A stretch of DNA of 64,000 nt from Acidobacteriota bacterium (GTDB lineage: Bacteria; Acidobacteriota; UBA6911; RPQK01; JAJDTT01). Position numbers and translations under genes: made by a program. This document shows, piece by piece, positions 1-64,000 of the stretch. The stretch covers positions 835,826-899,825 of the forward strand of contig CBDCOR010000022.1 in the NCBI GenBank assembly GCA_965219855.1, in the 5' to 3' direction. A model generated the notes under the pieces. The model was given only the letters and a program-made list of their open reading frames with translations, searched no databases and was not told the DNA's origin. Numbering within the stretch: the first letter of the stretch is position 1; every line of letters starts with the position of its first letter.

Positions 1-203
1 GTCCACGCGCAGCCTGCGCTCCGAGTAGACCTGGGGACAGAGCCTTCAGCTTTGACAGGATCGGGGACGAGCTGGGCTTTGACAGAAAGCCGACCTCGGA
101 GATAGTCCGAACTCTTGTGGAAGACGGTCTACTTCAGCACGACAATCTGGGAGAGGTCCGTCTTATGCGCATCGGAAAGGATGAAGTAAAGAAAGCCCAG
201 TAG
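1..203 (+). CDS. 3' end of a gene whose 5' part lies outside the window. The C-terminal winged-HTH-like segment resembles Crp/Fnr-family regulators.
   Basis: The open frame runs from the window edge to TAG at 201-203 and reads ...DRIGDELGFDRKPTSEIVRTLVEDGLLQHDNLGEVRLMRIGKDEVKKAQ. The EIxxxLG...VSRxLxxLxxxGLI-like pattern is weak. Confidence 0.3.
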   Translation, partial: PRAACAPSRPGDRAFSFDRIGDELGFDRKPTSEIVRTLVEDGLLQHDNLGEVRLMRIGKDEVKKAQ

Positions 204-233
204 GCGTGCTGCTTCCAAAAGGGAAAGTGTGGC

Positions 234-518
234 TTATAGGTCCTCAAGATCAACGACCTTTTCTCCTCGCCGAATCTCCGGCAGCGTCGTCCTCGCCGGT
301 GCTCCCTCTAGATCCATCTTAAGCAAGTCCCGCTTGAGCTGAAACAGACCCCGCTCCGCTTTAGCTGCTGCTTTGACCGCAGGCGTCTTGGCTGAATATC
401 GGCGGCGTAACTTCGATACCACTGTCGAGATCACGTTGTGGACCTTGGTGAGCTCATCCAGTAGCTCTTCTCTCTCGGATTCAGTCAGGGGTTTCGTCAT
501 CGCTAATCCGGTCCTCAA
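234..518 (-). CDS. Hypothetical small protein of 94 aa, charged and helical.
   Basis: The ORF has no overlap conflicts. No recognisable motif. Confidence 0.3.
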   Translation of the reverse strand: MRTGLAMTKPLTESEREELLDELTKVHNVISTVVSKLRRRYSAKTPAVKAAAKAERGLFQLKRDLLKMDLEGAPARTTLPEIRRGEKVVDLEDL

Positions 519-1047
519 ATCGCAGGCTAACGTAGGCTAGACCTTTCGGGGGTTCATGGCAACGGGGTGGGAAACTCAGGGGATGGTTCTTACGGGACTC
601 GGAAGGGGAAGCTGATCACGAGGAGTGAGAGGCCTCTGGGTCATGCAGCGAGGAAGGAGGTCCATCATGGCGGGGCCATGGGCTGTCGTAGGTTTTGAGA
701 ATGCATTTCGGCCGGTCGGCAGGGCAGAGCACGATTCGAGAGGCTTACAGAGTCGCCGTAGGTCTGGTGATCAGCACTCCTTGCCAACGCCCGAGCAAGA
801 GGTCACAGCGATGCAGAGTGGATACTCCGGCCTTCACGCGCATCGAAGCCACAACCTGAGCCAGGTCTTCCGCCGTCCAAGTTCGTCCCAGTACGAGGCC
901 ATAGTTCCGTGACTCGGGTATTTACTTTGCCCAAAGCTCTCAAGGATATGGATGACAGAACTTCACGTCTACTTCACGTTGGGCCGAAGCTCCCAGATCT
1001 GAGTCCTAGGATGTGATCTTTAATTACTTCATTAATAAGAAGTTAGG

Positions 1048-1123
1048 TGGTGGGCGGTACAGGGCTCGAACCTGTGACCTCCTCCTTGTAAGGGAGGCGC
1101 TCTCCCAGCTGAGCTAACCGCCC
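1048..1123 (-). tRNA. tRNA-Val, anticodon TAC.
   Basis: The reverse complement is GGGCGGTTAGCTCAGCTGGGAGAGCGCCTCCCTTACAAGGAGGAGGTCACAGGTTCGAGCCCTGTACCGCCCACCA. It shows cloverleaf arms, a GGTTCGAG T-loop, anticodon loop CTTACAA, an encoded CCA and a length of 76 nt. Confidence 0.85.
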
Positions 1124-1291
1124 TCCAAGAAGTCCTTGGGAATGCCTCAACTGGAGCGAACAGTATATAGCACCGACCTTCGCTGTGATAAGGGGGCGGA
1201 CGTAGCTTTGGTCTCCAGGCCGAAGTCTTCTTTTTCGAGCCTTCCGCTCGACGGACGGCGGCTTGGAGATCACCGCTACACCCCAGCGAGT

Positions 1292-2911
1292 CTACCCAGT
1301 CTTGCTCTCGCCCTTGGCCTTCTCAGTCTCCTCATCGGGACTGACAGCGTAGCCGGGGTTGGGGGGATCGAAGTACCCGTTGCCGTCCACGTCCACTAGG
1401 ATTGGATTGGTAAACGCGAAGGAGGAGTAGTTGGGGAATGGTTCGGGCCATCTGCGATCCGATGTGACGATGACCAGATACCAGGCATCCTGGGTGGGTC
1501 TATCGACTAACTCTCGGACGAACCGCACCGGCTCAATGGAGTCGGCTTTGACCGTGAACTTGGCCAGGATGCGGCCGTTGGAGACAACTTCGACCAGGTC
1601 CACCGGGATCCAGGGAGCTGCCTGGACGTTCAGGCGCAGCGTGACCGAATTGTCATCGTCGCTGATGATCGAGCCTACCTGGGCTCCGTCGTTGGCCGTA
1701 AATCGGATGAAGGGCCCACAGGAGGCGGTCGAAGCTCGCCCCTTCAGCGCATCCACGACCTTCAGCGGATCGATTTTCCAGGGATCGTCGGTGTCGGACA
1801 AAACATAGTTTCGAGGGTACGCTGGCAAGTGCTCGGGATAGATGTGGGCATCGGTGTTGCCCACCCCCGTCATTAGGATTCCCCGGTTCAGCAGGCTGTA
1901 CCAATCTTTCAGCTTCTGATTCACCAGGTCGGTGCGGCCGTAGTGTTTGTTGTCGTTATTGGGCTCTTCGCCTTCTGCCGGCTCGGGACCGGTGTCCTCG
2001 GCGTCAGTCAGTGCGTTGAAGATTTCGACCTGATCGAATCCGGTCTCGAAGAAAGGATACTCGATCTCGGAGGTCTCCCGATTCAATCGCTCGTCAAAAT
2101 AGCCACTCCTGGCACTGGGCTCCCAGCGGCGGGGATGGTTGATCTGGACGATCTCCTCGCCTGGATCGGCCCGCAGCATCCGTAGCATTTCGCCTGGAGT
2201 GCGGATGGCATAACGGAACTCCCGATCCTCCCAGCGATTCACGGACATCGGGAAGCTGTTGTAATGACCGAAGGCCGTGTCGACTTCCGCTCCGACGACC
2301 GAGGTCAGGAAGCGACCCAGATTCAACTGGTCGATGTAGGGAGCGTAGTCCTTCAGGACGTTGTGATCGGTTGCCGTGAGCAGGTCCACGCCTTCCGCCG
2401 CCGCCACCATGGCCCCATCACGCATGGCGAATTGAAGGTGTAGATGGAAATCGGAAGAGATGAATCCGCTGGTGTCTATGGCTCGCGAGAGGGTCGAGGT
2501 GAAGTGAGCCATCTTATCCTCAGTAATCGAGATCTTCTGATGGTCGAGGCTGTACTCCGTCCCGCGAGTGATGTAGACGTCGTACTCTCCTACGGGAATC
2601 GTCTTGATCTCTTGCCCGGAAGCGGTTACCAGGATGTGCTTGAAGCGCCCGACGATCGGTTTCTCGGAGCGGCCGTCAGCATGGGCGAAGAAGAGCCGGG
2701 ACGGAAGATGGACTCCGGTGGTTTCCTCCAGAACCTCGAAGGACAACCTGCCAACCGGCAGCTTGGTTTCGGTCACGTAACGTTTGTCTGGATCCATGCT
2801 CAGCGAGCCGAAGGCGGCCGTCGAGTCTTGATCGTAGAGGAGAATCCAGCTTGCAGACAGAGCTAGAAGCAGGCCCAGCCTCACCACCCAGATGTTTACG
2901 GGATTTGTCAT
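1292..2911 (-). CDS. Secreted PHP-domain metal-dependent hydrolase of the CehA/McbA-like family.
   Basis: N-terminal signal peptide. PHP-type motifs DFHLHLQF and TATDHN. 539 aa. Confidence 0.55.
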   Translation of the reverse strand: MTNPVNIWVVRLGLLLALSASWILLYDQDSTAAFGSLSMDPDKRYVTETKLPVGRLSFEVLEETTGVHLPSRLFFAHADGRSEKPIVGRFKHILVTASGQEIKTIPVGEYDVYITRGTEYSLDHQKISITEDKMAHFTSTLSRAIDTSGFISSDFHLHLQFAMRDGAMVAAAEGVDLLTATDHNVLKDYAPYIDQLNLGRFLTSVVGAEVDTAFGHYNSFPMSVNRWEDREFRYAIRTPGEMLRMLRADPGEEIVQINHPRRWEPSARSGYFDERLNRETSEIEYPFFETGFDQVEIFNALTDAEDTGPEPAEGEEPNNDNKHYGRTDLVNQKLKDWYSLLNRGILMTGVGNTDAHIYPEHLPAYPRNYVLSDTDDPWKIDPLKVVDALKGRASTASCGPFIRFTANDGAQVGSIISDDDNSVTLRLNVQAAPWIPVDLVEVVSNGRILAKFTVKADSIEPVRFVRELVDRPTQDAWYLVIVTSDRRWPEPFPNYSSFAFTNPILVDVDGNGYFDPPNPGYAVSPDEETEKAKGESKTG

Positions 2912-3000
2912 TCGGTACCTCGCTTCATGTTGCCAGCAGTGAGGCCGCTCGCGGCACCGTTGGCAATGCCTTGGGCCTGCATATGATGGAAGAGGGTGTC

Positions 3001-4329
3001 TCAGACCGACTCTGGAACTACGAAGGGACTTCTGTAGTCTCGGGTCAGCAAGGCGTTCGCATCCGAATCTCCGGAGAACGTTTCCCTCTCCGAGTCGAAA
3101 TGCAAAGTGCGCTCGGTCCGATAGGCCACGTTGGCCAGATGGCAGAGCGTGGAGGACAGGTGGCCCTCTTCGATCTCTGCGTTCAGGTCCTCTTTTCTCC
3201 GGCTGCGGACGGCATCGATGAAGTTGCCGAAAGGATTTCCACCTTCCTGGAGAGTCGGGCCAGGCTCGCCCTTCCTTCCCAGATGGGTTCTATAGCCGCG
3301 ACCACCCTTCATCACCATGTATCCCTCGGAGCCGTAGAAGAGCACTCCGACCTCGTTTTCTCCTGCTGAGCCCAGACCGGCTTCGTTATTGGTCATCCAG
3401 TGGCGCACCTCGAAAACCAGCCGCTTCTTCTGATCGGGATAATCGAAGGTTGCAATCTGGACGTTGGGGGTTTCCTGGTCGTCGTCGAACATGAAGTGAC
3501 CACCCGAGGATTGGATCCTCTGAGGGTGGCCGCTGACACCCAGGCCCCAGCGTGCCATGTCCATTTCGTGTACGCCCTGGTTGCCGATGTCGCCGTTGCC
3601 GTAGTCCCAATGCCAGTGCCAGTTGTAGTGGAACCGATTCTTGCTGAAGGCGCGTTCGTTTGCGGGTCCCAGCCAGAGGTTGTAGTCGACTCCTGAGGGA
3701 ACGGGCCCTTCGGGAGTGTGTCCGATGGTGTTGCGCCATTTGTAGCAGAGGCCCTTGGCCATATAGACGTCGCCGATCGCACCTTCTCTCAGCTTCTGGA
3801 TGCCATCCTTTACGCCGACGCTGCTGCGGGACTGGGTCCCGTGTTGGACGATGCGTCCGTACCTGCGTGCGGCTTCCACCAGCTTCCGGCCCTCCCAGAC
3901 ATTGTGGGAGCACGGTTTCTCCACATACGCGTTTTTCCCCGCCTGACAGGCCCAGATTCCGCCCAGACTGTGCCAGTGGTTGGGGGTGGCAAAACTGACC
4001 ACCTCGATGTCCTTGGCTTCGAAGATATGCCGCATGTCGGTGTAACTTCTCACCTTTCGACCAGTGTTCTTCTCCAACTCCTGGACGCGCTGGGAGAGCA
4101 CGCTCTCGTCGACGTCGCAGAGGGCTACCACATCAACCTTGGACAGTCCGGTAAAGCCGGCAATGTGAGATTTGCCTCGGCCCCTGACTCCAACCACCGC
4201 GGCGCGGATGGTGTCGTTGGCGTCGGCCTTGGCCATAAGGTTTGGGGCGGAGCCGCCAGTAATGGCTACACCTGCCACTACACCGGCTGATTCTTTCAGG
4301 AAATTTCTGCGTCCTATCTGGTTTGCCAT
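3001..4329 (-). CDS. Gfo/Idh/MocA-family NAD(P)-dependent oxidoreductase with a TAT signal peptide.
   Basis: The RRNFLK twin-arginine motif is followed by a hydrophobic stretch. The Rossmann start is AAVVGVRGRGKSH. The overall layout is typical of GH109-like oxidoreductases. Confidence 0.8.
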   Translation of the reverse strand: MANQIGRRNFLKESAGVVAGVAITGGSAPNLMAKADANDTIRAAVVGVRGRGKSHIAGFTGLSKVDVVALCDVDESVLSQRVQELEKNTGRKVRSYTDMRHIFEAKDIEVVSFATPNHWHSLGGIWACQAGKNAYVEKPCSHNVWEGRKLVEAARRYGRIVQHGTQSRSSVGVKDGIQKLREGAIGDVYMAKGLCYKWRNTIGHTPEGPVPSGVDYNLWLGPANERAFSKNRFHYNWHWHWDYGNGDIGNQGVHEMDMARWGLGVSGHPQRIQSSGGHFMFDDDQETPNVQIATFDYPDQKKRLVFEVRHWMTNNEAGLGSAGENEVGVLFYGSEGYMVMKGGRGYRTHLGRKGEPGPTLQEGGNPFGNFIDAVRSRRKEDLNAEIEEGHLSSTLCHLANVAYRTERTLHFDSERETFSGDSDANALLTRDYRSPFVVPESV

Positions 4330-4401
4330 GGGTCTTCTCCTTCTTGGCTGGTTGGTTGGGTGGATTGTAACCCTTCGCCCAGGATTAATCCAGCCGGGTC
4401 C

Positions 4402-5643
4402 TCACCTCTTTTTCAGATCCACACATACCAGGGTGTCCTGGTTGCGTGCGTAGAGGAGACCATCAGCCAGAGCTGGATAAGCGCGGACCGTGCCGCTCAG
4501 GATCCTGGCCTTGGAAATCTGCTGGTATTGCTTCGGGTCTGCCTGAGCCAGGAGCAGGTCTCCGTTCTCCTGCAGGATGACCAGTCGGTCATGCGCCAGA
4601 GTAACGGTGCCGGATCCGAAACGGTCCTGGCTCCACCGCACCTTACCCGTCTTCAGGTCGACGCAGCGGAAACTGGGGCCATATTCCTGGCGGCCGTGAA
4701 AGCCGTACAGATGTCCCTCGTGGTGGACGCTGGTGGCATAGTGATTTGACAGCACCTCGTCCGAGGACCAGAGCTGCTCCAATTCGCGCCCCTTGACCCT
4801 CAACACCACCGCGCCGGTGCGGTAGCTGGAGGACAAGAAGATCAGATCGTCGACACTCAGGGGGGTGGCAGCGTTGACGGATGCCCGGTTGCGGGAGCGC
4901 CAGGGAAAGCGAAACAAGACCTCGCCGCTGCCGCTATCGGTTCCTACCAACCCGCGGCGGGTGAAGAATAGAATGTGGAGTTTGCCTCCGAAGGTGGCTG
5001 TGATGGGCGAGGCGTAACTGGCTTCATCGTCGGCAGCCGTCCACAGGAGCTTGCCGGTGTCTTTGTCGAAGGCTGCCAGGCCCGCGCCGCTCCTACCACC
5101 CGCGTTCAAGAAGACGGCTTTGCCTTGCAGCAGAGGGGACCCGGCCGCTCCGAAAAAACCCTTCTTGACTCCGAGTGTGGAGTGGGTGTCCACCGACCAG
5201 ATCTTTCTCCCGGTGCCCAGTTCCAGGCAGTGGAGCATTCCCTGGGCGCCGAAGGTGTAGACCCGGCCCTCCGCGATGATGGGGCTGGCGCGAGGACCAT
5301 CGTCGAAGCCGAAGTCGTCGTGATAGGTGGTTGGGTAGCCGAAGGACCAGAAGCTGCTTCCCGTCTCAGGACCCAAGGCCTCCACGACTTCCTTGTCGCC
5401 GATGCGATGAAAGAGAATGAGGTGGCTGTCGACGACGGCTGGATTGCTGAATCCCTTCCCGATCTTCTTCTGCCAGAGGACGGGAAGGCCGGATACGGGC
5501 CAGGAGGCGGCAAGGTCCCGACCTCGGTAGACACCATCGCGACCAGGCCCGAGCAGCTGGGGCCAGTCCTCTGCGTGGGTAGGTGTGTTTCCCAGCAGGA
5601 AAAGGGGCAGAAGGAACTTGGGGGCAGAGTATCTCAATCCCAC
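4402..5643 (-). CDS. Secreted PQQ-like / BamB-like beta-propeller repeat protein.
   Basis: Signal peptide. Repeated ...DxxTGKxxW... blades are present (DKDTGKLLWTA, LKTGKVRWSQ). Confidence 0.6.
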   Translation of the reverse strand: MGLRYSAPKFLLPLFLLGNTPTHAEDWPQLLGPGRDGVYRGRDLAASWPVSGLPVLWQKKIGKGFSNPAVVDSHLILFHRIGDKEVVEALGPETGSSFWSFGYPTTYHDDFGFDDGPRASPIIAEGRVYTFGAQGMLHCLELGTGRKIWSVDTHSTLGVKKGFFGAAGSPLLQGKAVFLNAGGRSGAGLAAFDKDTGKLLWTAADDEASYASPITATFGGKLHILFFTRRGLVGTDSGSGEVLFRFPWRSRNRASVNAATPLSVDDLIFLSSSYRTGAVVLRVKGRELEQLWSSDEVLSNHYATSVHHEGHLYGFHGRQEYGPSFRCVDLKTGKVRWSQDRFGSGTVTLAHDRLVILQENGDLLLAQADPKQYQQISKARILSGTVRAYPALADGLLYARNQDTLVCVDLKKR

Positions 5644-5725
5644 GGCGTACTAAGCTGAAACTTCATTGGGATCGTCGCACGTCTGAACGTCCGAACGTCG
5701 CATGTCTCTTGCCACTGGGCAATGT
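5640..5725. repeat. Composite of repeat-end fragments. The terminal 20 nt of the GAAACTTCA-TIR element (family 4) sit next to a REP-like unit GTCGCACGTCTGAACGTCCGAACGTCGCATGTC plus a hairpin.
   Basis: CTAAGCTGAAACTTCATTGG is the reverse complement of the family-4 ends at 11.6 kb and 33.3 kb. The REP unit matches the elements at 24.4, 27.3 and 36.3 kb. Confidence 0.5.
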
Positions 5726-5807
5726 GGCGAGAGGCTTCAAGTTTCTTTCTCGAATGGGGCAGCCCGGCTGGGGCGCGACTAAGCCGAAACAAAATCGGCA
5801 AGAGTCG

Positions 5808-7634
5808 CTACGCCCTCAAATCGTCCGCGAGTTCCTCGGCTTCACGGATCAGATCCTCGGTAAATGACAAGCCCTGGTTCCAGAGCTCGGGATCGTCCAG
5901 GTTCACGCCCAGCTTACCTATCATCGCCTGGGGCCAGTCCGATCCGCCTGCCCCCAAGAGTTCCAGGTACTCTTCCGCAAAGTTCTCTCGTTCTTGCTGA
6001 CGATAGAGTGCCAGGACCAGCAGCTTGCCGAAGGCGTAGGCATAGACGTAGCCCGGCGTGTGAATGAAGTGGGGAATGTAGCTCCACCAGATTCTATAGT
6101 GATCCTTGAGCGTCACGCTGCCCTGGAACATCTCCTCCTGCGTCTCTATCCAGAATTGACTCAAGCGGTCGACGGGAAGTTCCCCTTCCTGGCGTCGAGC
6201 CGTGTGAATTTTCGCCTCAAACCGATGCATCGCTACCTGGCGAAATACGGTGGCAATCGTGTCATCGATGCTTCCCACCAGGATCGAAAGCCGGACCTTG
6301 GGGTCACGCTCCGCCTTCATCAGGTGATCGAAGACCAGCATCTCTCCGAACACAGAGGCAGTTTCCGATGTGGTCAGGGGAGGTCGCGACTGGAGATAGC
6401 CTTGTTTCTGGGAGAGGTACTGATGGACGCCGTGGCCCAGCTCGTGGGCGAGGGTTTGAATGTCCCTTATGTTTCCACTGTAGTTCATGAGAATGTAAGG
6501 ATGAACCGTGGTCACCGCGGGGTGGCTGAAGGCTCCGCTGGATTTACCGGGTCCGGGGGGCGCATCGATCCAACGCTTCTCAAAGAACTCGAGTGCAATT
6601 TCCCCCATTCGGGGATGGAATGCGTTGTACGCCTCGAGAACTATTGCCCGGGCCTGTTCCCAGGTACGGAAGGTAGCTGCGGCTCCCACCGGAGCGTAAC
6701 GGTCGTAATCGTAAAGTTCGTCCAGGCCGAGGAGGGTGCGTTTGAGGCGGTAGAATCGAGCTACCAGATCGTAGCGGCGTGCTACCGAGTCCACCAGGAC
6801 CTCGACCGCCTCATCGGAGATTTCATTATCCAGATTGCGACTCCTCAACCAATTCGGGTAGCGACGGAGCCGGTCGTCGCTGGCCTTGTCTGCCAAGGTG
6901 ACGTTGAAGACAAAGGACATCTCGCGAAGCCGGGTTTTCAGACCTTTCGTAAAGGCCAGGGCAGCACGTCGACGAACGCCGCGCTCAGCTTGGTACAGAC
7001 GGGCGAGAGTCTCCTGCTGCGTCAAGTTGCGTTTGTTCAAAACGAATCGGGTGGCACCCGCTGCCTCGTCGAAAAAGCGGCTCCACGCCGTCTGGCCTGT
7101 GATGGTCTTCTCGGTAAGGATCTTCTCTTCGGCTTCGCTCAGCACATGGGGCTTACGCTGCCGTTCCAATTCGAGGTAGTGTCGGAAGCGGCTCAGCTCG
7201 GAGCTGACCAGGAGTCGTTGGGCCGTGTCGTCATCCGTCGCGACCCACTCCAGCTCGAAGAAGAGTACCTTCTGGATGATCTCGGTGTAGGCCTCTCGAG
7301 TCCTTTGCAGGAGAGCCCCTCGTTCTGGGCTCTCGGTAGCTATGCACCAATCGAGATAGGCATAAGACATAACGCCGCCCAGACGCAGCAGGAGGTTCTC
7401 AAACTCCTGGAGTGCTTGGAACAGGTCCTGAGGGCCAAGCGTTGCCACCCTTCCTCGGAAGCGATCCTCGAAAGAAGCCGCTTCCTCCCTAGCCCGCTCC
7501 AGATCCTTATCCAGTGAGTCCAGATCGGGGTGCAAATCCGCAAGATTCCAGCGAGCCCTCTCGGCCCCGGTTTGCCGGTCCTCGGCCCCCGCGGACGGAG
7601 ATTCCTTCTGCTCTGGTAACCTGAGGAATCGCAA
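5808..7634 (-). CDS. pepF: M3-family oligoendopeptidase F.
   Basis: 608 aa with a HELGHGVH zinc-binding HEXXH motif. The length and architecture are typical of M3B. Confidence 0.85.
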   Translation of the reverse strand: MRFLRLPEQKESPSAGAEDRQTGAERARWNLADLHPDLDSLDKDLERAREEAASFEDRFRGRVATLGPQDLFQALQEFENLLLRLGGVMSYAYLDWCIATESPERGALLQRTREAYTEIIQKVLFFELEWVATDDDTAQRLLVSSELSRFRHYLELERQRKPHVLSEAEEKILTEKTITGQTAWSRFFDEAAGATRFVLNKRNLTQQETLARLYQAERGVRRRAALAFTKGLKTRLREMSFVFNVTLADKASDDRLRRYPNWLRSRNLDNEISDEAVEVLVDSVARRYDLVARFYRLKRTLLGLDELYDYDRYAPVGAAATFRTWEQARAIVLEAYNAFHPRMGEIALEFFEKRWIDAPPGPGKSSGAFSHPAVTTVHPYILMNYSGNIRDIQTLAHELGHGVHQYLSQKQGYLQSRPPLTTSETASVFGEMLVFDHLMKAERDPKVRLSILVGSIDDTIATVFRQVAMHRFEAKIHTARRQEGELPVDRLSQFWIETQEEMFQGSVTLKDHYRIWWSYIPHFIHTPGYVYAYAFGKLLVLALYRQQERENFAEEYLELLGAGGSDWPQAMIGKLGVNLDDPELWNQGLSFTEDLIREAEELADDLRA

Positions 7635-8188
7635 ACGCTCTTGCTCCTCTGTTTCTTGATTCTGGCTCTAACGGCTAGACTCTATTATGACGCCTACCCC
7701 TTTTTCCAGTCCGGTCTTGTAGACAGAGCCGAAACAGGCAGTTATAAGGAGTCTCAAATAGGGAGGATGCATGGGTGAATTTTTGATCGTAGGCATGATC
7801 GAACCCACGTACGTTTGATACGCCTGTGCTCCGAGTCCTCGACCGCGAAGTGCTGACGTCTGGGGGATTTGGAACGTTCAGACGTTCAGACAGGCTCCTC
7901 GCCCCGGATTTCCCACCGCCAGGCTACCGTACTGACTGTTTTTTCCCGCTCGACCGAAACAATAGGCACTGCGCGCCTGAATTCTGGAAGACGATCAGAG
8001 AGGGAGCCTGGGCCGACTTGAATCCCATCGCTCTGCAGCCATGGGGCGCGTGGCTATCCCAGGTGACGTGATAGTGGACACAGCGCCTGCAGCTCAGGTG
8101 TTGGGTCTGTGATTGGCGACAGTTAGAATTTCCCACGACGACAAATAGAATTCCCCACTTTTTCAGGGCTGATCCTGACCATGAGGGC

Positions 8189-9661
8189 ATGGTTAAGGAT
8201 CAGCAAGTGCGGAGGTTAGTAAAGTTGCAAAAGAACGAGAAGACGCTAACGATGGCGGCGGCCAAAGCGGGGCTGTCGCGAAAGACGGCTCGGAAGTACC
8301 TGAAGTCGGGAAAGCTGCCGAGCCAGAGTCAGCCGGAGCGATATTGGCGAACTCGATCGGATCCGTTCGAGTCGGTGTGGCCAGAGGTGGAAGAGATCCT
8401 GAAGCGATCTCCGACGGTGGAAGCGACAGCGGTGTTCGAGTATTTGTGCCGCCAGCAGGAAGGGGCCTTCCAGCAAGGTCAGTTGAGGACGCTGCAGCGC
8501 AGGATCAAGCAGTGGAAGGCACAACACGGAGAAGCGAAGGAGGTGATGTTCCCGCAGAAGTATCGGCCGGGACATCAAGCTCAATCGGACTTTACGTTTA
8601 TGGGGCGTCTGGGAGTGACGATCCAGGGCCAGCCGTTTCCCCATCTGCTGTACCACTTTGTTTTGGCCTACTCGAACTGGGAAGCGACCACGCTGTGTTT
8701 CAGTGAGTCCTTTGAGAGCCTCAGCCTGGGGCTTCAGAACGCGTTGTGGGAGTTGGGGGCGCTGCCCGAGGAACACCGAACAGACCGGCTTTCGGCGGCC
8801 GTCAACAACCTGAAACGGGAAGAGTTCACCGAGCGCTATCAAGGGTTGCTGAGACACTTCGGGATGCGCTCGAGTCGCACCCAGGCAGGAAAGGCTCACG
8901 AGAACGGGGATGTGGAACAGGCCCATCACCGCTTGAAACGGGCCATCGAGCAGGAACTGCTGCTGCGGTGTAGCCGTGATTTTTCCAGCCGGGAAGAGTA
9001 CGAGGGTTTTGTAGCGGTGATTGTGGACCGGCGCAATGCGACCCGGCAAAAGCGCCTGGGAGAAGAGCTGGCCGTGATGCGCCCGTTGCCGGCACGCCGT
9101 CTGGATGACTTCACCCGGCAGTGGGTGAGAGTCTCCCCCAGCAGTACGATCCGGGTTCGCCACAACACCTATTCGGTGGACAGCCGGTTGATCGGCGAGC
9201 GGGTGCAGGTGAGGGTGTGGGCGGATCAGGTGGAGGTCTACTACGGGGGTCAGCCACAGGCACGCATGCCTCGCTTGCGAGGAGAAGGCAAGCATCGCAT
9301 TGACTACCGGCAGGTGATCCATTCCCTGGTGCGCAAGCCGGGGGCGTTCACTCGCTATCGCTGGCGCGAGGATCTGTTTCCGGGGATCTTGTTTCGAGTC
9401 GCCTACGACGAGCTGCGCCAAGATTGTCCAGCCACGGCGGATCGCCAGTATCTGAAGATCCTCGAGTTGGCTGCCCAGGAAGGTGAGCAGCGAGTGCGAG
9501 AGGCACTTCAGGGGCTGATTGAGAGGGGACAAAGAATCCGTTTCGAAGCACTACGAGAATGCCTCGTCGATCCGGTGGTGGAGCCCTGGGAAGTGGCGGT
9601 GGAGAAGATGGACGTGGGCGTCTACGACACGCTGCTGGAGAGCCGGGAGGTGAGATCATGA
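8189..9661 (+). CDS. istA: IS21-family transposase IstA.
   Basis: 490 aa with an N-terminal HTH and a DDE integrase core. Its stop overlaps the istB start. Confidence 0.9.
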   Translation: MVKDQQVRRLVKLQKNEKTLTMAAAKAGLSRKTARKYLKSGKLPSQSQPERYWRTRSDPFESVWPEVEEILKRSPTVEATAVFEYLCRQQEGAFQQGQLRTLQRRIKQWKAQHGEAKEVMFPQKYRPGHQAQSDFTFMGRLGVTIQGQPFPHLLYHFVLAYSNWEATTLCFSESFESLSLGLQNALWELGALPEEHRTDRLSAAVNNLKREEFTERYQGLLRHFGMRSSRTQAGKAHENGDVEQAHHRLKRAIEQELLLRCSRDFSSREEYEGFVAVIVDRRNATRQKRLGEELAVMRPLPARRLDDFTRQWVRVSPSSTIRVRHNTYSVDSRLIGERVQVRVWADQVEVYYGGQPQARMPRLRGEGKHRIDYRQVIHSLVRKPGAFTRYRWREDLFPGILFRVAYDELRQDCPATADRQYLKILELAAQEGEQRVREALQGLIERGQRIRFEALRECLVDPVVEPWEVAVEKMDVGVYDTLLESREVRS

Positions 9662-10422
9662 GTGGAGGCAACTTGACCCGGCTTCGCGAGTGCCTTGTCC
9701 AGCTGCATCTACCAGCCTTTCGGGAGCACTCCGCCGCCCAGGCGGCACTGGCTACCCAGGAAAGTCTGTCCTATCCCCGGTTTCTCTTGTCGTTATCTGA
9801 GATCGAAGTGGCGGAGCGGCACGAGCGCAAAATCCAGCGCCTGCGCCGAATCTCGAAGCTTCCCTGGGAGAAAACGCTGACGGCGTTGGACCGCTCGCGC
9901 TTGCCCCAAAGCGTGGATCGACAACTGACGGCGCTGCTGGAAGGTACGTTTTTGGATCGCGCCGAGAACGTCTTGGCTTTCGGCAACCCTGGAAGCGGCA
10001 AGACGCATCTAGTCTGTGCTCTGGGGCAGGAGTTGATTCTGCTGGGGCGCCGGGTTCTATTCTCTACCTGCGCCCTGCTGGTACAGCGATTGCTGCGGGC
10101 CAAAATCGATCTGACTCTGGAGAAGGAGCTCAAGAAACTGGATCGCTTCGAGGCTCTCATAGTCGATGACATCGGCTACGTTCAGCAAAGTCGGGAGGAA
10201 ATGGAGGTTCTTTTCACACTGCTGGCCCATCGCTACGAACGCCGCAGCATCTTGCTGACCAGCAACCTGATCTTCTCGGACTGGGAGAGGATCTTCAAGG
10301 ACCCCATGACGACGGTGGCGGCGATTGATCGGGTGGTGCACCACAGCGTGATTCTGGAACTCAACGTCTCGAGCTACCGAATGGAGAGCGCCAAGAAGAA
10401 ACAGCAGGAAACCACGAAATGA
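9658..10422 (+). CDS. istB: IS21-family helper ATPase IstB.
   Basis: Walker A motif GNPGSGKTHL. DnaC-like AAA+ fold. The ATG at 9658 overlaps the istA stop. Confidence 0.9.
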   Translation: MSGGNLTRLRECLVQLHLPAFREHSAAQAALATQESLSYPRFLLSLSEIEVAERHERKIQRLRRISKLPWEKTLTALDRSRLPQSVDRQLTALLEGTFLDRAENVLAFGNPGSGKTHLVCALGQELILLGRRVLFSTCALLVQRLLRAKIDLTLEKELKKLDRFEALIVDDIGYVQQSREEMEVLFTLLAHRYERRSILLTSNLIFSDWERIFKDPMTTVAAIDRVVHHSVILELNVSSYRMESAKKKQQETTK

Positions 10423-10896
10423 GGAAACCGCGAGGAGTTCAAATCCGGGCAAATCGGCTGATTGGCCCCTGGGAAGTGCTTGGTGGGGACGATAGACGAG
10501 TGCCCGCCAAGGGGAGAGGTCGTACAGCGCCCTACAGAGGCCGCTCAGGAGCCTCGTGGATCTGGTCCACTCCCCTCGACGCCGGCGCGAGCGAGGGGGA
10601 GCTCCGTTCGGGCTACGCCCTCACTCCATCCCCCTCGCATTCTAAAAACAATCTCTCTTTTTTACAGAAAGGAGGACCCCGAAAAGAGTCGTCTCAGAGG
10701 ACGGCTACAGCTCTTTTTTTTTATCCCTCGTGTGGGGATTTCCAATTGTCGCTGCGGGAATTCCATTTGTCGTTGATCAGGTCTGGCTGGATTTTGCGAT
10801 CGAATCAGGTCCGGACACTGGCGCCGAGTCCATTTGGTCTTGTGCTGGTTTGGCTTCCATTTCTGTGGAGCAGATCGGCTCGGGTCCCGATAAAGT

Positions 10897-11451
10897 TTAG
10901 TCGGGGTCGTTCTCGAGTATGAGCTCTCTGAGGGCTGTTTCGTGGGAATCGTAGGTCTTTCCGTCGAAGAGGACGAACCGTACCAGGGCCGGTCCTTGAT
11001 GCTGCTCGAGAAAGCCAAGGACGCAGCTTAGAGCAGCCGGCGCCACAAGATCCAGGGGGTAGCGGTAAGCGCCGGTGGAGAGCGAAGGGAAGGCGATGCT
11101 GCGGCAGGTGTATTCCAGGGCTAGTTCGAGACTGCTGTGGTAGGCACTGGACAGCTTCTCTGATTCGCCGCCTTGGCCGCCGTTCCAGACCGGTCCCACG
11201 GCATGGATTACGTATCGGGCAGATAAGGTCCCGGCCCCCGTGATCACGGCCGAACCAGTGGGACATCCCTGCGGATACTTGCTGAGGGTTTCCTCCATAA
11301 TGGTCGGACCGCCGTTTCGGTGAATGGCACCATCGACTCCTCCGCCTCCAGCCAGACGACTGTTGGCTGCATTGACGAGGGCATCACAGTCTTGTCGGGT
11401 GATGTCGCCGGTAACAAGCTCTAGTTTCGTCGATCCAATTGTGTGTTCCAT
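10897..11451 (-). CDS. Macro-domain protein, an ADP-ribose or O-acetyl-ADP-ribose hydrolase of the MacroD/YmdB type.
   Basis: 184 aa. Motifs VNAAN, GGGVDGAIH and VITGAGTL are characteristic of the macrodomain. Confidence 0.8.
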   Translation of the reverse strand: MEHTIGSTKLELVTGDITRQDCDALVNAANSRLAGGGGVDGAIHRNGGPTIMEETLSKYPQGCPTGSAVITGAGTLSARYVIHAVGPVWNGGQGGESEKLSSAYHSSLELALEYTCRSIAFPSLSTGAYRYPLDLVAPAALSCVLGFLEQHQGPALVRFVLFDGKTYDSHETALRELILENDPD

Positions 11452-11505
11452 TCGTTCAAGTTTCAGCTTAGCCCCGCCACCGGCTGCGCCGGATCGTACC
11501 TGAAA

Positions 11506-11630
11506 GAAACTTCAGTCGAGGGACGTAGCGGTGGGCTCCAGGCCGCCGCCCGAGCCAAAGGCTCGGAAAAATGAGACTTCGGCCTGGAGGCCAAAGCTAC
11601 ATTCGCCAATGAAGTTTCAGGTTAGCTTAG
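11506..11630. repeat. Small palindromic element of family 4, with GAAACTTCA terminal inverted repeats.
   Basis: GAAACTTCAG...CAATGAAGTTTCAG(GTTAGCTTAGG) with an internal stem GCTCCAGGCCG / CGGCCTGGAGGC. A related copy lies at 33066-33296. End fragments lie at 5640 and 11457. Confidence 0.45.
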
Positions 11631-12592
11631 GATTGCTGCTTTTCGCTGAGCCTTTCGTATTCCTGCTTGATCAGGTCGTAGTGCTCGAGTTCTTCCTCTG
11701 CGAACTGGGTGAAGATGTCTTTGCCTTTGGTTTCGTTGAACTTCTGGGCGTATTCGCGGAAGAAATTGTACGCGTCCCTCTCCATTTCCATGGCGAGTTT
11801 CAGGGCATCCCTAGCGCTCAAGTTCTCTCTCAGTTTGCGCTTGATCTGCTCTCGGCTGGGGAAGATGCGCTTCAGTGAGCCGAAGTCGAAGTGGAGAAAG
11901 ACCGGGGCCTCGAGCACTTCTTCGTGCTCCTGGATGAGCTGGCTCCATTCCTTCTCTAGTCCGCTCAAGTGGCTCCTCTCATCCTCCAGCATCTTCAGGA
12001 AAGTTGATCGGGTGGACTTGTGGTTCACGATACCGGAAGCGGTCTGATAGAAGCTGACGCCTCTCCTCTCGGTTTCCATGGCGATCTTCAGGGCGTCTCG
12101 AACGAAGATCAGGTCGGCGTCTACAGCCTCCGGACCGGGATGGCGCTGGTTTTGACAGTCCTGACAAACTCCATAGATCTGTACTCGGTGCTGAACCGGC
12201 TTGAAGTGATACTCCGAGACGATCTTTGCCTGTATCTGCTCCAGTTCCGGGCTGAGAAACTCAATCGTCCGATTGCACTCCATGCAAACCATGTGGTGAT
12301 GGTGGGGACGCCTGTGGAGGGGTTCGAAACGGATTCTGCCGTCGCTCAGATCCACTTCTCGCGCAAGTCCACAGTCCGTGAGGGCTTTGAGCGTTCGGAA
12401 CACGGTGGTCGAGCCGATCTTTCCGTCGCTCTTCTTGACGAGCTCGTAAAGTTCTTCCGCGCTCAAGTGTCCCCCTGCCGTCAGAAAGCACTCGACGACG
12501 GTTTCCCGCTGGCGGGTCATTCTCAACCGCTTTTCTTTTAGATAACTGGAAAATATTTCCAGCTCTTCCGAGATTTCTCTAGAGCTGCTCAT
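11627..12592 (-). CDS. Fur-family metalloregulator fused to a C-terminal rubrerythrin/ferritin-like di-iron domain.
   Basis: The N-terminal ~150 aa carry a winged HTH, a His-rich stretch HHHH and two CxxC pairs (CMEC, CQDC). The C-terminal ~170 aa carry two helix pairs with E...ExxH motifs (EDERSH, EELEHY). Confidence 0.75.
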   Translation of the reverse strand: MSSSREISEELEIFSSYLKEKRLRMTRQRETVVECFLTAGGHLSAEELYELVKKSDGKIGSTTVFRTLKALTDCGLAREVDLSDGRIRFEPLHRRPHHHHMVCMECNRTIEFLSPELEQIQAKIVSEYHFKPVQHRVQIYGVCQDCQNQRHPGPEAVDADLIFVRDALKIAMETERRGVSFYQTASGIVNHKSTRSTFLKMLEDERSHLSGLEKEWSQLIQEHEEVLEAPVFLHFDFGSLKRIFPSREQIKRKLRENLSARDALKLAMEMERDAYNFFREYAQKFNETKGKDIFTQFAEEELEHYDLIKQEYERLSEKQQS

Positions 12593-12736
12593 CGTAAACC
12601 GCTTGAGGCTCTCATTCTTAGGTATCCGGGCAGGTTTTGCAAGCGGGTGAGAGGGGCAGGGAAGCGGGCAGACGAATACCTACGAAGCTGCGGGGGAATG
12701 GGTGGTAGGTTGCGCGCTGAAGGTTGTCAGGCTGCA

Positions 12737-12790
12737 GGTTAAGGGTTCTACAGTCGACGGACCTCAACCCCTGTAACCTGCAGACCTGGA
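12737..12790. promoter_or_regulatory. Imperfect palindrome about 150 nt upstream of the Fur-fusion gene. Candidate operator or structured element.
   Basis: CTGCAGGTTAAGGGTT ... AACCCCTGTAACCTGCAG. Confidence 0.2.
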
Positions 12791-13142
12791 ACCGTCGAGC
12801 TTACCTAGTGGCAGACTTCTCCGGGGAAGCAGGGCCACGGTTCAACACAACAGGCCACCTTTGCGTTGGTCTTCTGAGTCAACAGCGTGGCGTCAGGCGA
12901 TGGATTCACATCCAGAACCTGGACCCAAGGTTGAATCAACACGAATAGCAAGACCGCTTTGTAAAACATTTGGACCTCCAATAGGTTGGTTAGGAATTAA
13001 TAAACGCAGTGTAGACACTGCAGACGACACTAAAGAAGTCGTTTTGGTATGACCAAAGTCAGGAGGGATTCTGTTTTGGCATTACCAAATCCTAATTGGA
13101 CTGGTCTTGCCTACTTGATCTAGTCAGGAATCGAGGTTAGTC

Positions 13143-13886
13143 TTGGGCCAGATGAGCTTCTCGTATCTCCTGTGGGGAATAATTCTGTTCCTCCTGGGTT
13201 TGATCTTGTATCGAGCATATGGGAATCGGATGCTCGGTCACTTTCCTATTTTCTATGGTTATATAGGCTTCACTTTCATCGCTTCGGCCGTTCTTGCGGT
13301 GATCATAGCCATATACGGTTTCGAGTCCGTCCAGTACTTCTATGGATTTCAAGCCAGGAATGCACCTGTTCCGATCCTCCAGCTCTGGGTGCTTGGAGAT
13401 CTGTACCGGCGGATTCTTGGCAATACAAAAACTTCTAGGAGAGAGTTCTCGCGATCCGTTATGGTGGTTGCGGTTGTGGCGGCTCCAGTCGTTTGGAAGG
13501 TCCTGGCTGGAGAACATGATTACTTCGTGAGCTACCATGCAATCACTCTTGTGTTCCAGGTTTTTCTCTGCCTCATTATCTACCGCGCGATCGGGAAACA
13601 CCGCGGCACTATCTTGGGTCAGAACTTCCTGGGTATCTTGTCGGGAGTTTCTCTGATGGTGGCTCTGCAGGCCATAAACTTCTCCCACGTATTGTTCCTG
13701 GATTCCTCTCCGAAGATTTTCCGCTTCTTTGGCCAGTTCATATACCTTCTTGCTCTCATCGTATTCGCCTATACCCTTTGGGATGAAAAGTCGATGCAGC
13801 GGCTCGAGTCTCCAGATCAGAAAAAACTGAACGAACTCAACACCAGGTTGCAGCAGGTATTGAAGTCTCTTATTTTCCATCGATGA
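13143..13886 (+). CDS. Hypothetical polytopic membrane protein with about 6-7 TM helices.
   Basis: 247 aa and strongly hydrophobic. It lies in a local AT-richer block. Its stop overlaps the next start (ATGA). Confidence 0.45.
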   Translation: MGQMSFSYLLWGIILFLLGLILYRAYGNRMLGHFPIFYGYIGFTFIASAVLAVIIAIYGFESVQYFYGFQARNAPVPILQLWVLGDLYRRILGNTKTSRREFSRSVMVVAVVAAPVVWKVLAGEHDYFVSYHAITLVFQVFLCLIIYRAIGKHRGTILGQNFLGILSGVSLMVALQAINFSHVLFLDSSPKIFRFFGQFIYLLALIVFAYTLWDEKSMQRLESPDQKKLNELNTRLQQVLKSLIFHR

Positions 13887-14290
13887 TGATATTTTTCTAC
13901 ATCTCGGCTCTGTCGCTCCTGCTGGTTTGTTATATGTTCTACAACATGGTTGCCGCCTTCAGTTCGGGAGAGTCTGAGAGAAGGCGATTGGAACAGGTGG
14001 AGCTTCGGTTGGCGCACATCATGCGGCTGGTAGAGGCCCCGGATGTTCGTCTCTTGATGCAGAATGAAGCGACTCGCCAGGCACTCCTTATGGAGTTTTC
14101 AGAAAGCCTGAGGAAGGATGTGCTCGAGTTGCTTCGCGCTAGGGAGCTAAGAATAACCTCCCTATTCTGGGCCGCTGTTTTCTTCTCGAGCTACTATCTG
14201 ATTCGCCTCAAATCCAGGCTTGTCTGCGGCCGGGCCGACCTTAAGTTTCTCTCCGGCCTAGAATTGGCTCTTTTTCGTACGTTGGACTAG
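13883..14290 (+). CDS. Hypothetical protein with N- and C-terminal hydrophobic segments flanking a helical core.
   Basis: 135 aa. It is translationally coupled to the upstream membrane protein. Confidence 0.35.
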   Translation: MMIFFYISALSLLLVCYMFYNMVAAFSSGESERRRLEQVELRLAHIMRLVEAPDVRLLMQNEATRQALLMEFSESLRKDVLELLRARELRITSLFWAAVFFSSYYLIRLKSRLVCGRADLKFLSGLELALFRTLD

Positions 14291-14326
14291 CCTGAACCGA
14301 TTCTGCCCTCGACAGGGGGACTGTTC

Positions 14327-14764
14327 TCAGCCTTTTTCCCCGATGGCTTGAGCCGTGAGTCGATTGAACACGTGCGCCCAGACCACCAGGTAGTGTTCGA
14401 TTAGCTGTCTGAGGTAGGGAGCACAGCCCTTCGCGTGAAGAAAGAGGCAATAGCGCTGGTCGCCGTGCTGCTTTTCGAACCAAAGACCCTGATCGTAGCT
14501 GCGACCATCCTCCAGATAGAAGTGGAGTCGGTCGATCAGAAACTCGCTCAGGTTCTGATAGAGAAGAACCTTACACTTCTCCTCCTCGAGGCAGAAGAGC
14601 GCCGCGCCCTCTACTCCCGATAAAGAGACGATCTCACTCAGCCGGAATTCCTGGATTTTCCTTAGATAGACCGGCTGATCGAGGGTCTGGGAGCCGACCG
14701 ATTCCACTGGCCAGACGTCATGGATGTCCGCTTCCAGAAGGGGATTATAAGACCTACTTGACAT
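14327..14764 (-). CDS. Hypothetical cytoplasmic protein.
   Basis: 145 aa with no recognisable motif. It lies in the AT-richer block. Confidence 0.3.
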   Translation of the reverse strand: MSSRSYNPLLEADIHDVWPVESVGSQTLDQPVYLRKIQEFRLSEIVSLSGVEGAALFCLEEEKCKVLLYQNLSEFLIDRLHFYLEDGRSYDQGLWFEKQHGDQRYCLFLHAKGCAPYLRQLIEHYLVVWAHVFNRLTAQAIGEKG

Positions 14765-14795
14765 TTCCTCCCCAATCCTCTATTATGTTCCCATC

Positions 14796-15752
14796 ATGAA
14801 TAAATCGAAAAGACAGAAGATCAGCCTGGTCCAAATCACCGACATGTTCCCCGACGAGCAATCTGCTGAGAGATGGTTTGAGCAAACTCTGTGGTCGAGT
14901 GAACGCTACTGTGGGCGTTGTGGGTCGGACAACACCCATAAGACTCCCAACCGCAAGCCCATGCCCTACCGATGCAGGGATTGCCGCAAATACTTCTCCG
15001 TCAGGACTGGAACACCCATCGCAAAAACCAACCTGCCTCTCAGGAAATGGGTGATTGCTGTTTATCTGGAACTGACCAGCCTCAAAAGCATCGCCTCCAC
15101 CAAACTTGCCAGCGATATCGGAGTCAGCCAACCCGCAGCTTGGTTCATGCTTCACCGCATCCGTCAAGCCTGGACCCGAAGTGGTGGGGATGGCCCGTTC
15201 TCTGGTCCAGTTGAAGTTGACGAAGCCTACTTTGGGGGCAAACGAAGAAACATGAGCAAGTCCAGGCAGAAGGAATTGACTGGCAGAGGACCAGCTGGGA
15301 AGGTGGCCGTGGCCGGTATCAAGGATCGGGCCACCAACAAGGTTCAGGCGGCGGTTGTCCCCGACACCAAGTCTGAAACGATGATCCGCTTCATCATGGA
15401 ACACGCCGACCCCGATGCCAAGATCTACACCGATGACGCCCTGGTCTACCACGTCCTTCCCAACCATGAATCCGTCAAGCACAGCGTTGGTGAGTACGTC
15501 AGGGGCAAAGCCCACACCAACGGGGTCGAGTCCTTCTGGTCGATGCTGAAACGTGCTCATACAGGAACCTTTCATAAAATCAGTCCGAAGCATCTGAATC
15601 GCTACGTCCAGGAGTTCGCGGGTAAGCACAATCTTCGTCAGCTTGACACCCTGGCTCAGATGAAGGCGGTTGTTCGGCGGCTGGCGGGGAAGACCCTGCC
15701 TTACGACATGCTGACTGCCGATAACGGCCTTTCTTCGGGTGCACGGTCATGA
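14796..15752 (+). CDS. IS1595-family (ISXO2-like) transposase.
   Basis: 318 aa. It has an N-terminal zinc ribbon (CGRCGS...CRDCRKYFS) followed by a DDE domain. Element ends were not resolved. Confidence 0.8.
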   Translation: MNKSKRQKISLVQITDMFPDEQSAERWFEQTLWSSERYCGRCGSDNTHKTPNRKPMPYRCRDCRKYFSVRTGTPIAKTNLPLRKWVIAVYLELTSLKSIASTKLASDIGVSQPAAWFMLHRIRQAWTRSGGDGPFSGPVEVDEAYFGGKRRNMSKSRQKELTGRGPAGKVAVAGIKDRATNKVQAAVVPDTKSETMIRFIMEHADPDAKIYTDDALVYHVLPNHESVKHSVGEYVRGKAHTNGVESFWSMLKRAHTGTFHKISPKHLNRYVQEFAGKHNLRQLDTLAQMKAVVRRLAGKTLPYDMLTADNGLSSGARS

Positions 15753-15886
15753 GTGCCCTCACCAAGTCTTCGGGTGTTGCGTCTCCGTAGTCAGGTCGTT
15801 TTCTCATGAATCCTCCATCAATTCCAAGAACCTAGCCATGGTCTTTGACCCCCTTGGATTTGCTCATTTTCTTCTGCCCTTTCAAA

Positions 15887-16567
15887 TTATCCAAGCTCAA
15901 CCTCTATGGCAAGGCCACTCTTTCTGTTGAGAACATCCCGCCTGATCCGATAGCGTATCTCATATTCCGAACCGCTCCCATCCTTGTACTGAATGCAACC
16001 TTTCGCCGCCGCCTTCAAGTCACCGATATCCAGTTGCCAGGAGCGGATTAGCTCGAAGAGGCTGTTACCAAACGGCTTATTGAGCAGAATAATGGATGGT
16101 GGCCAATTTTCAGGATAGAGGAAAAAGGACTCCCCCGGCTCCAAGTAAGTAATCTCCGGCCCCGTGAACTCCACGGCAGCCTCCCCCAATTGCAGAGGTT
16201 CTACAACGACACTGTAGGCTGGGGCATCGCCATTGTTCTTGAAAAAAAGCCCGCTGTAGTGGCGTTCATCCCATCCACTCTCGACCGGGATAACATGTGG
16301 TCTTTTTCCGTTCTCCACACTTCGCAATCTTTTCTTTTTGAAGAATCCGTGGGGAAACCAAGTCTGCCGAATCGCCATAGATAGACAGAAACCGAGCAAG
16401 GCTAGTACAATCTTGAGTTCAAGAGAGAAATTTCCCCACTGCCCCATCAGCCAGGCCACGACACCCCCCACGCTGTCCCACCAGGACAGCTTCTTGATCC
16501 AGGCGAAAACAATCTGCCAAACCGCCCGCCCGGCGAACTGCTTGAGGATTCCAACCAACCACCGCAT
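15887..16567 (-). CDS. Hypothetical protein with an N-terminal TM segment.
   Basis: 226 aa in the AT-richer block. It overlaps the 3' end of the upstream XRE ORF in another frame. The true start may be internal. Confidence 0.3.
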   Translation of the reverse strand: MRWLVGILKQFAGRAVWQIVFAWIKKLSWWDSVGGVVAWLMGQWGNFSLELKIVLALLGFCLSMAIRQTWFPHGFFKKKRLRSVENGKRPHVIPVESGWDERHYSGLFFKNNGDAPAYSVVVEPLQLGEAAVEFTGPEITYLEPGESFFLYPENWPPSIILLNKPFGNSLFELIRSWQLDIGDLKAAAKGCIQYKDGSGSEYEIRYRIRRDVLNRKSGLAIEVELG

Positions 16568-16809
16568 TTGTTCACTTTACGCTCCCCTCCCGTGCTTATC
16601 AAGTAGGGCTGATATTCCCCTTCCAGAACACCCAGCATTCGAAATAAATTGTCGAGGCTGATGTTGTAGAACCCGCTTTCCATACACCCATACGAGCCCG
16701 TTGGAATCCCGGACTGTTGAGCCAGGTCCTTGATCCTAATCCTCTTGCTCTGGCGTAGTTCCCGGAGACGCCGACGAACAAACTCATTGACTCCTCTGGT
16801 CTTACTCAT
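16447..16809 (-). CDS. XRE-family helix-turn-helix transcriptional regulator.
   Basis: MSKTRGVNEFVRRRLRELRQSKRIRIKDLAQQSGIPTGSYGCMESGF is a classic Cro/C1-type HTH. The C-terminal tail is low-complexity, so the true stop is uncertain. Confidence 0.5.
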   Translation of the reverse strand: MSKTRGVNEFVRRRLRELRQSKRIRIKDLAQQSGIPTGSYGCMESGFYNISLDNLFRMLGVLEGEYQPYLISTGGERKVNKCGGWLESSSSSPGGRFGRLFSPGSRSCPGGTAWGVSWPG

Positions 16810-17182
16810 AGCTAACTCCGATGATTGAAAATTACCCAAAGCACCGTAATATCACCTCTTTGGACAAGTATCCAACGGTACCTGAGGACTCCCTTCCCAT
16901 TTCCCTGAGATACGACTAAGACTACGACAAGCATGGGTGGTATGTAAAGTCGGAACGTCTGAGTGTCGCAGTTCGCAGGTTGCTGAGGAAAGGCATCTAT
17001 TGATGCAGGAGGAAAACACAGCCGCGCACGGGGCCGCATGTCAGCAACATCAGACCCAGTTCCGCGGAGTAAGCGGGACTGAAGTTTTCACCGGAATGAT
17101 CCAGCGTGACCGGTTGCCGTACTGATCGGAAGGATCACCGACTCGTGATCCATGGGGTTAGCCCGCATTTCTCATCGCTAGT

Positions 17183-19051
17183 CCCAAAATAAGCGCAAGT
17201 TCGAAAATAGACCCCTTTGTCGGCTCCGAGGAGCCATTTTGGAGACCTAAATTCTAAATTTCGGCGCGAAGTCACTCAGAACAGGCACGTGTTCAGCTGT
17301 CCTCCACGCCGATCGCTCAGGGAAAACGATTCTGCCCTCTTGGGGGGCGTTTGTAGAGACACCTCGCCCCAGCTCTGGCGACCCTCGGAGCTACTTTATC
17401 TCCTTTCAGTTTCAGGTAGCTGGCCGGTGTTTCAACCACTTACTGCCTTCCAAGAGAAGACGGCTCCAACCATTGACATCCAGCAGCCGATAGACCAACT
17501 GTCGGCCCCTGCGCAAAATCTGGCAGGGCATTTCAATGACCTCTCGCAGGAAACGGCGATACTCCATCTTCACCAGCTCTCGGGCTTGCAGTCGCGCCGG
17601 CAGCACCAACCCCATCCAGGCCTTCAGATTCCAGGCTTGAGCCGCAATCACCAGATAGGCCCAGTTGGCTACCAGCGTATCCGAGGGCATCCGCAGGGCC
17701 TCGACTCCGTTCTTGAGTTGTTCAATGACGTTCTCCTGGTTGCAGCGCCGGTTGTTTTCCCGTACGACTCCCGCCGTTCCCAACGTTCTGGCCGAGATAT
17801 TGGTGACATAAAAGTGGTAGCGCGTCTGCGGCAGCAGCCGCTTCTGGCCTTTCTCGACCAGGATCGTCTTGCGCAAGATCACCATCCGATAGGTTCGCTT
17901 CGCTTTGCTCGGACGGTAGTCGATCTCCGCGATCTCTTCCCGTTCCAGCGTCAGCGTCTTGAACCCGCGTCTCTTGATAATCTCCGGCTTCACTTTGTCC
18001 CGCCGCTGGCGCCGCTTCTTCCCTTTTCCTTTCCCCTGGCTGGGGCGCCCCAGCTCTTTCCATCTCGCTTCTGGCAACGCCTCCGCCCACTTGACGAAGC
18101 TCGGATGGGCGTCGATCCCGAAGTCAAACTCCACGCCCGCCTCCGTCCAACGGTCAAAATGAGCCGTCAGCGAAAAATCCGTGTCCCCGCGCAGGCGCAC
18201 CTTCCGAAAACCCGCCTCTCGAACCAGCTCGATACTCCGATCCAGCCATTCGGCCGCTCCCTCATGAGAGGGACGGTTGCCCGAGCGGTTGACCGCATAG
18301 AGCACCTCTCCCGTATTGGCCAGCGTCACGATCAGCGGCGCATAGCCCCACTGCCCGTCGTAGCTGATCTCCATCCCTTCCTTGCATTCGCCGCTCGTGG
18401 GGGCCATCGTCCCATCCACGTCGATCTCCGCCCGTTGGAAGAAACGGGCCGGTTGTTGGGCCCAGACCTTGAGGCGGCTGGCATTGACGGCTTCCATCAG
18501 ATCCACCACGTCGGGCGCGTCAAAGCGGCGCACAAAGTCTCCGGCCGTGCTGGGGGCGGGGATCTTCTCGGCTCCCACCGCCTCCAGGAAACTCACACTC
18601 TGACGTCGCAGTTCAATATCCTGATAGCGGGTCCCGCCCGTGGCCACGTTGTAGATCAGGCTCAGGACGTGGTCCGATTCGTGGTACGGTTGGTGGCGTT
18701 TGAGCAGCGTCACCGCCTGGTCAATGGCTTTCCCCAGCCCACTCCACTTCACCACCTGCTGCAGCAGCCCCAGACCACCGTAACTGACCGCACCCGTTTT
18801 CTCCGAGACCTCGTAGCTGATGACCTCGGGCGAGAGCACCGGTTTCGGGTCTTGACCGTTCCAGCTGGGGCTCAATCGCTGAGCAACCTCTGCTTCCCGT
18901 TTGCGGATGATTGCGCTATCCTTTTTCTTCACCTGAAATGCCTCCTTTCGGCTTGTTCTGAAGTTTCTTTGACAACCCCAGAATACCCGTCAGGTCTGGC
19001 ATTTCAGGTGTTTACATGTGGTTTAGTCCACTTTCATCTACTTCTTTTGGG
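17183..19051 (-). mobile_element. IS1380-family insertion sequence, copy A, intact.
   Basis: Terminal inverted repeats are CCCAAAATAAG (left) and the reverse complement of CTTCTTTTGGG (right). The 6-bp direct repeat GCTAGT flanks both ends. The element is 1869 bp and is inserted inside a MITE. Confidence 0.85.
17412..18932 (-). CDS. IS1380-family DDE transposase.
   Basis: 506 aa. The conserved blocks YDGQWGY, RSGNRPSHEGAAEW and LRGDTDFS match IS1380/ISEcp1-type transposases. Confidence 0.85.
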   Translation of the reverse strand: MKKKDSAIIRKREAEVAQRLSPSWNGQDPKPVLSPEVISYEVSEKTGAVSYGGLGLLQQVVKWSGLGKAIDQAVTLLKRHQPYHESDHVLSLIYNVATGGTRYQDIELRRQSVSFLEAVGAEKIPAPSTAGDFVRRFDAPDVVDLMEAVNASRLKVWAQQPARFFQRAEIDVDGTMAPTSGECKEGMEISYDGQWGYAPLIVTLANTGEVLYAVNRSGNRPSHEGAAEWLDRSIELVREAGFRKVRLRGDTDFSLTAHFDRWTEAGVEFDFGIDAHPSFVKWAEALPEARWKELGRPSQGKGKGKKRRQRRDKVKPEIIKRRGFKTLTLEREEIAEIDYRPSKAKRTYRMVILRKTILVEKGQKRLLPQTRYHFYVTNISARTLGTAGVVRENNRRCNQENVIEQLKNGVEALRMPSDTLVANWAYLVIAAQAWNLKAWMGLVLPARLQARELVKMEYRRFLREVIEMPCQILRRGRQLVYRLLDVNGWSRLLLEGSKWLKHRPAT

Positions 19052-19211
19052 GCTAGTCTACTGCGTCGCCGCAATCACCCGCCCTGGCTGCGTTACGCTC
19101 GGTCAGCCTCCTCGACGTACTGTCAAAGTACGACTGCGGCGGCCTCGGTCGCAAGCCTTGCCAGGACGGCGCTTGCGACGCCTCGCTACGACGAGCGATG
19201 AGAAATGCGGG

Positions 19212-20546
19212 TTAGGTCAGGCGGGAGAACCCACTTTCCGCTATCGGTCCCCGCAAGCGATTTTCTGCGTCTCCCTTTTCGATCGCTTCGGCTAGTTCAG
19301 CGAAGGTCGAGTCGAGTGCTTCCAGATACTGATCCAGGACTTTATCGGTGTGAGCATAGGAGGCGCAAAAGGACTCTGTTGCCAGGAATCCCCGGTTCAA
19401 CATGTGTTGGGTTAGGAGCGTGCCAAGGGCCTTTGCCTGAGTTCCATAGTTCAGGGAAAAGCTGCACATGGGATGCTGTCCGTGGACACCGACCGCCAAA
19501 CCGTGTTTCTTAGTGAGTAGTCGCCAGCCCTCCTGGACCTTGCCGCCGATTCGATCGATATGCGCAGAGAGCCCAATCTTTTTCATTTTCTTGAGGGTGG
19601 CCAAGGCGGCCGTCGGTCCAATGGCGTCGGTCCAGGTGGTGCTGCTTATGAAGGAGACCTCGGCGGCGCTCATGACCTCTCTTCTGCCGATGATGGCGGC
19701 CATCGGGTAGCCGTTGGAGATCGACTTGGAAAAGACCGCGATGTCTGGATCCATGCCCAGTTTCAGGTGGACGCCTCCCAGACAGAATCGCCAGCCCGCG
19801 CTGACCTCGTCGAAAACCAGTACGGCGCCGATGGAATCCGCGATTTCCCGGACTCGCTCCAGGAAGTTGTTCTCGGGCCAATCGCGCCGCATGGGCTCCA
19901 TCACGATGCCTGCCAGATCCGAGCCGTGTTGGGCCACCAGCTCCTCTAACTCTTCTAGATGGTTGTAGCGGAAGGGCAGCGCTGTACCCTGAAGGCCTCG
20001 GGGGACGCCTCTGGGTTCGAGCCCTGGCATCAAGTGCCCGTCGAGGGCACTGTCGCTGGCCAGATTCGCCGCCAGATACCAATCGCTCCAGCCGTGGTAG
20101 CCGCAGAACGCGATCTTGTCACGCCCAGTGAAGGCGCGGGCGATCCGGGCTGCAATCGACATCGACTCGCCACCGGCTCGAGCATAGCGCACGCTGTCGG
20201 CCCAGGGATGCAGCTGGCATAGGAGATCCGCCAGCTCAACCTCTGCCGGGGAGTTCAAGGAGCTCATGTTCCCCTTGTCGACGGCCTCCTTGACCGCGCT
20301 GTTGACATCGTCATCGGCAAAGCCCAGAAGACTGTTTCCGACAGAGTGAATGCTTACATCTATGAGCCGACGGCCGTCCAGATCCCAGACCTCGCAGCCC
20401 TTTGCTCGGCTGTAATAGGAAGGCCACAGCTTGGGCAAGAATCTCTCGGGACGCTTGCTTAATCCGAAGTTACCCTGAAAACTAGCTGAAAAACAACCTG
20501 TAAGCCATTGTGGATCATCAGGTAAGGGTCTTTTTGTGTTCGACAA
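19212..20546 (-). pseudogene. Class-III PLP-dependent aminotransferase (GSA-aminomutase-like). Its 5' end is interrupted by IS1634 copy 1.
   Basis: The core domain is intact (...LYxxAKxxIPGG-like, GNSLLGF, VFDEV). The current ORF start at 20546 lies inside the IS left end. The original first ~32 codons (MDYSKVDWKRSSGAELYRHAKTKIPGGTQL) are on the far side of the IS at 22426-22520. The stop codon sits in the TTAG flank of the MITE. Confidence 0.7.
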
Positions 20547-22425
20547 TCTGTACCCATGTAATAGTTGCTTTAGTGTCCTTTATTGTCGGTAGTATGTGAT
20601 ATTATAGTGCCCATGTACATCGAATCCGTTCCCAACCGCAACTCGCCCCCGGCCATTCTCCTGCGCGAGTCCTACCGGCAAGCCGGCAAGGTGCGCAAGC
20701 GCACTCTGGCTAACCTCAGCAAGTGGCCCGCGGAGATCGTCGAAGGCCTGCGCAGCCTCTTGAAGGGAGGCTCCGTCATCTCCGACTTGAGCCAAGCCTT
20801 CCAGGTCCAGCGCACTCGCCCCCATGGTCATGTGGCGGCCGTCTTGGGTACCCTGCGCCGCCTCGGTTTGGAGCGCTTACTGGCCACTCGCAACAGCCTG
20901 CAGCGCCGCCTGGTAGTGGCCCTGATCGTGGCGCGCATCCTGGAGCCCCGCTCCAAGCTGGCCACCGCACGCGGATGGGATCCCCAGACCCTGTCCAGCA
21001 GCTTGGGCGAGCTCTTACAGGTGGAGGCCGCGACGGCCGATGATCTGTACGGCGCCTTGGACTGGCTGCTCGTTCGACAACCAAAGATTGAAAACCAGCT
21101 GGCGGCTCAGCGCCTGCAGGACGGTTGCCTCGTGATCTACGACGTCACCTCGACCTACTTCGAAGGGAGGAGTTGCCCGTTGGCCCAGCGGGGGTATTCC
21201 CGAGACGGCAAAGGGGGTACGCTGCAGATCGTCTTCGGCCTGCTGTGCGACCGTCAAGGCTGCCCTGTCGCGGTCGAGGTCTTCGAAGGCAACCGAGCGG
21301 ACCCCACAACAGTGACCAGCCAAATCCAAAAACTGCGCCAACGCTTCGGGTTGCGCTCGGTGGTGGTGGTCGCCGATCGAGGAATGCTGACGGAAGCCCG
21401 CATTCGGGAGGAGCTCAAGCCGCTGCCCGGCATGGGCTGGATCACGGCCCTGCGAGGCCCTCAGATCCGCAAACTGTTTCAATCCGGTCCGCTGCAGCTG
21501 TCCCTGTTTGATCAACGCGACCTGGCCGAGATCCAGAGCCCGGACTACCCCGGGGAACGGCTCATTGTCTGCCGTAATCCCCTCTTAGCGGAGGAACGGG
21601 CCCGCAATCGCCAGCAACTGCTCCAGGCGACCGAGCTGGAGTTGGAGAAGATTGTCCAGGCAACGCAACGTCCGAAGCGTCGCTTCAAGGGCAAGGATCG
21701 GATTGCCCTGCGGGTGGGCAAAGTCCTCAACCGCTACAAAGTGGGCAAGCATTTTGTCCTGGAGATCGGCGAGGAGTCCTTCTCCTACCAGCGCCGGCAG
21801 GAGCGCATCGAGCAGGAGGCGGCACTGGACGGGATCTATGTGATTCGCACCAACCTGGCCCGCGAGCAAATGGATGCCGAACAAACGGTGGCTGCCTACA
21901 AGGGGTTGTCCGTCGCCGAACGGGCCTTCCGCAGCTGTAAGAGTGTCGATCTGAAGGTCCGACCCATTTACCACCATCTGGAGGATCGGGTCCGCGCTCA
22001 CGTCTTTCTGTGCATGCTTGCCTACTACGTCGAGTGGCACATGCGACAGAAGTTAGCTCCGATCCTGTTCGACGACGAGGATCCCGAGGCGGGGAGGCAG
22101 CTTCGCGATTCGGTGGTGGCACCCTCTCAGCGCTCTCCTCAGGCCCTCCGCAAGGCTCACCGCAAGCGCACCGTTGAGGGTGGGCCCGTGCACAGCTTTC
22201 AGACCTTGCTCAGCGATTTGGCCACGATCTCCAAAAACCGGATTCAGCCGCAGTTGCCCGGCTCAGCAGCCTTCGACAAAATCACCCGTCCCACATCGCT
22301 TCAGCAGCGAGCCCTGGATCTCCTCGGCGTTCGTCTATAATGTACCCAGTACCGACGCAGCTGATTTGTAGCATTACCCCAATCTTAACAATAGGTTACA
22401 TCACTTTTCTACGAGGTAACTTAGG
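20465..22425 (+). mobile_element. IS1634-family insertion sequence, copy 1, intact.
   Basis: Imperfect terminal inverted repeats are CCGAAGTTACCCTG and the reverse complement of CGAGGTAACTTAGG. A 6-bp direct repeat CTTAAT flanks both ends. 1961 bp. Confidence 0.85.
20583..22340 (+). CDS. IS1634-family (IS4-like) DDE transposase.
   Basis: 585 aa. The N-terminus MYIESVPNRNSPPAILLRESYRQAGKVRKRTLANLSKW is typical of IS1634 transposases. Confidence 0.85.
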   Translation: MSVVCDIIVPMYIESVPNRNSPPAILLRESYRQAGKVRKRTLANLSKWPAEIVEGLRSLLKGGSVISDLSQAFQVQRTRPHGHVAAVLGTLRRLGLERLLATRNSLQRRLVVALIVARILEPRSKLATARGWDPQTLSSSLGELLQVEAATADDLYGALDWLLVRQPKIENQLAAQRLQDGCLVIYDVTSTYFEGRSCPLAQRGYSRDGKGGTLQIVFGLLCDRQGCPVAVEVFEGNRADPTTVTSQIQKLRQRFGLRSVVVVADRGMLTEARIREELKPLPGMGWITALRGPQIRKLFQSGPLQLSLFDQRDLAEIQSPDYPGERLIVCRNPLLAEERARNRQQLLQATELELEKIVQATQRPKRRFKGKDRIALRVGKVLNRYKVGKHFVLEIGEESFSYQRRQERIEQEAALDGIYVIRTNLAREQMDAEQTVAAYKGLSVAERAFRSCKSVDLKVRPIYHHLEDRVRAHVFLCMLAYYVEWHMRQKLAPILFDDEDPEAGRQLRDSVVAPSQRSPQALRKAHRKRTVEGGPVHSFQTLLSDLATISKNRIQPQLPGSAAFDKITRPTSLQQRALDLLGVRL

Positions 22426-22520
22426 CTTAATAGCTGTGTCCCACCTGGGATTTTGGTTTTGGCATGCCGGTAAAGCTCGGCTCCAGAGCTGCGTTTCCAA
22501 TCTACCTTCGAGTAGTCCAT
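22426..22520 (-). pseudogene. Displaced 5' fragment (about 32 codons) of the class-III aminotransferase.
   Basis: Translation in frame gives MDYSKVDWKRSSGAELYRHAKTKIPGGTQLLSK. After removing the IS and one copy of CTTAAT it continues into the downstream fragment. Confidence 0.55.
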
Positions 22521-22616
22521 GTTCGCTTAAGCTCCTTATACGCTCGGCTCATTATAGCCCCGACAGAAAAGGGACCCAATCGCTGAGATCTGGAATTTAG
22601 AATACAATCGTCGCCT

Positions 22617-24404
22617 GTGACCGAGATCCGCAAGCTTTTTCCCTATCTCCGACCGTATTTCCCAATCCTTGTCCTGGCGCTGATCCTGCTCATTCTCACC
22701 GGTGCTCTCGAGATTGTTCCTGTCACGCTGCTTTCTCCTATCCTAAATCAGTGGTCCAGTGACGGCGCACAGGCGGGCGCCGCCGCTGAGGGCAAGTTCG
22801 GCTTTCTCCACGATTGGTTGGGTCTCCAAGAGAATCCGCTTTCGCGGATTGCCTACGTCCTGGTGGGATTTGCGTTTCTTAAGGGACTCTTTCTCTACTG
22901 TGCGGAGTATGCCATGGGGTATACCGGCCACAGAGTGGTGGCCGCGCTTAGGAATGACCTCTACGGGCATCTCCTGGAGCAATCGCTTGCCTTCTTTGCT
23001 CGCAATACCAGTGGAAGGCTGATGGTTCGCGTGGTTAGCGACACCGAACGGCTTCAGATCGCAGTAAGCAGGATCTTGACGGATTTTCTTCGGCAGATTT
23101 TCCTGTTTCTCTTCTTCCTTGGGCTAGTAATGTACACCGATTGGAGGCTGGCTCTCCTGTCTTTTCTCGTCGCACCCCTGGTACTGTCCATCATTTTGAA
23201 CCTGGGCCGAAAGATCCGTACCGCCAGTCGTTGGAGTCAGGAGCACCTGGAGGAAATAAGTCACGCCTTGCAGGAGACGATTGCGGGAAACCAGATCGTT
23301 AAGGCGTTCACCATGGAGGATTACGAGAAGAGACGCTTTCGGAAACTCAACCAGGATTTGGTCCGAGTCAACTTGAAGGCGGCGCGCATCGGTGCCCTGA
23401 ATTCGCCTTTGATCGAGTTCATCGGCTACGTCTCCTTTTTCCCCTTCCTTCTCTACGCGCACCATCAGATGAACCAGGGTCTCACGATTGGTGTTTTCGC
23501 GGTCTTTCTGGTCTCTCTATTCCGGCTCTATGAACCCATCAGAAAGCTGTCCCGGATGCATCTGCACTTCCAACATTCCTCGGCCTCCGCCGGCCGAATT
23601 TTCGATCTCCTGGCAACCCGCATGGAGATCCCAGATCTACCCGAGGCACGGACGCTAACGCCCTTAAGCCGAGAGATCGCATTCGAAGGGGTTTGCTTCA
23701 GCTACGAAGAGGGTGGGGACAGTGCCATCCTGCAGGACTTGGATCTCTCGATAGGGCGGGGGGAGATCGTCGCCCTGGTGGGTCCAAGTGGCGCCGGAAA
23801 GTCGAGCATGGCAAGCCTGATCCCCAGGTTCTTCGACGTTACCTCGGGCTGCATCACGATTGATGGTGTCGACATTCGTGAGGTTCGACTGGAGTCTCTG
23901 CGAGATCAGATCGCAATCGTGACTCAAGACACCTTCCTGTTCAACGACTCGGTAGCGAACAACATCGGCTATGGCAGGGAAGATTGCTCCTCGGATGAGA
24001 TCGAAGAGGCGGCTAAAGCTGCCTTCATCCACGATGTAATCAAGGCCCTTCCGAGCGGTTATGACACCGTTATCGGAGACCGAGGGCAACAGCTCTCAGG
24101 TGGGCAACGTCAGCGAATCGCCATCGCTAGGGCGATTCTCAAGCAGGCCCCCATACTGATCTTGGATGAGGCCACCTCGGCTCTGGACACGGAATCCGAG
24201 CAGTTGGTTCAAAATGCCCTCCACAATCTGATGGAGAATCGCACCACCCTCGTCATAGCGCACCGGCTGTCAACGGTGCGAAAGGCGGATCGGATCGTCT
24301 TGCTCGACGCCGGACGAATCATCGACGTCGGCGATCACCAAGGCCTTCTGAACCGTTCTCTACTCTACCAGCGGTTGTCTGACGCGCAGTCGGAGGCGAG
24401 TTAA
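22617..24404 (+). CDS. ABC transporter, fused permease/ATPase, MsbA-like lipid or multidrug exporter.
   Basis: 595 aa with six N-terminal TM helices. Walker A GPSGAGKSS, ABC signature LSGGQRQR and Walker B ILILDEATSALD. Confidence 0.85.
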   Translation: MTEIRKLFPYLRPYFPILVLALILLILTGALEIVPVTLLSPILNQWSSDGAQAGAAAEGKFGFLHDWLGLQENPLSRIAYVLVGFAFLKGLFLYCAEYAMGYTGHRVVAALRNDLYGHLLEQSLAFFARNTSGRLMVRVVSDTERLQIAVSRILTDFLRQIFLFLFFLGLVMYTDWRLALLSFLVAPLVLSIILNLGRKIRTASRWSQEHLEEISHALQETIAGNQIVKAFTMEDYEKRRFRKLNQDLVRVNLKAARIGALNSPLIEFIGYVSFFPFLLYAHHQMNQGLTIGVFAVFLVSLFRLYEPIRKLSRMHLHFQHSSASAGRIFDLLATRMEIPDLPEARTLTPLSREIAFEGVCFSYEEGGDSAILQDLDLSIGRGEIVALVGPSGAGKSSMASLIPRFFDVTSGCITIDGVDIREVRLESLRDQIAIVTQDTFLFNDSVANNIGYGREDCSSDEIEEAAKAAFIHDVIKALPSGYDTVIGDRGQQLSGGQRQRIAIARAILKQAPILILDEATSALDTESEQLVQNALHNLMENRTTLVIAHRLSTVRKADRIVLLDAGRIIDVGDHQGLLNRSLLYQRLSDAQSEAS

Positions 24405-24406
24405 AT

Positions 24407-24567
24407 AAGAGGTCGCACGTCGGAACGTCTGAACGTCGCACGTCCCAAGTCCCAAGTCCCTCAGACTTCCGGTGAACTCTTCAGGCTGGCAGCTATCACG
24501 GGGGCTCAGCAAACCGAAACCCAGCCTGGGACGTGCGACGTGCAGACGTTCCGACGTGCGACTCTTT
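24407..24567. repeat. REP-like palindromic element, full length.
   Basis: The ~40-nt arms are AAGAGGTCGCACGTCGGAACGTCTGAACGTCGCACGTCCCA and its inverted partner. It lies in the convergent gap between the ABC transporter gene and fabI. Confidence 0.6.
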
Positions 24568-25399
24568 AATCTGCCTCCGGTTCCCCGTATAACGCCTCCA
24601 GGACCGAATCGCTGATGCCTACGGAACTGAACCCACCGTCGTGATAGATGTTCTGCATGGTTACTTTGCGGCATAAGTCGGAAAGCAAGGCTACTACAAA
24701 GTCGGCGCAATCGCCGGCTTGCGCGTTTCCCAGGGGGGACATCTTGTCGGCGATATCATAGAGCTGATCGAAGCCTTTGATTCCTCCGCCTGCAGTTGTC
24801 TTGGTGGGGCTCTGTGAGACGGTGTTGATGCGGATGCCTTTTTGTCCCAGGTGGTAGCCCAGACTACGAGTAACGCTCTCGAGCAGGGCTTTGGCGTCTG
24901 CCATGTCGGAGTAGCGGGAAAAGACTCTCTGCGCACCGATGTAGGTGAGCGCCGCAATACTTCCCCCTTCGTTGAGGGCGTCGGCCTTCAAGGCCTGGCT
25001 TACGATTCGGTGTAGAGAGAGTGCTGATACGTCTAGGGTCTTGTGGAACCAGTCGTAGTTGAGATCATCGTAGGATCTCAACTTTCGTACGTTAGGTGAC
25101 ATGCCAATCGAGTGGACGATAAAATCCACCTTGCCCAAGCTTTGCTTCAATTGCTCGAAAGCAGCCTCGACATCCTGGCTGGAGCTGGCGTCACAGGGAA
25201 TCAAGGGAGCGTCGTCACAAAGCTTTGCTAGCTCCTGCACTCTTCCCAGGCGAAAAGCGACCTTCACATTTGAAATGGCCAGGCGGGCTCCTTCTCTGTG
25301 ACAGGCGAGTGCGGTGTGCCATCCCAGGCTGTGCTCGTTCAACGGTCCGAAAACGATTCCCTTCTTATCTCTCAGCAGACCATAGCTTCTTTGCTCCAT
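24566..25399 (-). CDS. fabI: Enoyl-ACP reductase FabI (NADH).
   Basis: The start is taken at MEQRSYGLLRDKKGIVFG. The SDR-like fold carries the FabI-type YxxxxxxK region (YIGAQRVFSRYSDMADAKALLES). Confidence 0.75.
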   Translation of the reverse strand: MEQRSYGLLRDKKGIVFGPLNEHSLGWHTALACHREGARLAISNVKVAFRLGRVQELAKLCDDAPLIPCDASSSQDVEAAFEQLKQSLGKVDFIVHSIGMSPNVRKLRSYDDLNYDWFHKTLDVSALSLHRIVSQALKADALNEGGSIAALTYIGAQRVFSRYSDMADAKALLESVTRSLGYHLGQKGIRINTVSQSPTKTTAGGGIKGFDQLYDIADKMSPLGNAQAGDCADFVVALLSDLCRKVTMQNIYHDGGFSSVGISDSVLEALYGEPEAD

Positions 25400-25728
25400 C
25401 GATGTCTCCTCTAAGGGCTCGTGCAAGAATAACTTCACATTCTGGCATCTCATCTTCACACCATCTTCGGCCCCTCCTCAATCGCGAAATCCTCAACGTA
25501 GGCCTGGCTACGCCTGCGGATTCGCTCAATCGTTCGCGGCCAAGTCTGGCGCAAATCTGAGCGCCAACTCTGCGAAGTTATTCTTGCACGAACCCTAAGG
25601 ACGGATCATGCTACAGATCAGGGTCGGGAATCCAGTATGCGACACTCCTCAGATCGTGGTTCGCTTCCGACCCCGAGCGGCAACCGGTGACAGCCCTCCG
25701 ATCGCACTTATGTTACAGTCCCCCAGGT

Positions 25729-26742
25729 ATGTCCAAGCTGAGATTGGGACTGGCGGGATACGGAGGGTGGACTCGAGAGGCCTATGTGCCCGCGATCCAG
25801 CGTTCTGGCTCTGCCGACATCGTCGCGGCTGCGGCGGTCAGTTTGGCAACCCGGCAGCGGATTGGGGCCGAGTTGGGGGCTGGAGTGCGGATCTACGAGG
25901 GTTTTGAGGCCCTCCTGGAAGACCCGGATCTGGATGCGGTGTTCCTGGCATTACCCGACAGCCGGCATGAGGCGGCAATCCTTGCTGCCATCGAAACCGG
26001 GAAACCCTTCTTCTACGAGCCTCCCGTAGCCGAGAGTCTGGATCGAATTCGACCGGTATTGGGTCGGCTCCTGGAAGCACCTCAAATCACTCAGGCCGAC
26101 ATGGAGCTGAGATTCATTCCCCTGGTCAATCGAGCGGCTCAGTTAGTTGCCGAAGGGGCAATTGGCGAGCCACGGACGGCGAGTATTCGAATGCGTGCTT
26201 CCTGGAAACCTGCGGCCCATGCGCAGATCAGCCTGATGCACTCGCTGGTGGCCTGGTACGTTGACGCTTTGGATCGGGTAGTGGGACGATCTGCAGAAAG
26301 AGTCCTGGTCCAGGACGGTAGGGGAACGCCAGGCCGGGTGCAGGGGTATACACTGGTTCAGCTGGACTACGGCGGGATCTGGGGGACCTTCGATGCCAGC
26401 ATTTCCAGCGTATGCAGTGAGCCTGAAACGCAGATTGAGGTCTGTGGAGAGGAGGGCGATCTGGTCGAGGACCTCTTCACGGGAGAGTTGAGGGTGAGGA
26501 CGAAGGCCGAGAGCCAGTGGCGATCAGAGCTCGTTCCTGCGCTCCAGCCCCATGTTGGTTGGCCAGGAATGCATGAATGTGTGGCGGATTTTCTGGACGC
26601 AGTTGCAATCAATGGGTCGACCGGAGCCGATGCCGTAGCCCTGGCTCAGGCTCACCTGGTGGGGCTGGCAGGAGAGGCTTCCCTCGACAGTGGAACCTGG
26701 GCTCAGGTCGAACGCGTCGAGGATTTGGCTCAGGGGGACTAA
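25729..26742 (+). CDS. Gfo/Idh/MocA-family oxidoreductase.
   Basis: MSKLRLGLAGYGGWTREAYVPAI gives an immediate Rossmann motif. An internal ATG is chosen as start over the upstream GTG. Confidence 0.75.
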   Translation: MSKLRLGLAGYGGWTREAYVPAIQRSGSADIVAAAAVSLATRQRIGAELGAGVRIYEGFEALLEDPDLDAVFLALPDSRHEAAILAAIETGKPFFYEPPVAESLDRIRPVLGRLLEAPQITQADMELRFIPLVNRAAQLVAEGAIGEPRTASIRMRASWKPAAHAQISLMHSLVAWYVDALDRVVGRSAERVLVQDGRGTPGRVQGYTLVQLDYGGIWGTFDASISSVCSEPETQIEVCGEEGDLVEDLFTGELRVRTKAESQWRSELVPALQPHVGWPGMHECVADFLDAVAINGSTGADAVALAQAHLVGLAGEASLDSGTWAQVERVEDLAQGD

Positions 26743-26755
26743 AGGGAGCAGCAAG

Positions 26756-27301
26756 ATGTCGATCTGGAAGTTGCTGGGCTTAGAAGGCAAGGGACCGATT
26801 GGGAAGGGCAGTAACGATGCGGGGGAGGACGCCGAAACCATCCGCAAGATTACACATGCCCTGGAGGAATTGCCCTCGGATCAAGCCCGGTTCCTAGCGG
26901 TCTTCGCCTTCATCCTGAGTCGCGTAGCCCACGCGGATCTCGAGATCAGCGAGGACGAGACCAGGGAAATGGAAAGGATCGTCAAAGAGATGGGATCGGT
27001 CCCCGAGGCACAGGCAGTTCTAGTAGTTCAGATCGCCAAGACCCAGAGCCTCCTCTTCGGAGGAACCGAGAACTTTCTGGTAACGAGAGAGTTCAACAAG
27101 ATTGCAACCCGTGAAGACAAACTCAAGCTGCTGGAATGTCTCTTCGCCGTCTCCTCTTCAGAAGAAGGTATCTCCAGCGCCGAGGACACCGAGATCCGTC
27201 AAATCAGCCGCGAGCTTCTTCTGGAACACAGCGACTTCATCGCCGTCCGGTCCGTGTATCGGGAGCATTTGAACGTCTTGAAGAAGAGGTCGCACGTCTG
27301 A
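26756..27301 (+). CDS. TerB-family (tellurite-resistance TerB-like) protein.
   Basis: Two acidic helical repeats (EISEDETREMERIV, ISSAEDTEIRQISREL). The last four codons are encoded by the REP-like repeat. Confidence 0.65.
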   Translation: MSIWKLLGLEGKGPIGKGSNDAGEDAETIRKITHALEELPSDQARFLAVFAFILSRVAHADLEISEDETREMERIVKEMGSVPEAQAVLVVQIAKTQSLLFGGTENFLVTREFNKIATREDKLKLLECLFAVSSSEEGISSAEDTEIRQISRELLLEHSDFIAVRSVYREHLNVLKKRSHV

Positions 27302-27430
27302 ACGTCTGAACGTCGCACGTCCCAGATCCCCCAGACGTCAGCTGGACTTGTCAGGCTGGCAGGTATCACGGGGCTCAGCAAACCGGACCCCAGCTTGGGT
27401 CGTGCGACGTTCAGACGTGCGACCTCTTTT
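27284..27430. repeat. REP-like palindromic element whose right arm is one GAACGTC unit shorter.
   Basis: AAGAGGTCGCACGTCTGAACGTCTGAACGTCGCACGTCCCA ... TGGGTCGTGCGACGTTCAGACGTGCGACCTCTT. Confidence 0.6.
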
Positions 27431-27618
27431 ATATAGGTCGACTCCGGGTTAATTAAGTACCCCGTAGATCTCGAGACCGTGTCTGTGGGCAATAGGCGTA
27501 ACCGCCTTTACAGGTTCTCCGATCTGCTCCAGCATCTTGGAGCCGTACTTCATATAACCGAACATCGTGCCAGCCCAGTAGGACTGAGGATCCACGTCTC
27601 CGTAGTAGAGCCACTAGA

Positions 27619-29486
27619 CCCAAAATAAGCGCAAGTTCGAAAATAGACCCCTTTGTCGGCTCCGAGGAGCCATTTTGGAGACCTAAATTCTAAATTTCGG
27701 CGCGAAGTCACTCAGAACAGGCACGTGTTCAGCTGTCCTCCACGCCGATCGCTCAGGGAAAACGATTCTGCCCTCTTGGGGGGCGTTTGTAGAGACACCT
27801 CGCCCCAGCTCTGGCGACCCTCGGAGCTACTTTATCTCCTTTCAGTTTCAGGTAGCTGGCCGGTGTTTCAACCACTTACTGCCTTCCAAGAGAAGACGGC
27901 TCCAACCATTGACATCCAGCAGCCGATAGACCAACTGTCGGCCCCTGCGCAAAATCTGGCAGGGCATTTCAATGACCTCTCGCAGGAAACGGCGATACTC
28001 CATCTTCACCAGCTCTCGGGCTTGCAGTCGCGCCGGCAGCACCAACCCCATCCAGGCCTTCAGATTCCAGGCTTGAGCCGCAATCACCAGATAGGCCCAG
28101 TTGGCTACCAGCGTATCCGAGGGCATCCGCAGGGCCTCGACTCCGTTCTTGAGTTGTTCAATGACGTTCTCCTGGTTGCAGCGCCGGTTGTTTTCCCGTA
28201 CGACTCCCGCCGTTCCCAACGTTCTGGCCGAGATATTGGTGACATAAAAGTGGTAGCGCGTCTGCGGCAGCAGCCGCTTCTGGCCTTTCTCGACCAGGAT
28301 CGTCTTGCGCAAGATCACCATCCGATAGGTTCGCTTCGCTTTGCTCGGACGGTAGTCGATCTCCGCAATCTCTTCCCGTTCCAGCGTCAGCGTCTTGAAC
28401 CCGCGTCTCTTGACAATCTCCGGCTTCACTTTGTCCCGCCGCTGGCGCCGCTTCTTCCCTTTTCCTTTCCCCTGGCTGGGGCCCCCAGCTCTTTCCATCT
28501 CGCTTCTGGCAACGCCTCCGCCCACTTGACGAAGCTCGGATGGGCGTCGATCCCGAAGTCAAACTCCACGCCCGCCTCCGTCCAACGGTCAAAATGAGCC
28601 GTCAGCGAAAAATCCGTGTCCCCGCGCAGGCGCACCTTCCGAAAACCCGCCTCTCGAACCAGCTCGATACTCCGATCCAGCCATTCGGCCGCTCCCTCAT
28701 GAGAGGGACGGTTGCCCGAGCGGTTGACCGCATAGAGCACCTCTCCCGTATTGGCCAGCGTCACGATCAGCGGCGCATAGCCCCACTGCCCGTCGTAGCT
28801 GATCTCCATCCCTTCCTTGCATTCGCCGCTCGTGGGGGCCATCGTCCCATCCACGTCGATCTCCGCCCGTTGGAAGAAACGGGCCGGTTGTTGGGCCCAG
28901 ACCTTGAGGCGGCTGGCATTGACGGCTTCCATCAGATCCACCACGTCGGGCGCGTCAAAGCGGCGCACAAAGTCTCCGGCCGTGCTGGGGGCGGGGATCT
29001 TCTCGGCTCCCACCGCCTCCAGGAAACTCACACTCTGACGTCGCAGTTCAATATCCTGATAGCGGGTCCCGCCCGTGGCCACGTTGTAGATCAGGCTCAG
29101 GACGTGGTCCGATTCGTGGTACGGTTGGTGGCGTTTGAGCAGCGTCACCGCCTGGTCAATGGCTTTCCCCAGCCCACTCCACTTCACCACCTGCTGCAGC
29201 AGCCCCAGACCACCGTAACTGACCGCACCCGTTTTCTCCGAGACCTCGTAGCTGATGACCTCGGGCGAGAGCACCGGTTTCGGGTCTTGACCGTTCCAGC
29301 TGGGGCTCAATCGCTGAGCAACCTCTGCTTCCCGTTTGCGGATGATTGCGCTATCCTTTTTCTTCACCTGAAATGCCTCCTTTCGGCTTGTTCTGAAGTT
29401 TCTTTGACAACCCCAGAATACCCGTCAGGTCTGGCATTTCAGGTGTTTACATGTGGTTTAGTCCACTTTCATCTACTTCTTTTGGG
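27619..29486 (-). mobile_element. IS1380-family insertion sequence, copy B, about 99% identical to copy A.
   Basis: The terminal inverted repeats are the same as in copy A. The 6-bp direct repeat ACTAGA flanks both ends. 1868 bp, that is 1 nt shorter than copy A. Confidence 0.85.
27848..29367 (-). pseudogene. IS1380-family transposase disrupted by a 1-nt deletion (frameshift).
   Basis: Two overlapping ORFs (28426-29367 and 27848-28525) together cover the 506-aa protein of copy A. Copy A reads CTGGCTGGGGCGCCCCAG where copy B reads CTGGCTGGGGCCCCCAG. One Ile/Val substitution is also present. Confidence 0.8.
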
Positions 29487-29772
29487 ACTAGACTCGTTTG
29501 ACCCCCATGCTCTTGATCTGGGACATCATCTCGTTCAGGAGCTTCTCGGTGTAGAGGCCAAAGCCGACGTCGTCAGGGAAATCAACCGTTGCAGAAAGCA
29601 TGAAAGGACGCCACTCGCCGTCCCTGCAGAGGCTGAAACGAGACCGATGCCCAAGGCGCTGGCTAGCATCAGGAAGCGGTGTCTATTGGATCTGGTCGAA
29701 TCGGGAATCAACATGTAGATTCTCTCCTATCGGTTGTTGCGTCTCGGTTGAGGTAGGACCTGATTCTGGGGC

Positions 29773-30546
29773 TTAAACGCTAGCTGACCAACCACCATCC
29801 ACAGGCAGCGCGGCCCCCGTGATCCAGGAGGCTTCGTCGGAGGCCAGAAAGACGCAGGCATGACCGATGTCGCGAGGTTTACCGAAGCGAGGTAGCGGTG
29901 TCCGCCGGCGAGACTCTTCAATCTGTTCTTCTGTCAGATAGTCCTGGATGGGCGTCTCAACGTAACCCGGACAGATGGCGTTGACGGTGACTCCATCCGG
30001 GGCCAGTTCGAGGGCGGTATCGCGCGTCAGGTTCACGACTCCGGCTTTGCTGGGCGCATACGCCGGTCCTGCCCCCCCGCCAAAGGCATTCACGGAAGCG
30101 ATATTGAGGATGCGACCTGCTACAGATTTCCTCAGCAGAGGGATGGCCATCTTGGTGGTCAGGAACAAGGCCCTCAGGTTCACGGCCATTACTCGATCCC
30201 AGTCTGCCACCGCGAGTGTTTCCGCGGTCCCAGGGATGTGCGTGCCGGCGTTGTTCACGAGGATGTCCAGCCCCTCGAAACGGGCGACGGTACGGTCGAA
30301 GAGGTCTCGAACCGAACTCTCCTGGGCCACATCGACCTGGACAAAGAGACCTTCGCCGCCGTGTGTCGTGATCTCCTCCAGCGTCGTGGTGGTCGTGTCG
30401 GTTGCGTAGTACCGGCCTTGTTTGGGCTGCTCCCGGATATCGGCGACCACAACCTTGGCACCCGCTCGAGCCAACTCAAGCGAAATCCCGCGTCCGATGC
30501 CAGCACTACCTCCGGTGACGATGGCGACTCGATTGGTCAAACGCAT
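29773..30546 (-). CDS. SDR-family oxidoreductase.
   Basis: TGGSAGIGRG glycine motif, NNAG, and a YAPSK catalytic Tyr/Lys. Confidence 0.8.
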   Translation of the reverse strand: MRLTNRVAIVTGGSAGIGRGISLELARAGAKVVVADIREQPKQGRYYATDTTTTTLEEITTHGGEGLFVQVDVAQESSVRDLFDRTVARFEGLDILVNNAGTHIPGTAETLAVADWDRVMAVNLRALFLTTKMAIPLLRKSVAGRILNIASVNAFGGGAGPAYAPSKAGVVNLTRDTALELAPDGVTVNAICPGYVETPIQDYLTEEQIEESRRRTPLPRFGKPRDIGHACVFLASDEASWITGAALPVDGGWSASV

Positions 30547-30867
30547 GAGCTTAATAGGTTACAGGCGAAGAAAAGAGGTCACAAGTCGCACTTCAGTCAA
30601 AAAGCGGTCGCAGGTCCCAGGGATACCATCTGAGGCGGAAGGTGGAATTCGGTTGCCGTTCGGGAAGGCTGAAGACTAGGGTGTGGGCGAAATAGAAATT
30701 TCTAGATCTGAAAGTACAAACAGTGTCAGAGTAGATCGCACCTGATCGGCCGCTTTCGCCCTGCGCAACGGTGAGGTCGTGTGGGATTTGAACGGGATGA
30801 CGCGGCCGGAGGTGAAGAGGTAGGAATCGAGAAATCCTGTAACCTATAACCGCTCAGCGCAAAGCCA

Positions 30868-32163
30868 ATGGCAACCAACCCCACCCGCGGCAAGCTTTCG
30901 GTCTTCTCTTGGTGCATGTACGATTTCGCCAATTCTTCCTTTACCACCCTGGTGGTCACCTTCATCTACGCCGCCTACTTTACCAAGGAGATGGCGGTAG
31001 ATGAGATCACGGGGACCTCCCTCTGGTCTCGATCGCTCACGGTTACCGCTCTGGTGGCCGCGGTGCTCGCCCCACCACTGGGAGCGCTGGCCGACCGTGG
31101 AGGTTACCGAAAGTTGCTTCTGTTTCTGTCGACCGCAGTAGCGGTTGTGGCCTCGGTTCTGCTCTACACTGCCGAGCCCGGCCAGGTGGTAAAGGCACTG
31201 CTCTGTTTCACCCTCGCCAATATTGCGTTCGAGATGGGGACTGTTTTCTATAACGCTTTTCTTCCTGATATTGCTGATCCCGAGCGGATCGGGCGCACCT
31301 CTGGCTTTGGCTGGTCGCTGGGCTATCTTGGAGGTTTGTCTGCGATGGCGCTGGCCATGGTGGCGTTGGTGCAGCCGACCGAGCCCTGGTTAGGATTCAG
31401 CAGGGAGAACGGCGAGAACTTCAGGGCCACCACGCTCCTGGTGGCTGGATGGTTTGCCGTGTTCAGCCTGCCTATTTTCCTCTGGGTCAAAGAGGACAAG
31501 TCGGCAATCACGAGGGGAAGAGGGGTCCTGGCCGCTTCGTTCCACCAATTGCTTGGTACCTTTCGAGAGGTGAAGCGGTATGAACAGATAGTTAGGTTTC
31601 TGCTCGCTCGTCTTTTCTACAACGATGGTCTGGTCACGATCTTCGCCTTCGGCGGTGTCTACGCCGTGGGTACCTTTGGATTCTCCTTAGAGGAACTCAC
31701 GATTTTCGGAATCGTCCTCAACGTGGCAGCTGGGATCGGAGCCTTTGCCCTGGGTTTCCTGGACGATTATCTGGGAAGTAAGCGAACCATACAGATTAGC
31801 TTGTGGGGGCTCATCCTGGCGTCCACAGCGGCGGTATTGACACACGAACGCTGGGTGTTCTGGATGGCCGCCACCCTCGTGGGAATCTGCGCAGGACCGA
31901 ACCAGGCCGCCAGCCGATCTCTGCTGGGTCGGTTTGTTCCGCCTAATAAGGAGAATGAATTCTACGGGCTGTTCGCCTTTTCTGGAAAAGCCACCGCCTT
32001 CCTTGGTCCTCTACTGTTGGGGGAGCTCACCCGGATCTTCTCAACTCAGCGCTTGGGTATGGCCGTGGTAGTGCTCTTCTTCGCTCTGGGCCTGTCACTG
32101 CTGGTGTCGGTGGATGAAGAGGCCGGCATCCTGATGGCCGGCCGCGCCCCGGTGGATCGCTAG
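30868..32163 (+). CDS. MFS transporter.
   Basis: 431 aa with about 12 TM helices. TAG stop. Confidence 0.75.
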   Translation: MATNPTRGKLSVFSWCMYDFANSSFTTLVVTFIYAAYFTKEMAVDEITGTSLWSRSLTVTALVAAVLAPPLGALADRGGYRKLLLFLSTAVAVVASVLLYTAEPGQVVKALLCFTLANIAFEMGTVFYNAFLPDIADPERIGRTSGFGWSLGYLGGLSAMALAMVALVQPTEPWLGFSRENGENFRATTLLVAGWFAVFSLPIFLWVKEDKSAITRGRGVLAASFHQLLGTFREVKRYEQIVRFLLARLFYNDGLVTIFAFGGVYAVGTFGFSLEELTIFGIVLNVAAGIGAFALGFLDDYLGSKRTIQISLWGLILASTAAVLTHERWVFWMAATLVGICAGPNQAASRSLLGRFVPPNKENEFYGLFAFSGKATAFLGPLLLGELTRIFSTQRLGMAVVVLFFALGLSLLVSVDEEAGILMAGRAPVDR

Positions 32164-32298
32164 GCCGCCTGGCGGAGTGCCTGCGGAACATCCCAGTTTA
32201 GGTATCCCCTTCCGGTGTTGGGGCAGACCATCGGAACTAGGTTTCAGAATCATTATTGAAAATCATCTAACGTCATTGAGCCCAAAATTGCCCTATCT

Positions 32299-32316
32299 TG
32301 TACACTGGTGTACAAT
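32299..32316. promoter_or_regulatory. Perfect inverted repeat TTGTACAC-TG-GTGTACAA immediately upstream of the vapB start. Candidate autoregulatory operator.
   Basis: It lies 8 nt upstream of the antitoxin ATG. Confidence 0.4.
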
Positions 32317-32323
32317 CGATACC

Positions 32324-32578
32324 ATGAAGGTGACGATTACCGAGGCGCGACGGAGGCTGCCGGAACTGGTTAGCAGGGTCAAGGAGGATGAGGGTCTACG
32401 CGTCCGGATTACCGTCCATGGAGATGTGGCGGCTGAGTTGCGAAGCTGCCCTATCGATCCGCCTCTTGGCGCGGCGGCGAAACGGCTTAGGGAACTCATG
32501 GCCCGACTTCCGGCTCATCGGGGAGGTAAACGAAATATCTCTGAGCAGATCAACCAAAATCTCTACACCAAGAAGTGA
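32324..32578 (+). CDS. vapB: Type II antitoxin (Phd/YefM-like or VapB-like).
   Basis: 84 aa starting MKVTITEARRRLPELV. Its stop overlaps the toxin start. Confidence 0.6.
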   Translation: MKVTITEARRRLPELVSRVKEDEGLRVRITVHGDVAAELRSCPIDPPLGAAAKRLRELMARLPAHRGGKRNISEQINQNLYTKK

Positions 32579-32991
32579 CGCTCCCACCGCGCCTCTTCTG
32601 TGACACGTCGTTCTTCTATGCTTGCCTGGATTCCTCAGATGTGAATCATTCCCGCGCCGGCCAGCTTATCGAGGAGCTTGTCGCCTCGGGTAGCGACTTC
32701 ACGACTACCTGGGATGTTGTCAGCGAAACCGCGACACTCTTGCGTTACCGCCACTCGTTCGCCGCCGCTTGGACATTCCTGAGTGAGGTCAAGCCGACGC
32801 TTCGGGTTGTCCAATACGGAGACAGAACAAGAGCCGAAGCGGAAGAGGTTTTTCGAATCTACGCGAAGGATCGCCGACTTTCCTATTGCGATGCAGTCTC
32901 CTTCGTTGTCGTGACCAGCCTGCTCAACAACCTACCTTGCCTAGCGTTTGATCGTGACTTTCAGAGATTGGGGCTGACCGTGCTGACTTGA
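32575..32991 (+). CDS. vapC: PIN-domain toxin VapC.
   Basis: 138 aa. The acidic PIN residues are in place (DTSFF..., WDVVSE, CDAVS). Confidence 0.8.
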   Translation: MTLPPRLFCDTSFFYACLDSSDVNHSRAGQLIEELVASGSDFTTTWDVVSETATLLRYRHSFAAAWTFLSEVKPTLRVVQYGDRTRAEAEEVFRIYAKDRRLSYCDAVSFVVVTSLLNNLPCLAFDRDFQRLGLTVLT

Positions 32992-33065
32992 CCCGGATTT
33001 TTCGTCGCCCGTCGTAGCGAGGCAACGAAAAGCCTTTTTCACAAGGCGCTCGATCATTCAGGGGG

Positions 33066-33296
33066 GAACTTCAGACGGACGGGTGTGGCGACGGTCTCCA
33101 GGCCGCCGTGCGTCGAGTCAACGGCTCGACGGAAGAATACTTCGTCCTGGAGACCGAAGCTACGTCCGAGTTTCAGGTCAGTGCCACCCCCAGCGTTGCT
33201 GCCGCATTCGAGAAAGAAACTTTCGTTGTCTCTAGGCACGAACATCGACAGCGGCGATTCCTACGCCGGTCAATGCTCGATGAAGTTTCAGCTTAG
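33066..33296. repeat. Family-4 palindromic element, a longer variant.
   Basis: GAACTTCAGACGG ... CTCCAGGCCGCCG ... CCTGGAGACCGAAGCTACGTCC ... GATGAAGTTTCAGCTTAGG, shared with 11506-11630. Confidence 0.45.
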
Positions 33297-33335
33297 GAGA
33301 AGTAAATAAATAAAGGTGTCAATATATAGTTAGTA

Positions 33336-34574
33336 ATGCTATGCTGCACATGCATGGATACGCTGACCGAATTGACGGAGAAATTCCGCTCTGTATGGCC
33401 CCTGTTGGATGAACGAACGCGGCGGATTATGGCGGCCAGTGAAGCGAGAGCGTTGGGCCATGGCGGAGTCAGTTTGGTACGCCGTGCCTGCGGACTGTCG
33501 CGCAAGGCAATCGCTAAAGGAATCCGTGAAATCGAAGAGGGTTTCGTGCCCATGGAAGGCCGCATCCGGCGGCCCGGAGCCGGAGGCAAGCCCCTGACGG
33601 TTTCGGACCCGGGGCTGGTGGAGCAATTGGAAGAAATGAGCGAGGTCCAAACTCGGGGTGACCCGGAGTCTCCGTTGCGTTGGATTTGCAAGAGCACGCG
33701 GGCCATCGCGAAAGAACTGGCCCGGCACAAACACCCGGTCAGTCATACGAAGGTGGCGCAGATCCTTCACGACCTCGACTACAGTCTGCAGAGCAATCGG
33801 AAGACCGAGGAAGGGAAAGATCATCCGGACCGCGACGCCCAGTTTCGGCACATCAGCGCCACCGTCAGACACTGCCTGAGGGAAGGCAGTCCGGTCATTT
33901 CCGTGGATACCAAGAAGAAAGAACTCATCGGCAACTACGACAACGCGGGCCAGCAATGGCTTCCCGCCGGGCAGCCGATCAAGGTTCAGGGTCATGACTT
34001 TCCCACTCCCGACGTTCCCCGTGCCTATCCTTACGGCGTTTATGACATTGGGCGCAATACCGGCTTTGTCAATGTCGGCACCGATCACGACACGGGAGCG
34101 TTTGCGGTCGCCTCCATTCGCGGCTGGTGGCGCCAGGAAGGGAGACGGATCTATCCGAATGCAAGAACGATACTGATCACCGCCGACGCCGGCGGGAGCA
34201 ACGGTTGGCGGTTGCGCCTTTGGAAATTTGAGTTGCAGAAGTTCGCAGACGAAACGGGCCTCCCGGCTTCGGTCTGTCATTTTCCACCCGGCACCAGCAA
34301 ATGGAACAAGATCGAACACCGCCTCTTTTCTTTCATCTCTTCGAACTGGCGCGGCGAACCTTTACGAGACTACGAAACAATTGTTCAACTCATCGCGAAG
34401 ACAACGACAGCTAAAGGACTCAAAGTGACGTGCCGGCTAGATCGTCGCAAGTATCCCACTGGACGCAAAGTCTCCAATGAAGAAATGAAGCGAATCCAGA
34501 TGCGGCCCAACCCGTTATTTCGCAAGTTGCACCATGAACTTAACAACCGCGCGGGGTGTAAAAAACTGCCCTAA
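33336..34574 (+). CDS. ISAzo13-type (Rhodopirellula-type DDE) transposase, apparently 3'-truncated.
   Basis: The N-terminus LTEKFRSVWPLLDERTRRIMAASEARALGHGGVSLVRRACGLSRKAIAKG matches ISAzo13-family transposases. The C-terminal 22 aa read through an antisense RM-gene fragment, so no family-typical C-terminus is expected. Confidence 0.65.
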   Translation: MLCCTCMDTLTELTEKFRSVWPLLDERTRRIMAASEARALGHGGVSLVRRACGLSRKAIAKGIREIEEGFVPMEGRIRRPGAGGKPLTVSDPGLVEQLEEMSEVQTRGDPESPLRWICKSTRAIAKELARHKHPVSHTKVAQILHDLDYSLQSNRKTEEGKDHPDRDAQFRHISATVRHCLREGSPVISVDTKKKELIGNYDNAGQQWLPAGQPIKVQGHDFPTPDVPRAYPYGVYDIGRNTGFVNVGTDHDTGAFAVASIRGWWRQEGRRIYPNARTILITADAGGSNGWRLRLWKFELQKFADETGLPASVCHFPPGTSKWNKIEHRLFSFISSNWRGEPLRDYETIVQLIAKTTTAKGLKVTCRLDRRKYPTGRKVSNEEMKRIQMRPNPLFRKLHHELNNRAGCKKLP

Positions 34575-35577
34575 TGCCTTACCACGCATCGTTGCGGTGA
34601 GAAACGTTTCGAACAAGCGGCCGTTCAAATCCTCATCGACAGTGTAGAGATCAAGGTGCTCAAGGAATAAGACCGCAGCCTTCACAGTCAGAGGCGCTAG
34701 TTGAATGCCCTCACTGGGCTCAAATATCCGCTTCTTTTCACCTTTTGCGATCTGAGCCTCAAGTTGCTTTGCGAGTTGAGCGAAAAGGATTGTATCGATG
34801 GGGTTGTCCGTCGTACTTTCCATCTGCTCAATCCAATCAACAGAAAAGCGAACCGCATCGGCTGGCACGGCCTCCGCCCCGGCTTCGATCTTGTTTTCAA
34901 TCAAATACTCACCGAGGCGACGGTCTTCGTCGATCTTCACAAACATGACCTTGGCGAACTCGTAAAACGCAGAGGCGGGGCTACGCTTTTCGGCTTTCCA
35001 GATCCTCCGATGGCAAGACTCGAAGATAGCCGGAAGCTCCACAGGGTGCAACAGAGCGAAAATCGAAGGTGTTCCCCTTCGTGCCTTGACCTGTAGGGAT
35101 CTCAGTCAACGAATCGCGGGCTATAGCTGAACAAAGGGCCTCAAACACGGGATGCCCATCAACAAGTTCAGCGAACGCCAGTGAATGCATCACTTTGTCG
35201 CTATCGTAGTGCTTGACGACCAACCGATGCCCGTTGATGCCCATGCAATACTGCTCGGGCTTCGGCTCCGACATTCGTCGGCGAATCACTGAGGCGTAGA
35301 GCTGCGCATCGTGGACTCCAGCTTGAGCGCTTTCATTGGGGTGTTTGGCGTCAATAATCAGAACAGGCTTGACCCCTTTGGTTTCAAGATAGTCTGCCCC
35401 GTACCCAAGATGTGCCAGTAGGGCATGATAGCCGGTGCCAAGAACCTGAGAATGGTACAGGTGACCCATGCCGGGGCGATTGCCGGTAATCCGCTGGAAC
35501 CAGATTTGGATCAGGCTTACCTGGGATTTTCCCTCAAGATACTCAAGGCTCGCGGAATCCTGATGGGCAACAGCCAC
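34515..35577 (-). pseudogene. Fragment of a type I restriction-modification methylase (N-terminal domains only) with an internal frameshift.
   Basis: Two overlapping ORFs are present. The upstream one has an HSDR_N-like block (PVLIIDAKHPNESAQ). The downstream one ends at the HsdM motif GQFFTPRAVVKFMVQLAK, immediately before the catalytic region, which is absent. Confidence 0.6.
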
Positions 35578-36315
35578 GGCAACAGTGTTTTGGTGGCGGA
35601 GCAGGCGGTCACGTTCCTGCTGGTCCTGGCCAAGCGGATGGTTCAGGCGGATCGCGCCCTTTCCGATGGGAAGTGGTATCCCTCCACAGAGTCGACGCGT
35701 AGCGTGACGATCAAGGGGAGCACCGTAGCTATCGTCGGTCTGGGAGCGATCGGTCAGGAAGTTGCCAGGCGAGTCCGAGCCTTCGGAGCAAGTGTCACTG
35801 CGATCAAGAGGTACCCCGCACCCGAGCTGGTCGAAGAACTCGGACTCGATTTTCTGGGCGGACCTGAGGACTTACATAAGGTGCTTTCCGAGGCTGATTT
35901 CGTGGTGCTGACGACGCCTCTTACTCGTGAGACCTACAAAATGATCGGTGAGGCGGAACTGGGCACGATGAAGAAGACGGCCTTTCTGATCAACGTTGCG
36001 CGGGGGGACCTGGTACAGGAAAAGGCTGTCTACCAGGCCCTGACCGGGGGTGGGATCGCTGGTTTCGCCAGCGATGTCTGGTGGTTCTACGATTGCAGAC
36101 CTTTCACCGAAGACTTTCTAACCATCGGATACTTCTGTCCTGTTCCTTCAAGGTTGGGTGTCCACAGGCTGGAAAACGTCATCGCAACCGGCGATCGCTC
36201 CTGTTTCACGACGACGATGGAAGAGGATTACATGAAGGACGCGCTGCAGAACGTCGACATGCTGGCCGCGGGAAAAACTCCCGCAAACCTGGTCGATTTG
36301 GACGCACAGTACTAG
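35425..36315 (+). CDS. D-isomer-specific 2-hydroxyacid dehydrogenase family, probably 5'-truncated or degenerate.
   Basis: The NAD-binding domain is intact (VAIVGLGAIGQEVARR). The substrate-binding N-terminus is short and atypical. It overlaps the RM fragment on the other strand. Confidence 0.5.
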   Translation: MIAGAKNLRMVQVTHAGAIAGNPLEPDLDQAYLGFSLKILKARGILMGNSHGNSVLVAEQAVTFLLVLAKRMVQADRALSDGKWYPSTESTRSVTIKGSTVAIVGLGAIGQEVARRVRAFGASVTAIKRYPAPELVEELGLDFLGGPEDLHKVLSEADFVVLTTPLTRETYKMIGEAELGTMKKTAFLINVARGDLVQEKAVYQALTGGGIAGFASDVWWFYDCRPFTEDFLTIGYFCPVPSRLGVHRLENVIATGDRSCFTTTMEEDYMKDALQNVDMLAAGKTPANLVDLDAQY

Positions 36316-36324
36316 GTTATGATT

Positions 36325-36366
36325 AAGAGGTCCCACGTCGGAACGTCTGAACGTCGCACGTCCCAG
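36325..36366. repeat. REP-like element, left arm only.
   Basis: AAGAGGTCCCACGTCGGAACGTCTGAACGTCGCACGTCCCAGG with no matching right arm before the IS1634 copy 2 end. Confidence 0.4.
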
Positions 36367-36444
36367 GTCACGGCTCACCGGTAGTATTTTCCAACCTTCA
36401 GGTTTGCGCTACTGTCAGTCCAAAGCAGTCTGTTGCCGGCTAAG

Positions 36445-38401
36445 CCGAAGTTACCCTGAAAACTAGCTGAAAAACAACCTGTAAGCCATTGTGGATCATC
36501 AGGTAAGGGTCTTTTTGTATTCGACAATCTGTACCCATGTAATAGTTGGTTTAGTGTCCTTTATTGTCGGTAGTATGTGATATTATAGTGCCCATGTACA
36601 TCGAATCCGTTCCCAACCGCAACTCGCCCCCGGCCATTCTCCTGCGCGAGTCCTACCGGCAAGCCGGCAAGGTGCGCAAGCGCACTCTGGCTAACCTCAG
36701 CAAGTGGCCCGCGGAGATCGTCGAAGGCCTGCGCAGCCTCTTGAAGGGAGGCTCCGTCATCTCCGACTTGAGCCAAGCCTTCCAGGTCCAGCGCACTCGC
36801 CCCCATGGTCATGTGGCGGCCGTCTTGGGTACCCTGCGCCGCCTCGGTTTGGAGCGCTTACTGGCCACTCGCAACAGCCTGCAGCGCCGCCTGGTAGTGG
36901 CCCTGATCGTGGCGCGCATCCTGGAGCCCCGCTCCAAGCTGGCCACCGCACGCGGATGGGATCCCCAGACCCTGTCCAGCAGCTTGGGCGAGCTCTTACA
37001 GGTGGAGGCCGCGACGGCCGATGATCTGTACGGCGCCTTGGACTGGCTGCTCGTTCGACAACCAAAGATTGAAAACCAGCTGGCGGCTCAGCGCCTGCAG
37101 GACGGTTGCCTCGTGATCTACGACGTCACCTCGACCTACTTCGAAGGGAGGAGTTGCCCGTTGGCCCAGCGGGGGTATTCCCGAGACGGCAAAGGGGGTA
37201 CGCTGCAGATCGTCTTCGGCCTGCTGTGCGAAAGGCTGCCCCGTCGCGGTCGAGGTCTTCGAAGGCAACCGAGCGGACCCCACAACAGTGACCAGCCAAA
37301 TCCAAAAACTGCGCCAACGCTTCGGGTTGCGCTCGGTGGTGGTGGTCGCCGATCGAGGAATGCTGACGGAAGCCCGCATTCGGGAGGAGCTCAAGCCGCT
37401 GCCCGGCATGGGCTGGATCACGGCCCTGCGAGGCCCTCAGATCCGCAAACTGTTTCAATCCGGTCCGCTGCAGCTGTCCCTGTTTGATCAACGCGACCTG
37501 GCCGAGATCCAGAGCCCGGACTACCCCGGGGAACGGCTCATTGTCTGCCGTAATCCCCTCTTAGCGGAGGAACGGGCCCGCAATCGCCAGCAACTGCTCC
37601 AGGCGACCGAGCTGGAGTTGGAGAAGATTGTCCAGGCAACGCAACGTCCGAAGCGTCGCTTCAAGGGCAAGGATCGGATTGCCCTGCGGGTGGGCAAAGT
37701 CCTCAACCGCTACAAAGTGGGCAAGCATTTTGTCCTGGAGATCGGCGAGGAGTCCTTCTCCTACCAGCGCCGGCAGGAGCGCATCGAGCAGGAGGCGGCA
37801 CTGGACGGGATCTATGTGATTCGCACCAACCTGGCCCGCGAGCAAATGGATGCCGAACAAACGGTGGCTGCCTACAAGGGGTTGTCCGTCGCCGAACGGG
37901 CCTTCCGCAGCTGTAAGAGTGTCGATCTGAAGGTCCGACCCATTTACCACCATCTGGAGGATCGGGTCCGCGCTCACGTCTTTCTGTGCATGCTTGCCTA
38001 CTACGTCGAGTGGCACATGCGACAGAAGTTAGCTCCGATCCTGTTCGACGACGAGGATCCCGAGGCGGGGAGGCAGCTTCGCGATTCGGTGGTGGCACCC
38101 TCTCAGCGCTCTCCTCAGGCCCTCCGCAAGGCTCACCGCAAGCGCACCGTTGAGGGTGGGCCCGTGCACAGCTTTCAGACCTTGCTCAGCGATTTGGCCA
38201 CGATCTCCAAAAACCGGATTCAGCCGCAGTTGCCCGGCTCAGCAGCCTTCGACAAAATCACCCGTCCCACATCGCTTCAGCAGCGAGCCCTGGATCTCCT
38301 CGGCGTTCGTCTATAATGTACCCAGTACCGACGCAGCTGATTTGTAGCATTACCCCAATCTTAACAATAGGTTACATCACTTTTCTACGAGGTAACTTAG
38401 G
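36445..38401 (+). mobile_element. IS1634-family insertion sequence, copy 2, about 99% identical to copy 1.
   Basis: It has the same terminal inverted repeats as copy 1. 1957 bp. No clean target duplication (flanks GCTAAG / ATTAAC). Confidence 0.85.
36564..38316 (+). pseudogene. IS1634-family transposase disrupted by a frameshift.
   Basis: Copy 1 reads GACCGTCAAGGCTGCCCTGTC where copy 2 reads GAAAGGCTGCCCCGTC (5 nt shorter). This splits the ORF into 36564-37487 and 37288-38316. Confidence 0.8.
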
Positions 38402-38769
38402 ATTAACAGTTCGTCGTACATGAAGCGTCCGGACCAGCGGCTGTCCTCGCCTGTTTTTGAAATCCATCTTGAGAAGATATTGGTTCCGGTCAACGCTTAT
38501 TGAGGACGAGCTGGTGTGGTTGAAGCCTCGTGAGGGGTCGGTGTTGGGATCCGGATAGAAGGGCAGCAGCTTGAGAGCAACCGGATTGAGGCGCTCCGCA
38601 GGAATCGTGTTGTTGGGAAGATTCTCTCCGGTCAAAGGATCGAGAATCGCTTCCGAGAATCTCCCCGCTCTTTCTTCGCCTGTGGGTACGTTTCCCGTGA
38701 AGGAAAGGAAGCGGCGAATCCGCTCCCCACTGTAGGAGCCGAACCACCAGGCCTTGTCCTTGCCCTGTC
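38402..38769 (-). pseudogene. Internal fragment of an Oar-like TonB-dependent receptor, cut at its 3' side by IS1634 copy 2.
   Basis: The frame reads ...GRFSEAILDPLTGENLPNNTIPAERLNPVALKLLPFYPDPNTDPSRGFNHTSS... and runs directly into the IS right end. Confidence 0.45.
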
Positions 38770-39140
38770 CGCTCCACCGAGACGGGAATCATGTGGAGGT
38801 TCAGGAGCCGGTCCAGACGATAGGCCGCGATGTTGTACTTGTAGGAGTCCCGGAAGTTGACCTCCATTCCCCGAGCCGTGGCATAGGAGGACTTCGACAC
38901 GTCGACCGACTGGATGCTGGCGTCGTGAGTGTAACTTCGATCGGAAAACGTGGCCCGCTTGGTCCCGGTCACACCCGTGTGGACCTTCTTCATCTTCATC
39001 ACCTCTGCCCTTATCAGGAATGATTCCTTGTCGGCGTCCGACCAGTTGGAAAGAGGAGCGGGACTCTCCTGTGACCACACCTGGGATGAAGAAACGAACA
39101 GAGTAAAGGCCAACAAGGGGGCAGCACATCTGCCTCCCAT
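38770..39140 (-). pseudogene. N-terminal fragment (signal peptide plus about 100 aa) of a paralog of the secreted kinase-like protein at 40371-41216.
   Basis: SNWSDADKESFLIRAEVMKMKKVHTGVTGTKRATFSDRSYTHDASIQSVDVSKSSYATARGMEVNFRDSYKYNIAAYRLDRLLNLHMIPVSVE aligns with the intact paralog. Homology ends abruptly at 38770. Confidence 0.5.
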
Positions 39141-40370
39141 TGACGTTCTCCTGGACGCCGAGCGAGGGCGCTTCGCATTGGGTGGAGACAGGTTGGGGAA
39201 GCCGGTCGCGTTCAGATCAAAGGCAGAAATGAAATGTTGCATGAGATTGACCTCCTGGGTCCGTGTTTGTGTGCTCAATAGCGACGGATTTCAGGTCCAC
39301 AAACTACAGACACGATCGAACCTTCATTGGGCCGGTACACTGGGACAGGTTCGAGGGCTGACGCGTCGGCGGCGGCAATCCCCACAACTTCTTTTCACCT
39401 AGGCCCTGGCTACGGCCTGTTCCTGATCCTGGCGCAGTCCTTGGCCAGCAGCTCGGGATTTTCCGTGTTGTGAGTCTGCCGGCAAGTTTCGACAGTTCCT
39501 TTCTCTAGCTGGAACATCCGATCATTCGATTCTCCGTTCCAATCCGCCAGCTAGTCCGCGGGGGCTCGAGTGTAGAGGTAGAGCGATATCACCCAGCCTA
39601 GCAGCCTCGCCTAGCTGCGCTATGAAATTCATGCGAAGACTCAAGAGTAGACATCCCACTTCGCCCTTGTGAGCCAACGCAGTGCAGAATCTCTATCCTC
39701 AGTGGCTGAAACGCAAGAGCCATGCCAAAGTCTTCGAGGCTAATCCTCCTCTTTCAGATCTCGCGTAACTTGTTCACCGAAAAGGAGAAGCCCACTTATA
39801 GTTGGAATTGGCTATGTCACGGAGGAGGGACGAGAGGGCTGGAGTGTTATCCCTTTGGATAGTTCGATTATCCAATCGGATAGTCCCGCCATCTTGGGAA
39901 TCGCTCGATGCGGCCGAGGTATGCCGTATATAAGCCACTTGGACGTATCGCCCCTGCCGCAGAAGTGCCCTGGGTCTAGAAGGCACCTCCAGAGCGGCGT
40001 GACAGAGTCGCTCGATTTGCTGCCAGCGCTCAGATTTCATGGCCCCCAGGCTTGCAGCAGTTGGCTAGTTTCCTGTGTCGAAACGCTCGCCATTGGGGCC
40101 TCCTCGCAGCAATTGCAGCCCAGTTTAGCACCCTCCGGTTGTCCCCCTAGCCCGCGCCAAAGCTTTGCGTGGGAATGATAGTTCGTCGGCAAGGATTGCG
40201 TTTTGACCATTGAGGACATCTGTGAGAGTCTATGAAAAAGATGCCCAGAAGAGCTGCTCCCTCGAGGAAAACAGCCGCTTTTTTCCCTCTGGGAATCCAG
40301 AAGTGTGTGGGATAGCCGCTTCGGCGATCTCTACAGCTGCCACTGTTGGATTAAATCAGGAGGTAAGCAA

Positions 40371-41216
40371 ATGCTCAAGAAATCGACCGTAATGTTTGCC
40401 TATTGGTTCCTGCTTGTCTCTTCTCCCCCCCTGTGGTCGCAGCCGCCACCCTCCACCCTTTCGGCCACCTGGTCTGACGCCGAGAAGGAGACGTTTCTGC
40501 TCAGGGCAAAAGTGGTCAAGATCCAGAAGGTCCCCATCGGTGTCACCGGGACGCGGCGAGCCACCCTTTCCGACGGACAGCAAACCCACGACGCCAGCGT
40601 CCAGTCGATCGACGTCTTTAAAGAGAAATTCACTACGCCCCGGGGCAAGGAGCTGAATTTCCGGGATAGCTACAAGTACAACATCGCCGCCTACCGCCTG
40701 GACCGACTCCTGAATCTGCACATGATTCTGGTCTCGGTCAAGCGCAAGATCAAAAGGAAGAGGGCCGCGCTTACCTGGTGGGTCGACCGGGTCAAAATGA
40801 TGGAGAAGGCACGCTTCGAGCAGAAGATCTCAGCTCCGAACCTAGCCCAATGGAACGATAAGATGTACCAGGTCCGGATCTTCAACGAACTCGTCTACAA
40901 CACGGATCCGAACATGGGGAATCTGCTCATTACCGAAGACTGGAAGCTGGTGATGATCGACTTCACCCGGGCCTTTCGATGGCACAAGGAGCTGAGGTCC
41001 CCCGAGAACCTGAACAACTGCAAACTGGACCGGAGGTTCTACGATGGGATGCGGCAGCTGAACCGGGAGGTTGTGAAGCGACGTGTGGACGGCGCACTGA
41101 CGAATAATGAGATCAAGGGAGTCATGGCCCGGCGAGAGAAGATACTGAAACACTTCGATGAGCAGATTGCCAAGCGAGGTGAATTGGCCGTGCTCTGCAG
41201 CCTGCCGGGGCATTAA
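40371..41216 (+). CDS. Secreted protein with a PI3K/PI4K-type (type II PI4K-like) atypical kinase fold.
   Basis: Strong SD (GGAGG) 7 nt upstream of the ATG. Sec signal peptide MLKKSTVMFAYWFLLVSSPPLWSQ. The catalytic-loop-like NTDPNMGNLLI resembles NTDRHxxNxLI and is followed 17 aa later by MIDFTRAF, an IDFG-like motif. Confidence 0.55.
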   Translation: MLKKSTVMFAYWFLLVSSPPLWSQPPPSTLSATWSDAEKETFLLRAKVVKIQKVPIGVTGTRRATLSDGQQTHDASVQSIDVFKEKFTTPRGKELNFRDSYKYNIAAYRLDRLLNLHMILVSVKRKIKRKRAALTWWVDRVKMMEKARFEQKISAPNLAQWNDKMYQVRIFNELVYNTDPNMGNLLITEDWKLVMIDFTRAFRWHKELRSPENLNNCKLDRRFYDGMRQLNREVVKRRVDGALTNNEIKGVMARREKILKHFDEQIAKRGELAVLCSLPGH

Positions 41217-41883
41217 ACCGTTCAAGACAAACTCCCATCCATCCGCCCGAGATCGACTGATACCCGTCCCCGCGCTCTTCCATTCTATTAGTCTCGACCT
41301 ATTGTTCCGACAGAACGACTGAAGCGAGGAGCGCGCGCGAAGTCGCATGACCGCTTGGTCTGCGCGGAATGACTGCTCTTGGCGTGCGCCGTGCAAAGGC
41401 GGCGCTTTCCCAGTGGGTGAAAGTCCCACCCGGCAACTGCTCCAGCCGGAAGCAACCGGAGCAACTAGGGAGGTAGCGAAATGGTTGAAGCCTCGGGTGA
41501 AGCGTGTCACGAATTGGTGACAGCGCGAGTGTGCAGTGCCCTTCTCTCGCCTAGACATCTGAGTTTAGCTGTCAAGGACTATTATTCACAGGGTCTCTTC
41601 CGCGGGGACTGTTTCCCCTGGGAATCCTGACCTCTTCAACAGACCATTTCCCTGGAAAGACGGACTTCCCGGGTGTAGCCTAGTGAACTGCAGCATTGCG
41701 AAGCCGAGTCCGGCAGAGCCGCGAACGATCTGATGTGTCGGCAACATGAGCCCAAGTTCCGGCCGTCGAAGACGACGAAGGCAGGAGAGAGCTGGACAAC
41801 AACAGAATCTCCCTCTCCCCGACCGAAGTTTCTTCCAGGTACGATCCGGCGCAGCCGGGGGCGGGGCTGACCCAAACTAGAGG

Positions 41884-43044
41884 ATGTCCGCTAACATCAT
41901 GCACCATCGGGCCTCGACCAAGCTCACAGCAACGGCAGCGCTGACCCTGTTGGCCCTTTCGCTCGCCTCGGATCCAGCAGGAGCGGCCGATGTCAGGTCC
42001 TGGACTACGTCGAGCTTCCTGGACCTGGTCGACGGACGCTTCAGTGACGGGGGAGTAAACACCTATGTCACGGCAACCGGCGAAGTAGTGCTGATCAATC
42101 GCAGGGACTTGAACGGCGATGGCAGCATCGACCTCGTACTTCCCAACGAACACGATTCCAACGAAAGGCCGGACCTGTTGATCTACTGGGGAGGCGACCG
42201 CTTCTCGTCCCAACGTCGGATGCAGCTCCCGACGAATGGCGGGAACGATGGAGCCGTGTCCGATCTCAACCAGGACGGCTTCCCCGATCTGATCGTGGCC
42301 AACAACTTCAATGGCACCAGGACCGACCTGGACTCCTACATCTATTGGGGAGGCCACAGGGGGCTGGACGCCTCCAGGCGGAGCGGACTTCCCACCCGAG
42401 GCGCCCAGGCCGTGGCAGTAGGCGATCTGAACCAGGACGGCCATCCCGACATCGCCTTCGCCAACAGCGGCCTTGGCTATCATGTCACAGTGGATCGCGC
42501 TAACCAGTCCTTCGTTTATTGGGGATCCTCCGGAGGCTACTCGCCGGACCGCAGGATGGTGCTCAGGACCATCAATAGTCGAGACGTGAGAATAGCGGAC
42601 TTGAACGGAGACGAGTATCCCGAGCTGATCTTCGCCAACGAGGGGAACACCGATGAGGAGGCCGGGGCACTTATCTACTGGGGTGGGGCCTCCGGAGATC
42701 ATACCGAGCGCCCCAGCACTCACCTGCCTGGGGAACGGACGTCAGCCTTGACCGTGACCGACCTGAACGGGGACGGCTTTCCAGAAATCGTGCTGGCCAA
42801 TGCCTATCGCTTGAAGACCAGAGAACTGGGTATGTACAACACGGTCGAAACGGTGTCCGTGAACTCCTACGTCTACTGGGGATCCAGACAGGGTTACTCG
42901 GTCGAAGCGAGGACATCGCTCCCGACCGTTGGAGCCTCCGACGTCGAGGCTTCCGACCTCAATCGGGATGGCCAACCCGACCTCGTCTTCGCCAACCGCT
43001 CAGGCAACGTATCCTATATCTATTGGGCCTCGAGCGAAGGTTAG
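41884..43044 (+). CDS. FG-GAP / ASPIC-type beta-propeller repeat protein, N-terminal part, ending at an in-frame TAG.
   Basis: Signal-like N-terminus. Repeats follow the pattern YIYWGGxxGFSxxRRxxLPTxGAxxVAVxDLNxDGxPD. Confidence 0.7.
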   Translation: MSANIMHHRASTKLTATAALTLLALSLASDPAGAADVRSWTTSSFLDLVDGRFSDGGVNTYVTATGEVVLINRRDLNGDGSIDLVLPNEHDSNERPDLLIYWGGDRFSSQRRMQLPTNGGNDGAVSDLNQDGFPDLIVANNFNGTRTDLDSYIYWGGHRGLDASRRSGLPTRGAQAVAVGDLNQDGHPDIAFANSGLGYHVTVDRANQSFVYWGSSGGYSPDRRMVLRTINSRDVRIADLNGDEYPELIFANEGNTDEEAGALIYWGGASGDHTERPSTHLPGERTSALTVTDLNGDGFPEIVLANAYRLKTRELGMYNTVETVSVNSYVYWGSRQGYSVEARTSLPTVGASDVEASDLNRDGQPDLVFANRSGNVSYIYWASSEG

Positions 43045-43065
43045 CGTCCCTACAAGCGTTCGGCC

Positions 43066-44769
43066 TTGCCTACCCGCAACCCTACCAGCTGCAGCGTCGG
43101 GGATGTGGATCAAGATGGGTACCCCGACCTGGCCTTCGCCCAGCGATGGGCGGCCCAATACCAGAGCTCAAAGGCCTATCTCTACTGGGGAGGAGAGGAC
43201 GGTTTCAGTCCCGAGCGGAGGTCCGAACTACCCACCTCGGACGCAACCGGGGTCCAGACGGGCGACTTGAATGGAGACGGGGCCACGGATCTTGTCTTCA
43301 TCCATGCTGCCGACACCAACCTTCCCACCCCAAGCTATATCTACTGGGGTGACCAGGACGGTAGGTTCGAAGCCAGCCGACGCAAGGCGTTGCCCAGCGG
43401 CTACGGCTTCTGCTCCAGCGCCGATCTCAACCAGGACGGTCACGTGGACCTGCTCTTTGGGGCAATCCCTGACGACCGAAATGGCGCCGGAATCTATTGG
43501 GGCTATCGTGGAAGGTATTCATCGTGCGACCGCAGCAGTCTAGGGGACGTGCCAGTCTTCGGGTCCCGGGCCGCCGATTTCAACCGGGACGGCTACCTGG
43601 ACGTTTCTCTGGGCCTGTTTGCACCCGGCAGAGCCTCATCGACCGAGATCTACTGGGGCGGCCCCTCCGGATTCTCAAGCGAGAACCGTTTCGTGTCCGG
43701 GGTTGGCGGTATCCGCGGTCACGCCCTCGGAGATCTGAACCGCGACGATTGGCTGGACATCATCTTCAGCACGACCAACAACCAGGTCGTCATCTACTGG
43801 AACAGTGCTTTAGGTTTTGACAAAGACCACACCAGTACCCTGCCTGCAAGAGCCTCCGTTTCCGTCGAAGTGGCAGATCTTAATGGAGACGGTTTCCTGG
43901 AGATCATCGTCGCCAACCTCTTCGACAGCGATCCCGCTCCTGACAAGGCCCAGTCTTTTGGGGGATCTCCTCAAGGAGACACGTTTGTTTACTGGGGCGG
44001 AGGCAAGGGGTATGAGGCGTCCCGCAGGACGGTCCTTCCTTCGGTGGGAAACGCCGACGTGGCAGTGGCGGATTTAAACAACAACGGTCTGCTCGACATG
44101 GTCCTCAGCAGCTACCACGCCGGCTACACCCGGAGCCATCCTTCCACCATCTACTGGAACAGTAGCTCCGGGTTCGATGTCTCCCGGGCTACCCAGTTGC
44201 CCACCAACTCGGCCTCAGGCGTCTATGTCAGTGACTTCGACAGAAACGGTCACGCCGACATCTTTTTCGCCTGTCACTCCAAAGCGGGCAAGCACCGCAA
44301 CGATTCCTTCTTGTATTGGGGAAGCGAGGCTGGATTTTCGACCGAGCGCAGGACCCTCCTGCCGGGTCTGGGTCCCCATCAACTGACCTCGGACGTAGGC
44401 CATATCTACGATCGGGGGGATCGCTACGACTACATCTCGCCGCCCTTCGATACGGGTTCGAAGGCTCGCCTGGAGAGCATCAGTTGGAAGGGAGACACAC
44501 CCTTCGAGACGGGACTGGAGTTTCAGGTCCGCTGGGCCGACTCGAAGGAAGCACTGGTCTCGACTCCCTGGAGGGGACCGAGCGGGCTCCAGAGCTTCTA
44601 TACCGTCTCGGGGAGCAGTCTGGCCCAGGAAGAAGTCGAGGTGCGCTGGATCCAGTACAAGGCGACTCTCGTCAGCCCTGGATCGGCCAGCTCGCCGGTT
44701 CTGAAATCGGTGTCCATCCACTACTTTCCTAGCGGTGGGGATGTTTTTCGCGATCAACGCTTCGAATAG
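43066..44769 (+). CDS. FG-GAP repeat protein continuing in the same frame as 41884-43044.
   Basis: The same repeat unit continues across the TAG (…IYWASSEG * RPYKRSALPTRNPTSCSVGDVDQDGYPDLAFA…). The C-terminal 150 aa form a non-repeat domain. Confidence 0.7.
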   Translation: MPTRNPTSCSVGDVDQDGYPDLAFAQRWAAQYQSSKAYLYWGGEDGFSPERRSELPTSDATGVQTGDLNGDGATDLVFIHAADTNLPTPSYIYWGDQDGRFEASRRKALPSGYGFCSSADLNQDGHVDLLFGAIPDDRNGAGIYWGYRGRYSSCDRSSLGDVPVFGSRAADFNRDGYLDVSLGLFAPGRASSTEIYWGGPSGFSSENRFVSGVGGIRGHALGDLNRDDWLDIIFSTTNNQVVIYWNSALGFDKDHTSTLPARASVSVEVADLNGDGFLEIIVANLFDSDPAPDKAQSFGGSPQGDTFVYWGGGKGYEASRRTVLPSVGNADVAVADLNNNGLLDMVLSSYHAGYTRSHPSTIYWNSSSGFDVSRATQLPTNSASGVYVSDFDRNGHADIFFACHSKAGKHRNDSFLYWGSEAGFSTERRTLLPGLGPHQLTSDVGHIYDRGDRYDYISPPFDTGSKARLESISWKGDTPFETGLEFQVRWADSKEALVSTPWRGPSGLQSFYTVSGSSLAQEEVEVRWIQYKATLVSPGSASSPVLKSVSIHYFPSGGDVFRDQRFE

Positions 44770-44789
44770 CAAGTCTCGGCCGAATCGAC

Positions 44790-45572
44790 TCACCAGAGGG
44801 TATAGCCCCCATCAATGACGATGGCAGCCCCGGTGACATATCGGGAGGCGTCACTGGCCAGATAGACAGCCAGTGGGCCAATGTCCTCCACCCGGCCGAA
44901 GTCCCCCATCGGAATCTGTTTCTTGAAGGTCTCGATGACCTCCGGGTGCTCCTTGGCCCAGCGGTGGTTTGGTTCCGTCATGAAGCCCCCGGGACATATG
45001 GCGTTGGCCGTCACTTCGTGGGGAGCCCAATCGGCTGCTGTTGCCTTGGTTAACTGGATGACGGCGGCTTTTGCCGTTTCGTAACTCCGGCCGCCGACGT
45101 CTCGGCTCACTACCAATCCTGTGATAGAGGCGTTGTTGATGATCCGACCTCCCTTTCCTCGGCGGACCATTGCTCCTCCGATGATTTTCGTGCACAGAAA
45201 GGTGCTAGTCAGGTTGAGGTCCAGGATCTCCTGCCATTTTTCCAGCGGCAGGTCCTGGGTCGGGATATTGATTCGACGCCCCCCCACATTGTTGATGAGG
45301 ATATCTATGGGACCATAGTCCTGCAGGCCCATTTCGCAGGCCCGCTCACACTCTTCCGGCTTTCCCACATCCGCCTGAATCGTGGACGCATTTCGGCCCA
45401 GATTCTGAGCGTCCTGCGCCGTTTTCTCCAAGCTTTGTGCGTCTCGTCCTACCAGCACCACATCGGCACCGGCATCGGCGATGGCAAGAGCCATTTCTCT
45501 GCCCAACCCTCTACTTCCACCGGTAATGAAGAGACGTTTTCCGTCCAGCCGAAAACGATCGAATATACTCAC
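44790..45572 (-). CDS. SDR-family oxidoreductase.
   Basis: TGGSRGLGRE, NNVG, YETAKAA. Confidence 0.8.
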   Translation of the reverse strand: MSIFDRFRLDGKRLFITGGSRGLGREMALAIADAGADVVLVGRDAQSLEKTAQDAQNLGRNASTIQADVGKPEECERACEMGLQDYGPIDILINNVGGRRINIPTQDLPLEKWQEILDLNLTSTFLCTKIIGGAMVRRGKGGRIINNASITGLVVSRDVGGRSYETAKAAVIQLTKATAADWAPHEVTANAICPGGFMTEPNHRWAKEHPEVIETFKKQIPMGDFGRVEDIGPLAVYLASDASRYVTGAAIVIDGGYTLW

Positions 45573-45623
45573 GATCTACCTCCTACTTTTCCTCTGGTGT
45601 CCTCAGATCCTAATCTACTCCAG

Positions 45624-46709
45624 CTACTCTTCGTGAGACGCCTGTTCTGTTAGATCCCAGGGTGGGGGGACGTTGGCTTCCCGGCTCGTCTGCTCGAGCC
45701 AGGGGAGCACTGCGGGGGGGACTGGGATACCGTTCAGGGACCGCTCTTGCACGGCCTCGTGCTCCATCTCGCCCGGGACATAGACTCGTTCCTGGCCGGG
45801 GACAGTGGGAGTGTCGTGCATCGAATCGATGAGGGTATCCATCATCGCCTTGAAGTCCGATGGGTCCTGGAATGCCTTTATGTCGATAGCCGCCAGCAGG
45901 TGATAGTTCTCGCCCGCCTGCATCGCGGGTCCGATATTGCCCCCGGAGAGGACGCCGCAGAGGATGTCCACCATCAGTCCTAGCCCATAGCCTTTGTGGC
46001 TGCCGTGTTCCGGATCGCCGCCAAGGGGGAGATAGCGTCCTTTCTGAGAAGCGATAGTGGAGTCGGTCAAGGGTCTTCCCTCCTCGTCCACGACCCAACC
46101 TTCAGGCAGCTGCTTGCCTGCCAGATGGGAAGTGTAGACCTTGCCCCCAGAGACCACGGTGGTCGCCATGTCCAGCTCAAAGGCAGGATGCTTGCCGGCC
46201 GGCGCGGCCAAGCTCAAGGGATTGGTTCCCAGTCGGGGATCGGTTCCGAAGGTGGGGACGGCGGCGGCCTTGCAGTTGGTCATGGTCAATCCAATCATGT
46301 TCCTGTGGACGGCCATGAGAGGGTAGAAGGAAGCCATTCCCAGATGGGTGCTGTGGGTCACCGAGACCATTCCAATGCCGTGGATTGGGGCTCGCTCCAT
46401 CGCCAGCTCCATGGCTTCCCAGGCTGCCACCTGGCCAAAGGCCAGATCGCCGTCCAGCAGGAGTGTAGCCCCTTGATCTCTGAGGATCTCCATCTCTGGT
46501 TCGAGATTGATCTTGCCCTGGTCGATCCGCTCCAGGTAGGGTCGCAGGCAGGTGAAGACCCCGTGGGAGTCGACGGCTCTCAGGTTGGCGGTTACCAGCA
46601 CCTCCACCACCCGCGTTGCATCGGCGGGACTTACTCCCTTCGCCAGCAGGATTTTCTCGGCCCAGCGGCTCAAGGGTACGGCCTGGATGGAACGCTGCGA
46701 TTGGCTCAT
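45624..46709 (-). CDS. Ldh2-family (malate/L-lactate/sulfolactate dehydrogenase type 2) oxidoreductase.
   Basis: The start is taken at MSQSQRSIQ. The family blocks HGxxxVSVTHSTHLG and GGxKGYGLGLMVDIL are present. Confidence 0.7.
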   Translation of the reverse strand: MSQSQRSIQAVPLSRWAEKILLAKGVSPADATRVVEVLVTANLRAVDSHGVFTCLRPYLERIDQGKINLEPEMEILRDQGATLLLDGDLAFGQVAAWEAMELAMERAPIHGIGMVSVTHSTHLGMASFYPLMAVHRNMIGLTMTNCKAAAVPTFGTDPRLGTNPLSLAAPAGKHPAFELDMATTVVSGGKVYTSHLAGKQLPEGWVVDEEGRPLTDSTIASQKGRYLPLGGDPEHGSHKGYGLGLMVDILCGVLSGGNIGPAMQAGENYHLLAAIDIKAFQDPSDFKAMMDTLIDSMHDTPTVPGQERVYVPGEMEHEAVQERSLNGIPVPPAVLPWLEQTSREANVPPPWDLTEQASHEE

Positions 46710-46738
46710 TCCGGTTCTACACTCAGCCCGAAGAATCT

Positions 46739-49294
46739 TTACCTTTGTCTTGGTTCGTTGCAACGGTCCAGAAAAGCGTGGCCGCACAGCTCTGGGTCCG
46801 AAAACGGAAGTAAAAAAAGCCAGTCGGCAGCCTCGTAGAGGATCACGTCGGCTGCCTCGTCCGGATGCGACAGGACCTCACAGATGATCGCTTCGCGTCG
46901 ACGGCGCGCGGCTTCTCGATCCTCCGCCCGGAGCGTTTCCTGCGCTTCGTAGAAGAAGCTCCGAGGGCCGCGGAAGGACGAGCCGTGATTGTCCGCCAGG
47001 TCGGCAAACGACTCACGAAGAAAGAGCTGGAACGGCTCCGGGTCGGGCATGCCCCGCACACCGAAGAGGACCGGTTCGGTCGGGAGTCCCTCGAGATCCA
47101 CCATCGCCATGCCTTCCCCGATGCTGCGGATGTGATTGATCGTCGACCACACACCGGCGTAGTTCGGGCCGTAGGGGGTGCCGTCCTGGCGTGCCATGGT
47201 CTCGAGGCCTCGTTTCACCGCGCGCACGGCCTCCTCGCGCGGCGGTAGCACGATCCGGGTGCGGACGCCAGGGAACGCTGTCGCGAAGGCTTCAAGCAAT
47301 CGGCGCACGCCTCGGGCAACTTCGCGGTTGCGCACGAAGCGCCAGCGAAACGGCGAATCCTCGGACTGGCAGCGCTCAGCCCATTCGCCGCGCTGCCACG
47401 TCGTGATTCGCTCGACGCTCCGCGGGTCGGCGGACCAGTCCTTGAGGACGGAATCTTCCGCCGCCGACAGTGGGGCATAGGCGCGATCGATGCCCAGGTG
47501 TGAGTAGCGTTTTCGTTCCGCCCGGTACTTGATAAGCGGCTGGATGCCTTCCGCCCCGTCGGCCTGGTAGGCCGCCAGCTGCACGTGAGACCGCGTGTTG
47601 ACTAAGATCTCGTCGAACGCCTCGAGGGCGAGGAGCGTGGAGACCTCCTTCACGGCATTAGCGCGCATTGCCGGCCTATTGAGATCCATCATTTCCACCG
47701 ACCATGGGGCTCCAAGATCGATCACGAGCTCGTGTCCCCGCAGGGGCAAACGCTCCGGCCCGCCTCGCAACAACGAGTAAGACGATTCGGTGGCGTAAAA
47801 CTCGGTGTAAGGCTGACCGTCGCTGGGGATTCCCGCGACTCTGGTGCGGCCCTCCGGGTCGAGCGAGGGGTCCAAGGCCCAAAACACGTTCTCGCGACCC
47901 AATCGGTTCCCCGCTTGCGACCATAAGCGGAGCGGCTCCAGCACCGGGACCTCGATCGATTCTTCGGCGGCCAAGGGATTCGACAGAACGAGAAAACGAT
48001 AGTGGCTCGGCACATTGAGACCCGTGACGCGCACGCGGTCGCCTTCATGCTCGACGTCGTATCCCGAAAGTACATGGCGCTGCGCTCGTGCTCGCGACCG
48101 AAACTCCCCAAAACGACGCACCCGGAACCGCCCTGAGGGCTGGCGCTGGAGAACGAACGAATCCTCCTTGAGCGGCGCGTAGTTCGCAGCCACGATGTGG
48201 AGGTTGTCGCGGCTCCTCTTGTAACGCTCGACGAACGAAGCGGCACCGTGCCCACCGGCAAACTCGATCGTCCCCAGTCGTCCTTTCGCCTCGTGCCCCA
48301 TCTCTCGCAGCACCGTGCGGTAGTGCGCGAAGCTGGTCTCTGCAGGGTGGTAGTTCAGCGCAGGCGTTGCCATCGGCAAGAAAGGCCAGAGAAACCTGCC
48401 GTTATGGTCGAACGCCGGGATCTCGTAGTATTTGGTCAGCGCTGTCTCGAAGGGGTGAAAGCTTGCCGTCAGTCGAATGCCGTGGTCCAACGCACTTTGG
48501 GAGAGCATCGATCCGAAGTCACGCTTGAGACGGATTGTGCACAGCTGTCGTATCCATCCCCAAGGCACGTGAAGTCCCCACTGGCCGGCGGCGCTCCCCC
48601 GCTTCCTGGCCTCGAAGAGCTTCTGGAGCTCTTCGCTCTGCGCGATGGCGCTCGCTTGTTGCTCGTAGCGTCTCCAGTCCTCCAGGCTATAATTGCCCGG
48701 GGCACAAATGTAGGGAAACGGACTGAGCCAGACGACCAATCGGACGATTCCTTGCCCCTGACAGCGCCTAAAGTACTGATCAAAGCCACTTTTTGCGATC
48801 GGCCGCCAATGCCCGTCGCGTGGATCCATAAAGATGCGAATGAGGTCGTCACCGAAGTCGGCAAGGTAGGAGATCGGGCGATCGGGCGGCGCCGTGCGGA
48901 CAGTGAGCTGCTGCGCCTCGTCGCCGCCGGGCAGCGTCAGGGAGACGTCGAGCGTAAACTCAAGTGCTGTCGCGTCTCCCCGCGCGACGACCGCGAGCTT
49001 TTGCTCCGAGGTCAAGCTGACGGTGATCCCCGAGAAGGCCAGTTCTTTTCCCTGAGCCAACGTCTTATCGCCGCGACGAGCGACGAAGTCAGGACGAACC
49101 TCCCGAGGCAGCTTGCGCTCGAGGAACGGCCAACTCCGCGTCCCCCCGCGCACGTAACAAAATGGCACCTCGGTGTTGCGCTCCGACAGGTAGATGTTCT
49201 CCGCCCGTGTCTCGCTCCCCATGAGGAGCCAAAGCATCGCGAGCCAGATCCCAGGCGCGATTGCGAGGCGCCTCCTGGTTCGTGTACCTCTCAT
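46739..49294 (-). CDS. Large secreted hypothetical protein of 851 aa, possibly a glycoside-hydrolase-like TIM barrel.
   Basis: Signal peptide. A long ORF with no confident motif. Confidence 0.45.
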   Translation of the reverse strand: MRGTRTRRRLAIAPGIWLAMLWLLMGSETRAENIYLSERNTEVPFCYVRGGTRSWPFLERKLPREVRPDFVARRGDKTLAQGKELAFSGITVSLTSEQKLAVVARGDATALEFTLDVSLTLPGGDEAQQLTVRTAPPDRPISYLADFGDDLIRIFMDPRDGHWRPIAKSGFDQYFRRCQGQGIVRLVVWLSPFPYICAPGNYSLEDWRRYEQQASAIAQSEELQKLFEARKRGSAAGQWGLHVPWGWIRQLCTIRLKRDFGSMLSQSALDHGIRLTASFHPFETALTKYYEIPAFDHNGRFLWPFLPMATPALNYHPAETSFAHYRTVLREMGHEAKGRLGTIEFAGGHGAASFVERYKRSRDNLHIVAANYAPLKEDSFVLQRQPSGRFRVRRFGEFRSRARAQRHVLSGYDVEHEGDRVRVTGLNVPSHYRFLVLSNPLAAEESIEVPVLEPLRLWSQAGNRLGRENVFWALDPSLDPEGRTRVAGIPSDGQPYTEFYATESSYSLLRGGPERLPLRGHELVIDLGAPWSVEMMDLNRPAMRANAVKEVSTLLALEAFDEILVNTRSHVQLAAYQADGAEGIQPLIKYRAERKRYSHLGIDRAYAPLSAAEDSVLKDWSADPRSVERITTWQRGEWAERCQSEDSPFRWRFVRNREVARGVRRLLEAFATAFPGVRTRIVLPPREEAVRAVKRGLETMARQDGTPYGPNYAGVWSTINHIRSIGEGMAMVDLEGLPTEPVLFGVRGMPDPEPFQLFLRESFADLADNHGSSFRGPRSFFYEAQETLRAEDREAARRRREAIICEVLSHPDEAADVILYEAADWLFLLPFSDPELCGHAFLDRCNEPRQR

Positions 49295-49322
49295 GCGATG
49301 TCTCTGTGGTCAGTTTCTGCGA

Positions 49323-50369
49323 TCACTTCTTGGCGCGGGTTGTGATCGGCACGAACTTTTGTGCCCGCTCGCTGTAGATTTCCCCGACGTAGAGATTGCC
49401 CTTCGAGTCCTGCGCGATGCAGTGTATGCCCACCGCCTCGCCGGGCTTGAGTCGAGACACGTCGGGGTTGTCCTTATCTTCTCCGATGTCGCCGAGCGGA
49501 ATCGACCAGAGCTGTAGCACGCGACCGCTGCGGTTGAAGCGTACGAACATCTGGTCTTTGAACTCCGGGTACTTCTCGTCGCGGAGCCACCAGTGCGGTG
49601 AGGATCCGACGACCCAGAGGTCGTCGCCGCTGACCGACAGGCCCCAAGGCATGATCACATTCGCCCACTGATCGAGAAACTTGCCTTGCTGGTCAAAGAT
49701 CTGGATGCGTGCGCTGTTGCGGTCCGCGACGTACAGCTTGCCAGTGGAGTCAACCACGATCGCGTGCGGCAGGACGAATTCTCCGGGTCCGGAGCCATAG
49801 CTCCCCCAGGCCTTGACGAACCTTCCTTGCTTGTCGAAATGGACGATCCTGCGGTTGCCGTAACCATCCGTGACGAAAACGTCGCCCTCGGAGGTAATGG
49901 CCATATCCGTCGGCATGTTGAAGTGTGTTTCGTCAGCGCCCTTGTCTCCTCGGACCCCGAGGGTCTGAAGGAGCTTTCCCTCCGGCGTGAACTTTTGCAC
50001 CACGTGCAAACCAAAATCGGCAACCCAGATGTTTCCCTCAGAGTCAATTCGCAAGTGGTGTGGATTCTTGAACAAACCCGTACCCCAGCTGCGCACGAAC
50101 TTCCCCTCGGCGGTATAGACCTGGACCGGATCAGGCCCTTTTCTGAAGAACCAGACTTGATCTTTGCCGTCGATCGCCAGGCCGGAGACCCAGCCAGCCC
50201 CGCCGACATGTTTGGGACGCTGGGGCCAGTCGGGATCGACGTCGTACTCGACAATCGTCGGCTGCTCGGCAAAGCTCGGATACTGCGCGCTCACGTACGC
50301 GCCGGTGAAGATCAGCGTCAAGGCCAGGACGAGCAGCAGCGGGTAGAGCGGACGGCGGTGTGTAGGCAT
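49323..50369 (-). CDS. Secreted NHL-repeat six-bladed beta-propeller protein, peptidylglycine-amidating-lyase-like.
   Basis: The start is taken at MPTHRRPLYPLLLV (signal). NHL repeats are present (NPHHLRIDSEGNIWVADFGLHVV, MPTDMAITSEGDVFVTDGYGNRRI, LPHAIVVDSTGKLYVADRNSARI). Confidence 0.7.
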   Translation of the reverse strand: MPTHRRPLYPLLLVLALTLIFTGAYVSAQYPSFAEQPTIVEYDVDPDWPQRPKHVGGAGWVSGLAIDGKDQVWFFRKGPDPVQVYTAEGKFVRSWGTGLFKNPHHLRIDSEGNIWVADFGLHVVQKFTPEGKLLQTLGVRGDKGADETHFNMPTDMAITSEGDVFVTDGYGNRRIVHFDKQGRFVKAWGSYGSGPGEFVLPHAIVVDSTGKLYVADRNSARIQIFDQQGKFLDQWANVIMPWGLSVSGDDLWVVGSSPHWWLRDEKYPEFKDQMFVRFNRSGRVLQLWSIPLGDIGEDKDNPDVSRLKPGEAVGIHCIAQDSKGNLYVGEIYSERAQKFVPITTRAKK

Positions 50370-50816
50370 GGAACAAAGCTCCCTTCGCAGACGTGGATGC
50401 TTGCGGCACAGGCTCCTAGGCAAAGATTCTCCTCGATTGCGACCACGACGTCGAGTAGAGCGAGGCTGTCTGGGAAAGAATTGCACCCGGCCCTCGATCG
50501 CGACGATTCTACCGAAAAGCGAGATGACGGTCTATTGAGACTATCATTCATGTCATGTCCCTCGCCAAAACTGTCTCCACTGATCGGATTTCGACAAAAG
50601 CTTCTTGATCACAAAGGGATCAGAAGCGCTGCTCAGCCAGAATGTCGTGGAAACATGCTTGCGGCAGATGTTGGGGTACTGATATATTTCGACCCTTCAT
50701 CAGTGAGAGATCTGAGGAACTGATGTTCAACCAGCGTAGGGGGCTCAGAGACGGGCTGACAGCCTTGCCGCGACACTGACTCGCGCCCTCCGCTGGGTCA
50801 TAGGAGGGAACACGCT

Positions 50817-52049
50817 GTGGCGACTGCCGAATTCGACAAGCCTGCGGGCCGGATGCCGCTCACTACGGGTCCGATAACACCCTTCCCTGATGCCGGCAAG
50901 CCGGAGGCGGAGGTCATCGCGGCGGTCCGCGCCCTGATCGGGCAAAATCCATACGCAATCGAGAGAGACTTCGGCAACTCATACTCCGGCATTCCGCAGC
51001 CAATAACGCGCCAGATCGACGAGCTCATGCGTGGCACCTACTTCGTGGAGTGGGCGTCGGAACAGCAGGGTGGAACCCTCGCGATCGAGCGCGAGGCCGT
51101 GCGCATGATGGCGTCGCTGCTCGGCCGTCCGGACGCGGTCGGGTTCGTCACCACCGGCGGCACTGAGTCCAACCTCGCCTCGATGCGGCTAGCCAGGAAT
51201 CGCGGCGGTCAGGCAGAGCCTGAGATCATTGCGCCGGTGTCAATGCATTTCAGCTTCCGGCTTGGTTCGGAGCTGATGAAGATCCGCCTCGTCGAGGTCG
51301 ATGTCGACGACGATTCCTATCTGCCTCGGATCGAGGATGTCGAGAAGGCGATCACGCCGCGAACGGTCGGGCTGGTCTGTTCTGCCCCTGGCGGCAGCTT
51401 CGGGGTGGTCGACCCGGTCGAGGCCTTCGCGGATCTCGCTTACCGCAAGGGGCTATGGCTGCACGTCGACGCTGCCTTCGGCGGGTTCATCCTTCCGTTC
51501 ATGCGCGACCTCGGTCATCCGATCGAGCCATTCGATTTTTCGCTGCCCGGCGTGTCGTCGATGATGACCGACGGCCACAAGCTTGGCCTGATGCCGATCG
51601 CGACCGGGTTCTTCCTCGCGCGCGAGGCCGAGATGTTCGACGCGATCCCTACCGAGTCGACCTTAATTCATACAACGTCATCCACCAAGCCGGGCAGCCG
51701 AGCCGCATCCGCATGGGCGGTCATGAAGCACCTCGGCCGAGAGGGCTACCAGCGCTCGACGGCTCATGTCCTGGAGCTTGCCAATACGATCGCCAAGGGC
51801 GTAACGGAGATCGCTGGCATCGACCTGATTGTCCCGCCCTTCATCTCGATCGTGGCGATCACCTCGAAGTCGGTCGACCTGTCCGATGTCCACCATCTGC
51901 TGGCTGACGACGGCTGGGGTCAAAGCTACGGCGAGAATCGAGGTAAACAGTTCATCCGTCTGTCGATCCATCCTTCGCGCGACATGGAGCACGCCCAGGG
52001 CTTTGTGCGCGCCTTTGCTGAGGCCACCAGAAAGGCACGCCGCCGCTAG
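50817..52049 (+). CDS. PLP-dependent group II decarboxylase, MfnA/tyrosine-decarboxylase-like.
   Basis: TTGGTESN, the DAAFGG motif, and the PLP lysine in SMMTDGHKLGLMP. Confidence 0.75.
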   Translation: MATAEFDKPAGRMPLTTGPITPFPDAGKPEAEVIAAVRALIGQNPYAIERDFGNSYSGIPQPITRQIDELMRGTYFVEWASEQQGGTLAIEREAVRMMASLLGRPDAVGFVTTGGTESNLASMRLARNRGGQAEPEIIAPVSMHFSFRLGSELMKIRLVEVDVDDDSYLPRIEDVEKAITPRTVGLVCSAPGGSFGVVDPVEAFADLAYRKGLWLHVDAAFGGFILPFMRDLGHPIEPFDFSLPGVSSMMTDGHKLGLMPIATGFFLAREAEMFDAIPTESTLIHTTSSTKPGSRAASAWAVMKHLGREGYQRSTAHVLELANTIAKGVTEIAGIDLIVPPFISIVAITSKSVDLSDVHHLLADDGWGQSYGENRGKQFIRLSIHPSRDMEHAQGFVRAFAEATRKARRR

Positions 52050-52068
52050 CACACCGGGAAGGTCTACC

Positions 52069-54336
52069 ATGCGATTGCTCGGGTATACCGATCGACTCAG
52101 TGTGGCTCCCGGGCAGTCCATCCACTTCATGGTCAGCTGCGACCACCCCGAGTATGACGCGCGACTCGTACGGCTCATTCACGGTGATACCAACCCCGCG
52201 GGGCCGGGCTTCAAGCAGGTGGTGGTGCCATCGGCGATCGATGGATCCAAGCCCGGTAAGCACGAAGAGATCCGCAGCGGCTCTTATGTCCAGATTCCGC
52301 TCCCCGGTGTCGAGCTCGACAGCGCAGTCACCTTCTTCGCCTTTGTCCAGTTGACGAACCCTGACGCCGGCGAGCAAACAATCGCGAGCATGGGCAATCC
52401 GTACGCGGGCGGCGGCTGGGCGCTCGGCCTTTCGGACGAGACACTCCAACTCGTTGTAAACCCGGGACACTCCGCACAACCGCTCCGCGTTTCCGGCGGG
52501 CCACTGCGACGTTGGGACTGGTACGCGGTAGCGCTCGCGGTCGATACGTCGAGTGGCACCGCGACCGTTTGGCAGCAACCTGTTCGTTCCTGGCCTGGCG
52601 ACGAAACACCGCCAGCGTCGATCTCCCTGGACGGGGGCATCGGCGCACCCTCAAACGCACCGCTCGTCCTCGCCGGCATCCTCAACGCGGATGGCCGGAC
52701 CAGCCACCACCTCGACGGTCGCATCGACCGGCCGCGTCTGCTCAGACGTTCACTCAACGCCTCCGAGCTTGCGAGCCTCGCTGCTGCCCCGGACGACCTC
52801 GACGGTCTGGGAGCGGATCTCATCGGCGCCTGGGACTTCAGCCGGGATCTCGACTCCGACGTCGCCATAGATGTGTCAGCCCACCGTCACGATGGACGCG
52901 CCGTCAACATGCCTGCCCGTGCCGTTGCCGGCCACAACTTTAGCGGCAAGGAGGTCTGCTTCCGGCTCGCCCCCGAGGAGTACGGAGCGATCCACTTTCA
53001 CCGCGACGACCTGGAGAACGCCCGCTGGGGGGTCGATTTCGAACTCGAGATCCCCACCGACCTGCCGAGCGGGGTTTATGCCGCCTGGCTTCGAGCCGGC
53101 TCCGACGAAGATTATCTGCCATTCATCGTGCGACCGCCGCGTGGTACCGCCACCTCGAACATAGCAGTCCTCATGTCGACGATGACGTACGTCTGCTACG
53201 CCAATTACACCGATCTCGGAGTGGGTGCCTGGCAGGAGGGTGCGACCGCGAAGTGGGGGGGCTCAACAGCGCCCTACGCCGACCCGACTCTGTTTCGCGA
53301 CGTCTACCGTTACGTCGATGAGAATGCACTGTACGGCCTCTATGATCGCCATCTCGACGGCTCAGGGGTGATCTATGGCTCCTATCTCAAGCCAATCCTC
53401 ACCATGCGTCCCAAATTCCGCTACCGGGTCATGGCGACTCCACCCCGTTTTCCGGCCGACCTGTACCTGGTCGACTGGCTCCACGCGAAGGGGTTCGAGG
53501 CCGACTTCATTACCGACCACGACCTGCACGCCGAGGGGCCGGAGCTTCTGCGCCACTACAACGTTGTCCTCTCCAGCTCTCACCACGAGTACTGGACCGG
53601 AGGCATGCTCGACTCGCTCGAGACGTACCTCGACGAGGGCGGCCGCTTCATGTACCTATCCGGGAATGGCCTCTATGGTGTAGTGAGCGTCGATCCGGCG
53701 CGGCCGCACAAGATCGAGGTGCGTCGCTGGGGAACGAGCTGGCCATTCGAGCTCCATCCAGCCGAGCGCTATCACAGCATAACTGGCGAACTGGGCGGGA
53801 CGTGGCGCAACCGAGGTCGAGCCCCCAACCGGATTGTCGGCGTGGGAACCGCTGGGGCCGAGTTCGAGGATGGCGTCCCATTCAAGCGGATGCCCGAGAG
53901 TCATGACCCGAGCGTCGCTTTTATCTTCGAGGGCATCGGTGCGGAAGAGCTCATCGGTGACCATCCTTCGCTTCAGGTCCGTTGGGGCGCTGCAGGATAC
54001 GAATTCGATCGCTACGAGACGGAGCTCGGTTCGCCGCAGACTACGCTCCTGCTCGCATCGTCGATCGGCTTCAAGACCCAATATACGAAATCCATGATCG
54101 ACGAAGAGCTCTGGTTCGCACCCGGACGCGATGGTGCACACGTCAGAGATCCGCAGCGCGACGGCGAGCCGCACCGTTTCGTGCGGGCCGACATGACCTA
54201 CACTGACTATCCGAATGGCGGCGCGGTTTTCAGCGCCGGATCGATCTGCTGGCGTGGAGGGATGTCGTGGAACGGCTACGACAACACGGTCTCGAGGGTC
54301 ACCGAGAATGTCCTCCGCTGCTTTGCCCAGGACTGA
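52069..54336 (+). CDS. N,N-dimethylformamidase large-subunit (DmfA2)-like protein.
   Basis: 755 aa from the ATG at 52069. The longer ORF-track start overlaps the upstream gene. Conserved blocks are LVRLIHGDTNPAGPGFK, PFIVRPPRGTATSNIAVLMSTMTYVCYAN and FVRADMTYTDYPNGGAVFSAGSICWRGGMSWNGYDN. Confidence 0.75.
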   Translation: MRLLGYTDRLSVAPGQSIHFMVSCDHPEYDARLVRLIHGDTNPAGPGFKQVVVPSAIDGSKPGKHEEIRSGSYVQIPLPGVELDSAVTFFAFVQLTNPDAGEQTIASMGNPYAGGGWALGLSDETLQLVVNPGHSAQPLRVSGGPLRRWDWYAVALAVDTSSGTATVWQQPVRSWPGDETPPASISLDGGIGAPSNAPLVLAGILNADGRTSHHLDGRIDRPRLLRRSLNASELASLAAAPDDLDGLGADLIGAWDFSRDLDSDVAIDVSAHRHDGRAVNMPARAVAGHNFSGKEVCFRLAPEEYGAIHFHRDDLENARWGVDFELEIPTDLPSGVYAAWLRAGSDEDYLPFIVRPPRGTATSNIAVLMSTMTYVCYANYTDLGVGAWQEGATAKWGGSTAPYADPTLFRDVYRYVDENALYGLYDRHLDGSGVIYGSYLKPILTMRPKFRYRVMATPPRFPADLYLVDWLHAKGFEADFITDHDLHAEGPELLRHYNVVLSSSHHEYWTGGMLDSLETYLDEGGRFMYLSGNGLYGVVSVDPARPHKIEVRRWGTSWPFELHPAERYHSITGELGGTWRNRGRAPNRIVGVGTAGAEFEDGVPFKRMPESHDPSVAFIFEGIGAEELIGDHPSLQVRWGAAGYEFDRYETELGSPQTTLLLASSIGFKTQYTKSMIDEELWFAPGRDGAHVRDPQRDGEPHRFVRADMTYTDYPNGGAVFSAGSICWRGGMSWNGYDNTVSRVTENVLRCFAQD

Positions 54337-54616
54337 GAAACGCCGTCTTCGGCATCTCGGACATAGCCGCACATCGAGGCAACTGCTGGTTCAGGATTAC
54401 ACCGTTTGAATGACACCTCGACGGTACGGCTCACGGCCTCCATGACCGCCACGAGGCGCCCCCAGCGCCTTACCCTGCTGCCGGCGTGGCGAACCGATCG
54501 AGTCCTTGCGCAGCTACGCGATCCGGGCCCGACCGGGGTAGCGCTTGCTCAAGAGGAACGAGTCGATTCCTGAGGAACTTTCGTCGACTCAGATAGGCAA
54601 GAGTAGACTCCCGAAC

Positions 54617-55537
54617 CTATTGGCCGACATCTTGTCGCACCTGTACAGGTTCGCCGCCGTGCTCGTTGATCCACCTGCGCGACCACTCGACCGTTTCCAA
54701 GTTCAGGTCGCAGATGTTGGTGGCCAGAAAGATCATGCCCTCGATACGGCCTTCGTGCAGCCAACGAAGTGCCTGCTCGCACTGCATCTTCATCGACTCG
54801 AGCGGCATGGGCCGTCGATTGCCGAAGTCCCACATGTACAGGCCTAGCAGCCTTTTCTTGCCGCGCGGCACCAGCTTTTCGTACTTGGCGAAATTGGTCT
54901 CCAGGTTGGCCAGCTCCGGCGCCCGCCAAGTCCACAGCGAAACCGTGTCACACAACTCCAGATGCGGTAAGATCCGCTCGTCGAGCTGGTGCGTGTAAAG
55001 CGTCACGCCCAAGTCAAGCCGACGACCGGCCACGCGCATCTGTTTGCGGAACTCGCGCAGCTGTGCGACCGTCATTGCCGCCAGCGGTTGTCCGTCGGGG
55101 AGCGGACGTCCGACATCAAAGTGAAAGAAATCGTCCATAAAGACGCCCGTCATGTTCGGCATATCCTGAGCGAGCTTCAGTACATGTTGGCGTTCTTCGG
55201 GTGACGTGAGGCCACTTGCGCCGGTGATCGACCACACCACCCGCTCCAGGCTTTTGAAGGGAATGGCGTACTGTTGGAAGGGCGGCTCTGGCCTGTCGTG
55301 GTAACGGATGAAGATGATATTTGGCACGCCAAGGAAGTGCGCACCCTCGACCGGCGTGATCCGTGAGTTGCCAGGCAATCCGTAATTGCCGTTGTACACG
55401 CCCGCTTCGTGCGACCAGGCCCATATACACTCCCGTACCGTTTGCGGCTGCGCGGCCCAGGTACTGGTGGACTGAGACCATGCGCTCCAGGTAATAGCCA
55501 ACGTCGCTAGCATCAACCAAGATCTGGAATCTGTCAT
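54617..55537 (-). CDS. Hypothetical secreted protein.
   Basis: Signal peptide MTDSRSWLMLATLAITWSAWSQ. No recognisable catalytic motif. Confidence 0.4.
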   Translation of the reverse strand: MTDSRSWLMLATLAITWSAWSQSTSTWAAQPQTVRECIWAWSHEAGVYNGNYGLPGNSRITPVEGAHFLGVPNIIFIRYHDRPEPPFQQYAIPFKSLERVVWSITGASGLTSPEERQHVLKLAQDMPNMTGVFMDDFFHFDVGRPLPDGQPLAAMTVAQLREFRKQMRVAGRRLDLGVTLYTHQLDERILPHLELCDTVSLWTWRAPELANLETNFAKYEKLVPRGKKRLLGLYMWDFGNRRPMPLESMKMQCEQALRWLHEGRIEGMIFLATNICDLNLETVEWSRRWINEHGGEPVQVRQDVGQ

Positions 55538-55558
55538 ATCACTTTCTGGTTGGAACCA

Positions 55559-55825
55559 CACTGGAACGTAAATACGGCAACGTTTGCAGATGGGGCTTGC
55601 GAGGCGAGATCAAGGCAGGAGGAGGAAGTCGATGCTCTTCCATCTGCGACGACGACCAACGCAGAGATCGTCCGCAACCCCCATCTGCCCTACGGGTGGC
55701 GACGCGACACGCCGATTTCTTTGTCGCTCCTCCTCCTCCATGATACCAAGCATCGAGTTCGTCGTCGCTTCGCGACCTCGACCCGTCGCGCTCGCCACAA
55801 ACGTTGTCGTATTTACGTTCCAGTG
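55559..55825. repeat. MITE family 3, a ~267-bp palindromic element, full copy.
   Basis: The 28-nt terminal inverted repeats are CACTGGAACGTAAATACGGCAACGTTTG / CAAACGTTGTCGTATTTACGTTCCAGTG. An internal long inverted repeat is built around GGAGGAGGAAG...CCTCCTCCTCC. Confidence 0.6.
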
Positions 55826-56169
55826 TCACTGCCCGATGCCGGCGTGGAACCGACCCCTGCGAGTTGGGCAACGGCGGAAGTCCCAGTTGAAGTCGCTCCC
55901 AGTCTATTATCCTTTTAACTGATTCATTATAATCATGTTGTCACGATATCTGAATAGTTCAACCGGACAGTAGTGTTCCAGTGTACTAAATTCTGCTTTG
56001 GCAAGCTGATAAGTACTGAGATGAAATAAGATGAAGACCTCTGCTATTGGTCACAAGCACCAAATTCCGAAAAGGTCTTCCACCATCACCCCAATATTGC
56101 CAATCCAACAGTGCCCGACCGGCACCTACCTTGACTCCGTTCGGGAGAACTGCGAGGCTCTTGATCAGA

Positions 56170-56934
56170 GTGAATCGACTCAAGGATAAAGTTGCAATTG
56201 TCACCGGAGCTGGGCGAGGCATTGGCCGTGCCATCGCTATTGCCTTTTCCCAAGAAGGTGCCGACGTGGTCGTTGCCGCTCGCAGCAGAGACGAGATCGA
56301 GTCGGTAGCAGAGGGTCTGGAAACGCGGGCCCTGGCGATCCCCACTGACGTCAGCCACCCGGCTCAGATTCAGCAGCTGGTGGATCGAACCATTGCCGAA
56401 TTCGGCCGGGTGGACATCCTGGTGAACAATGCGGGGATTGCCTTCCAGCGTCCGGTCCTGGAGACGACACTGGAGGAGTGGGAGCGTCTGATGAACATCA
56501 ATCTCCGGGCGGTGTTTCTTTCCTGTCAGGCCGTCCTTCCCCAGATGAAACATCAGAAGGGTGGGAAGATCGTCAACATCTCCGCCGGATCCGGATCGGT
56601 CGCGTCCCTCAACTTCTCTGCCTACAGTGTTTCCAAGGCAGGCCTGATCATGTTCACGGAGTGTCTCGCTCTGGAGATGAAGCCTTTCAATATCGATGTC
56701 AACGCGATTGCCGTGGGTCGGACTCATACCCGGATGGCCGATGAGCTGGTAGCGGCTCGCGGCGGGGGAGACTATCAACCCGAGCTACTCATGCAACCCG
56801 AGGATATTGCTCCCATTGCGGTGTTCCTGGCCTGCGACGACTCCCGCGGCATGACCGGGGCCAACGTCTTAGCCCGTAAGCATGTTCGGCCTGGTTACTA
56901 CGGTGAAGGCAACCTGCCTCGTCACGCCTACTGA
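56170..56934 (+). CDS. SDR-family oxidoreductase, FabG-like.
   Basis: GTG start. TGAGRGIGRA, NNAG, YSVSKAG. Confidence 0.75.
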   Translation: MNRLKDKVAIVTGAGRGIGRAIAIAFSQEGADVVVAARSRDEIESVAEGLETRALAIPTDVSHPAQIQQLVDRTIAEFGRVDILVNNAGIAFQRPVLETTLEEWERLMNINLRAVFLSCQAVLPQMKHQKGGKIVNISAGSGSVASLNFSAYSVSKAGLIMFTECLALEMKPFNIDVNAIAVGRTHTRMADELVAARGGGDYQPELLMQPEDIAPIAVFLACDDSRGMTGANVLARKHVRPGYYGEGNLPRHAY

Positions 56935-57178
56935 GGGTTCACCCTGTATCGCTAACCTCCTCTCTCCCTTGCCCGTGTCCTTGCCTTTGCCCTGACCCCA
57001 TCTTCTGGCCGCATCAAGGCCCGTAAGCAACCCGGCCTACAGCAACAGGATTTTCAAACTCCATCCGCCGGCTGTACTCGCCGTCAGCGAAGACGTTCAC
57101 AAGAATGTCCCCTGGCAGACGGGCAAAGGCAAGGGGGAGGGCAAGGGAGGAAGAAAAGGCGAGGGAACGCACCGCTAG

Positions 57179-57353
57179 CCCGGATTATTCATAAGTTTTC
57201 GTAGCGAGGCGGCGAAAGCGCCGTCCTGGCAAGGCTTGCGACCGAGGCCTCCGCAGTCGTACTCGTGCAGTCCGTCGAGGAGGCCGACCGAGCGTAACAC
57301 AGCCAGGCCGGATGATTGCGCCGCCGCAGTAGAAAACTTATGAATAATCCGGG
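57179..57353. repeat. MITE family 1 variant with the same core but different terminal inverted repeats.
   Basis: Perfect 22-nt terminal inverted repeat CCCGGATTATTCATAAGTTTTC, flanked by CTAG direct repeats at 57175-78 and 57354-57. The core is GTAGCGAGGCGGCGAAAGCGCCGTCCTGGCAAGGCTTGCGACCGAG..., shared with the 59069 copy. Confidence 0.6.
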
Positions 57354-57366
57354 CTAGACTAGCTGC

Positions 57367-57486
57367 TCAAGCGCCGATTCGGACCACGAATAGGGTAAGC
57401 AAAATAATGCCGATGACGCCCAACCAGGCGACCACGAAACCCACTACGGATTGCTTCGAAGGTCTTCGGATCTCAAGGTCCCACAT
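57367..57486 (-). CDS. Possible small single-TM protein of 39 aa downstream of the SSS transporter gene.
   Basis: GGAG 8 nt upstream of the ATG. MWDLEIRRPSKQSVVGFVVAWLGVIGIILLTLFVVRIGA. Speculative. Confidence 0.2.
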   Translation of the reverse strand: MWDLEIRRPSKQSVVGFVVAWLGVIGIILLTLFVVRIGA

Positions 57487-57531
57487 GTTTCACACTCCGC
57501 TGCTAGTCGTTTCTCCAAGCCAGCTCGACCA

Positions 57532-59034
57532 TTACTCCAGCTCTACCTTGATCCCGGCATCTCGCAGCTTCTGCTCTTCTCCTACCGGCGTGTGCAGGAT
57601 GGTATAGAACCGATCCAGTCGTTTCTTGTCGGCGGGGGGCGTCACCAGGCTGACCACGATCATGGCGAGGAAACCGCCGCTCAGATAGAGGGCGAACTGG
57701 TCCGCCAGCTCCCAGTCCCAGAGAAAACGGGAGAGGTACCAGAGGAAGGAGGAAACCAGAACCGCGGCCCAGGCTCCCCTTGCGTTGCAGCGGCGCCAGA
57801 GGATTCCTCCCCAGAGTGCAATCCCGAAGAACGCCCCCAGCGACCAGGTTAGTTTCAAGATACCGACGACAGAATCCGAGGTCAGCGTCACGAGCACGCC
57901 TCCCGCCACCACCACCAGCGCCACCCAGCGGCCCACGGTCAGATAGTGGGAGTCGGGCGCCTCACGCCGCATGTAGCGTTTGTATACGTTCTTGACCACC
58001 AGGGCCGAGCCATCGACCATCAATGAATCGCAGGTAGACATGACCGCCGCGACCATGGAGGCGAGCATAACGCCCACGAGACCGATGGGGAGCAGGTCCC
58101 TGGAAGCCATTCCGAAAGCGTGTTCGGGGTCGCTGAGGTTGGGATAGAGGGCCACACAGGCAACGCCGACAAAGGCCCAGGCCAGCGTGCAGATGCGCTT
58201 GAGCATGTTGCCGTAGGTAAATCCGATTCGCCCTTCGAGCTCGGTCTTACCCGCGCCACCAATCTCCATATGATGGGGTTGGGCCACAATTCCTACCAGC
58301 GCGTTGATTACGATCATCAAGATGTAGAAAAACGTCACCCGGTCGTATCCAGGGGGAGGATCCCCGGGAGCGATCAAGCTGAACATCTCGCCTGGTACCT
58401 GCTGGTGCAGGCCGCTGAAGCCTCCCAGTTCGGCCAGGACGAAGGGGACCAGCAAGAACGAGAGGACGATGATGAAGAAACCCTGAATGAAGTCGGTGAT
58501 GATGGCCGCAGGCAGGCCTCCGGCAAGACCGTAGGCGAGAAAGAGTACGGTCATGACGGCAATCGCAAACTCCGGACTGACGGCCCCTCCGGTGATGGCA
58601 CTGGCCGTTTTCCCCGTCCCCAGGAGCATCAGACCGATCTGCAGTGAGATGTAGATCAGGCCGTAGATCGTGTAGAAGATTGCCAGAGGCTGACTGAAGC
58701 GGTCTTCGAAGAAGTCCGCAGTGGTCAAGTACCGCATCCGGCGAAAGAGGGGGGCGATGAGCCAATAAAAAGGAGTCGTAAAGAGGTAGAGCCACTGGTA
58801 CCAGATGCCGGCCATTCCCAGCTTGTAGGAAGCGCCGGCAACCGAGACGGCGTGGTCGGTGTGAGTACCCGTCCCGAAGGCGTGCATCAGCATGAAGGCC
58901 TTACCGAACTTTCTCCCACCCATGAAATAGTCGCCGACGGTGGTGATCTTGCGGGCGGCCCAGAGCCCAGCGAAAGTCACACCCACGAGGTAGAGCAGAA
59001 GCGTGAAGAGGTCGAGTGAATGCAATCCGAACAT
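57532..59034 (-). CDS. Sodium:solute symporter (SSS) family transporter.
   Basis: About 500 aa with 13 or more TM helices. The start is taken at the ATG (MFGLHSLDL). Confidence 0.8.
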   Translation of the reverse strand: MFGLHSLDLFTLLLYLVGVTFAGLWAARKITTVGDYFMGGRKFGKAFMLMHAFGTGTHTDHAVSVAGASYKLGMAGIWYQWLYLFTTPFYWLIAPLFRRMRYLTTADFFEDRFSQPLAIFYTIYGLIYISLQIGLMLLGTGKTASAITGGAVSPEFAIAVMTVLFLAYGLAGGLPAAIITDFIQGFFIIVLSFLLVPFVLAELGGFSGLHQQVPGEMFSLIAPGDPPPGYDRVTFFYILMIVINALVGIVAQPHHMEIGGAGKTELEGRIGFTYGNMLKRICTLAWAFVGVACVALYPNLSDPEHAFGMASRDLLPIGLVGVMLASMVAAVMSTCDSLMVDGSALVVKNVYKRYMRREAPDSHYLTVGRWVALVVVAGGVLVTLTSDSVVGILKLTWSLGAFFGIALWGGILWRRCNARGAWAAVLVSSFLWYLSRFLWDWELADQFALYLSGGFLAMIVVSLVTPPADKKRLDRFYTILHTPVGEEQKLRDAGIKVELE

Positions 59035-59068
59035 GCGTTGTCCTGTTGTTCCGGGAGCGAGCACTTAG

Positions 59069-59257
59069 CCCGCATTTCTCATCGCTTGTCGTAGCGAGGC
59101 GCCGCAAGGGCCGTCCCGGCAAGGCTTGCGACCGAGACCACTCGTGGCTAGCCGCCGCAGTCGTACTTGTACAGTACGTCGAGGAGGCCGACCGAGCATA
59201 ACACAGCCAGGGCGGATGATTTCGGCGTCGCAGTAGACCAGCGATGAGAAATGCGGG
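59069..59257. repeat. MITE family 1, intact 189-bp copy.
   Basis: Terminal inverted repeats CCCGCATTTCTCATCGCT / AGCGATGAGAAATGCGGG, flanked by TTAG at 59065-68 and 59258-61. The TTAG at 59258-61 supplies the TAA stop of the DUF1501 gene. Confidence 0.65.
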
Positions 59258-60736
59258 TTAGGCGAGGAGCTGGTGGGCTACATTACCTGCTACGTCGGTC
59301 AGGCGAAAATCCCTACCCTGGTAACGATAGGTGAGCCGCTCATGGTCCAGACCCAGGCAATGAAGAATCGTGGCGTGAAAATCATGGACGTGGATCTTGT
59401 CCTCCACAATGTTCAAACCCAGATCATCCGTCTGGCCCACGATCTGTCCACCCTGGATCCCGCCACCCGCCATCCAGAGCGTGAAAGCGAAGGGTTGGTG
59501 GTCACGTCCTCGATTGTCGCCGTCGACGACCTTGCTGCGCTCAACCATGGGAGTACGTCCAAATTCGCCTCCCCAGATGACCAGCGTTTCGTCCAACATG
59601 CCTCTCTGCTTTAGATCCTTCAAGAGTGCTGCGGTAGGCTGATCGGTCATCTCGCAGTTGCTCTTCAATCGCTTGTTGAGCTCGGTGTGATCGTCCCAGC
59701 TGGAATGGTTAAGCTGCACGAATCGGACTCCCCTCTCCACCAATCTGCGGGCCAGCAGACAATTGATTGCAAACTGATTCGAATTCGTCTTTCTGGCGGT
59801 GGCATAAGAATTCGGCTGATTATTTACACCATACAGGTCCTGGATGTGCTCGGGTTCCTGGGAAAGGTCCAACAGCTTCGGAGCTGCGCTCTGCATGCGA
59901 AAGGCCAGTTCATAGGAGGCAATTCGGGAGGCAATCTCGATGTCGCCGACGTCGGCGAAGTGTTTCTGGTTGAGGTCACGAAGCGCGTCGAGTCTGGCCC
60001 GTTGACTGTTTTCGCTGATTCCTTCCGGATTGGAAAGGTAGAGCACCGGGTCTCCGCCACTTCGGAAGGGCACGCCCTGATAACTGGAGGGAAGAAAGCC
60101 ACTGGACCAGGCCTTGCCCCCAGAATGGGTTGGATCTCCCGAGCTCAACACGACGAAGCCGGGCAGGTTCTGGGACTGGCTGCCCAGACCGTAGGTGACC
60201 CAGGACCCCATGGCTGGCCGACCGGCAAGTGGTGCCCCGCAGCTGAACATCAACTGGCCCGGATGGTGGTTGAATTGATCCGTATACATGGAGCGGATCA
60301 TGCAGATATCATCGGCGCATTTTGCGGTGTGGGGCAGCAGGTCCGAAAATTCCATCCCGCACTCTCCATAGCGCCGGAATTTTCGCTGACTGGCCCAGAT
60401 CTCAGCCGTGGGTTTGATGAAGGCCAGCTTCAGGTCTTTGGTCATGGACGGGGGAAGAGGGGATCCCTCCCACTTCTTCAGCTCCGGTTTGGGATCGAAC
60501 AGATCGACCTGACTGGGCGCTCCCGCCATGAACAGGAAGATCACGTTCTTGGCGGTGGCTGGAAAGTGTGGAGTTCTGGGATGCAGGGGATTGAGCTGCG
60601 GGAGTTCAGTCGAGAGTCTACCCGCAAGGCCCTCCTGGGAGAGCAAGTTCCAGAGAGCGAGCAGACCCACTCCTCCTGCACACTGTTCAAAGAAGTGCCG
60701 ACGCGTCTGGATCTGTCTGAATTCCTGTAGATTCAC
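59258..60736 (-). CDS. DUF1501-family protein (sulfatase-like), TAT-secreted.
   Basis: RRHFFEQCAGGVGLLAL twin-arginine signal. The family-typical length. Confidence 0.8.
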   Translation of the reverse strand: MNLQEFRQIQTRRHFFEQCAGGVGLLALWNLLSQEGLAGRLSTELPQLNPLHPRTPHFPATAKNVIFLFMAGAPSQVDLFDPKPELKKWEGSPLPPSMTKDLKLAFIKPTAEIWASQRKFRRYGECGMEFSDLLPHTAKCADDICMIRSMYTDQFNHHPGQLMFSCGAPLAGRPAMGSWVTYGLGSQSQNLPGFVVLSSGDPTHSGGKAWSSGFLPSSYQGVPFRSGGDPVLYLSNPEGISENSQRARLDALRDLNQKHFADVGDIEIASRIASYELAFRMQSAAPKLLDLSQEPEHIQDLYGVNNQPNSYATARKTNSNQFAINCLLARRLVERGVRFVQLNHSSWDDHTELNKRLKSNCEMTDQPTAALLKDLKQRGMLDETLVIWGGEFGRTPMVERSKVVDGDNRGRDHQPFAFTLWMAGGGIQGGQIVGQTDDLGLNIVEDKIHVHDFHATILHCLGLDHERLTYRYQGRDFRLTDVAGNVAHQLLA

Positions 60737-60740
60737 TTAG

Positions 60741-63061
60741 TCACTCCCTGGTGATGAACTCCTCGAGATTCAAAAAGACGCTGCTGACGCCGACCCAGGC
60801 GGCGGCCGAGGCTGGGTCCGTTCTGTCGAGAATCTCCGGAGGAAGCACCTTCGCGATCGACGTTGGCTCCTGTTGCAGGATCTCCCGCTGCTGCTCGTAG
60901 TATTTCACCAGGCGATCCACTTCAGTGGCATCTGGCTCCCGCGCCAGACAAACCCGAAAGCCGTATTCTACCCGCTTTTGCGCTGAACCCGATTCTTCCT
61001 CTTGTAGGCGGACCGCAAGCGCCTTCGCGGCCTCGAAAAAGACGGGATCGTTGAGCAGGTTCAGGGCCTGTAGGGCAGTGGTAGATCGCTCACGCCGCGT
61101 ACACGATTCCTGAGCGTCGGGCGCGTCGAAAACCATCAGCTGCGGATAGGGGGCAGTACGCTTGGCCAGAACATAGAGTCCGCGCCGGTAGCGCTCCTTC
61201 CCCTTGCTCTCTGCGAACCCGTGGAAACGATGTCCCAGATCGGCGAGGTTCTGGGGCAGCGGCGGCAGGACACTCTCGCCGCCAACCACAGGGTTGAGAA
61301 GATTGCTGGCTGCCAGAGCTGCATCACGAATCAGCTCTGCCGGAAGACGTAGGCGAGATTGACGAGCCAGCAAGCGGTTGGCCGGATCCCGCTGCTGCAG
61401 GTCGTCCCTCTGCTTGGACGCTTGCCGGTAGGTGGCAGATTCCACGATGAACCGATGCATCCGCTTGACATCCCATCCCGAGGTCATGAATTCGGTGGCT
61501 AACCAGTCGAGGAGCTTGGGGTGGCTCGGCCGCTCGCCTCGGATTCCAAAGTCTCCCGCCGTGGAGACCAGACCGGTGCCGAAGAACTCCTGCCACATAC
61601 GGTTTACAGCAACCCGAGCGGTCAGGGGATTGTCCTCCGATACCAGCCATTGGGCCAGTTCCAGACGAGTGGGATTAGCACGGGAGGGCAGGGGATGCAG
61701 AATTGCCGGTGTTCCCGGTCGTACCTCGATTCCCGGATTGCGGAAATCGCCTCGCAACTGCAGATGCGTGGTCCGTGGATGGGGATGGGGAATCAGCGTC
61801 TGGGCTTCACTTAGCGACGGGAACTCGGCCCTCAGTTTGGCCAGCTCCTGGTTCAGCTCTTTGAGACCCAGTTCCTCATACCGTTCTTTGTCGACCACGT
61901 GATTGTAGGAACGAACGAAGTAGTCTGTCAGTCGGTCTTTCTGTTTTTGAGTTCGTTGAGAAGGATCTCCTGCCCGCCGTCGAACAACCATCCCACTTTT
62001 CGCCAGGCTAGTGTCCAGATGAGATCCACCTTGGAACTGCTGGCGGCCTCGAGTAACTTGGCTTCCCATTCGGTTTGCAGGGCGACGGCAGGAACCTGAT
62101 CCAGGAGCTTGCGTCTGCGTCTCTGGTATTCGGGCCTCTGCCGGAGGTAGGGGCCCATTTCGCCGGGGAGCGGGGCCTCGATATTGACCTCTTTGTCTCC
62201 ATTGAAGAAAGTGTAAAGCCGGTAGTACTCCCGTTGGGAAATCGGGTCGTATTCGTGATCGTGGCACTGGGCACAGCCGACGGTCAGACCGAGCCAGATG
62301 GCTCCTACAGTGTTGGTACGATCGACGATCTGCTTGACTCGAAATTCCTCTCGGTCGGTTCCGGTTTCGCGCTGCGTCAGTGTGTTGCGATGGAAGCCGG
62401 TGGCTACCCGCTGCTCCACGGTGGCGTTGGGTAATAGATCGCCGGCCATCTGCTGAATCGTGAACTGATCGAAGGGCAGGTTGCGGTTGAGCGCCTGGAT
62501 GACCCAGTGGCGATAACGCCAGGCATGAGGTCTGGGGCCGTCATTGTATCCGTCACTATCCGCATACCGGGCCAGATCCAGCCAATGCCGCGCCCACTTC
62601 TCTCCGTAGTGTGTCGAAGAAAGAAGATGGGTGACCAGGCGCTCATAAGCATCTGGTCGATGATCGGCCAGGAAGGCTTCGAGTTCCTCTGGCGGCGGCG
62701 GCAGCCCAATCAGGTCCAGGTAGAGCCGGCGAATCAGGGTGGATCGTTCGGCTTCCGGTGAGGGAGTAGTTCCTTCGCTTTCAAGACGAGCAAGGATGAA
62801 CGAGTCGATGGGGTTGCGAACAGAGGCGCGGAGCATGACGTGGGGTAATTCAGGTCGCTCCGGTGGTAGCAAGGACCAATGCGTCTGCTGTTTCGAAGCT
62901 GCTTCTGTCGGTGATGGTGGGTTCTGAGTCAGATCCTGTGCGAGTGTTGGTGAGAACAGCAGGGTCAGGGAAGCCAGGAAGATCGCCGACTTTCGAGGAG
63001 GAACGGAAGTGGTTTGAGCGGGCGGTTGTTGGCTTTCCGGTCCCTTCAGAGTTGCGGCCAT
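60741..63061 (-). CDS. DUF1549 + DUF1553 (PSD1-type) protein interrupted by a frameshift.
   Basis: The N-terminal ORF (61928-63061) is DUF1549-like. The C-terminal ORF (60741-62267) is DUF1553-like. The frame switch is at a run of five A residues (CTCAAAAACAGAAAGACC) near 61945. Confidence 0.7.
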
Positions 63062-63318
63062 AGGGAGGAAGATCCTGTCAAGGTCTTGGAGAGCTAAGAT
63101 TAAGACAGGACCGTTTCCGCTGTTAAGGACATGCAGGGACCTGTCTGAGTGGCCAGACTTGAAATTTTCTTCGCCTGGAAGTTATAGTTTTGCCCCTGAT
63201 TTCGGGAGACTGGACCTCATCTAACGCAGGTTGATTGTTCGGGTAGTGACGGTTGCAGGATCGCACCAGTTAGGATCGGCCGTCAGATTTTCGAAGCAGC
63301 CTGAAGCAAGGAGCATCC

Positions 63319-63783
63319 ATGAATGCAGAAGAGCGCGTAAAAGAACTCAAGCTTGAACTACCTCCCGCACCTAGCCCGATGGCAACCTACCGTCCTTCGG
63401 TACGGGTCGGCGATATTCTCTACGTGTCGGGTACGGGGCCGTTTCGACACGATGGCAGCGTGATCAAGGGCAAGGTTGGAGTCGATCTCACCGTCGAGGA
63501 GGCGTATGAGGCAGCTAGACTGGTTGGCCTCAATGTCTTGAGTACGATGCGAGCGGCTCTAGGTAGCCTGGATAAGGTCGTGAGAATCGTCAAGGTGTTG
63601 GGATTCGTCAACGCCACCCCGGACTTCGAGGAACAGCCACAGGTCATCAATGGATTCAGCGACCTTATGGTCGAAGTCTTCGGAGAGGAGACCGGCAAGG
63701 GAGGCCGCAGCGCCGTCGGGATGGGGTCGCTTCCGCAAAACATCCCGGTTGAAGTCGAGGCGATCTTCGAAGTCACCGACTAA
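63319..63783 (+). CDS. RidA/YjgF-family protein.
   Basis: 154 aa with a chorismate-mutase-like fold signature ...VKVLGFVNATPDFEEQPQVINGFSDLMVEVFG.... Confidence 0.8.
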   Translation: MNAEERVKELKLELPPAPSPMATYRPSVRVGDILYVSGTGPFRHDGSVIKGKVGVDLTVEEAYEAARLVGLNVLSTMRAALGSLDKVVRIVKVLGFVNATPDFEEQPQVINGFSDLMVEVFGEETGKGGRSAVGMGSLPQNIPVEVEAIFEVTD

Positions 63784-63786
63784 GTA

Positions 63787-64000
63787 CACTGGAACGTAAA
63801 TACGGCAACGTTTGTGGCGAGCGCGACGGGTCGAGTTCACGAAGCGACGACGAACGCCATGTCTTTCTATAGTGGAGGAGGAGCGACAAAGAAATCGGCG
63901 CGTCCCGTCGCCACCCGTAGGGCAGATAGGGGTTGCGGACGATCTCTGCGTTGGTCGTCGTCGAAGATGGCCAAGCATCGTCTTCCTCCTCCTGCCTTGA
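63787..64000. repeat. MITE family 3, second copy in inverted orientation, truncated by the window edge.
   Basis: It starts with the same 28-nt terminal repeat and then follows the reverse complement of 55559-55825. Confidence 0.55.

Follow-up and report, generated by a model that had tools for sequence, protein, structure and literature searches.

When one mobile element lies inside another at the very end of a gene, in which order did the two arrive, and did both of them arrive at that spot? This question is raised by a locus in a 64,000-nucleotide stretch of contig CBDCOR010000022.1 from an Acidobacteriota bacterium (GCA_965219855.1), referred to below in its full length as the window. A previous sequence-only reading of the window placed an IS1380-family element inside a MITE, which was itself placed on a stop codon, that of a class-III aminotransferase gene. 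The dating of nested transposons is classical in plant genomes, and the bacterial cases are of the IS-in-IS and IS-in-REP kinds. The inner element is necessarily younger than the outer one in all such cases, and the nest described here, a small bacterial example, does not differ from them in principle. The nested insertion is real and well documented, and it is an ordinary trace of one transposition following another in a genome that is IS-rich and Acidobacteriota-like.

Anatomy of the nested insertion

The features of the locus and the related copies in the window are given in Table 1. The copy of the IS1380-family element within the nest (copy A) is bounded by GCTAGT on both sides, exactly where its limits had been drawn, and the MITE is bounded by TTAG on both sides, also as previously read. 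The two MITE::IS junctions are CATCGCTAGT/CCCAAAA and TTTTGGG/GCTAGTCTAC, the slash marking the border. By removing 17183-19051 together with one GCTAGT, the 21 nt at 17162-17182 and the 154 nt at 19058-19211 are joined into a 175-bp sequence that is 92.6% identical to the MITE family consensus without gaps. The IS thus splits a member of this family, and its placement inside a MITE was borne out. The excised 175-mer also aligned end to end with the intact copy at 59069-59257, as had been predicted (162/175 aligned columns identical, E = 5e-65, Plus/Minus), with one 14-bp gap. Some details of the sequence-only reading need correction: the two copies are in opposite orientation and not collinear, the interrupted MITE belongs to the 175-bp size class, without the 14-bp segment, and is not 189 bp long, and its left fragment is 21 nt, or 25 nt with TTAG, instead of 24 nt.

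Table 1. Coordinates in the window of the nested elements, the aminotransferase gene and the related copies.
Feature	Position	Strand	Remarks
MITE duplication, left copy, TTAG (CTAA on the gene strand)	17158..17161	.	The L169 and L167 empty sites hold a single tetranucleotide
Interrupted MITE, left fragment, 21 nt	17162..17182	-	Carries terminal inverted repeat CCCGCATTTCTCATCGCT
IS duplication, left copy, GCTAGT	17177-17182		Last 6 nt of the MITE left fragment
IS1380-family IS, copy A, 1869 bp	17183..19051	-	Ends CCCAAAATAAGCG... and ...CTTCTTTTGGG
Transposase gene of copy A, 506 aa, intact	17412..18932	-	NF033539, PF13701; identical protein encoded in L001
IS duplication, right copy, GCTAGT, 6 bp	19052..19057	.	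MITE sequence
Interrupted MITE, right fragment, 154 nt	19058..19211	-	Terminates in inverted repeat ...AGCGATGAGAAATGCGGG
MITE duplication, right copy, TTAG	19212..19215	.	19212-19214 is the TAA stop of the minus-strand aminotransferase
Class-III aminotransferase (glutamate-1-semialdehyde aminomutase-like), about codon 30 to stop	19212..20463	-	PF00202, E = 1.7e-37
IS1634-family element, copy 1, in the aminotransferase gene	20464..22425	+	CTTAAT duplication; NF033559, 341 bits
IS1380-family IS, copy B	27619..29486	-	ACTAGA/ACTAGA; 99.8% identical to copy A
Truncated MITE end, 32 nt	32992..33023	+	Adjoins another small repeat
Intact MITE, 175 bp	57179..57353	+	CTAG/CTAG; sub-family with co-varying inverted repeats (CCCGGATTATTCATAAGTTTTC)
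Intact MITE, 189 bp	59069..59257	+	TTAG/TTAG; right TTAG holds the stop of a minus-strand DUF1501 gene (59258-60736)

The aminotransferase gene and its empty site

The minus-strand aminotransferase ORF ends in ...ACC TAA, and its TAA is supplied by the right-hand TTAG, in agreement with the sequence-only reading. The location of the MITE on the stop codon was further confirmed in two related loci, L169 and L167, which hold one CTAA and one CTGA at this site, respectively, and no insert. DNA identity of the gene in L169 is 99.6% (443/446 for the protein), and the sequence there runs uninterrupted as CCGCCTGAC-CTAA-CCCCATGGATCACGAG (...CTGAC CTAA CCCC...), with neither MITE nor IS. This single CTAA is a direct empty site, and the MITE is a presence/absence polymorphism. 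That the MITE lies on the stop codon results from its YTAR target and is nothing special in itself. An exact-match metagenome scan with the 3' end of the aminotransferase gene, aimed at all occupancy states, gave 0 hits.

An IS1634-family element that the sequence-only reading had missed cuts off the 5' end of the same gene at about codon 30. At the insertion point, L167, L168 and L169 all carry a single hexamer and no such element, and excision of 20464-22425 with one CTTAAT restores a 446-aa ORF identical to P0130 in 443/446 positions. The 444-aa aminotransferase ORF present in the window starts inside the IS1634-family element. The aminotransferase ORF is a pseudogene, split by this element, of which an ORF caller would report only the truncated protein; annotators should be warned of this. 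A 408-aa cluster member in a close relative (P0132) is identical to the 3' part of the aminotransferase in 406/408 positions.

Order of events

The MITE preceded the IS because the IS is nested in it. The divergence of the copies also supports this order, which had been put forward from the sequence: the IS copies are 99.8-99.95% identical (copy A to copy B and to the copy in L001, respectively), whereas pairwise identity among the MITE copies is about 80-94%. The best explanation of the locus is very probably two successive transposition events at one spot, the MITE first and the IS second. In the first step, a 175-bp non-autonomous MITE would have inserted at the CTAA containing the TAA stop of the aminotransferase gene and duplicated it, and because of this duplication neither the stop codon nor the protein sequence of the gene would have changed. 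For the second step, this MITE copy or its source copy would have borne a substitution changing the consensus ACCAGC into ACTAGC and thereby creating a CTAG. An active IS1380-family element would then have entered the CTAG, duplicated all 6 bp and cut the MITE into its 21-nt and 154-nt parts.

The nest itself establishes the order; it does not prove that both events took place at the aminotransferase locus, as a composite could have arrived there as one unit. According to this alternative, which we consider improbable, the IS inserted into a MITE copy at another place in the genome, and the resulting 2,050-bp MITE::IS composite was subsequently moved by the MITE transposase onto the stop-codon CTAA. 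The 2,050-bp unit as a whole indeed has intact MITE inverted repeats at its ends and a perfect TTAG duplication around it. Moreover, the site is wholly empty in the strain with the 99.6%-identical gene, so the arrival of the MITE was recent, like that of the IS. No intermediate state with the MITE present and the IS absent was found at the aminotransferase locus, and it is therefore a rate argument that has to carry the in-situ order. By this argument, the odds for insertion in situ would be roughly 20 to 1, since two separate insertions would have had the whole time since the strains split at their disposal (about 1-3% flank divergence), whereas the time for a composite to form and move was limited to the age of the IS copies, which is far shorter (at most 0.2% difference). 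A composite is also disfavoured by the finding that 0 of the 12 other IS copies examined lie in a MITE, and no second composite is known. We infer that the MITE and the IS both inserted in situ and did not arrive as a pre-formed composite.

The IS1380-family element and its target

Copy A harbours one 506-aa ORF, and the inverted repeat at its ends, CCCAAAATAAGCG and CCCAAAAGAAGTA (reverse complement), is perfect over the first 7 bp. The transposase matched the IS1380-family model NF033539 with 288.4 bits (cutoff 180, model positions 7-416 of 419) and PF13701 with 103.9 bits (E = 8e-30, cutoff 34.7). In copy B, the transposase is frameshifted after about residue 295 by a 1-bp deletion. Members of the IS1380 family in ISfinder have a single ORF, a length of about 1.55-2.0 kb, terminal inverted repeats starting with CC and 4-5-bp duplications, and ISEcp1 reportedly uses AT-rich 5-bp target sites. 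The element described here resembles the family (IS1380, ISEcp1, ISPme1) by its single DDE transposase encoded in one ORF within 1.87 kb, by inverted repeats that begin with CC and by short flanking direct repeats, but it differs in duplicating 6 bp with a strict CTAG core. The 6-bp duplication is a variation in stagger length that is atypical for the IS1380 family and does not outweigh the transposase match. No link between IS1380 and CTAG was found in the literature searched.

The duplicated hexamer is GCTAGT at copy A and in L001, and ACTAGA at copy B, where both flanks agreed with the previous reading. Among the 13 copies of this IS and its 92.6%-identical isoform, 9 have perfect 6-bp NCTAGN duplications with outer bases varying among copies; the isoform accounts for perfect hexamers at 6 of its 10 sites, also with varying outer bases. 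A CTAG core was furthermore present in 87 of 100 flanks from 50 metagenomic relatives, to which the IS protein is only 48-59% identical. The proposed targeting of a CTAG-containing hexamer is upheld by these counts. The hexamers were non-identical at 4/10 isoform sites and in most metagenome relatives, which we tentatively attribute to chimeric assembly or to recombination among copies; at two of these isoform sites, a flank is shared with another locus. Models with a 4-bp CTAG and variable terminal bases, or with a 5-bp CTAGN and an extra terminal base, were both rejected for the copy-A IS, because the outer bases differ between near-identical copies and yet match across the copy in 9/13. The 5-bp CTAGN model seems to fit better in distant relatives with 'CCT...AGG' ends.

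The IS might also be thought to recognise the MITE specifically, by its hairpin or its sequence, making the MITE copies preferred landing pads. The MITE is an extended hairpin, and a 189-bp copy in L021 holds two group II intron reverse-transcriptase ORFs. Such a preference is nevertheless very unlikely, given that no MITE surrounds any of the 12 other copies of the IS or its isoform and that NCTAGN is the only feature common to all IS sites. The family consensus reads ACCAGC at the insertion point, without a CTAG, which the interrupted MITE owes to a point substitution, and any CTAG at all was found in only 2 of 50 copies of 175 bp among the matches listed.

A family of hairpin MITEs

The interrupted element belongs to a true MITE family, with terminal inverted repeats of 18-21 bp and a size of 175 or 189 bp, too short for a transposase gene. 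At least 85 DNA stretches match the family, mostly from Acidobacteriota MAGs, several of which are represented. The family end pattern was, among the matches listed, detected 94 times in 86 loci and the window, where end-paired copies comprised 49 of 175 bp and 12 of 189 bp. Perfect 4-bp duplications flanked 57 of the 75 full copies among the matches listed, and 55 of these 57 were YTAR (CTAG 22, TTAG 18, TTAA 8 and CTAA 7). Within the window, the end pattern occurs 4 times against 0 expected in shuffles; a chance origin is excluded. The MITE consensus is predicted to fold as one hairpin (-101 kcal/mol, z = -7.6), and the terminal arms co-vary between sub-families. No Rfam match was obtained for the MITE, either at the gathering threshold for the whole window or at E ≤ 1 for 57100-59400, and nothing relevant describing a MITE of Acidobacteria was found in the literature searched. 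Among the matches listed, 31% of the MITEs abut the stop codon of an ORF 100 or more codons long, which is modestly above the 18% expected from YTAR sites (p about 0.01).

Hardly tenable is the view that the 175/189-bp repeat is no transposon but a REP-like or structured-RNA element, and the nest merely an IS in an intergenic repeat, for although the strong predicted hairpin, the co-varying terminal arms, the share of copies abutting a stop codon among the matches listed and the failure to find an autonomous partner would suit it, it is already largely refuted by the perfect, nearly always YTAR direct repeats of 57/75 copies among the matches listed and by the orthologous site in L169 and L167, with exactly one tetranucleotide and no repeat, and it gains nothing from Rfam or from a stop-codon association only modestly above the YTAR expectation.

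As a true MITE, the element resembles the hairpin MITEs found at gene ends, such as the Correia elements of Neisseria, RUP and ERIC, in being small, palindromic over its full length, intergenic and located directly after stop codons, and in the internal block by which its size variants of 175 and 189 bp differ. Its sequence family, host phylum and target rule set it apart from these.

The parent of the MITE

A parent was searched for by a regex for the inverted repeats only, by pairs of YTAR-CC...GG-YTAR 0.6-3 kb apart and among the neighbours of L167-L169. The only finds were pairs of adjacent MITEs, a 2.4-kb element in L085 that is unrelated, and the group II introns in L021. In the window and in about 0.7 Mb of Acidobacteriota loci, the search detected neither an autonomous element carrying the inverted repeats of the MITE nor any IS that has CCCGSATTTCTCATCGC as its inverted repeat. 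The ISAzo13-family transposase at 33336-34574, beside the truncated MITE end, was rejected as a parent for want of a matching second end. A transposase common to the MITE and the IS was likewise rejected, as their ends differ beyond CCC and their duplications are 4 bp and 6 bp.

IS5 has ends of the GG/GA type, unlike the present MITEs, which start with CC. These ends, and the lack of an IS with the same inverted repeat, mean that the parent family is indicated by the target rule only. By that rule, the MITE probably owes its movement to an IS5-group-like or IS701-like DDE transposase that acts in trans and has a 4-bp YTAR target. IS5 generates a 4-bp duplication at YTAR (PMC5009759), and the IS701 family is known for a conserved duplication of exactly 4 bp (PMC2266710). 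The MITEs share with such elements and their derivatives the YTAR 4-bp duplication, the inverted repeats, the non-coding nature and the many copies.

Significance of the locus

The nest leaves the understanding of transposition unchanged. Its value is that of a clean worked example in which the order of events is read from nested mobile elements: as both duplications are intact, each event can be reversed in silico, and the steps can be checked against the empty site of the sister strain. For the annotation of Acidobacteriota genomes, two items are reusable in addition to the warning about the pseudogene, namely a multi-copy MITE family of two size classes, with known ends (CCCGSATTTCTCATCGC...) and 4-bp YTAR duplications, and an IS1380-family lineage with NCTAGN integration and a 6-bp duplication.

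A wider reading, rather unlikely when taken as a whole, is that the MITEs form an undescribed, YTAR-targeting hairpin family in several Acidobacteriota species that is still active, and that the IS1380 sub-clade is the first in its family with a strict CTAG-centred 6-bp duplication. Continued activity of the MITE is suggested by its absence from the locus in the strain with the 99.6%-identical gene. As its target contains TAA or TAG, the MITE would be deposited directly after stop codons. If this reading is true, the predicted MITE hairpin of roughly -100 kcal/mol could terminate transcripts or stabilise their 3' ends, and might be retained on that account.

The nested insertion

Excision of the IS1380-family element (copy A) together with one GCTAGT left a sequence that aligned over its full length with the intact MITE at 59069-59257 (162 of 175 positions identical, a single 14-bp gap, E = 5e-65), and the nesting of the IS within the MITE proposed by the sequence-only reading was thereby borne out. 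The alignment was Plus/Minus, so that the two MITE copies are mutually inverted and not collinear as had been stated, and the interrupted copy measured 175 bp after excision instead of 189 bp. Once orientation and size are corrected, the features first noticed are confirmed and the evidence supports their interpretation. The layout, read directly from positions 16900-19500 and 58900-59450, runs ggggTTAG-CCCGCATTTCTCATCGCTAGT, then the IS from CCCAAAATAAGCG to CTTCTTTTGGG, then GCTAGT-CTACTGCG...AGCGATGAGAAATGCGGG-TTAGgtcagg, with the expected TTAG on both sides of the MITE. The IS ends are CCCAAAATAAGCG and, as reverse complement, CCCAAAAGAAGTA. In copy B, whose flanks agree with the earlier claim, a 1-bp deletion shifts the transposase frame after about residue 295. 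A third copy, 99.95% identical, was located in an unrelated context on the metagenome contig L001, flanked by GCTAGT/GCTAGT.

Features of the window
Feature	Position	Details
tRNA	1051-1123	minus strand
Mu-transposase C-terminal domain protein	8189-9661
IS1595-family transposase	14796-15752	within 14740-16615
Interrupted MITE	17162-19211
IS1380-family copy A	17183-19051	flanks GCTAGT/GCTAGT
Copy A transposase ORF	17412-18932	minus strand; 506 aa; NF033539 (IS1380-family transposase), 288 bits, cutoff 180; PF13701
Aminotransferase stop	19212-19214	minus strand
IS1634-family copy 1	20464-22425	NF033559, 341 bits; duplication CTTAAT; near codon 30 of aminotransferase
IS1380-family copy B	27619-29486	99.8% identical to copy A (window self-comparison); flanks ACTAGA/ACTAGA
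Truncated MITE end	32992-33023	32 nt
ISAzo13-type DDE transposase	33336-34574	PF07592, E = 4e-130
IS1634-family copy 2	36445-38401	99.4% identical to copy 1; flanks GCTAAG/ATTAAC
Inverted pair, ~335 bp	38770-39101, 40410-40744	73% identical, 1.3 kb apart
Group II intron domains D1-D4	41411-41555	Rfam RF02003, 71 bits, gathering score 49
Inverted pair, ~270 bp	55558-55830, 63786-64000	90% identical
Third full MITE	57179-57353	175 bp; flanks CTAG/CTAG
Intact MITE	59069-59257	at stop codon of DUF1501 gene
Second small repeat family	24401-24571, 27278-27418, 36321-36369, 5674-5706, 7852-7891
Third hairpin repeat family, ~88 bp	1195-1283, 11525-11607, 33081-33168; also 11470-11521, 41817-41868

Empty sites and the aminotransferase gene

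The search for empty sites that had been suggested was made by aminotransferase homology followed by cluster listing, and led to the protein P0130, identical to the restored window protein at 443 of 446 residues. Its contig, L169, reads ...GGGTTCTCCCGCCTGAC-CTAA-CCCCATGGATCACGAGTCGGTGATCC..., so that the flanks of the 2,058-bp block of the window are contiguous with one CTAA between them; the DNA is 99.6% identical across the gene, and on the other side of the block the flank reaches 98%. The more distant L167 (93% amino acid identity) was also empty, with CTGA at the place. These empty sites are direct evidence of an insertion, of the MITE by itself or with the IS inside it, that duplicated 4 bp, and the single CTAA in L169 shows that the TAA stop pre-existed and hence that the MITE left the protein unchanged. 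Its arrival is later than the split of two strains with approximately 1-3% flank divergence.

The apparent 444-aa aminotransferase ORF starts within IS1634-family copy 1, whose excision gave a 446-aa ORF starting MDYSKVDWKR. This element is absent from L167, L168 and L169, which have a single hexamer at the site, and the aminotransferase is therefore a recent pseudogene. The gene is bracketed by three mobile elements. The mismatched flanks of IS1634-family copy 2 suggest recombination between the two copies.

A 1.9-kb insertion at 14740-16615, absent from L169 and L167, also carries a 226-aa ORF without Pfam match and interrupts the counterpart of an HTH_3 gene. In L168, a metagenome contig 97-99.5% identical to the window, window position 19637 is joined to 32525 at 4916/4918, and the middle of the aminotransferase meets sequence which in the window lies 13 kb off in the other orientation; close strains thus differ here by the breakpoint of a rearrangement or inversion. 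An Acidobacteriota MAG matched the window at 89% identity across 1.3 kb.

The MITE family

One genome per species was scanned with the terminal repeat and the conserved sub-terminal block CCCGNATTNNTCNTNNNNNNTCGTAGCGAGGC. At least 85 DNA stretches matched, mostly from several Acidobacteriota MAGs, with a few among the matches listed from MAGs labelled Bdellovibrionales or Deltaproteobacteria. In the window the end pattern of the MITE was found four times, against none expected in shuffled sequence. Among the matches listed, hits paired with an inverted partner had modal lengths of 175 bp (n = 49) and 189 bp (n = 12), and 57 of 75 full copies had perfect 4-bp direct repeats, 55 of them YTAR (CTAG 22, TTAG 18, TTAA 8, CTAA 7), while most imperfect pairs differed by one transition. 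The inverted repeats co-vary by sub-family, e.g. CCCGCATTTCTCATCGCT versus CCCGGATTATTCATAAGT. The reconstructed copy was 92.6% identical to the family consensus without gaps, and the consensus is predicted to fold into one long hairpin (-101 kcal/mol, z = -7.6). The MITE had no match in Rfam. Given its copies, duplications, two sizes, inverted repeats and hairpin, the small element is a MITE. The family shares the 4-bp YTAR duplication with IS5 (PMC5009759), and the 4-bp length with the IS701 family, in which a duplication of exactly 4 bp is conserved (PMC2266710). Neither the window nor approximately 0.7 Mb of loci yielded an element that combines these ends with a transposase, and thus only the target rule points to a parent.

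Target sites of the IS

A direct repeat alone fits either a 6-bp duplication or a shorter one with variable terminal bases, and more independent sites were therefore gathered. Of 10 sites of an isoform that shares the ends of the IS (92.6% nucleotide identity), 6 had perfect hexamers: ACTAGG, ACTAGT (twice), TCTAGG, GCTAGT and CCTAGG. Among the four imperfect sites, two have one flank in common with another locus, which points to possible recombination between copies or chimeric assembly. Since the outer bases vary between copies yet match across the copy in 9 of 13, the duplication is 6 bp, NCTAGN, in line with the CTAG-containing hexamer first proposed as the target. The IS1380 family is given in ISfinder with duplications of 4-5 bp, and the 6-bp, CTAG-centred duplication is a slightly unusual, minor variation.

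All 50 metagenome relatives (48-59% identity) were flanked by N-YTAR-N, with CTAG as the core of 87 of the 100 flanks. Relatives ending in CCC...GGG often had perfect hexamers. Among the metagenome relatives L087-L166, in those ending in CCT...AGG the bases match only at CTAG and the next base, and an extra A usually precedes the right-hand CTAG; a 5-bp CTAGN duplication may fit this sub-clade better, versus 6 bp in the CCC...GGG sub-clade.

Stop codon and order of insertion

Any YTAR tetranucleotide includes TAA or TAG on one of the two strands. The stop of an ORF 100 codons or longer lay at 31% (23/75) of the sites occupied by MITE copies among the matches listed, against 18% of all YTAR sites in the fetched loci (p ~0.01), and the stop-codon position thus follows largely from the target rule and the tolerance of insertions that break no gene. 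Where the IS inserted, the family most often has ACCAGC, and the interrupted copy has ACTAGC; any CTAG was present in just 2 of 50 175-bp copies among the matches listed, and none of 12 other IS copies examined lay inside a MITE. The IS thus chose a CTAG made by point substitution, not the MITE as such.

Because the MITE is interrupted by the IS and each of the two duplications is complete, the nest was built in the order first claimed, MITE before IS. The IS copies are 99.8-99.95% identical, versus approximately 80-94% for the MITE copies among themselves. Both insertions may have occurred in situ, the MITE onto the CTAA of the stop codon and the IS later into the CTAG of the MITE. No MITE-only allele was found at the locus, and a 2,050-bp MITE::IS composite could instead have formed elsewhere and been moved whole by the transposase of the MITE. 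On that route both steps must fall within the brief age of the IS copies, whereas insertion in situ could take its first step at any time after the two strains separated; with uniform rates assumed, we infer that two insertions in situ are by far the more probable.

Other repeats

At least six IS families occur in the window. The second small repeat family looks like another MITE, and GTCGCACGTC and GAACGTCTGAACGTC motifs abound in its inverted ends. The ~88-bp hairpin repeats often have CTGAAACTTCA-like motifs at their borders, and one adjoins the truncated MITE end. The ~270-bp repeat also occurs in Acidobacteriota MAG loci L068, L072 and L086 (83-92% identity). In L021 (3362-7595) a 189-bp member of the MITE family, flanked by TTAG/TTAG, is interrupted at position 134/136 by 4,046 bp of inserted sequence. 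Two ORFs for reverse transcriptase (PF00078) lie in this insert, and it appears to consist of group II introns that entered the hairpin of the MITE. In L085 (3895-6320) a 2,426-bp element, bordered by CTAG at each end and with perfect inverted repeats of 20 bp (CCCTGCCCTTTACCCGTAAT), directly adjoins a MITE copy; its 720-aa protein has a DruA-like domain (PF14236) and Tn5-type DNA-binding and DDE domains. DruA-domain ORFs lie near transposases in L169 and L174 too.

Biologically, the locus is an ordinary nested insertion, and both of its mobile elements are new and belong to known kinds.

Follow-up and report, generated by a model that had tools for sequence, protein, structure and literature searches.

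The 64-kb window, i.e. the whole stretch of acidobacterial DNA that was analysed, carries an intact gene for a 281-amino-acid protein with a kinase fold and a predicted Sec signal peptide (Table 1). As an earlier note on this DNA had claimed, the ORF is complete and is preceded by a strong Shine-Dalgarno sequence. The N-terminus, MLKKSTVMFAYWFLLVSSPPLWS|QPPP, has two lysines followed by a hydrophobic core of 13-14 residues and is likely cut after LWS23; residues 1-30 have a pLDDT below 50 in the structure model. The mature protein of about 255 residues contains only two cysteines (C217 and C276), the second of which opens a conserved, clade-specific C-terminal tail, C276-x-x-P-G-H281. By blastn, positions 40141-41223 are 90.8% identical to positions 5774-6853 of an ortholog locus (L001), and no homology to that locus was detected past either end. 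Synteny with L001 does not extend past the gene, which is flanked by IS elements and part of an intron. A scan around the gene found neither a sigma-70-like promoter nor a terminator, and a tblastn search of plasmids with the protein gave no match.

Table 1. Features of the gene and its surroundings (positions in the window).
Feature	Position	Strand	Basis
IS-type DDE transposase, two overlapping ORFs, bordering the decayed paralog	36564..38316	+	Pfam DDE_Tnp_1, E 7e-8
TonB-dependent-receptor-like outer-membrane barrel fragment	38459..38764	-	Pfam OMP_b-brl_4, E 1e-10; blastx
Decayed paralog: signal peptide and N-lobe, ~125 codons, catalytic C-lobe deleted	38768..39140	-	identity, breakpoint mapping
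Upstream region homologous to ortholog locus L001; probable promoter and 5' UTR	40141..40370	+	blastn
Shine-Dalgarno sequence AGGAGG, 7 nt 5' of ATG	40358..40363	+	direct sequence reading
Intact gene, 281 aa, exported Fam20-like kinase-fold protein, HQN clade	40371..41216	+	
Predicted Sec signal peptide, residues 1-23, cleavage after LWS	40371..40439	+	sequence features, family-wide hydrophobic N-termini
beta3 strand H73-D-A-S-V-Q78	40587..40604	+	HMMER alignments, family conservation
Asn104, helix alphaC, at Glu position of Fam20 'AEIAAF'	40680..40682	+	alignments
Catalytic loop N177-TDPNMGNLL-I187	40899..40931	+	HMMER alignments to Polo-like kinase, Fam20A/C
I196-D197-F198, DFG-equivalent	40956..40964	+	alignment to Fam20A/C
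Group II intron 5' fragment (D1-D4), 195 nt past stop codon	41411..41555	+	Rfam RF02003, 71 bits, E ~1e-13

Upstream, on the opposite strand, lies a truncated paralog that begins at an M codon at 39140, has its own signal peptide and ends abruptly, much as the earlier note had described it; over 114 aa, its amino acid sequence shows 67% identity to that of the intact gene. At the nucleotide level, positions 38758-39423 share 92% identity with an ortholog from a different Acidobacteriota MAG (L003), and a base-by-base alignment shows that this homology stops at about 38768, after '...VSVER' (codon ~125), with the C-lobe missing entirely. Joined to it out of frame is the barrel fragment, which corresponds by blastx to residues ~314-444 of receptors encoded 3' of kinase-like genes at three other loci (L061-L063). 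The two pieces are what is left of a kinase-like gene with a receptor gene behind it. The group II intron fragment on the other side of the intact gene has no D5/D6 match and no RT ORF. Upstream of the intact gene, the N-terminus of a Ser/Thr kinase was weakly matched as a remnant (E 0.08-0.4), and no match was found to a remnant ECF sigma gene. The gene is a lone copy with the wreck of another next to it, and IS elements and a group II intron have rearranged the region. Carriage of the gene as cargo of a mobile element was considered and rejected: no repeats or element ends bracket it, and rearrangement is at most suggested. Members of the family occur as several paralogs per genome, and identical copies of the gene are found at contig ends at three loci (L004-L006).

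The fold of the protein is bilobal, with a beta-sheet and helix alphaC in the N-lobe and catalytic and metal-binding loops in the C-lobe. The catalytic Asp, an Asn five residues on and a DFG-type Asp are all present. The earlier note had seen a retained catalytic Asp in the sequence NTDPNMGNLLI and an IDF motif 17 residues further on, and both observations were borne out (I196 lies 17 residues C-terminal of D179). Among 361 aligned family domain rows, D179, N184 and D197 are conserved at ~99% (339/347, 338/346 and 343/344 rows, respectively). Given this conservation and a dN/dS of 0.25 for the gene against a 90%-identical ortholog, the motifs of the ORF are not a product of chance. In HMMER alignments with Plk1, D179 pairs with the HRD Asp, N184 with the Asn at the metal-binding position of kinases, and D197 with the DFG Asp; D179 also aligns with the catalytic Asp of 'NMDRHH' in Fam20A/C, and D197 with the Asp of 'LDNGRGF'. 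R200 is likewise common to Fam20.

A lysine in the N-lobe, for which the earlier note had suggested looking, is missing. When the residues are mapped onto Fam20 through HMMER alignments with the profile of the K/E-type subfamily, Gln78 aligns with the beta3 ATP-binding Lys of the Fam20 'FKPM' motif (Lys271 of Fam20C in our own numbering), and the usual pair of beta3 Lys and alphaC Glu is replaced by Gln78 and Asn104. Together with an invariant His73, these residues form an H-Q-N triad that occurs in 293 of the 361 aligned domain rows. K/R and E/D at the beta3 and alphaC positions are confined to distant relatives.

Within the kinase fold, the protein is nearest to the secretory-pathway kinases of the Fam20 family rather than to PI3K/PI4K, and Fam20 is also the closest structural neighbour. 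A phmmer search of PDB sequences with the single protein was empty, so that profiles were needed. The family profile (A1) matches FAM20A (E 1.2e-4), and the profile of the K/E-type subfamily (A2) matches only Fam20 chains in PDB: FAM20A (E 1.6e-11), DrFam20C (5.6e-7), human FAM20C (5.7e-6), Hydra Fam20 (7e-6) and C. elegans Fam20 (2e-3). Fam20 is the only PDB family that the two profiles reach; the two subfamily profiles match one another at E 4.9e-87. The 281-aa protein has no match to Pfam Fam20C (PF06702), and one member of the family (P0121) passes its cut-off (29.4 bits vs 26.8) as well as that of HipA_2. These profile matches support homology to Fam20 rather than membership of the curated PF06702 family. 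FAM198 (PF15051) gives a weak N-lobe match below threshold (E 1.8e-3 for the 281-aa protein; 18/102 members).

Of the PI3K/PI4K-type atypical kinase put forward in the earlier note, the kinase fold stands, whereas the label finds no support: the nearest relatives are Fam20, and Pfam PI3_PI4_kinase (PF00454) finds no match in the 281-aa protein at E up to 10. No PI4K chain in PDB is matched by A1 or A2. The N-T-D-x-x-x-x-N of the protein does resemble the NTDRGNDN loop of PI4KIIalpha, and the DFG-like Asp is common to both; PI4KIIalpha, however, is a cytosolic, palmitoylated membrane protein, whereas the 281-aa protein is predicted to be exported and is without the beta3 Lys. We place the family on the Fam20/PI4KII/CtkA/HipA branch of the kinase fold. 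With CtkA, the proinflammatory kinase JHP0940 of Helicobacter pylori, there is no detectable sequence similarity, and CtkA is host-directed and of another lineage. HipA and HipA_2 toxin kinases are cytoplasmic and paired with an antitoxin, whereas no HipB/HipS context is found at 40371-41216. Two other assignments were rejected. The ABC1 profile (PF03109) scores 25.9 bits for the 281-aa protein against a cut-off of 22.9 and matches 52/102 members, yet membership of ABC1/UbiB fails because the catalytic loop region alone is matched (82 residues, 123-204, on positions 135-217 of the 244-position profile); for the UbiB equivalog the score is 17.3 bits vs 487. The SEAE1 'PIK-like' family (2026 preprint, 10.64898/2026.09.18.752743) is cytoplasmic, mainly from Bacteroidota, and has kept the Lys.

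Several motifs are common to the protein and Fam20: xAxFK, (E)IAAY/F-x-LDR-x-L...VPP/VSV-x-R, an N-x-D-R/P catalytic loop, (L/I)D-x-x-R-x-F, and C-terminal helices. Like Fam20, the 281-aa protein carries a signal sequence, in its case a predicted one, and would work beyond the cytosol. Fam20C is the Golgi casein kinase and Fam20B a xylosylkinase. The bacterial protein is smaller (~255 mature residues vs 350-580), lacks the N-terminal segment and insertions of Fam20, and has Gln in place of the beta3 Lys and Asn184 where Fam20 has Glu ('DRHHYE'). The Fam20 family displays a conserved multi-disulfide pattern (PMC5413348), which is impossible in a protein with two cysteines. Fam20A is a pseudokinase in which the alphaC Glu has become Gln (PMC5413348), and the HQN clade resembles it in having no alphaC Glu.

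The family is unnamed, comprises 3,392 representatives at 50% clustering and is found mainly in Acidobacteriota. A hydrophobic N-terminal stretch was recognised heuristically in 87-94% of 214 full-length relatives, with at least one K/R before it in 92%, and 27 of the 214 have twin-arginine-like motifs (e.g. RREFLK). These N-termini, in agreement with the signal peptide claimed earlier for the 281-aa protein, show predicted extracytoplasmic targeting across the family. In three members (P0142, P0170, P0178) an HQN-type domain forms the C-terminal outer domain of a Hanks-type receptor Ser/Thr kinase, separated from the cytoplasmic Pkinase domain by a transmembrane segment. The hosts are apparently environmental Acidobacteriota known from metagenome-assembled genomes alone. 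An effector role, one of the functions suggested in the earlier note, has no support, and no secretion-system context was found.

Fusion or adjacency of the family to Shelph-type phosphatases and NTT-HEAT carriers is recurrent. Adjacent Metallophos genes were found at 14 of 79 genome loci and adjacent TLC+HEAT genes at 12, in varying gene orders and in several acidobacterial classes. In an independent metagenome set (K/R-E clade, narrower alignment A4, 32 loci flanked by at least 5 kb), TLC was present at 9 loci, Metallophos at 10 and both at 7. TLC-HEAT lies directly 3' of two genes for fused Metallophos-kinase-like proteins (P0214, P0265); of 5 fused proteins checked, 3 have no TLC neighbour. 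The phosphatase neighbour, a Shelph-type PPP, matches the Shewanella protein-tyrosine phosphatase 1V73/2Z72 (E 3e-36), and for the carrier the match is chloroplast ADP,ATP carrier NTT1 (E 8e-14). A carrier or phosphatase is present at only about 15-30% of loci. Neither a Shelph-type Metallophos nor a TLC-HEAT gene is found in the 64-kb window; in a related MAG (L002), a TLC-HEAT gene lies 1.8 kb upstream of a paralog. NTT-HEAT (TLC/NTT plus HEAT) carriers are a known family, called uncharacterised (PMC5381601), as are Shelph, the Shewanella-like PPP phosphatases (PMC535813). In literature searches for the two families, and in these two papers, no link to a Fam20-like exported domain was found.

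The best reading, to which we give a probability of about one half, is that the protein is a single-domain, Sec-exported, extracytoplasmic phosphotransferase from a large acidobacterial family homologous to Fam20. It would phosphorylate proteins or glycans in the periplasm or envelope, with Asp179 as the base and Asn184 and Asp197 holding the metal-nucleotide; with the Lys missing, its contacts to the phosphates may have passed to His73, Gln78 and Arg63. Where the module is complete, ATP from the cytoplasm might be exchanged for periplasmic ADP by the NTT-HEAT carrier, which would so feed the enzyme, and the Shelph phosphatase might reverse the modification. The analogy for this supply is the Golgi, where ATP import feeds Fam20. 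No supply of ATP to the bacterial periplasm is known to us, and this compartment is generally assumed to be without ATP and kinases. The loss of both the ATP-anchoring Lys and its Glu partner in the HQN clade, the signature of the Fam20A pseudokinase (PMC5413348), also speaks against a phosphotransferase, as do the small share of loci with a carrier or phosphatase and the absence of both genes from the 64-kb window. More tentatively, and with the odds against it, Acidobacteria and other environmental bacteria may possess a reversible extracytoplasmic phosphorylation system composed of a Fam20-like kinase, a Shelph-type phosphatase and an ATP-exporting NTT-HEAT carrier, the kinase family being the prokaryotic sister, possibly the source, of animal Fam20, FAM198 and Fjx1; the widespread NTT-HEAT carriers would then gain a function.

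Rather unlikely in our view, the protein could instead be an extracytoplasmic pseudokinase or ligand sensor, which binds a nucleotide, phospho-ligand or partner without catalysis and regulates its partners allosterically, as Fam20A does for Fam20C. Candidates for such a partner are receptor Ser/Thr kinases, signalling proteins of the ECF or sigma-54 type and the Shelph phosphatase. The replacement of Lys by Gln78 and of Glu by Asn104 in 293/361 rows parallels the change of Glu to Gln in Fam20A (PMC5413348), and HQN-type domains serve as the outer domain of the three Hanks-type kinases. Export of a pre-folded, ligand-loaded protein would suit the Tat-type signals of some members. Ser/Thr kinase genes adjoin at 24 of the 79 loci, ECF sigma genes at 7 and sigma-54 activators at 11; Ser/Thr kinases are, however, very abundant in these genomes, and part of this adjacency may therefore be due to chance. 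A dead kinase would not usually keep its catalytic Asp, Asn and DFG-like Asp at ~99%, as both clades do. Moreover, H-Q-N is a triad that covaries and is fixed, with His73 invariant, and has the look of a site that was re-engineered and did not decay, and HQN-type and K/E-type members have the same phosphatase and carrier context.

A PI4K-like kinase for non-protein envelope substrates (lipids, sugars of LPS or exopolysaccharide, small molecules, antibiotics or xenobiotics) appears quite improbable. Weak matches to PI3_PI4_kinase in 7 of 17 K/E-type relatives (best E 6e-6, under the 27.1-bit cut-off) and TonB-dependent-receptor-like genes 3' of the family gene at ~8 loci point in this direction, and small-molecule, lipid or glycan substrates are conceivable for the 281-aa protein, Fam20B being a xylose kinase. 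Against it, the same Pfam model is silent on the protein itself and the family profiles match no PI4K chain; the recurrent partner is related to a protein-tyrosine phosphatase, the fusion partners are protein kinases, and lipid- or sugar-metabolism genes are not recurrent near family loci. Least likely is a kinase fold with other chemistry, such as AMPylation or glutamylation, for which the kinase-fold enzymes SelO and SidJ, respectively, set a precedent, or use of a phosphate donor other than ATP, in which the altered N-lobe re-orients or replaces the nucleotide: loss of the Lys-Glu pair with Asp/Asn/Asp retained and the clade-specific tail are consistent with it, but it has no positive evidence, and the phosphatase partnership fits phosphorylation best.

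To our knowledge, extracellular or luminal phosphorylation by Fam20-type kinases has been treated as an animal innovation. A kinome survey grouped Fam20, FAM198 and Fjx1 among eukaryote- or Metazoa-specific clusters (PMC9758233). The gene at 40371-41216 represents a very large, unnamed family of exported bacterial proteins homologous to Fam20. Its Gln, Asn and His in place of the Lys-Glu pair, with the catalytic residues intact, amount to a clean experiment of nature on the N-lobe requirements of a kinase. If the protein is a pseudokinase sensor, it would still be of a new class, an extracytoplasmic domain through which bacterial Ser/Thr kinases receive input. If the proposed phosphotransfer mechanism is true, phosphorylation in the bacterial envelope would be established and the route of ATP to it explained, the NTT-HEAT carriers of free-living bacteria would acquire a role, and the finding would inform the question of how secretory-pathway kinases arose in evolution.

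As judged from structure comparison, profile matches and colinear alignments, the 281-aa product of the intact gene is a bacterial homolog of Fam20-type secretory kinases. Searched as a single sequence, it matched Pfam ABC1 (25.9 bits, spanning the catalytic loop only), FAM198 (E 1.8e-3) and, faintly, SCO1664, UbiB and Kdo-kinase in NCBIfam; no match was found in the PDB. Comparison of the predicted structure gave figures of 16.9 for PI4KIIalpha, 14.6 for CtkA, 11.9 for actin-fragmin kinase, about 11.5 for HipA and 10.7 for CotH, with PI3K, PIKK, RIO and Hanks kinases all below 10, and the ranking was unchanged with an earlier, weaker model. The sequence evidence agrees with the structure. The family profile (A1) matches FAM20A (E 1.2e-4), and a second profile (A2), built from 17 distant members and run against 177,635 PDB sequences with an E cut-off of 1, matched Fam20 proteins only: FAM20A (1.6e-11), DrFam20C (5.6e-7), human FAM20C (5.7e-6), Hydra Fam20 (7e-6) and C. 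elegans Fam20 (2e-3). The two profiles match each other at E 4.9e-87. Alignments to Fam20 are colinear across four regions, namely beta3 (family AxFK, Fam20 ALFKPM), alphaC to beta4 (AAYxLDxLLxLxxVPxxVxR with its Fam20 counterpart), the catalytic loop (NxDRN, NMDRHH) and the metal loop (IDHxRxF, LDNGRGF), beyond which lie the C-terminal helices. The earlier note's label of a PI3K/PI4K-type kinase was in the right neighbourhood, since some distant members match Pfam PI3_PI4_kinase and HipA_2 below threshold, but the nearest relative is Fam20; PI4KII belongs to the same branch at a greater distance.

What had been read from the DNA of the gene itself held up. The reading frame is intact, its ATG lies 7 nt downstream of AGGAGG, the N-terminus (MLKKSTVMFAYWFLLVSSPPLWS followed by QPPP) is laid out like a Sec signal peptide, and NTDPNMGNLLI and IDF occupy residues 177-187 and 196-198. 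Purifying selection acts on the gene: dN/dS is 0.25 when it is compared with its 90%-identical ortholog at L001, the closest ortholog locus. Long antisense ORFs overlie the gene. In 56 of 79 loci of relatives that same shadow ORF is again found on the strand opposite the kinase-like gene; it is thus a by-product of coding-strand composition, not a gene.

In an alignment of 361 domains, D179 is kept in 339/347 rows, N184 in 338/346 and D197 in 343/344. The N-lobe lysine that the earlier note proposed to look for is missing: the beta3 position is Gln78, aligned with the lysine of Fam20 FKPM (Lys271 of Fam20C in our numbering; for its role see PMC5413348), and on alphaC the place of the Fam20 Glu is taken by Asn104. 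A triad of His73, Gln78 and Asn104 is fixed in 293 rows, whereas about two dozen distant members have the canonical ion pair, K or R with E or D. The covariation is clean, the ancestral Lys-Glu pair having been swapped out as a unit. Arg63 is R or K in 306 rows; Arg63, Arg125 and Arg200 are nearly universal in the family, the latter two being common to Fam20. Members of the triad-bearing (HQN) clade end in ..V-(L/I)-C-x-x-P-G-H-stop (here C276-x-x-P-G-H281, window 41196-41216), with C276, G280 and H281 each conserved at 90% or more. The relatives with a Lys-Glu-like pair lack this tail.

A hydrophobic N-terminal stretch is present in 87-94% of 214 full-length relatives, at least one K/R precedes it in 92%, and twin-arginine-type motifs occur in 27. 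In the fusion proteins P0142, P0170 and P0178, a cytoplasmic Hanks kinase is followed by a transmembrane helix and then the family domain; in P0165, P0207, P0214, P0245 and P0265 a signal-peptide-bearing phosphoesterase precedes it. Together, these topologies and N-termini argue that the domain is extracytoplasmic throughout the family. That it serves receptor kinases as their outer module, like the loss of the Lys-Glu pair, would also suit the main rival explanation, a Fam20A-like pseudokinase or sensor domain; retention of Asp, Asn and Asp at 99% speaks against this reading, which we consider rather unlikely.

In a set of 5.8 billion proteins, 1,913 homologs were found, all annotated "hypothetical", and the profile built from them gave 3,392 cluster representatives. 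Surveying a single genome for each species yielded 79 loci, nearly all from Acidobacteriota MAGs (Bryobacterales, Terriglobia, Thermoanaerobaculia, Blastocatellia, Vicinamibacterales), and several copies per genome are common. Three loci of one MAG (CBDCLS01; L004, L005, L006) have identical match statistics, with 68% identity and E 2e-120. In all three a PQQ-propeller gene adjoins the kinase-like gene, with relative coordinates that agree, and two of the loci are at contig ends; they may represent a repeated segment. Adjacent kinase-like gene pairs, tandem or divergent, occur in other genomes (L072, L033, L037, L039, L020).

ORFs were called in the 79 loci and clustered. Recurrent neighbours are Ser/Thr kinases (24/79, with ECF sigma factors in 7/79), a secreted Metallophos protein (14/79), a 920-aa protein that joins TLC, of the ATP/ADP transporter family, to HEAT repeats (12/79), sigma-54 activators (11/79) and, downstream of the kinase-like gene, TonB-dependent-receptor-like proteins (about 8 of 79). 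In apparent operons the gene lies between those of two small secreted proteins, one of about 164 aa on the upstream side and one of about 236 aa on the downstream side, often with a GAF/sigma-54 activator upstream (small secreted clusters c10, in L012, L013, L015, L021, L022, L030, L034, L041; and c13, in L012, L013, L015, L018, L023, L043, L064). Neither protein matched a Pfam or NCBIfam family; both are candidates for a partner or substrate.

The Metallophos neighbour is closely related to the cold-active protein-tyrosine phosphatase of Shewanella (1V73/2Z72, E 3e-36), the prototype enzyme for Shelph-type PPP phosphatases (PMC535813). The transporter, which matches NTT1, the ADP,ATP carrier of chloroplasts (E 8e-14), is one of the NTT-HEAT fusions, found widely among free-living bacteria and still uncharacterised in function (PMC5381601). 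Kinase-like, Shelph and NTT-HEAT genes form a trio in varied orders and orientations in different acidobacterial classes. Loci with this recurrent module, which also occurs as fusions, are listed here (L032, L038, L061, L063, L068, L070, L073, L074, L079, L080-L083, L087, L088, L097, L101, L102, L104, L136). NTT-HEAT lies within 100 nt after the fused phosphatase-kinase-like P0214 and P0265; three other such fusions have no carrier neighbour. An independent metagenome scan of the clade with the K/R-E pair gave 80 loci. Flanks of 5 kb or more are available for 32 of these, among which NTT-HEAT occurs in 9, the phosphatase in 10 and both in 7. Because NTT-HEAT genes are few per genome, the linkage is far above chance, although these loci lack phylogenetic independence; it is not universal, most loci having neither partner.

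Within the 64-kb window, no NTT-HEAT, Shelph-type phosphatase or other recurrent partner was found. Homology to L001 is limited to 40141-41223, the gene and 230 nt upstream, in an IS-rich region. The 18-codon stretch MKSERWQQIERLCHAALE was likened to Ser/Thr kinases adjoining kinase-like genes in L011, L019, L020 and L041, and may be the remnant of a divergent Ser/Thr kinase gene. A group II intron fragment is found 195 nt past the end of the gene, where L001 synteny stops; it has no D5/D6 match and no reverse-transcriptase ORF up to the next gene, and is thus probably a remnant. Further downstream, two FG-GAP/VCBS-repeat proteins are encoded side by side, the first with a hydrophobic, signal-peptide-like N-terminus; no link of either to the kinase-like gene was found in other genomes.

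The decayed paralog proposed in the earlier note is real, with 67% identity to the intact protein across 114 residues. Its true start is Met at 39140, followed by its own signal peptide. Over window 38758-39423 it shares 92% DNA identity with the orthologous gene in another Acidobacteriota MAG (L003), and base by base this homology collapses at ~38768, just past "...IPVSVER", near codon 125; signal peptide and N-lobe only are retained. At the breakpoint it is fused out of frame to a receptor-barrel fragment, which adjoins the split transposase. Several related genomes have a kinase-like gene and then a TonB-dependent-receptor-like gene, both intact, as a pair, so the decayed copy is what is left of that pair after deletion and IS insertion. 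The window gene is a lone, intact, constrained paralog in scarred surroundings.

Features around the kinase-like gene (window coordinates)
Feature	Coordinates	Strand	Remarks
IS transposase, ISAZ013 family	33336-34574	+	intact; E 4e-130
IS transposase, DDE_Tnp_1	36564-38316	+	two overlapping ORFs (frameshift or pseudogene)
TonB-dependent-receptor-like outer-membrane barrel fragment	38459-38764	-	Pfam OMP_b-brl_4
Decayed second copy, ORF	38490-39278	-	
18-codon stretch	39987-40040	-	resembles N-termini of Ser/Thr kinases; weak, E 0.08-0.4
Antisense ORF	40356-40721	-	
Kinase-like gene	40371-41216	+	
Antisense ORF	40842-41558	-	
Group II intron 5' fragment, D1-D4	41411-41555	+	Rfam RF02003, 71 bits
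FG-GAP/VCBS-repeat protein	41884-43044	+	
FG-GAP/VCBS-repeat protein	43066-44769	+	

Given the established fold, homology, residue pattern, export signals and linked genes, we suggest, with a probability of about 0.5, that the family protein acts as a phosphotransferase in the periplasm or envelope. Asp179 would be the catalytic base, Asn184 and Asp197 would bind metal-nucleotide, and His73, Gln78 and Arg63 would take over the contacts of the Lys. The part comprising fold, homology and export is very probable. In complete modules, the NTT-HEAT carrier might supply ATP in return for ADP, a tentative element, and the Shelph phosphatase would undo the phosphate mark. On general bioenergetic grounds, electrogenic ATP4-/ADP3- exchange is biased towards ATP export where the membrane is negative inside, as it is in mitochondria. 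There is a small chance that the substrate is not a protein, and chemistry other than that of a kinase is less probable still.

Pfam and NCBIfam hold no model for the family, and no description of it was found in the literature searched. One survey placed FAM20 among eukaryote- or Metazoa-specific clusters (PMC9758233), and the PIK-like family that appears in a 2026 overview of new kinase-like families from bacteria is a different, cytoplasmic one (10.64898/2026.09.18.752743). What is new here is an exported branch of Fam20-like proteins in bacteria, whose N-lobe is re-engineered and whose partnership with a carrier and a phosphatase is suggestive.

Follow-up and report, generated by a model that had tools for sequence, protein, structure and literature searches.

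N,N-dimethylformamidase (DMFase; DmfA1A2, EC 3.5.1.56) from Paracoccus sp. DMF and P. aminophilus (6LVB) combines a three-domain large subunit, whose iron is bound by two tyrosines and one glutamate, with a small subunit that gives the large one stability and contributes to the entrance for the substrate; without it, the Paracoccus large subunit had no activity (PMC7686228). DmfA2-type large subunits have been reported in 952 genomes or metagenome-assembled genomes (MAGs) and the small subunit in 41 (bioRxiv 10.1101/2021.03.18.435917). AceAB, the acetamiprid amidase of Pigmentiphaga sp. D-2, is a DMFase-family enzyme of two subunits (alpha and beta), which a review describes as highly identical in sequence to the two P. 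aminophilus DMFase subunits, yet it acts on a xenobiotic and is inactive on DMF, so that specificity has diverged within the fold (PMC11573777). A third relative, N-acetyl-(R)-beta-phenylalanine acylase (8HUY, 8I59, 8I5A), acts on an N-acetyl amino acid; among the PDB entries, only those of DMFase contain DmfA1-like chains, and none of the acylase structures does. To our knowledge, the characterised DMFase-fold relatives all take a small acyl-type group (C1-C2) off a bulky or secondary amine, and we know of no decarboxylase linked to the acylase. Our literature search found neither an open-access paper on the acylase nor a paper on the gene pair described below, in which a DmfA2-like gene is joined to a PLP-dependent decarboxylase gene related to MfnA, the archaeal L-tyrosine/L-aspartate decarboxylase (TIGR03812; 3F9T, 6JY1), and to the S1P lyases, such as that of Symbiobacterium thermophilum (StSPL, 3MAD).

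The pair lies in the window, the whole 64-kb stretch of DNA that was analysed. It consists of two intact open reading frames, of 410 and 755 aa, on the same strand and with the 19-nt spacer given in the original prediction. The features of the locus are as follows.

49323-50486, minus strand: NHL-repeat beta-propeller protein with a signal-peptide-like N-terminus, divergent from the pair
50700-50816, plus strand: non-coding 5' part of the cassette, presumed to hold promoter and leader, conserved in relatives
50817-52049, plus strand: gene 1, predicted group II PLP-dependent decarboxylase of the MfnA/S1P-lyase branch, 410 aa, GTG start
52050-52068, plus strand: intergenic spacer of 19 nt, with a Shine-Dalgarno-like GGGAAGG at 52056-52062, 6 nt before the ATG
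52069-54336, plus strand: gene 2, predicted single-subunit DmfA2-like amidohydrolase, 755 aa, ATG start
54337-54420, plus strand: 3' tail of the cassette, conserved, with a hairpin GCCG-TCTT-CGGC at 54342-54353 that lacks a T-run
54617-55561, minus strand: 314-aa protein without a family match, with a signal-like N-terminus

Gene 1 is preceded by a Shine-Dalgarno GGAGG at 50803-50807 and ends in a TAG stop at 52047-52049. About 115 nt upstream of its start align with three Acidobacteriota loci (L013, L028, L003), with similarity ending beyond, and about 85 nt past the gene 2 stop align with L013 and L028 before the sequences diverge. The 5' stretch had no Rfam match, and its predicted fold did not surpass that of shuffled sequence (z=-0.29). 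A search for sigma-70-like promoters on the plus strand ahead of gene 1 gave none, and the 3' hairpin was not scored as an intrinsic terminator. In Acidobacteriota MAGs only about 50,650-54,413 is homologous to the window (84-92%), with unrelated flanks. The flanking genes are those proposed earlier, an NHL propeller and a hypothetical protein, both with signal-like N-termini. The NHL protein (Pfam NHL, 1.7e-24; also SGL) has among its PDB matches the PAL domain of peptidylglycine amidating monooxygenase (3FVZ, 3e-33). Homologs with 36-47% identity lie beside or near the pair in eight other loci (L002, L016, L020, L022, L024, L030, L044, L070); in L022 and L070 they immediately precede it on its own strand. 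Since it recurs beside the pair in several Chloroflexota, this neighbour may not be incidental and is a possible accessory partner, outside the conserved core.

Gene 1 matches Pfam PF00282 (6e-20; 71.8 bits against a cut-off of 27). It contains the motifs GGTES, SMHFS, HVDAAFGG and DGHK, which provide the PLP lysine K255 (in DGHK; codon 51579-51581), the pyridine-nitrogen residue D218 (in HVDAAFGG) and the ring-stacking residue H144 (in SMHFS). These three residues are invariant across 13 orthologs, and more than 120 orthologs have at least 63% identity. The HVDAAFGG and HK motifs are what we would expect of the MfnA branch of PLP enzymes, and the length is that of MfnA (about 400 aa). The original prediction of an MfnA-type decarboxylase held in part: TIGR03812 is the best NCBIfam model (255.6 bits, 6.6e-76) and the S1P-lyase signature is absent, but the curated equivalog cut-off of 299.4 is not reached and the best PDB matches are S1P lyases (3MAD at 1.2e-47 on top, MfnA 3F9T at 1e-36). 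Gene 1 differs from MfnA further in that 75 outgroup metagenome relatives are only 30-40% identical. By sequence, gene 1 is a group II PLP decarboxylase; because its score lies under the MfnA cut-off, its reaction is assigned by family membership. Such decarboxylases require a free alpha-amino acid.

Gene 2 has three domains (Ig-like, LamG-like and ThuA/GATase-like) and matches Pfam PF20254 DMFA2_C over model positions 2-374 of 374 (7e-81; 272.9 bits against a cut-off of 27), as well as PF13385 LamG. The proposed kinship to DMFase large subunits was borne out by an end-to-end alignment with 6LVB (E=3.6e-149), at about 36-40% identity depending on method, and acylase 8HUY is matched at full length too (E=4e-100, about 30% identity). 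Foldseek placed the AF2 model near 6LVE, 6LVD and 6LVB (TM 0.77-0.78) and 8HUY (TM about 0.73-0.74), the model being of low quality near the active site (pLDDT <50 at 374-459, 534-584 and 668-693). The predicted iron ligands Y377 (53197-53199), Y425 (53341-53343) and E507 (53587-53589) align with Y399, Y440 and E521 of Paracoccus DMFase, and the predicted catalytic residues H505 (53581-53583), N533 (53665-53667) and E645 (54001-54003) with H519, N547 and E657 (residue assignments from PMC7686228). All six are invariant or nearly so in 21 homologs and are shared with the acylase.

The pairing is conserved across phyla. Of the 63 loci in the two nearest DmfA2-like clades, A and B, 54 have a decarboxylase ortholog no more than 10 kb away (A, 24/31; B, 30/32), compared with 0/15 in the remaining clades, including the one that holds the genuine DMFase (Fisher p=3e-10). 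The linked loci belong to Acidobacteriota, Chloroflexota, Actinomycetota, Verrucomicrobiota and MAGs labelled Spirochaetia, and all linked loci placed on the tree have the two genes on one strand. The identities of the two proteins to those of the window co-vary (r=0.95, 54 loci). The decarboxylase is directly upstream in clade A, in most loci across a gap of roughly -68 to +83 nt, and downstream of the DmfA2-like gene in clade B, so the adjacency has outlasted a change of gene order. In the reverse direction, a DmfA2-like neighbour was present in all three evaluable decarboxylase ortholog loci, a DMFA2_C gene was next in 3/3 further orthologs looked up independently, and none was found in 75 outgroup MfnA-like loci (30-40% identity), 54 of which extend 2.5 kb or more beyond the gene to one side. 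The pairing is thus specific on both sides and beyond chance. Ligands and synteny are both conserved rather than both lost, which supports the original prediction of an amine/amide catabolic pair or an uncharacterised use of the DmfA2 fold. An intact adjacent decarboxylase is missing beside the DmfA2-like gene of L001, L002, L005 and L014, four close relatives in the Bryobacterales, so pairing is not obligatory or the partner is encoded elsewhere. The spacer is the breakpoint in some relatives: in L001, L003 and L005, similarity to the window stops at 52048/52057-52066, and 1.4 kb or 8.4 kb of unrelated sequence separates the two parts.

We think it reasonably probable that the two genes form an operon whose products work on one metabolite skeleton, amidase first and PLP decarboxylase second, as a catabolic module. 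The gene 2 product would be a cytoplasmic, single-subunit DMFase-fold amidohydrolase, cleaving amides with a mononuclear iron on two tyrosinates and one glutamate, aided by the His, Asn and Glu. It may unblock an N-formyl- or N-acetyl-type amino acid, the substrate class of the acylase, or cut a side-chain amide of an amino acid; the case for N-acetyl amino acid deacylation comes from the linked decarboxylase and from the arginines gained in this subfamily (see below). The decarboxylase would then turn the amino-acid moiety into a primary amine. Lineage-dependent enzymes would deaminate this amine, giving an aldehyde, and carry out the oxidation; in some lineages, adjacent transaminase, kinase/phospho-lyase and aldehyde dehydrogenase genes may handle the amine. 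The shared pathway, the order of steps (which the original prediction left open), the catabolic role and an anionic substrate larger than DMF are all inferred.

The same two activities could instead serve biosynthesis: for a cofactor or secondary metabolite, the pair would turn a masked precursor into one specific amine, such as beta-alanine, tyramine or an amino alcohol. In favour, MfnA has a biosynthetic role, in which it produces tyramine and beta-alanine, and the pair stands without catabolic neighbours in the window and at many other loci. We nonetheless consider this unlikely, since the larger clusters look catabolic. In Micromonospora and Dactylosporangium, one strand carries an Opp-type uptake ABC transporter, an APH+Aminotran_3 fusion and a PucR-like regulator, then the pair, followed by an SDR, an Amidohydro_3 and a D-Ser-dehydratase-like gene, and in Micromonospora also two aldehyde dehydrogenases. 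An Aminotran_3 gene lies directly upstream of the pair in Opitutaceae, and class III aminotransferases adjoin DmfA2-like genes in 5 lineages. The annotated neighbourhoods of the pair showed no NRPS, PKS or cofactor genes, and a patchy distribution with loss or breakage in close relatives is unlike an essential cofactor route.

A second alternative concerns the small subunit. As had been predicted, no dmfA1 precedes the DmfA2-like gene: tblastn with the product of P. aminophilus pAMI2 dmfA1 returned only noise (E of at least 2.8) in the 64-kb window and 78 related loci. Whereas dmfA2 on pAMI2 is accompanied by dmfA1 and a LuxR-type regulator, gene 2 is accompanied by a PLP decarboxylase. Given the counts of 952 and 41 genomes or MAGs and an acylase without a DmfA1-like chain, this absence is not unusual, and a lone large subunit is the rule in the DmfA2-like family rather than an oddity. 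Judged by full-length alignment, catalytic set and lack of DmfA1, gene 2 fits the single-subunit acylase type of 8HUY. The decarboxylase might still be a physical stand-in for DmfA1, forming a hetero-complex in which the amidase is stabilised or gated or an intermediate is channelled. The role of the DMFase small subunit in stability and substrate entrance is a precedent (PMC7686228), linkage is tight, with called frames that abut or overlap by a few bases in L018/L082-084 and L004-type MAGs (approximate gaps), and the two proteins co-diverge (r=0.95). Against it, 8HUY was solved without a DmfA1-like chain, which indicates that the fold needs no partner, some close relatives lack the neighbouring decarboxylase gene, no fusions of the two genes were found, and simple co-inheritance also predicts co-divergence. 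Such a complex therefore seems to us quite unlikely.

A sphingolipid or long-chain-base pair, with gene 2 as a ceramidase-type N-deacylase and gene 1 as an S1P-lyase-type retro-aldolase, appears improbable. It would account for the top PDB matches of gene 1, whose PLP-binding Lys, Asp and His are also those of StSPL, and for an FA_hydroxylase-family gene that immediately precedes the pair in one lineage (L080, L081, L085). However, of the six substrate-phosphate/PLP-sandwich residues of S1P lyases (Y105, A103, N126, H129, K317 and C276, StS1PL numbering; PMC6148460 Table 3), gene 1 retains only Y105, the others being replaced (A103->N, N126->V, H129->A, K317->I, C276->A). With 5/6 signature residues lost, we rejected gene 1 as an S1P lyase. 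Its MfnA HMM score of 255.6 bits also speaks against this assignment, as does its length, about 100 aa below that of the S1P lyases among the PDB matches (roughly 480-550 aa). The annotated neighbourhoods showed no sphingoid-base kinase, and known DMFase-fold enzymes remove C1-C2 groups rather than fatty acyl chains.

Gene 2 as a genuine N,N-dimethylformamidase or N-methylformamide amidase for DMF-like formamides, beside an unrelated decarboxylase, is very unlikely, although it is a full-length homolog with all catalytic residues intact and relatives are annotated 'N,N-dimethylformamidase' in their sources. Both decarboxylase-linked clades carry a signature of 17 positions that are fixed in them and different in other clades, and that may mark a distinct pocket. 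It includes DMFase W551->G537, 4 residues past the oxyanion Asn, three gained arginines (Y581->R567, E474->R460 and an additional R453) and, beside the F693 loop, an insertion of 3 residues; gene 2 also shows F611->A and F693->W. At the signature positions read, 8HUY has W, Y and H where gene 2 has G537, R567 and R460, and so resembles the non-linked group. This signature makes the linked subfamily an unlikely DMF hydrolase. Gene 2 was rejected as DMFase proper on the substitutions W551->G, Y581->R, F611->A and F693->W, at presumed positions of the constricted aromatic pocket of DMFases, together with the lack of DmfA1, required by the Paracoccus enzyme, and its place in a separate clade at 39-40% identity to P. 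aminophilus DmfA2. In addition, AceAB, here compared by description, is DMFase-like in sequence and already inactive on DMF, none of the neighbouring genes examined was recognised as a methylamine or dimethylamine gene, and a decarboxylase linked across phyla has no role in DMF catabolism.

That the adjacency is meaningless, a product of chance or hitch-hiking, is hardly credible: no universally conserved third gene, transporter or regulator accompanies the pair or hints at a substrate (the commonest neighbour families occur in 3-4/16 clade-A loci) and it is split in four relatives, but 54/63 against 0/15, a reverse control of 0/75 and an adjacency spanning lineages labelled as five phyla weigh against it.

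The reading of an operon in which amidase and decarboxylase act in turn can be carried a step further, to a tentative and rather doubtful proposal: the pair may represent an ancestral-type, natural use of the DMFase fold in a widespread soil and freshwater pathway, in which a so far unnoticed natural amino acid, N-acylated or carrying an amide, is broken down by the amidase together with a dedicated decarboxylase, the latter possibly complexed with it instead of DmfA1. On this reading, the Micromonosporaceae context hints at a beta-hydroxy amino-acid derivative that becomes an amino alcohol. The pair offers a testable clue to the natural role of a widespread family of 'solvent-degrading' enzymes. 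If the ancestral-type reading is true, identifying the compound would help to explain why a fold known for hydrolysing xenobiotic solvents and pesticides is found so widely in bacteria and archaea, in roughly a thousand sequence clusters.

The two genes lie exactly where the original prediction had placed their open reading frames, and neither encoded protein has an N-terminal signal sequence.

Features of the pair and its upstream neighbour in the window
49323-50486, - strand: NHL-repeat beta-propeller, divergent from the pair, with a signal-peptide-like N-terminus
50817-52049, + strand: gene 1, PLP-dependent group II decarboxylase, 410 aa; GTG start with GGAGG nine bases upstream; TAG stop at 52047-52049
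between gene 1 and gene 2, + strand: spacer of 19 nt containing GGGAAGG
52069-54336, + strand: gene 2, DmfA2-like protein, 755 aa; ATG start at 52069

The pair has no companion genes in the window; the NHL-repeat protein upstream is divergent and the hypothetical protein downstream is convergent and unrelated. An Rfam search of 49000-56000 (E<=1) gave no match that would indicate a riboswitch or leader RNA ahead of gene 1, predicted folding of the conserved 5' region was not better than that of shuffles (z=-0.29), a scan of the + strand gave no convincing promoter or terminator, and PADLOC defence-system models yielded only generic PLP-fold noise. Elsewhere in the window, an 851-aa ORF with a signal-like N-terminus (46739-49294, - strand) matched no Pfam or NCBIfam model, and none of the retrieved related loci (designated by L-numbers) contains a homolog. 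A DUF1501 protein (59258-60736, - strand; 7.6e-163) is followed by a 508-aa ORF (60741-62267, - strand), and this pair of protein clusters also occurs in L014 and L068.

Gene 2 covered the whole Pfam model PF20254 (DMFA2_C; 7e-81), with a LamG-type domain as well. The large subunit of Paracoccus N,N-dimethylformamidase (DMFase; 6LVB, E=3.6e-149) aligned with it over the full length, and the alignment with N-acetyl-(R)-beta-phenylalanine acylase, a single-subunit relative of the same fold, was almost as complete (8HUY, E=4e-100). The only full-length structural matches of its AlphaFold model (pLDDT 71.8; poor in the active-site surroundings) were DMFase (TM 0.77-0.78) and the acylase (about 0.73-0.74). 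In DMFase, the iron ligands are Y399, Y440 and E521, His519 is essential, and activity is lost in the mutants N547A and E657A (PMC7686228). By HMMER alignment, Y399/Y440/E521/H519/N547/E657 correspond to Y377/Y425/E507/H505/N533/E645 of the window protein, 6/6 identical, and these positions are invariant or nearly so among 21 homologs (52-93% identity). The Tyr/Tyr/Glu ligands that the original prediction had singled out for checking are thus conserved together with the His, Asn and Glu, which argues against a non-catalytic homolog. The acylase has the same six residues as gene 2. DMFase F693, which constricts the pocket from the neighbouring subunit, aligns with a Trp.

Gene 1 matched the pyridoxal-dependent decarboxylase domain PF00282 (6e-20). 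The earlier description of it as MfnA type holds insofar as the MfnA model TIGR03812 is its best NCBIfam match, but the score of 255.6 bits falls below the curated cut-off of 299.4. Its cofactor site (K255, D218 and H144) is invariant among 13 orthologs, and its HVDAAFGG motif and HK-L-G-x-x-P-I loop look decarboxylase-like, after the pattern of MfnA. The closest solved sequences are bacterial and eukaryotic sphingosine-1-phosphate (S1P) lyases (1e-47), followed by MfnA (1e-36). Among the S1P-lyase signature residues Y105, A103, N126, H129, K317 and C276 (PMC6148460 Table 3), Y105 alone is kept, the other five being N, V, A, I and A. With this signature largely lost, the decarboxylase-like motifs present and the cofactor residues kept, we treat gene 1 as a putative decarboxylase and not a lyase.

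The association of the two genes was then examined in 78 loci encoding DmfA2-like relatives, sampled by scan with one genome per species. A full-length decarboxylase ortholog (52-92% identity) was found <=10 kb away in 54/78, and in a neighbour-joining tree of the DmfA2-like proteins the decarboxylase-linked loci formed two clades, A and B. In clade A, whose members share 56% identity or more with the window protein, the decarboxylase gene immediately precedes the DmfA2-like gene in the same orientation, most loci having a gap of roughly -68 to +83 nt; record titles include Acidobacteriota/Bryobacterales, 'Spirochaetia' MAGs, Chloroflexia, Limnocylindrales, Anaerolineaceae, Opitutaceae and Dactylosporangium. 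Clade B consists of Chloroflexota (49-55% identity) with the decarboxylase downstream on the same strand. The other 15 loci, at 44-48% identity, all lack the decarboxylase, and their proteins group in the tree with genuine DMFase (40% identical). Linkage was thus 24/31 in clade A, 30/32 in clade B and 0/15 in the rest (Fisher p=3e-10), and the identities of decarboxylase and DmfA2-like protein to their window counterparts co-vary (r=0.95). In the reverse direction, a metagenome scan seeded with decarboxylase motifs retrieved 80 loci, five with orthologs and 75 others. All three evaluable ortholog loci contain a DmfA2-like gene or what remains of one, and no DmfA2-like gene was seen in the 75 MfnA-like loci (30-40% identical; 54 with >=2.5 kb of flank on one side). 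Three more decarboxylase orthologs, found by exact-sequence look-up, are each followed by a DMFA2_C gene. Forward counts and reverse test together show that the linkage is specific on both sides, so the synteny that the original prediction had suggested surveying is conserved beyond this genome (54 loci; 0/75 in reverse). Two loci showed unusual arrangements. L015/L089, a Chloroflexi MAG contig (Ga0194132_10006900), carries a decarboxylase (120-1310) followed by two tandem DmfA2-like genes (~1430-3637 and 3681-5903), each 60-61% identical to the window protein. In metagenome contig Ga0310123_10029168 (L098, 2429-3481), decarboxylase residues 1-153 (88%) run almost straight into DmfA2-like residues 557-755 (89%), which looks like a decayed copy with the gene-gene junction deleted.

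Among Acidobacteriota MAGs, the pair behaves as a 3.7-kb cassette. Compared with L001, L002, L003, L005, L013, L014 and L028, homology is limited to ~50650-54413 at 84-92% DNA identity, starting about 100-170 nt before gene 1 and stopping about 50-85 nt past gene 2, with unrelated flanks. Four Bryobacterales relatives (L001, L002, L005 and L014) have no intact adjacent decarboxylase; the breakpoints of split pairs fall within the 19-nt spacer (52048/52057-52066). Decarboxylase fragments remain 8.4 kb upstream in L001 and L005, housekeeping genes lie upstream of the DmfA2-like gene in L002 and L014, and L003 has a 1.4-kb insert between the two genes.

The linked proteins are also distinct in sequence. 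A library of 1.84 billion cluster representatives contained 1,037 DmfA2-like members at E<=1e-30; the family in public data amounts to about 1,037 clusters at 50% identity. Of these members, the one to four best hits are all that belongs to the window subfamily, and identity then falls to 44-48%. At 17 positions of the alignment, the two linked clades have a fixed residue and all other sequences a different one; these positions include the following.

Signature positions of the linked subfamily (DMFase residue to window residue)
W551 to G537, four residues past the oxyanion Asn
Y581 to R567
E474 to R460
Q467 to Y452, with added R453
F611 to A597
Gly-x-Asp-Gly insertion beside the F693 loop

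At the readable signature positions, the acylase is like the non-linked group. These substitutions suggest that the pocket of the linked subfamily may be larger and more cationic, as would suit a substrate with a carboxylate group; an AF2 model built from 21 sequences was unreliable around the active site for placing the subfamily residues.

When about 240 neighbouring ORFs of 30 loci were pooled and scanned against Pfam, no third gene family turned up in most loci; NHL, BNR_2, PhyH, GFO_IDH_MocA, MR_MLE and Aminotran_3 recur beside the pair in sub-lineages only. Class III aminotransferases adjoin DmfA2-like genes in five lineages, and in Opitutaceae one lies directly 5' of the pair. A richer context is a 13-gene, one-strand cluster around the pair in Micromonospora (L086/L087) and Dactylosporangium (L017/L019).

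Micromonospora/Dactylosporangium cluster (~1-18750)
5' part: Opp-type ABC transporter (ATPase seen in Micromonospora), SBP_bac_5, two permeases, APH-kinase+Aminotran_3 fusion, PucR-like regulator
3' part: decarboxylase, DmfA2-like gene, SDR, Amidohydro_3, D-Ser-dehydratase/D-hydroxyaspartate-aldolase-like gene, aldehyde dehydrogenases (two in Micromonospora; one seen within the Dactylosporangium locus)

Kinase and Aminotran_3-like pairs include amino-alcohol kinase/phospho-lyase systems, a context that would fit, as a lead, a decarboxylase that may convert a beta-hydroxy amino acid into an amino alcohol. In 16 clade B loci, including L035 (12277-13866), the DmfA2-like and decarboxylase genes are separated by the gene for a conserved 529-aa protein. 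Pfam and NCBIfam gave no hit for this protein, and BLAST showed no similarity to the clade A BNR_2 neighbour or the window hypothetical proteins; its repeated S-x-D-G-x-x-W motifs suggest a beta-propeller of glycosidase-like fold. Homologs of the NHL-repeat protein adjoin the pair in L022 (7698-8756), L070 (4366-5298), L016 (6865-7797), L024, L044, L020, L030 and L002; in several Chloroflexota and Limnocylindrales the protein is directly upstream on the same strand, without a signal peptide. Its PDB matches include the domain of peptidyl-alpha-hydroxyglycine amidating lyase, an amide-producing enzyme (3FVZ, 3e-33). At a distance of 4-9 kb on the upstream side of the pair, the window contains an Ldh_2-family dehydrogenase (45624-46787, - strand) and FG-GAP repeat proteins (41884-44769, + strand), and Ldh_2 homologs (clustering with L034, L036, L049 and L072) and FG-GAP/ASPIC proteins are also found upstream in clade B Chloroflexota, which could be coincidence in genomes rich in both families. 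In L080, L081 and L085 (metagenome contigs, 3.6-Mb MAG-like), the pair sits among four PhyH dioxygenases, two sulfatases, a GH4 and an FA_hydroxylase-family gene, with small toxin-antitoxin genes (PemK, PIN, AbiEii) inserted just 5' of it.

Characterised DMFase-fold enzymes remove a formyl, acetyl or acetamidine-type group from an amine, as with DMF, N-acetyl-beta-Phe and acetamiprid, and PLP decarboxylases require a free alpha-amino group. On balance, we lean towards the two genes encoding two steps of a single pathway. In the simplest coupling, the amidase would deacylate an N-blocked amino acid and the decarboxylase would act on the freed amino acid; with a side-chain-amide substrate, either order would serve. 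The amine product would then be deaminated and oxidised in lineages with such genes.

A biosynthetic role of the pair is unlikely. It is also quite unlikely, though compatible with the two-step reading, that the decarboxylase forms a physical complex with gene 2 in place of the small subunit DmfA1. The reported lack of dmfA1 beside gene 2 was borne out: tblastn with DmfA1 from the annotated P. aminophilus plasmid pAMI2 gave a best E of 2.8 across the 64-kb window and the 78 related loci (<=10 kb flank each). This absence is real, yet not itself remarkable, because the large subunit alone is the family norm: among about 20,800 genomes/MAGs, one survey counted 952 with the large subunit and only 41 with the small one (bioRxiv 10.1101/2021.03.18.435917), and DmfA1-like chains are present in the six DMFase PDB entries and absent from the acylase entries. 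Sphingoid-base catabolism, which the S1P-lyase similarity of gene 1 might suggest, is improbable, the lyase signature being largely lost. That gene 2 is a true DMFase is very improbable: it shares the catalytic residues, and the tree places genuine DMFase with the non-linked loci. Equally hard to credit is that the adjacency is meaningless; split pairs occur, and the linkage is specific in both directions.

Both folds and both chemistries are already known, as is a single-subunit DMFase-fold enzyme for an N-acetyl amino acid from structures; the conserved cross-phylum operonic pairing and the subfamily that it defines appear to be undescribed. Literature searches found no paper on a decarboxylase and DmfA2-like pair, and nothing on PF20254 function beyond DMFase, on the 8HUY-type acylase or on MfnA specificity determinants. 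[quoted passage not shown] The locus marks one discrete DmfA2-like subfamily whose genomic partner is strict across phyla, and this partnership narrows down the chemistry to an amide on an amino-acid skeleton, then decarboxylation. Nothing is overturned by this, but the function of an orphan DmfA2-like gene is now experimentally tractable, and the culturable carriers Dactylosporangium fulvum and Micromonospora sp., with their richer clusters, offer the best handles on the substrate.

Follow-up and report, generated by a model that had tools for sequence, protein, structure and literature searches.

The window, i.e., the 64-kb stretch of acidobacterial DNA analysed here, contains three full copies of a short palindromic repeat, one of them split by an insertion sequence (IS), and one solo end of this repeat. 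We assign these copies, at a probability of about 0.8, to a family of non-autonomous DNA transposons (MITEs) that uses YTAR as its target and is putatively moved in trans by an IS1380-family subgroup with matching terminal inverted repeats (TIRs). The family is new, but the kind of element is that of an ordinary MITE, which is small, non-coding and carries no gene. In the mechanism that we propose, a DDE transposase supplied in trans by a subgroup element would bind both ends of the MITE, excise or copy it, and integrate it at YTAR.

The positions, TIRs and flanks that the initial annotation had ascribed to copies A, B and C were confirmed on the sequence (Table 1). Two core probes of 19-20 nt each match only these three copies in the window, while about 0.05 chance matches would be expected. 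Copy A, the palindrome of which reaches 26 nt once CTAG is counted in, is situated on the downstream side of the SSF transporter gene and of a possible ORF of 41 codons. Copy B is of the longer size class, with an extra 14 bp inserted internally, and is placed between the DUF1501 stop codon and the ATG of the SSF transporter gene at 59034, beginning 34 bp upstream of the latter; a search in and around this copy revealed no sigma-70-like promoter, which leaves the promoter region noted in the initial annotation unsupported. The two parts of copy C join into a 175-bp B-type element, with the core on the minus strand and with the same TIR and TTAG flanks as in copy B. The solo end directly follows the TGA stop codon of ORF 32575-32991, and the remainder of this copy has been replaced by another repeat family.

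Table 1. Copies of the MITE, their target-site duplications (TSDs) and the associated features of the window.
Feature	Position	Strand	Remarks
Empty target site CTAA	10897-10900	-	stop codon of an ORF; orthologous to the filled site at locus L022
Left TSD (TTAG) of copy C	17158-17161	.	
MITE copy C, left part	17162-17182	-	TIR CCCGCATTTCTCATCGCT plus AGT
IS1380-family IS inside copy C	17183-19051	-	1869 bp; ends CCCAAAA.../...TTTTGGG; transposase gene 17412-18932
MITE copy C, right part	19058-19211	-	
Right TSD (TTAG) of copy C	19212-19215	.	includes the minus-strand TAA stop codon (19212-19214) of the gene for a class-III aminotransferase (19212-20546)
Second copy of the resident IS1380-family element	27619-29486	-	ACTAGA on both flanks
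Solo, degenerate left end	32992-33030	+	CCCGGATTTTTCGTCGCCCGTCGTAGCGAGGCAACGAAA; opens CCCGGATTTTTCGTCGCC
Left TSD (CTAG) of copy A	57175-57178	.	
MITE copy A	57179-57353	+	175 bp; A-type ends CCCGGATTATTCATAAGTTTTC; perfect 22-nt TIR
Right TSD (CTAG) of copy A	57354-57357	.	
Left TSD (TTAG) of copy B	59065-59068	.	
MITE copy B	59069-59257	+	189 bp; B-type ends CCCGCATTTCTCATCGCT
Right TSD (TTAG) of copy B	59258-59261	.	includes the minus-strand TAA stop codon (59258-59260) of the DUF1501 gene (59258-60736)

A scan with an exact 19-mer of the core yielded more than 80 further loci beyond the window, and among the matches listed all real loci belong to five Acidobacteriota MAGs, one of which is syntenic with the window and about 88% identical to it. 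The MITE has multiplied in an Acidobacteriota clade related to the UBA6911 MAG, the source of the window included. The copies measure 175 or 189 bp, with 60 end pairs in the 170s bin and 16 in the 180s bin. The existence of orthologous empty sites demonstrates that the element is mobile: a related MAG holds a MITE (L022:851-1039) where the window has a single CTAA, and the site filled by an A-type copy in locus L050 is represented in the orthologous locus L015 by a single CTAG. The original assignment of the repeats to a MITE family is borne out by their CCCG ends, the TAG- or TAA-containing 4-bp target, the multiplicity of copies and the insertion polymorphism.

The tabulation of flanking tetranucleotides revealed a strong target preference, although one broader than the YTAG originally proposed. 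Among the matches listed, the left flank is YTAR in 68 of the 74 complete copies and the right flank in 67 of 74, which identifies the target as YTAR and not YTAG alone; YTAR makes up 0.32% of all tetranucleotides. The left-flank counts among these matches are 31 for CTAG, 16 for TTAG, 14 for CTAA and 7 for TTAA, so that YTAG describes the copies of the window (CTAG and TTAG) but not the family as a whole. Identical 4-bp flanks on both sides were found in 58 of the 74 complete copies listed. Fourteen TTAG/TTAG and twelve CTAA/CTAA pairs are direct and non-palindromic, and these 26 pairs fit a duplication of 4 bp and not of TA only. They rule out a MITE of the IS630/Tc1-mariner type, in which TA would be duplicated inside CTAG.

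The copies avoid genes: among the matches listed, none of the 77 copies is located inside a called gene, and the surrounding gene pairs are convergent in 16 cases vs. divergent in 4. The initial annotation had also noted that the insertions land on stop codons, which holds for copies B (DUF1501) and C (aminotransferase), where TAA lies inside the TSD, but not for copy A, which adjoins no stop codon of any credible gene. As a special feature of the family this coincidence did not stand, since it concerns 9 of the 77 copies listed (11.7%) vs. 10.6% expected from YTAR, so that landing on stop codons appears to be a by-product of YTAR availability rather than a separate preference. A stop codon (TAA or TAG) is present in YTAR on either strand, and this property, along with a presumed purging of insertions inside genes, would account for about one copy in nine lying exactly on the stop codon of a gene; the 4-bp duplication would restore the stop codon after insertion.

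The whole MITE is a long imperfect palindrome, the outer 14-22 bp of which constitute the TIRs beginning with CCCG. Among 68 copies, complementarity extends to a mean of 20.25 of the outer 22 positions, and to all 22 in copy A. The A-type and B-type TIRs, described at the outset as two different sets, are diverged homologues: they are identical at 15/22 and 14/22 positions, both arms having changed together. The TIRs of the two types are 63% identical and the cores 94%, the latter value being inflated by the retrieval of copies with an exact core 19-mer. The A-type copy probably represents a sub-lineage with diverged ends and the same centre, a combination suggesting that copies have exchanged sequence by recombination or gene conversion, or else an adaptation to another, related transposase. 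Elsewhere (L148, L156 and L171), the same ends enclose unrelated interiors.

The best candidate for the mobilizer of the MITE, as judged from sequence comparisons, is a transposase of the IS1380 family. Complete IS1380-family elements of 1.67-1.71 kb, found in metagenomes other than the sampled MITE-bearing genomes, carry CCCG(G/A/C)ATTTCTCAC at both ends and CTAG/YTAG 4-bp flanks. The MITE terminus CCCGSATTTCTCA matches the terminus of this subgroup (L185, L192, L195 and L198-L201), and the MITE termini CCCGSATTTCTCAT equal those of this widespread subgroup at 13 of the first 14 positions. In an ungapped comparison with L198, 13-14 of the first 17 positions match, of which the first 13 were imposed by the search pattern. 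Since this pattern contained the MITE terminus, the sequence match itself is a consequence of the search, and only the position of the motif at both IS ends, its inverted arrangement and the 4-bp flanks are independent of it. In L185, CTAG and the adjoining CCCGGATTTCTCACC are followed after 118 bp by the gene of a 453-aa IS1380-family transposase (NF033539, 413.9 bits at a cut-off of 180). The flanks, all of which directly abut CCCG, are CTAG/CTAG in L198, L199 and L201 (1670 bp each) and in L195 (1673 bp), CTAA/CTAG in L200, ATAG/TTAG in L192 (1706 bp) and TTAG/TTAG in L193 (1563 bp). The subgroup clade includes protein P0129 from a Candidatus Acidoferrum (Acidobacteriota) MAG. Past the first 14-17 nt, the similarity between the MITE and these elements is weak, with z = 4.5 in one arm comparison and no significance in the others. 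A tblastn search of the window and of the 83 MITE loci (660 kb) of the MAGs detected no member of the matching subgroup, and the A-type terminus was absent from the IS elements compared.

At least four IS families of these genomes share CTAG/YTAR as a landing site, and as several other IS families insert at CTAG too, the partner of the MITE cannot be told from its target alone. The proposal that the resident IS1380-family element of the window provides the transposase holds at the level of the family, in which the ends and 4-bp flanks of one subgroup match those of the MITE, and is very improbable for the resident element itself. The latter shares its IS family with the TIR-matching subgroup and inserts at CTAG, with one copy lying within MITE copy C, where a G of the MITE consensus (CGCTGGTC) has become A (CGCTAGTC) and has thereby created the CTAG used for landing. 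Moreover, IS1380-family transposases are able to mobilize DNA with imperfect, poorly matching alternative ends, as in the case of TMos of Paracoccus (PMC3281130). However, the ends of the resident element have no more than CCC in common with the MITE terminus, with 5 identities in the first 11 positions, no arm similarity between the two was found, and its transposase and that of the TIR-matching subgroup show just 27% identity over 130 aa. In both window copies it duplicates 6 bp (ACTAGA, and GCTAGT, present as the last 6 bases of 17162-17182 and again at 19052-19057), whereas the MITE duplicates strictly 4 bp. The terminus limited to CCC, the 6-bp duplication and the distant transposase make the resident element a poor candidate.

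It is also unlikely that another transposase targeting CTAG or YTAR moves the MITE, be it that of an IS1380-like element of the L005 type or that of an IS5-group element. The L005 element, a divergent IS1380-like element of 2.1 kb with ends CCTCGATTTCCAC and a 591-aa transposase, resides in a MAG with many MITE copies. It is immediately flanked by the 4-bp CTAG duplications that it makes and has CCNNGATTTC in common with the MITE, a match at 8 of the first 11 positions; moreover, an IS of this type is found 68 bp away from a MITE with CCCGGATTTCTCACCGC ends in L148 and L156. The termini of the L005 element (CCTCGATTTCCAC), however, are invariant in at least 70 copies, none of which has the MITE terminus, its arms show no significant similarity to the MITE, and the subgroup of L185 and L198 gives a much better terminus match. 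As to IS5, it likewise duplicates 4-bp YTAR, with a resulting bias to non-coding DNA (PMC5009759). The MITE, in contrast, is associated with neither an IS5-type transposase nor IS5-like ends, and its ends match those of the IS1380 family. IS5-group ends typically begin with GG or GA, and CCCG ends were not encountered in any IS5-family element.

The prediction of RNA folding indicated a strong hairpin extending throughout the MITE (z = -7.5 and -6.2). The strength of this fold, together with the 94% identity of the centre between A-type and B-type copies at 63% identity of the ends, could suggest that the centre of about 110 bp is a structured hairpin module, of RNA or DNA, that is under selection and is exchanged between different IS1380-type end pairs, hypothetically a 3'-end stabilizer, an attenuator or a protein-binding site. 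We consider this improbable. The identity of the centre is inflated by the exact 19-mer retrieval, and the same ends carry unrelated centres elsewhere. Compensatory changes occur in 13 of the 56 predicted pairs, mainly in the TIRs, while the inner stems are nearly invariant and therefore uninformative in this respect. The strand defined as plus in this analysis folds better as RNA by 7.7 kcal/mol in 64 of 69 copies owing to G.U pairs, but the copies are related, and this asymmetry may be plain inheritance. A weak excess of copies co-oriented with the upstream gene (42 vs. 29 overall and 7 vs. 2 at stop codons) is not significant (p = 0.15 and 0.18). A search of Rfam 15 at gathering thresholds gave no match to the MITE, and at E <= 1 the region 57100-59320 gave none except an unrelated weak snoRNA match inside the SSF gene. 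Should the centre be a selected module, the family would be a vehicle spreading a functional structure to gene ends, e.g., a 3'-end stabilizer or an element that insulates neighbouring genes, such as those of DUF1501 and the SSF transporter, from one another. In another version, the arms would be kept complementary by a hairpin or fold-back intermediate of transposition, and not by transposase binding alone.

The assignment of the repeats as a MITE putatively mobilized by the TIR-matching subgroup adds to a poorly studied Acidobacteriota lineage a MITE family documented with respect to its target, duplication, empty sites and likely transposase family, and is of practical relevance, as such repeats interrupt the assemblies of these genomes and mislead their annotation. 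It also connects a MITE with an IS1380-family subgroup, a link for which a limited literature check found no published precedent, and offers a simple quantitative account of the stop-codon positions of such elements. The general understanding of MITEs is left unchanged by the acidobacterial family.

Bacterial MITEs such as Correia of Neisseria and ERIC/IRU of enterobacteria are non-coding, highly palindromic elements of less than 200 bp, with TIRs, a target duplication, many copies and filled/empty polymorphism between relatives, and they occupy intergenic positions, often at 3' gene ends. The acidobacterial MITE resembles them in being short, non-coding, palindromic, multi-copy, intergenic and polymorphic between filled and empty sites, and in its TIRs, duplication and frequent position at 3' gene ends, but differs in its ends and interior, in its host and in duplicating 4-bp YTAR and not TA. 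With the IS1380 family (IS1380, IS1247, ISEcp1; NF033539) it shares, through one subgroup, the terminus and the 4-bp CTAG/YTAG duplication; it lacks a transposase, and only about 14-17 nt per end are clearly common, while the IS1380-family element resident in the window is from a remote subgroup, which differs in its ends and duplicates 6 bp. The occurrence of one MITE centre with two kinds of ends, and of the same ends with unrelated centres, recalls the re-assortment of ends and interiors in TIMEs, the Tn3-derived inverted-repeat miniature elements described in PMC4133298, although these depend on another transposase superfamily and the mosaic origin of the MITE is suggested by identity profiles alone. 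REP/REPIN sequences, mobilized by RAYT and characterized in PMC3733652 by units of 20-40 bp, GTAG or CGTC heads and the lack of target duplication, are ruled out as an identity for the MITE by its 4-bp duplication, CCCG heads and length of 175-189 bp.

Three full MITE copies (A, B and C), as proposed in the initial annotation, were confirmed in the window by sequence reading and a repeat finder, and the genes named as their neighbours were recovered with Pfam and NCBIfam. Each of two core probes matched exactly the sites of these copies in the window (chance expectation about 0.05); a fourth trace is a solo end. Searching one genome per species for the invariant 19-mer GGCAAGGCTTGCGACCGAG yielded at least 83 loci. 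Apart from chance 19-mer matches in Pseudarthrobacter (L027) and Hyphomicrobiaceae (L069), all loci listed belong to five Acidobacteriota MAGs: CBDCUP, CBDCLS, CBDCMS, JAKZYH and CAUZIZ, the last of which carries the label "UBA6911" and includes a contig about 88% identical to the window and syntenic with it over more than 5 kb. The window therefore comes from a related acidobacterium. Among the complete copies listed, 60 of 76 are of a 175-bp class and 16 of a 189-bp class, distinguished by a 14-bp internal insert. A literature search for a description of this family found none, and blastn of PLSDB plasmids with a MITE copy and a related arm gave no match. The MITE is an ordinary kind of element representing a new family in Acidobacteriota, and its only mildly unusual feature is the mosaic relation of its ends and centre.

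Coordinates of MITE copies, other mobile elements, repeats and neighbouring genes in the window
Feature	Position	Details	Basis
MITE copy A	57179-57353	175 bp; outer 22 nt CCCGGATTATTCATAAGTTTTC perfectly complementary; CTAG on both sides	sequence reading, repeat finder
MITE copy B	59069-59257	189 bp; ends CCCGCATTTCTCATCGCT; TTAG on both sides	sequence reading, repeat finder
MITE copy C	17162-17182 + 19058-19211	B-type ends; TTAG on both sides; core on opposite strand; split by 1869-bp IS	
Solo MITE end	32992	preceded by TTGA	
ORF before solo end	32575-32991	TGA stop at 32989-32991	
Empty MITE site	10897-10900	CTAA	
Resident IS1380, copy 1	17183-19051	GCTAGT at 17177-17182 and 19052-19057	
Resident IS1380, copy 2	27619-29486	ACTAGA at 27613-27618 and 29487-29492	
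IS1380-family transposase	17412-18932		Pfam/NCBIfam
Class-III aminotransferase	19212-20546		Pfam/NCBIfam
Sodium:solute symporter (SSF)	57532-59034		Pfam/NCBIfam
DUF1501	59258-60736		Pfam/NCBIfam
Possible membrane ORF	57372-57497	41 codons, minus strand	
A-SSF-B unit	57179-59257	2.1 kb	
IS1634-family element, two copies	20465-22425; 36446-38401	585-aa transposase; ends CCGAAGTTACC/CCTAAGTTACC	
ISAzo13-family transposase gene	33336-34574	E 5e-166	NF033519
Phd-family antitoxin	32177-32578		
MAD2 methyltransferase-like fragment	34515-35051		
Palindromic repeats, GTCGCACGTC/GAACGTC motifs	5663-5715; 16949-16980; 24401-24571; 27278-27433; 36319-36371	arms 36-47 nt, complementarity up to 97%	
Repeats with GGTCTCCAGGCC core	1195-1283; 11452-11625; 33078-33296; 41816-41868	GAAGTTTCAGCTTAG ends	
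Repeat of ~220-270 bp	55558-55830; 63783-64000	inverted pair, 90% identity	
Group II intron D1-D4 match	41411-41555	71 bits	Rfam RF02003
Inverted arms of ~280 bp	38770-39049 / 40465-40744	77-82% identity	

The view that one core carries two sets of terminal inverted repeats (TIRs) holds insofar as there are two end types; these are, however, homologous, and align position by position with 15/22 and 14/22 identities. The identity of A-type to B-type copies is 63% in the TIRs (93% within B-type) and 79% in the subterminal 25 nt (91% within B-type), while the centre is equally similar between and within types (94% in both comparisons, a value overstated by a sample chosen on an exact core word, which also missed copies with a mutated core). 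Such centres, joined to ends with a 37% difference, form a mosaic pattern. Steady divergence does not fit this pattern, which instead suggests recombination or gene conversion among copies, or a re-tuning of the ends to a second transposase. A-type copies are found in two further MAGs as well (among the loci listed: L044, L067 and, in degenerate form, L050), which makes A-type a stable sub-lineage. The two arms of each copy are complementary (21-22 of 22 positions in A-type), and RNAalifold detected compensatory double changes in 13 of 56 pairs, nearly all in the outer stem; pair 18-184, for instance, is U-A in 50 and C-G in 18 of the copies listed.

Tabulation of the flanks of the 74 complete copies extracted with both flanks from the listed loci revealed a strong YTAR preference. 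The left flanks include CTAG (31), TTAG (16), CTAA (14) and TTAA (7), with similar right flanks, and the two flanks are identical in 58 copies; YTAR accounts for just 0.32% of tetranucleotides in these loci. A TA-only duplication of the IS630 style is ruled out by 26 TTAG/TTAG and CTAA/CTAA pairs, which are direct, non-palindromic repeats. The MITE thus targets YTAR and duplicates 4 bp, as reported for IS5 (PMC5009759). The YTAG target proposed originally captured the common CTAG and TTAG sites but not the CTAA and TTAA ones.

Mobility of the MITE is demonstrated by orthologous empty sites. The filled site L022:851-1039 reads GACCCCGA-CTAG[MITE]CTAA-ACTTTATCGGG, while the orthologous site in the window, with flanks 86% identical, reads GACCCCGA-CTAA-ACTTTATCGGG, where the CTAA contains the stop of an ORF of 224 codons. 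In the second pair, an A-type copy of L050 lies between GGACATTCTAG and CTGGCGAAAC; the L015 sequence is a single GGACATTCTAGCGAAAG at this position and carries a B-type copy of its own about 75 bp beyond it. Both types are therefore bona fide insertions. The intergenic DNA of L067 is too diverged from the window to be read as a further empty site.

YTAR comprises TAA or TAG on either strand. The gene context of 77 listed copies was scored by a simple GC3-based gene caller: none lies inside a called gene, and convergent gene pairs around them outnumber divergent ones (16 vs. 4). The duplication coincides with the stop codon of a called gene in nine copies, including B (DUF1501) and C (aminotransferase), as originally described, but there is no significant enrichment among the 77, as these nine make up 11.7%, against the 10.6% that stop codons contribute to YTAR sites that are intergenic or stop (p = 0.71). 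Stop-codon landing thus follows from the target together with selection against gene disruption. For copy A there is no credible stop codon at the insertion site: the left-flank TAG terminates nothing more than a 60-codon ORF, and 244 bp separate the copy from the end of the nearest called gene. Copy B begins 34 bp from the SSF start codon. Copies A and B, in the same orientation, bracket exactly the SSF gene and the possible membrane ORF, in a composite-transposon-like arrangement.

In 660 kb around the copies (83 listed loci), MITE-type ends lie 170-200 bp apart, and none are more than 260 bp apart except in copy C, split by an IS. Repeats common to the loci proved to be IS4-family and IS1182-family elements, neither with CCCG ends. 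The former (1.46 kb; 402-aa transposase; ends CCCAATACTGTTCA; 6-bp CCTAGC duplication) adjoins MITEs and in L014:5928-7380, L061:4339-5787 and L082:3179-4639 is inserted exactly at the MITE CTAG flank; the target duplications of MITEs thereby provide other CTAG-seeking ISs with landing sites. Scanning generically for elements of 0.6-3.5 kb with NTAN duplications revealed, in a MITE-rich MAG, a 2.1-kb IS (L005:1750-3849) that has CCTCGATTTCCACGG ends and CTAG duplications and encodes a 591-aa transposase weakly matching the IS1380 profile over its full length (61.7 bits; cut-off 180). It is a weaker mobiliser candidate, agreeing with the MITE at 8 of the first 11 positions, with no significant arm similarity. 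At least 70 relatives all keep the ends CCTCGATTTCCAC, none with a MITE terminus. These very widespread L005-type ISs (loci L084-L163; 2.08-2.13 kb; invariant ends CCTCGATTTCCAC(G/A); nearly always CTAG duplications; 586-591-aa transposases with at least 8000 scored homologues, a below-cut-off IS1380 match and an extra N-terminal HTH-like region) may represent an undescribed IS1380-related group.

MITE-type ends (CCCGSATTTCTCAYCRC) with CTAG flanks also enclose unrelated interiors in two of the metagenome loci with L005-type ISs and in several viral-collection contigs, which suggests that they serve as a mobilisation signal shared by several non-autonomous families. The A-type terminus had one match, by chance, in the scan of viral contigs. 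A 186-bp element with such ends and CTAG flanks (L148:903-1088, also L156) lies 68 bp from an L005-type IS, and a 1017-bp one (L171:2333-3349) has ATTAA flanks and neither an ORF nor a Pfam or Rfam match.

The initial annotation proposed the resident IS1380-family element, with its CCCAAAA ends and insertion at CTAG, as a candidate mobiliser. The family appears to be the right one, but the resident element itself is an unlikely mobiliser, though a conceivable one, since relaxed end recognition is known in the IS1380 family (PMC3281130). Its ends (CCCAAAA.../...TTTTGGG) and CTAG site stand, whereas its flanking repeats are 6 bp long in both window copies, which are 99.7% identical, with CTAG at the repeat centre. 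Duplications of 4-5 bp are usual in the IS1380 family. The element entered copy C at a CTAG specific to that copy (CGCTAGTC vs. the family consensus CGCTGGTC). Its second copy appears to have a frameshifted transposase gene, because tblastn splits the protein at residue ~295.

There is good evidence, from ends and target behaviour, for a different IS1380 subgroup as the cognate transposase family. It was found by scanning for CTAG followed by nt 1-13 of the MITE end, so that the sequence match is imposed by the pattern, while position at both IS ends, inverted arrangement and 4-bp YTAR flanks are free of it. In L185, CTAG|CCCGGATTTCTCACC is followed after 118 bp by a 453-aa ORF, which clearly encodes an IS1380-family transposase (NF033539, 413.9 bits, cut-off 180), 27% identical to the resident one over 130 aa. 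In complete relatives this sequence occurs at the two ends in inverted orientation, immediately next to 4-bp flanks: L198, L199, L201 and L200, four different sites in one sample (1670 bp; CCCGGATTTCTCACCAG / CCCGAATTTCTCACCAG; CTAG/CTAG, in L200 CTAA/CTAG); L195 (1673 bp; CCCGAATTTCTCAC / CCCGCATGTCTCAC; CTAG/CTAG); L192 (1706 bp; CCCGCATTTCTCAC on both sides; ATAG/TTAG); and L193 (1563 bp; CCCGSATATTGC; TTAG/TTAG). A close homologue, the annotated protein P0129, comes from a Candidatus Acidoferrum (Acidobacteriota) MAG. Past nt 17 the IS resembles the MITE arms only weakly, with one comparison at z = 4.5 and a shifted match of IS TTGTCGAAGCGAAG to MITE TTGTCGTAGCGAGG. From the identical ends and identical target behaviour we infer that this subgroup is the partner of the MITE.

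Folding prediction gave a strong, imperfect hairpin of about 85 bp (-95 kcal/mol, z about -6 to -7.5), and an Rfam search of the MITE gave no match. Owing to G.U pairs, RNA folding favours one strand by about 7.7 kcal/mol in 64 of 69 copies; the copies are related and not independent, so that the asymmetry may be inherited. The listed copies show no significant bias in their orientation towards the gene upstream (42 to 29, p = 0.15), and neither sigma-70-like promoters nor intrinsic terminators were predicted in or beside copies A and B by a scan that may not suit Acidobacteriota. A transcript-level role is thus conceivable but unsupported.

The solo end is preceded by TTGA, not YTAR, and a TAA-to-TGA change that kept the stop codon of the preceding ORF could possibly explain this. 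A copy of the GGTCTCCAGGCC-core repeat stands in place of its interior. The adjoining ISAzo13-family gene, next to the antitoxin gene and the methyltransferase-like fragment, has no recognisable inverted ends; it was rejected as a partner of the solo end, whose inverted match was looked for and not found. The IS1634-family copies have flanks of CTTAAT/CTTAAT in one case and GCTAAG/ATTAAC in the other, again with a YTAA core at the insertion site. The inverted ~280-bp arms, just upstream of the group II intron match, overlap ORFs of opposite orientation. The ~220-270-bp repeat, probably another MITE family, also occurs in MAG loci L057:2978-3246, L075:3070-3315 and L077:502-791 with 83-92% identity.
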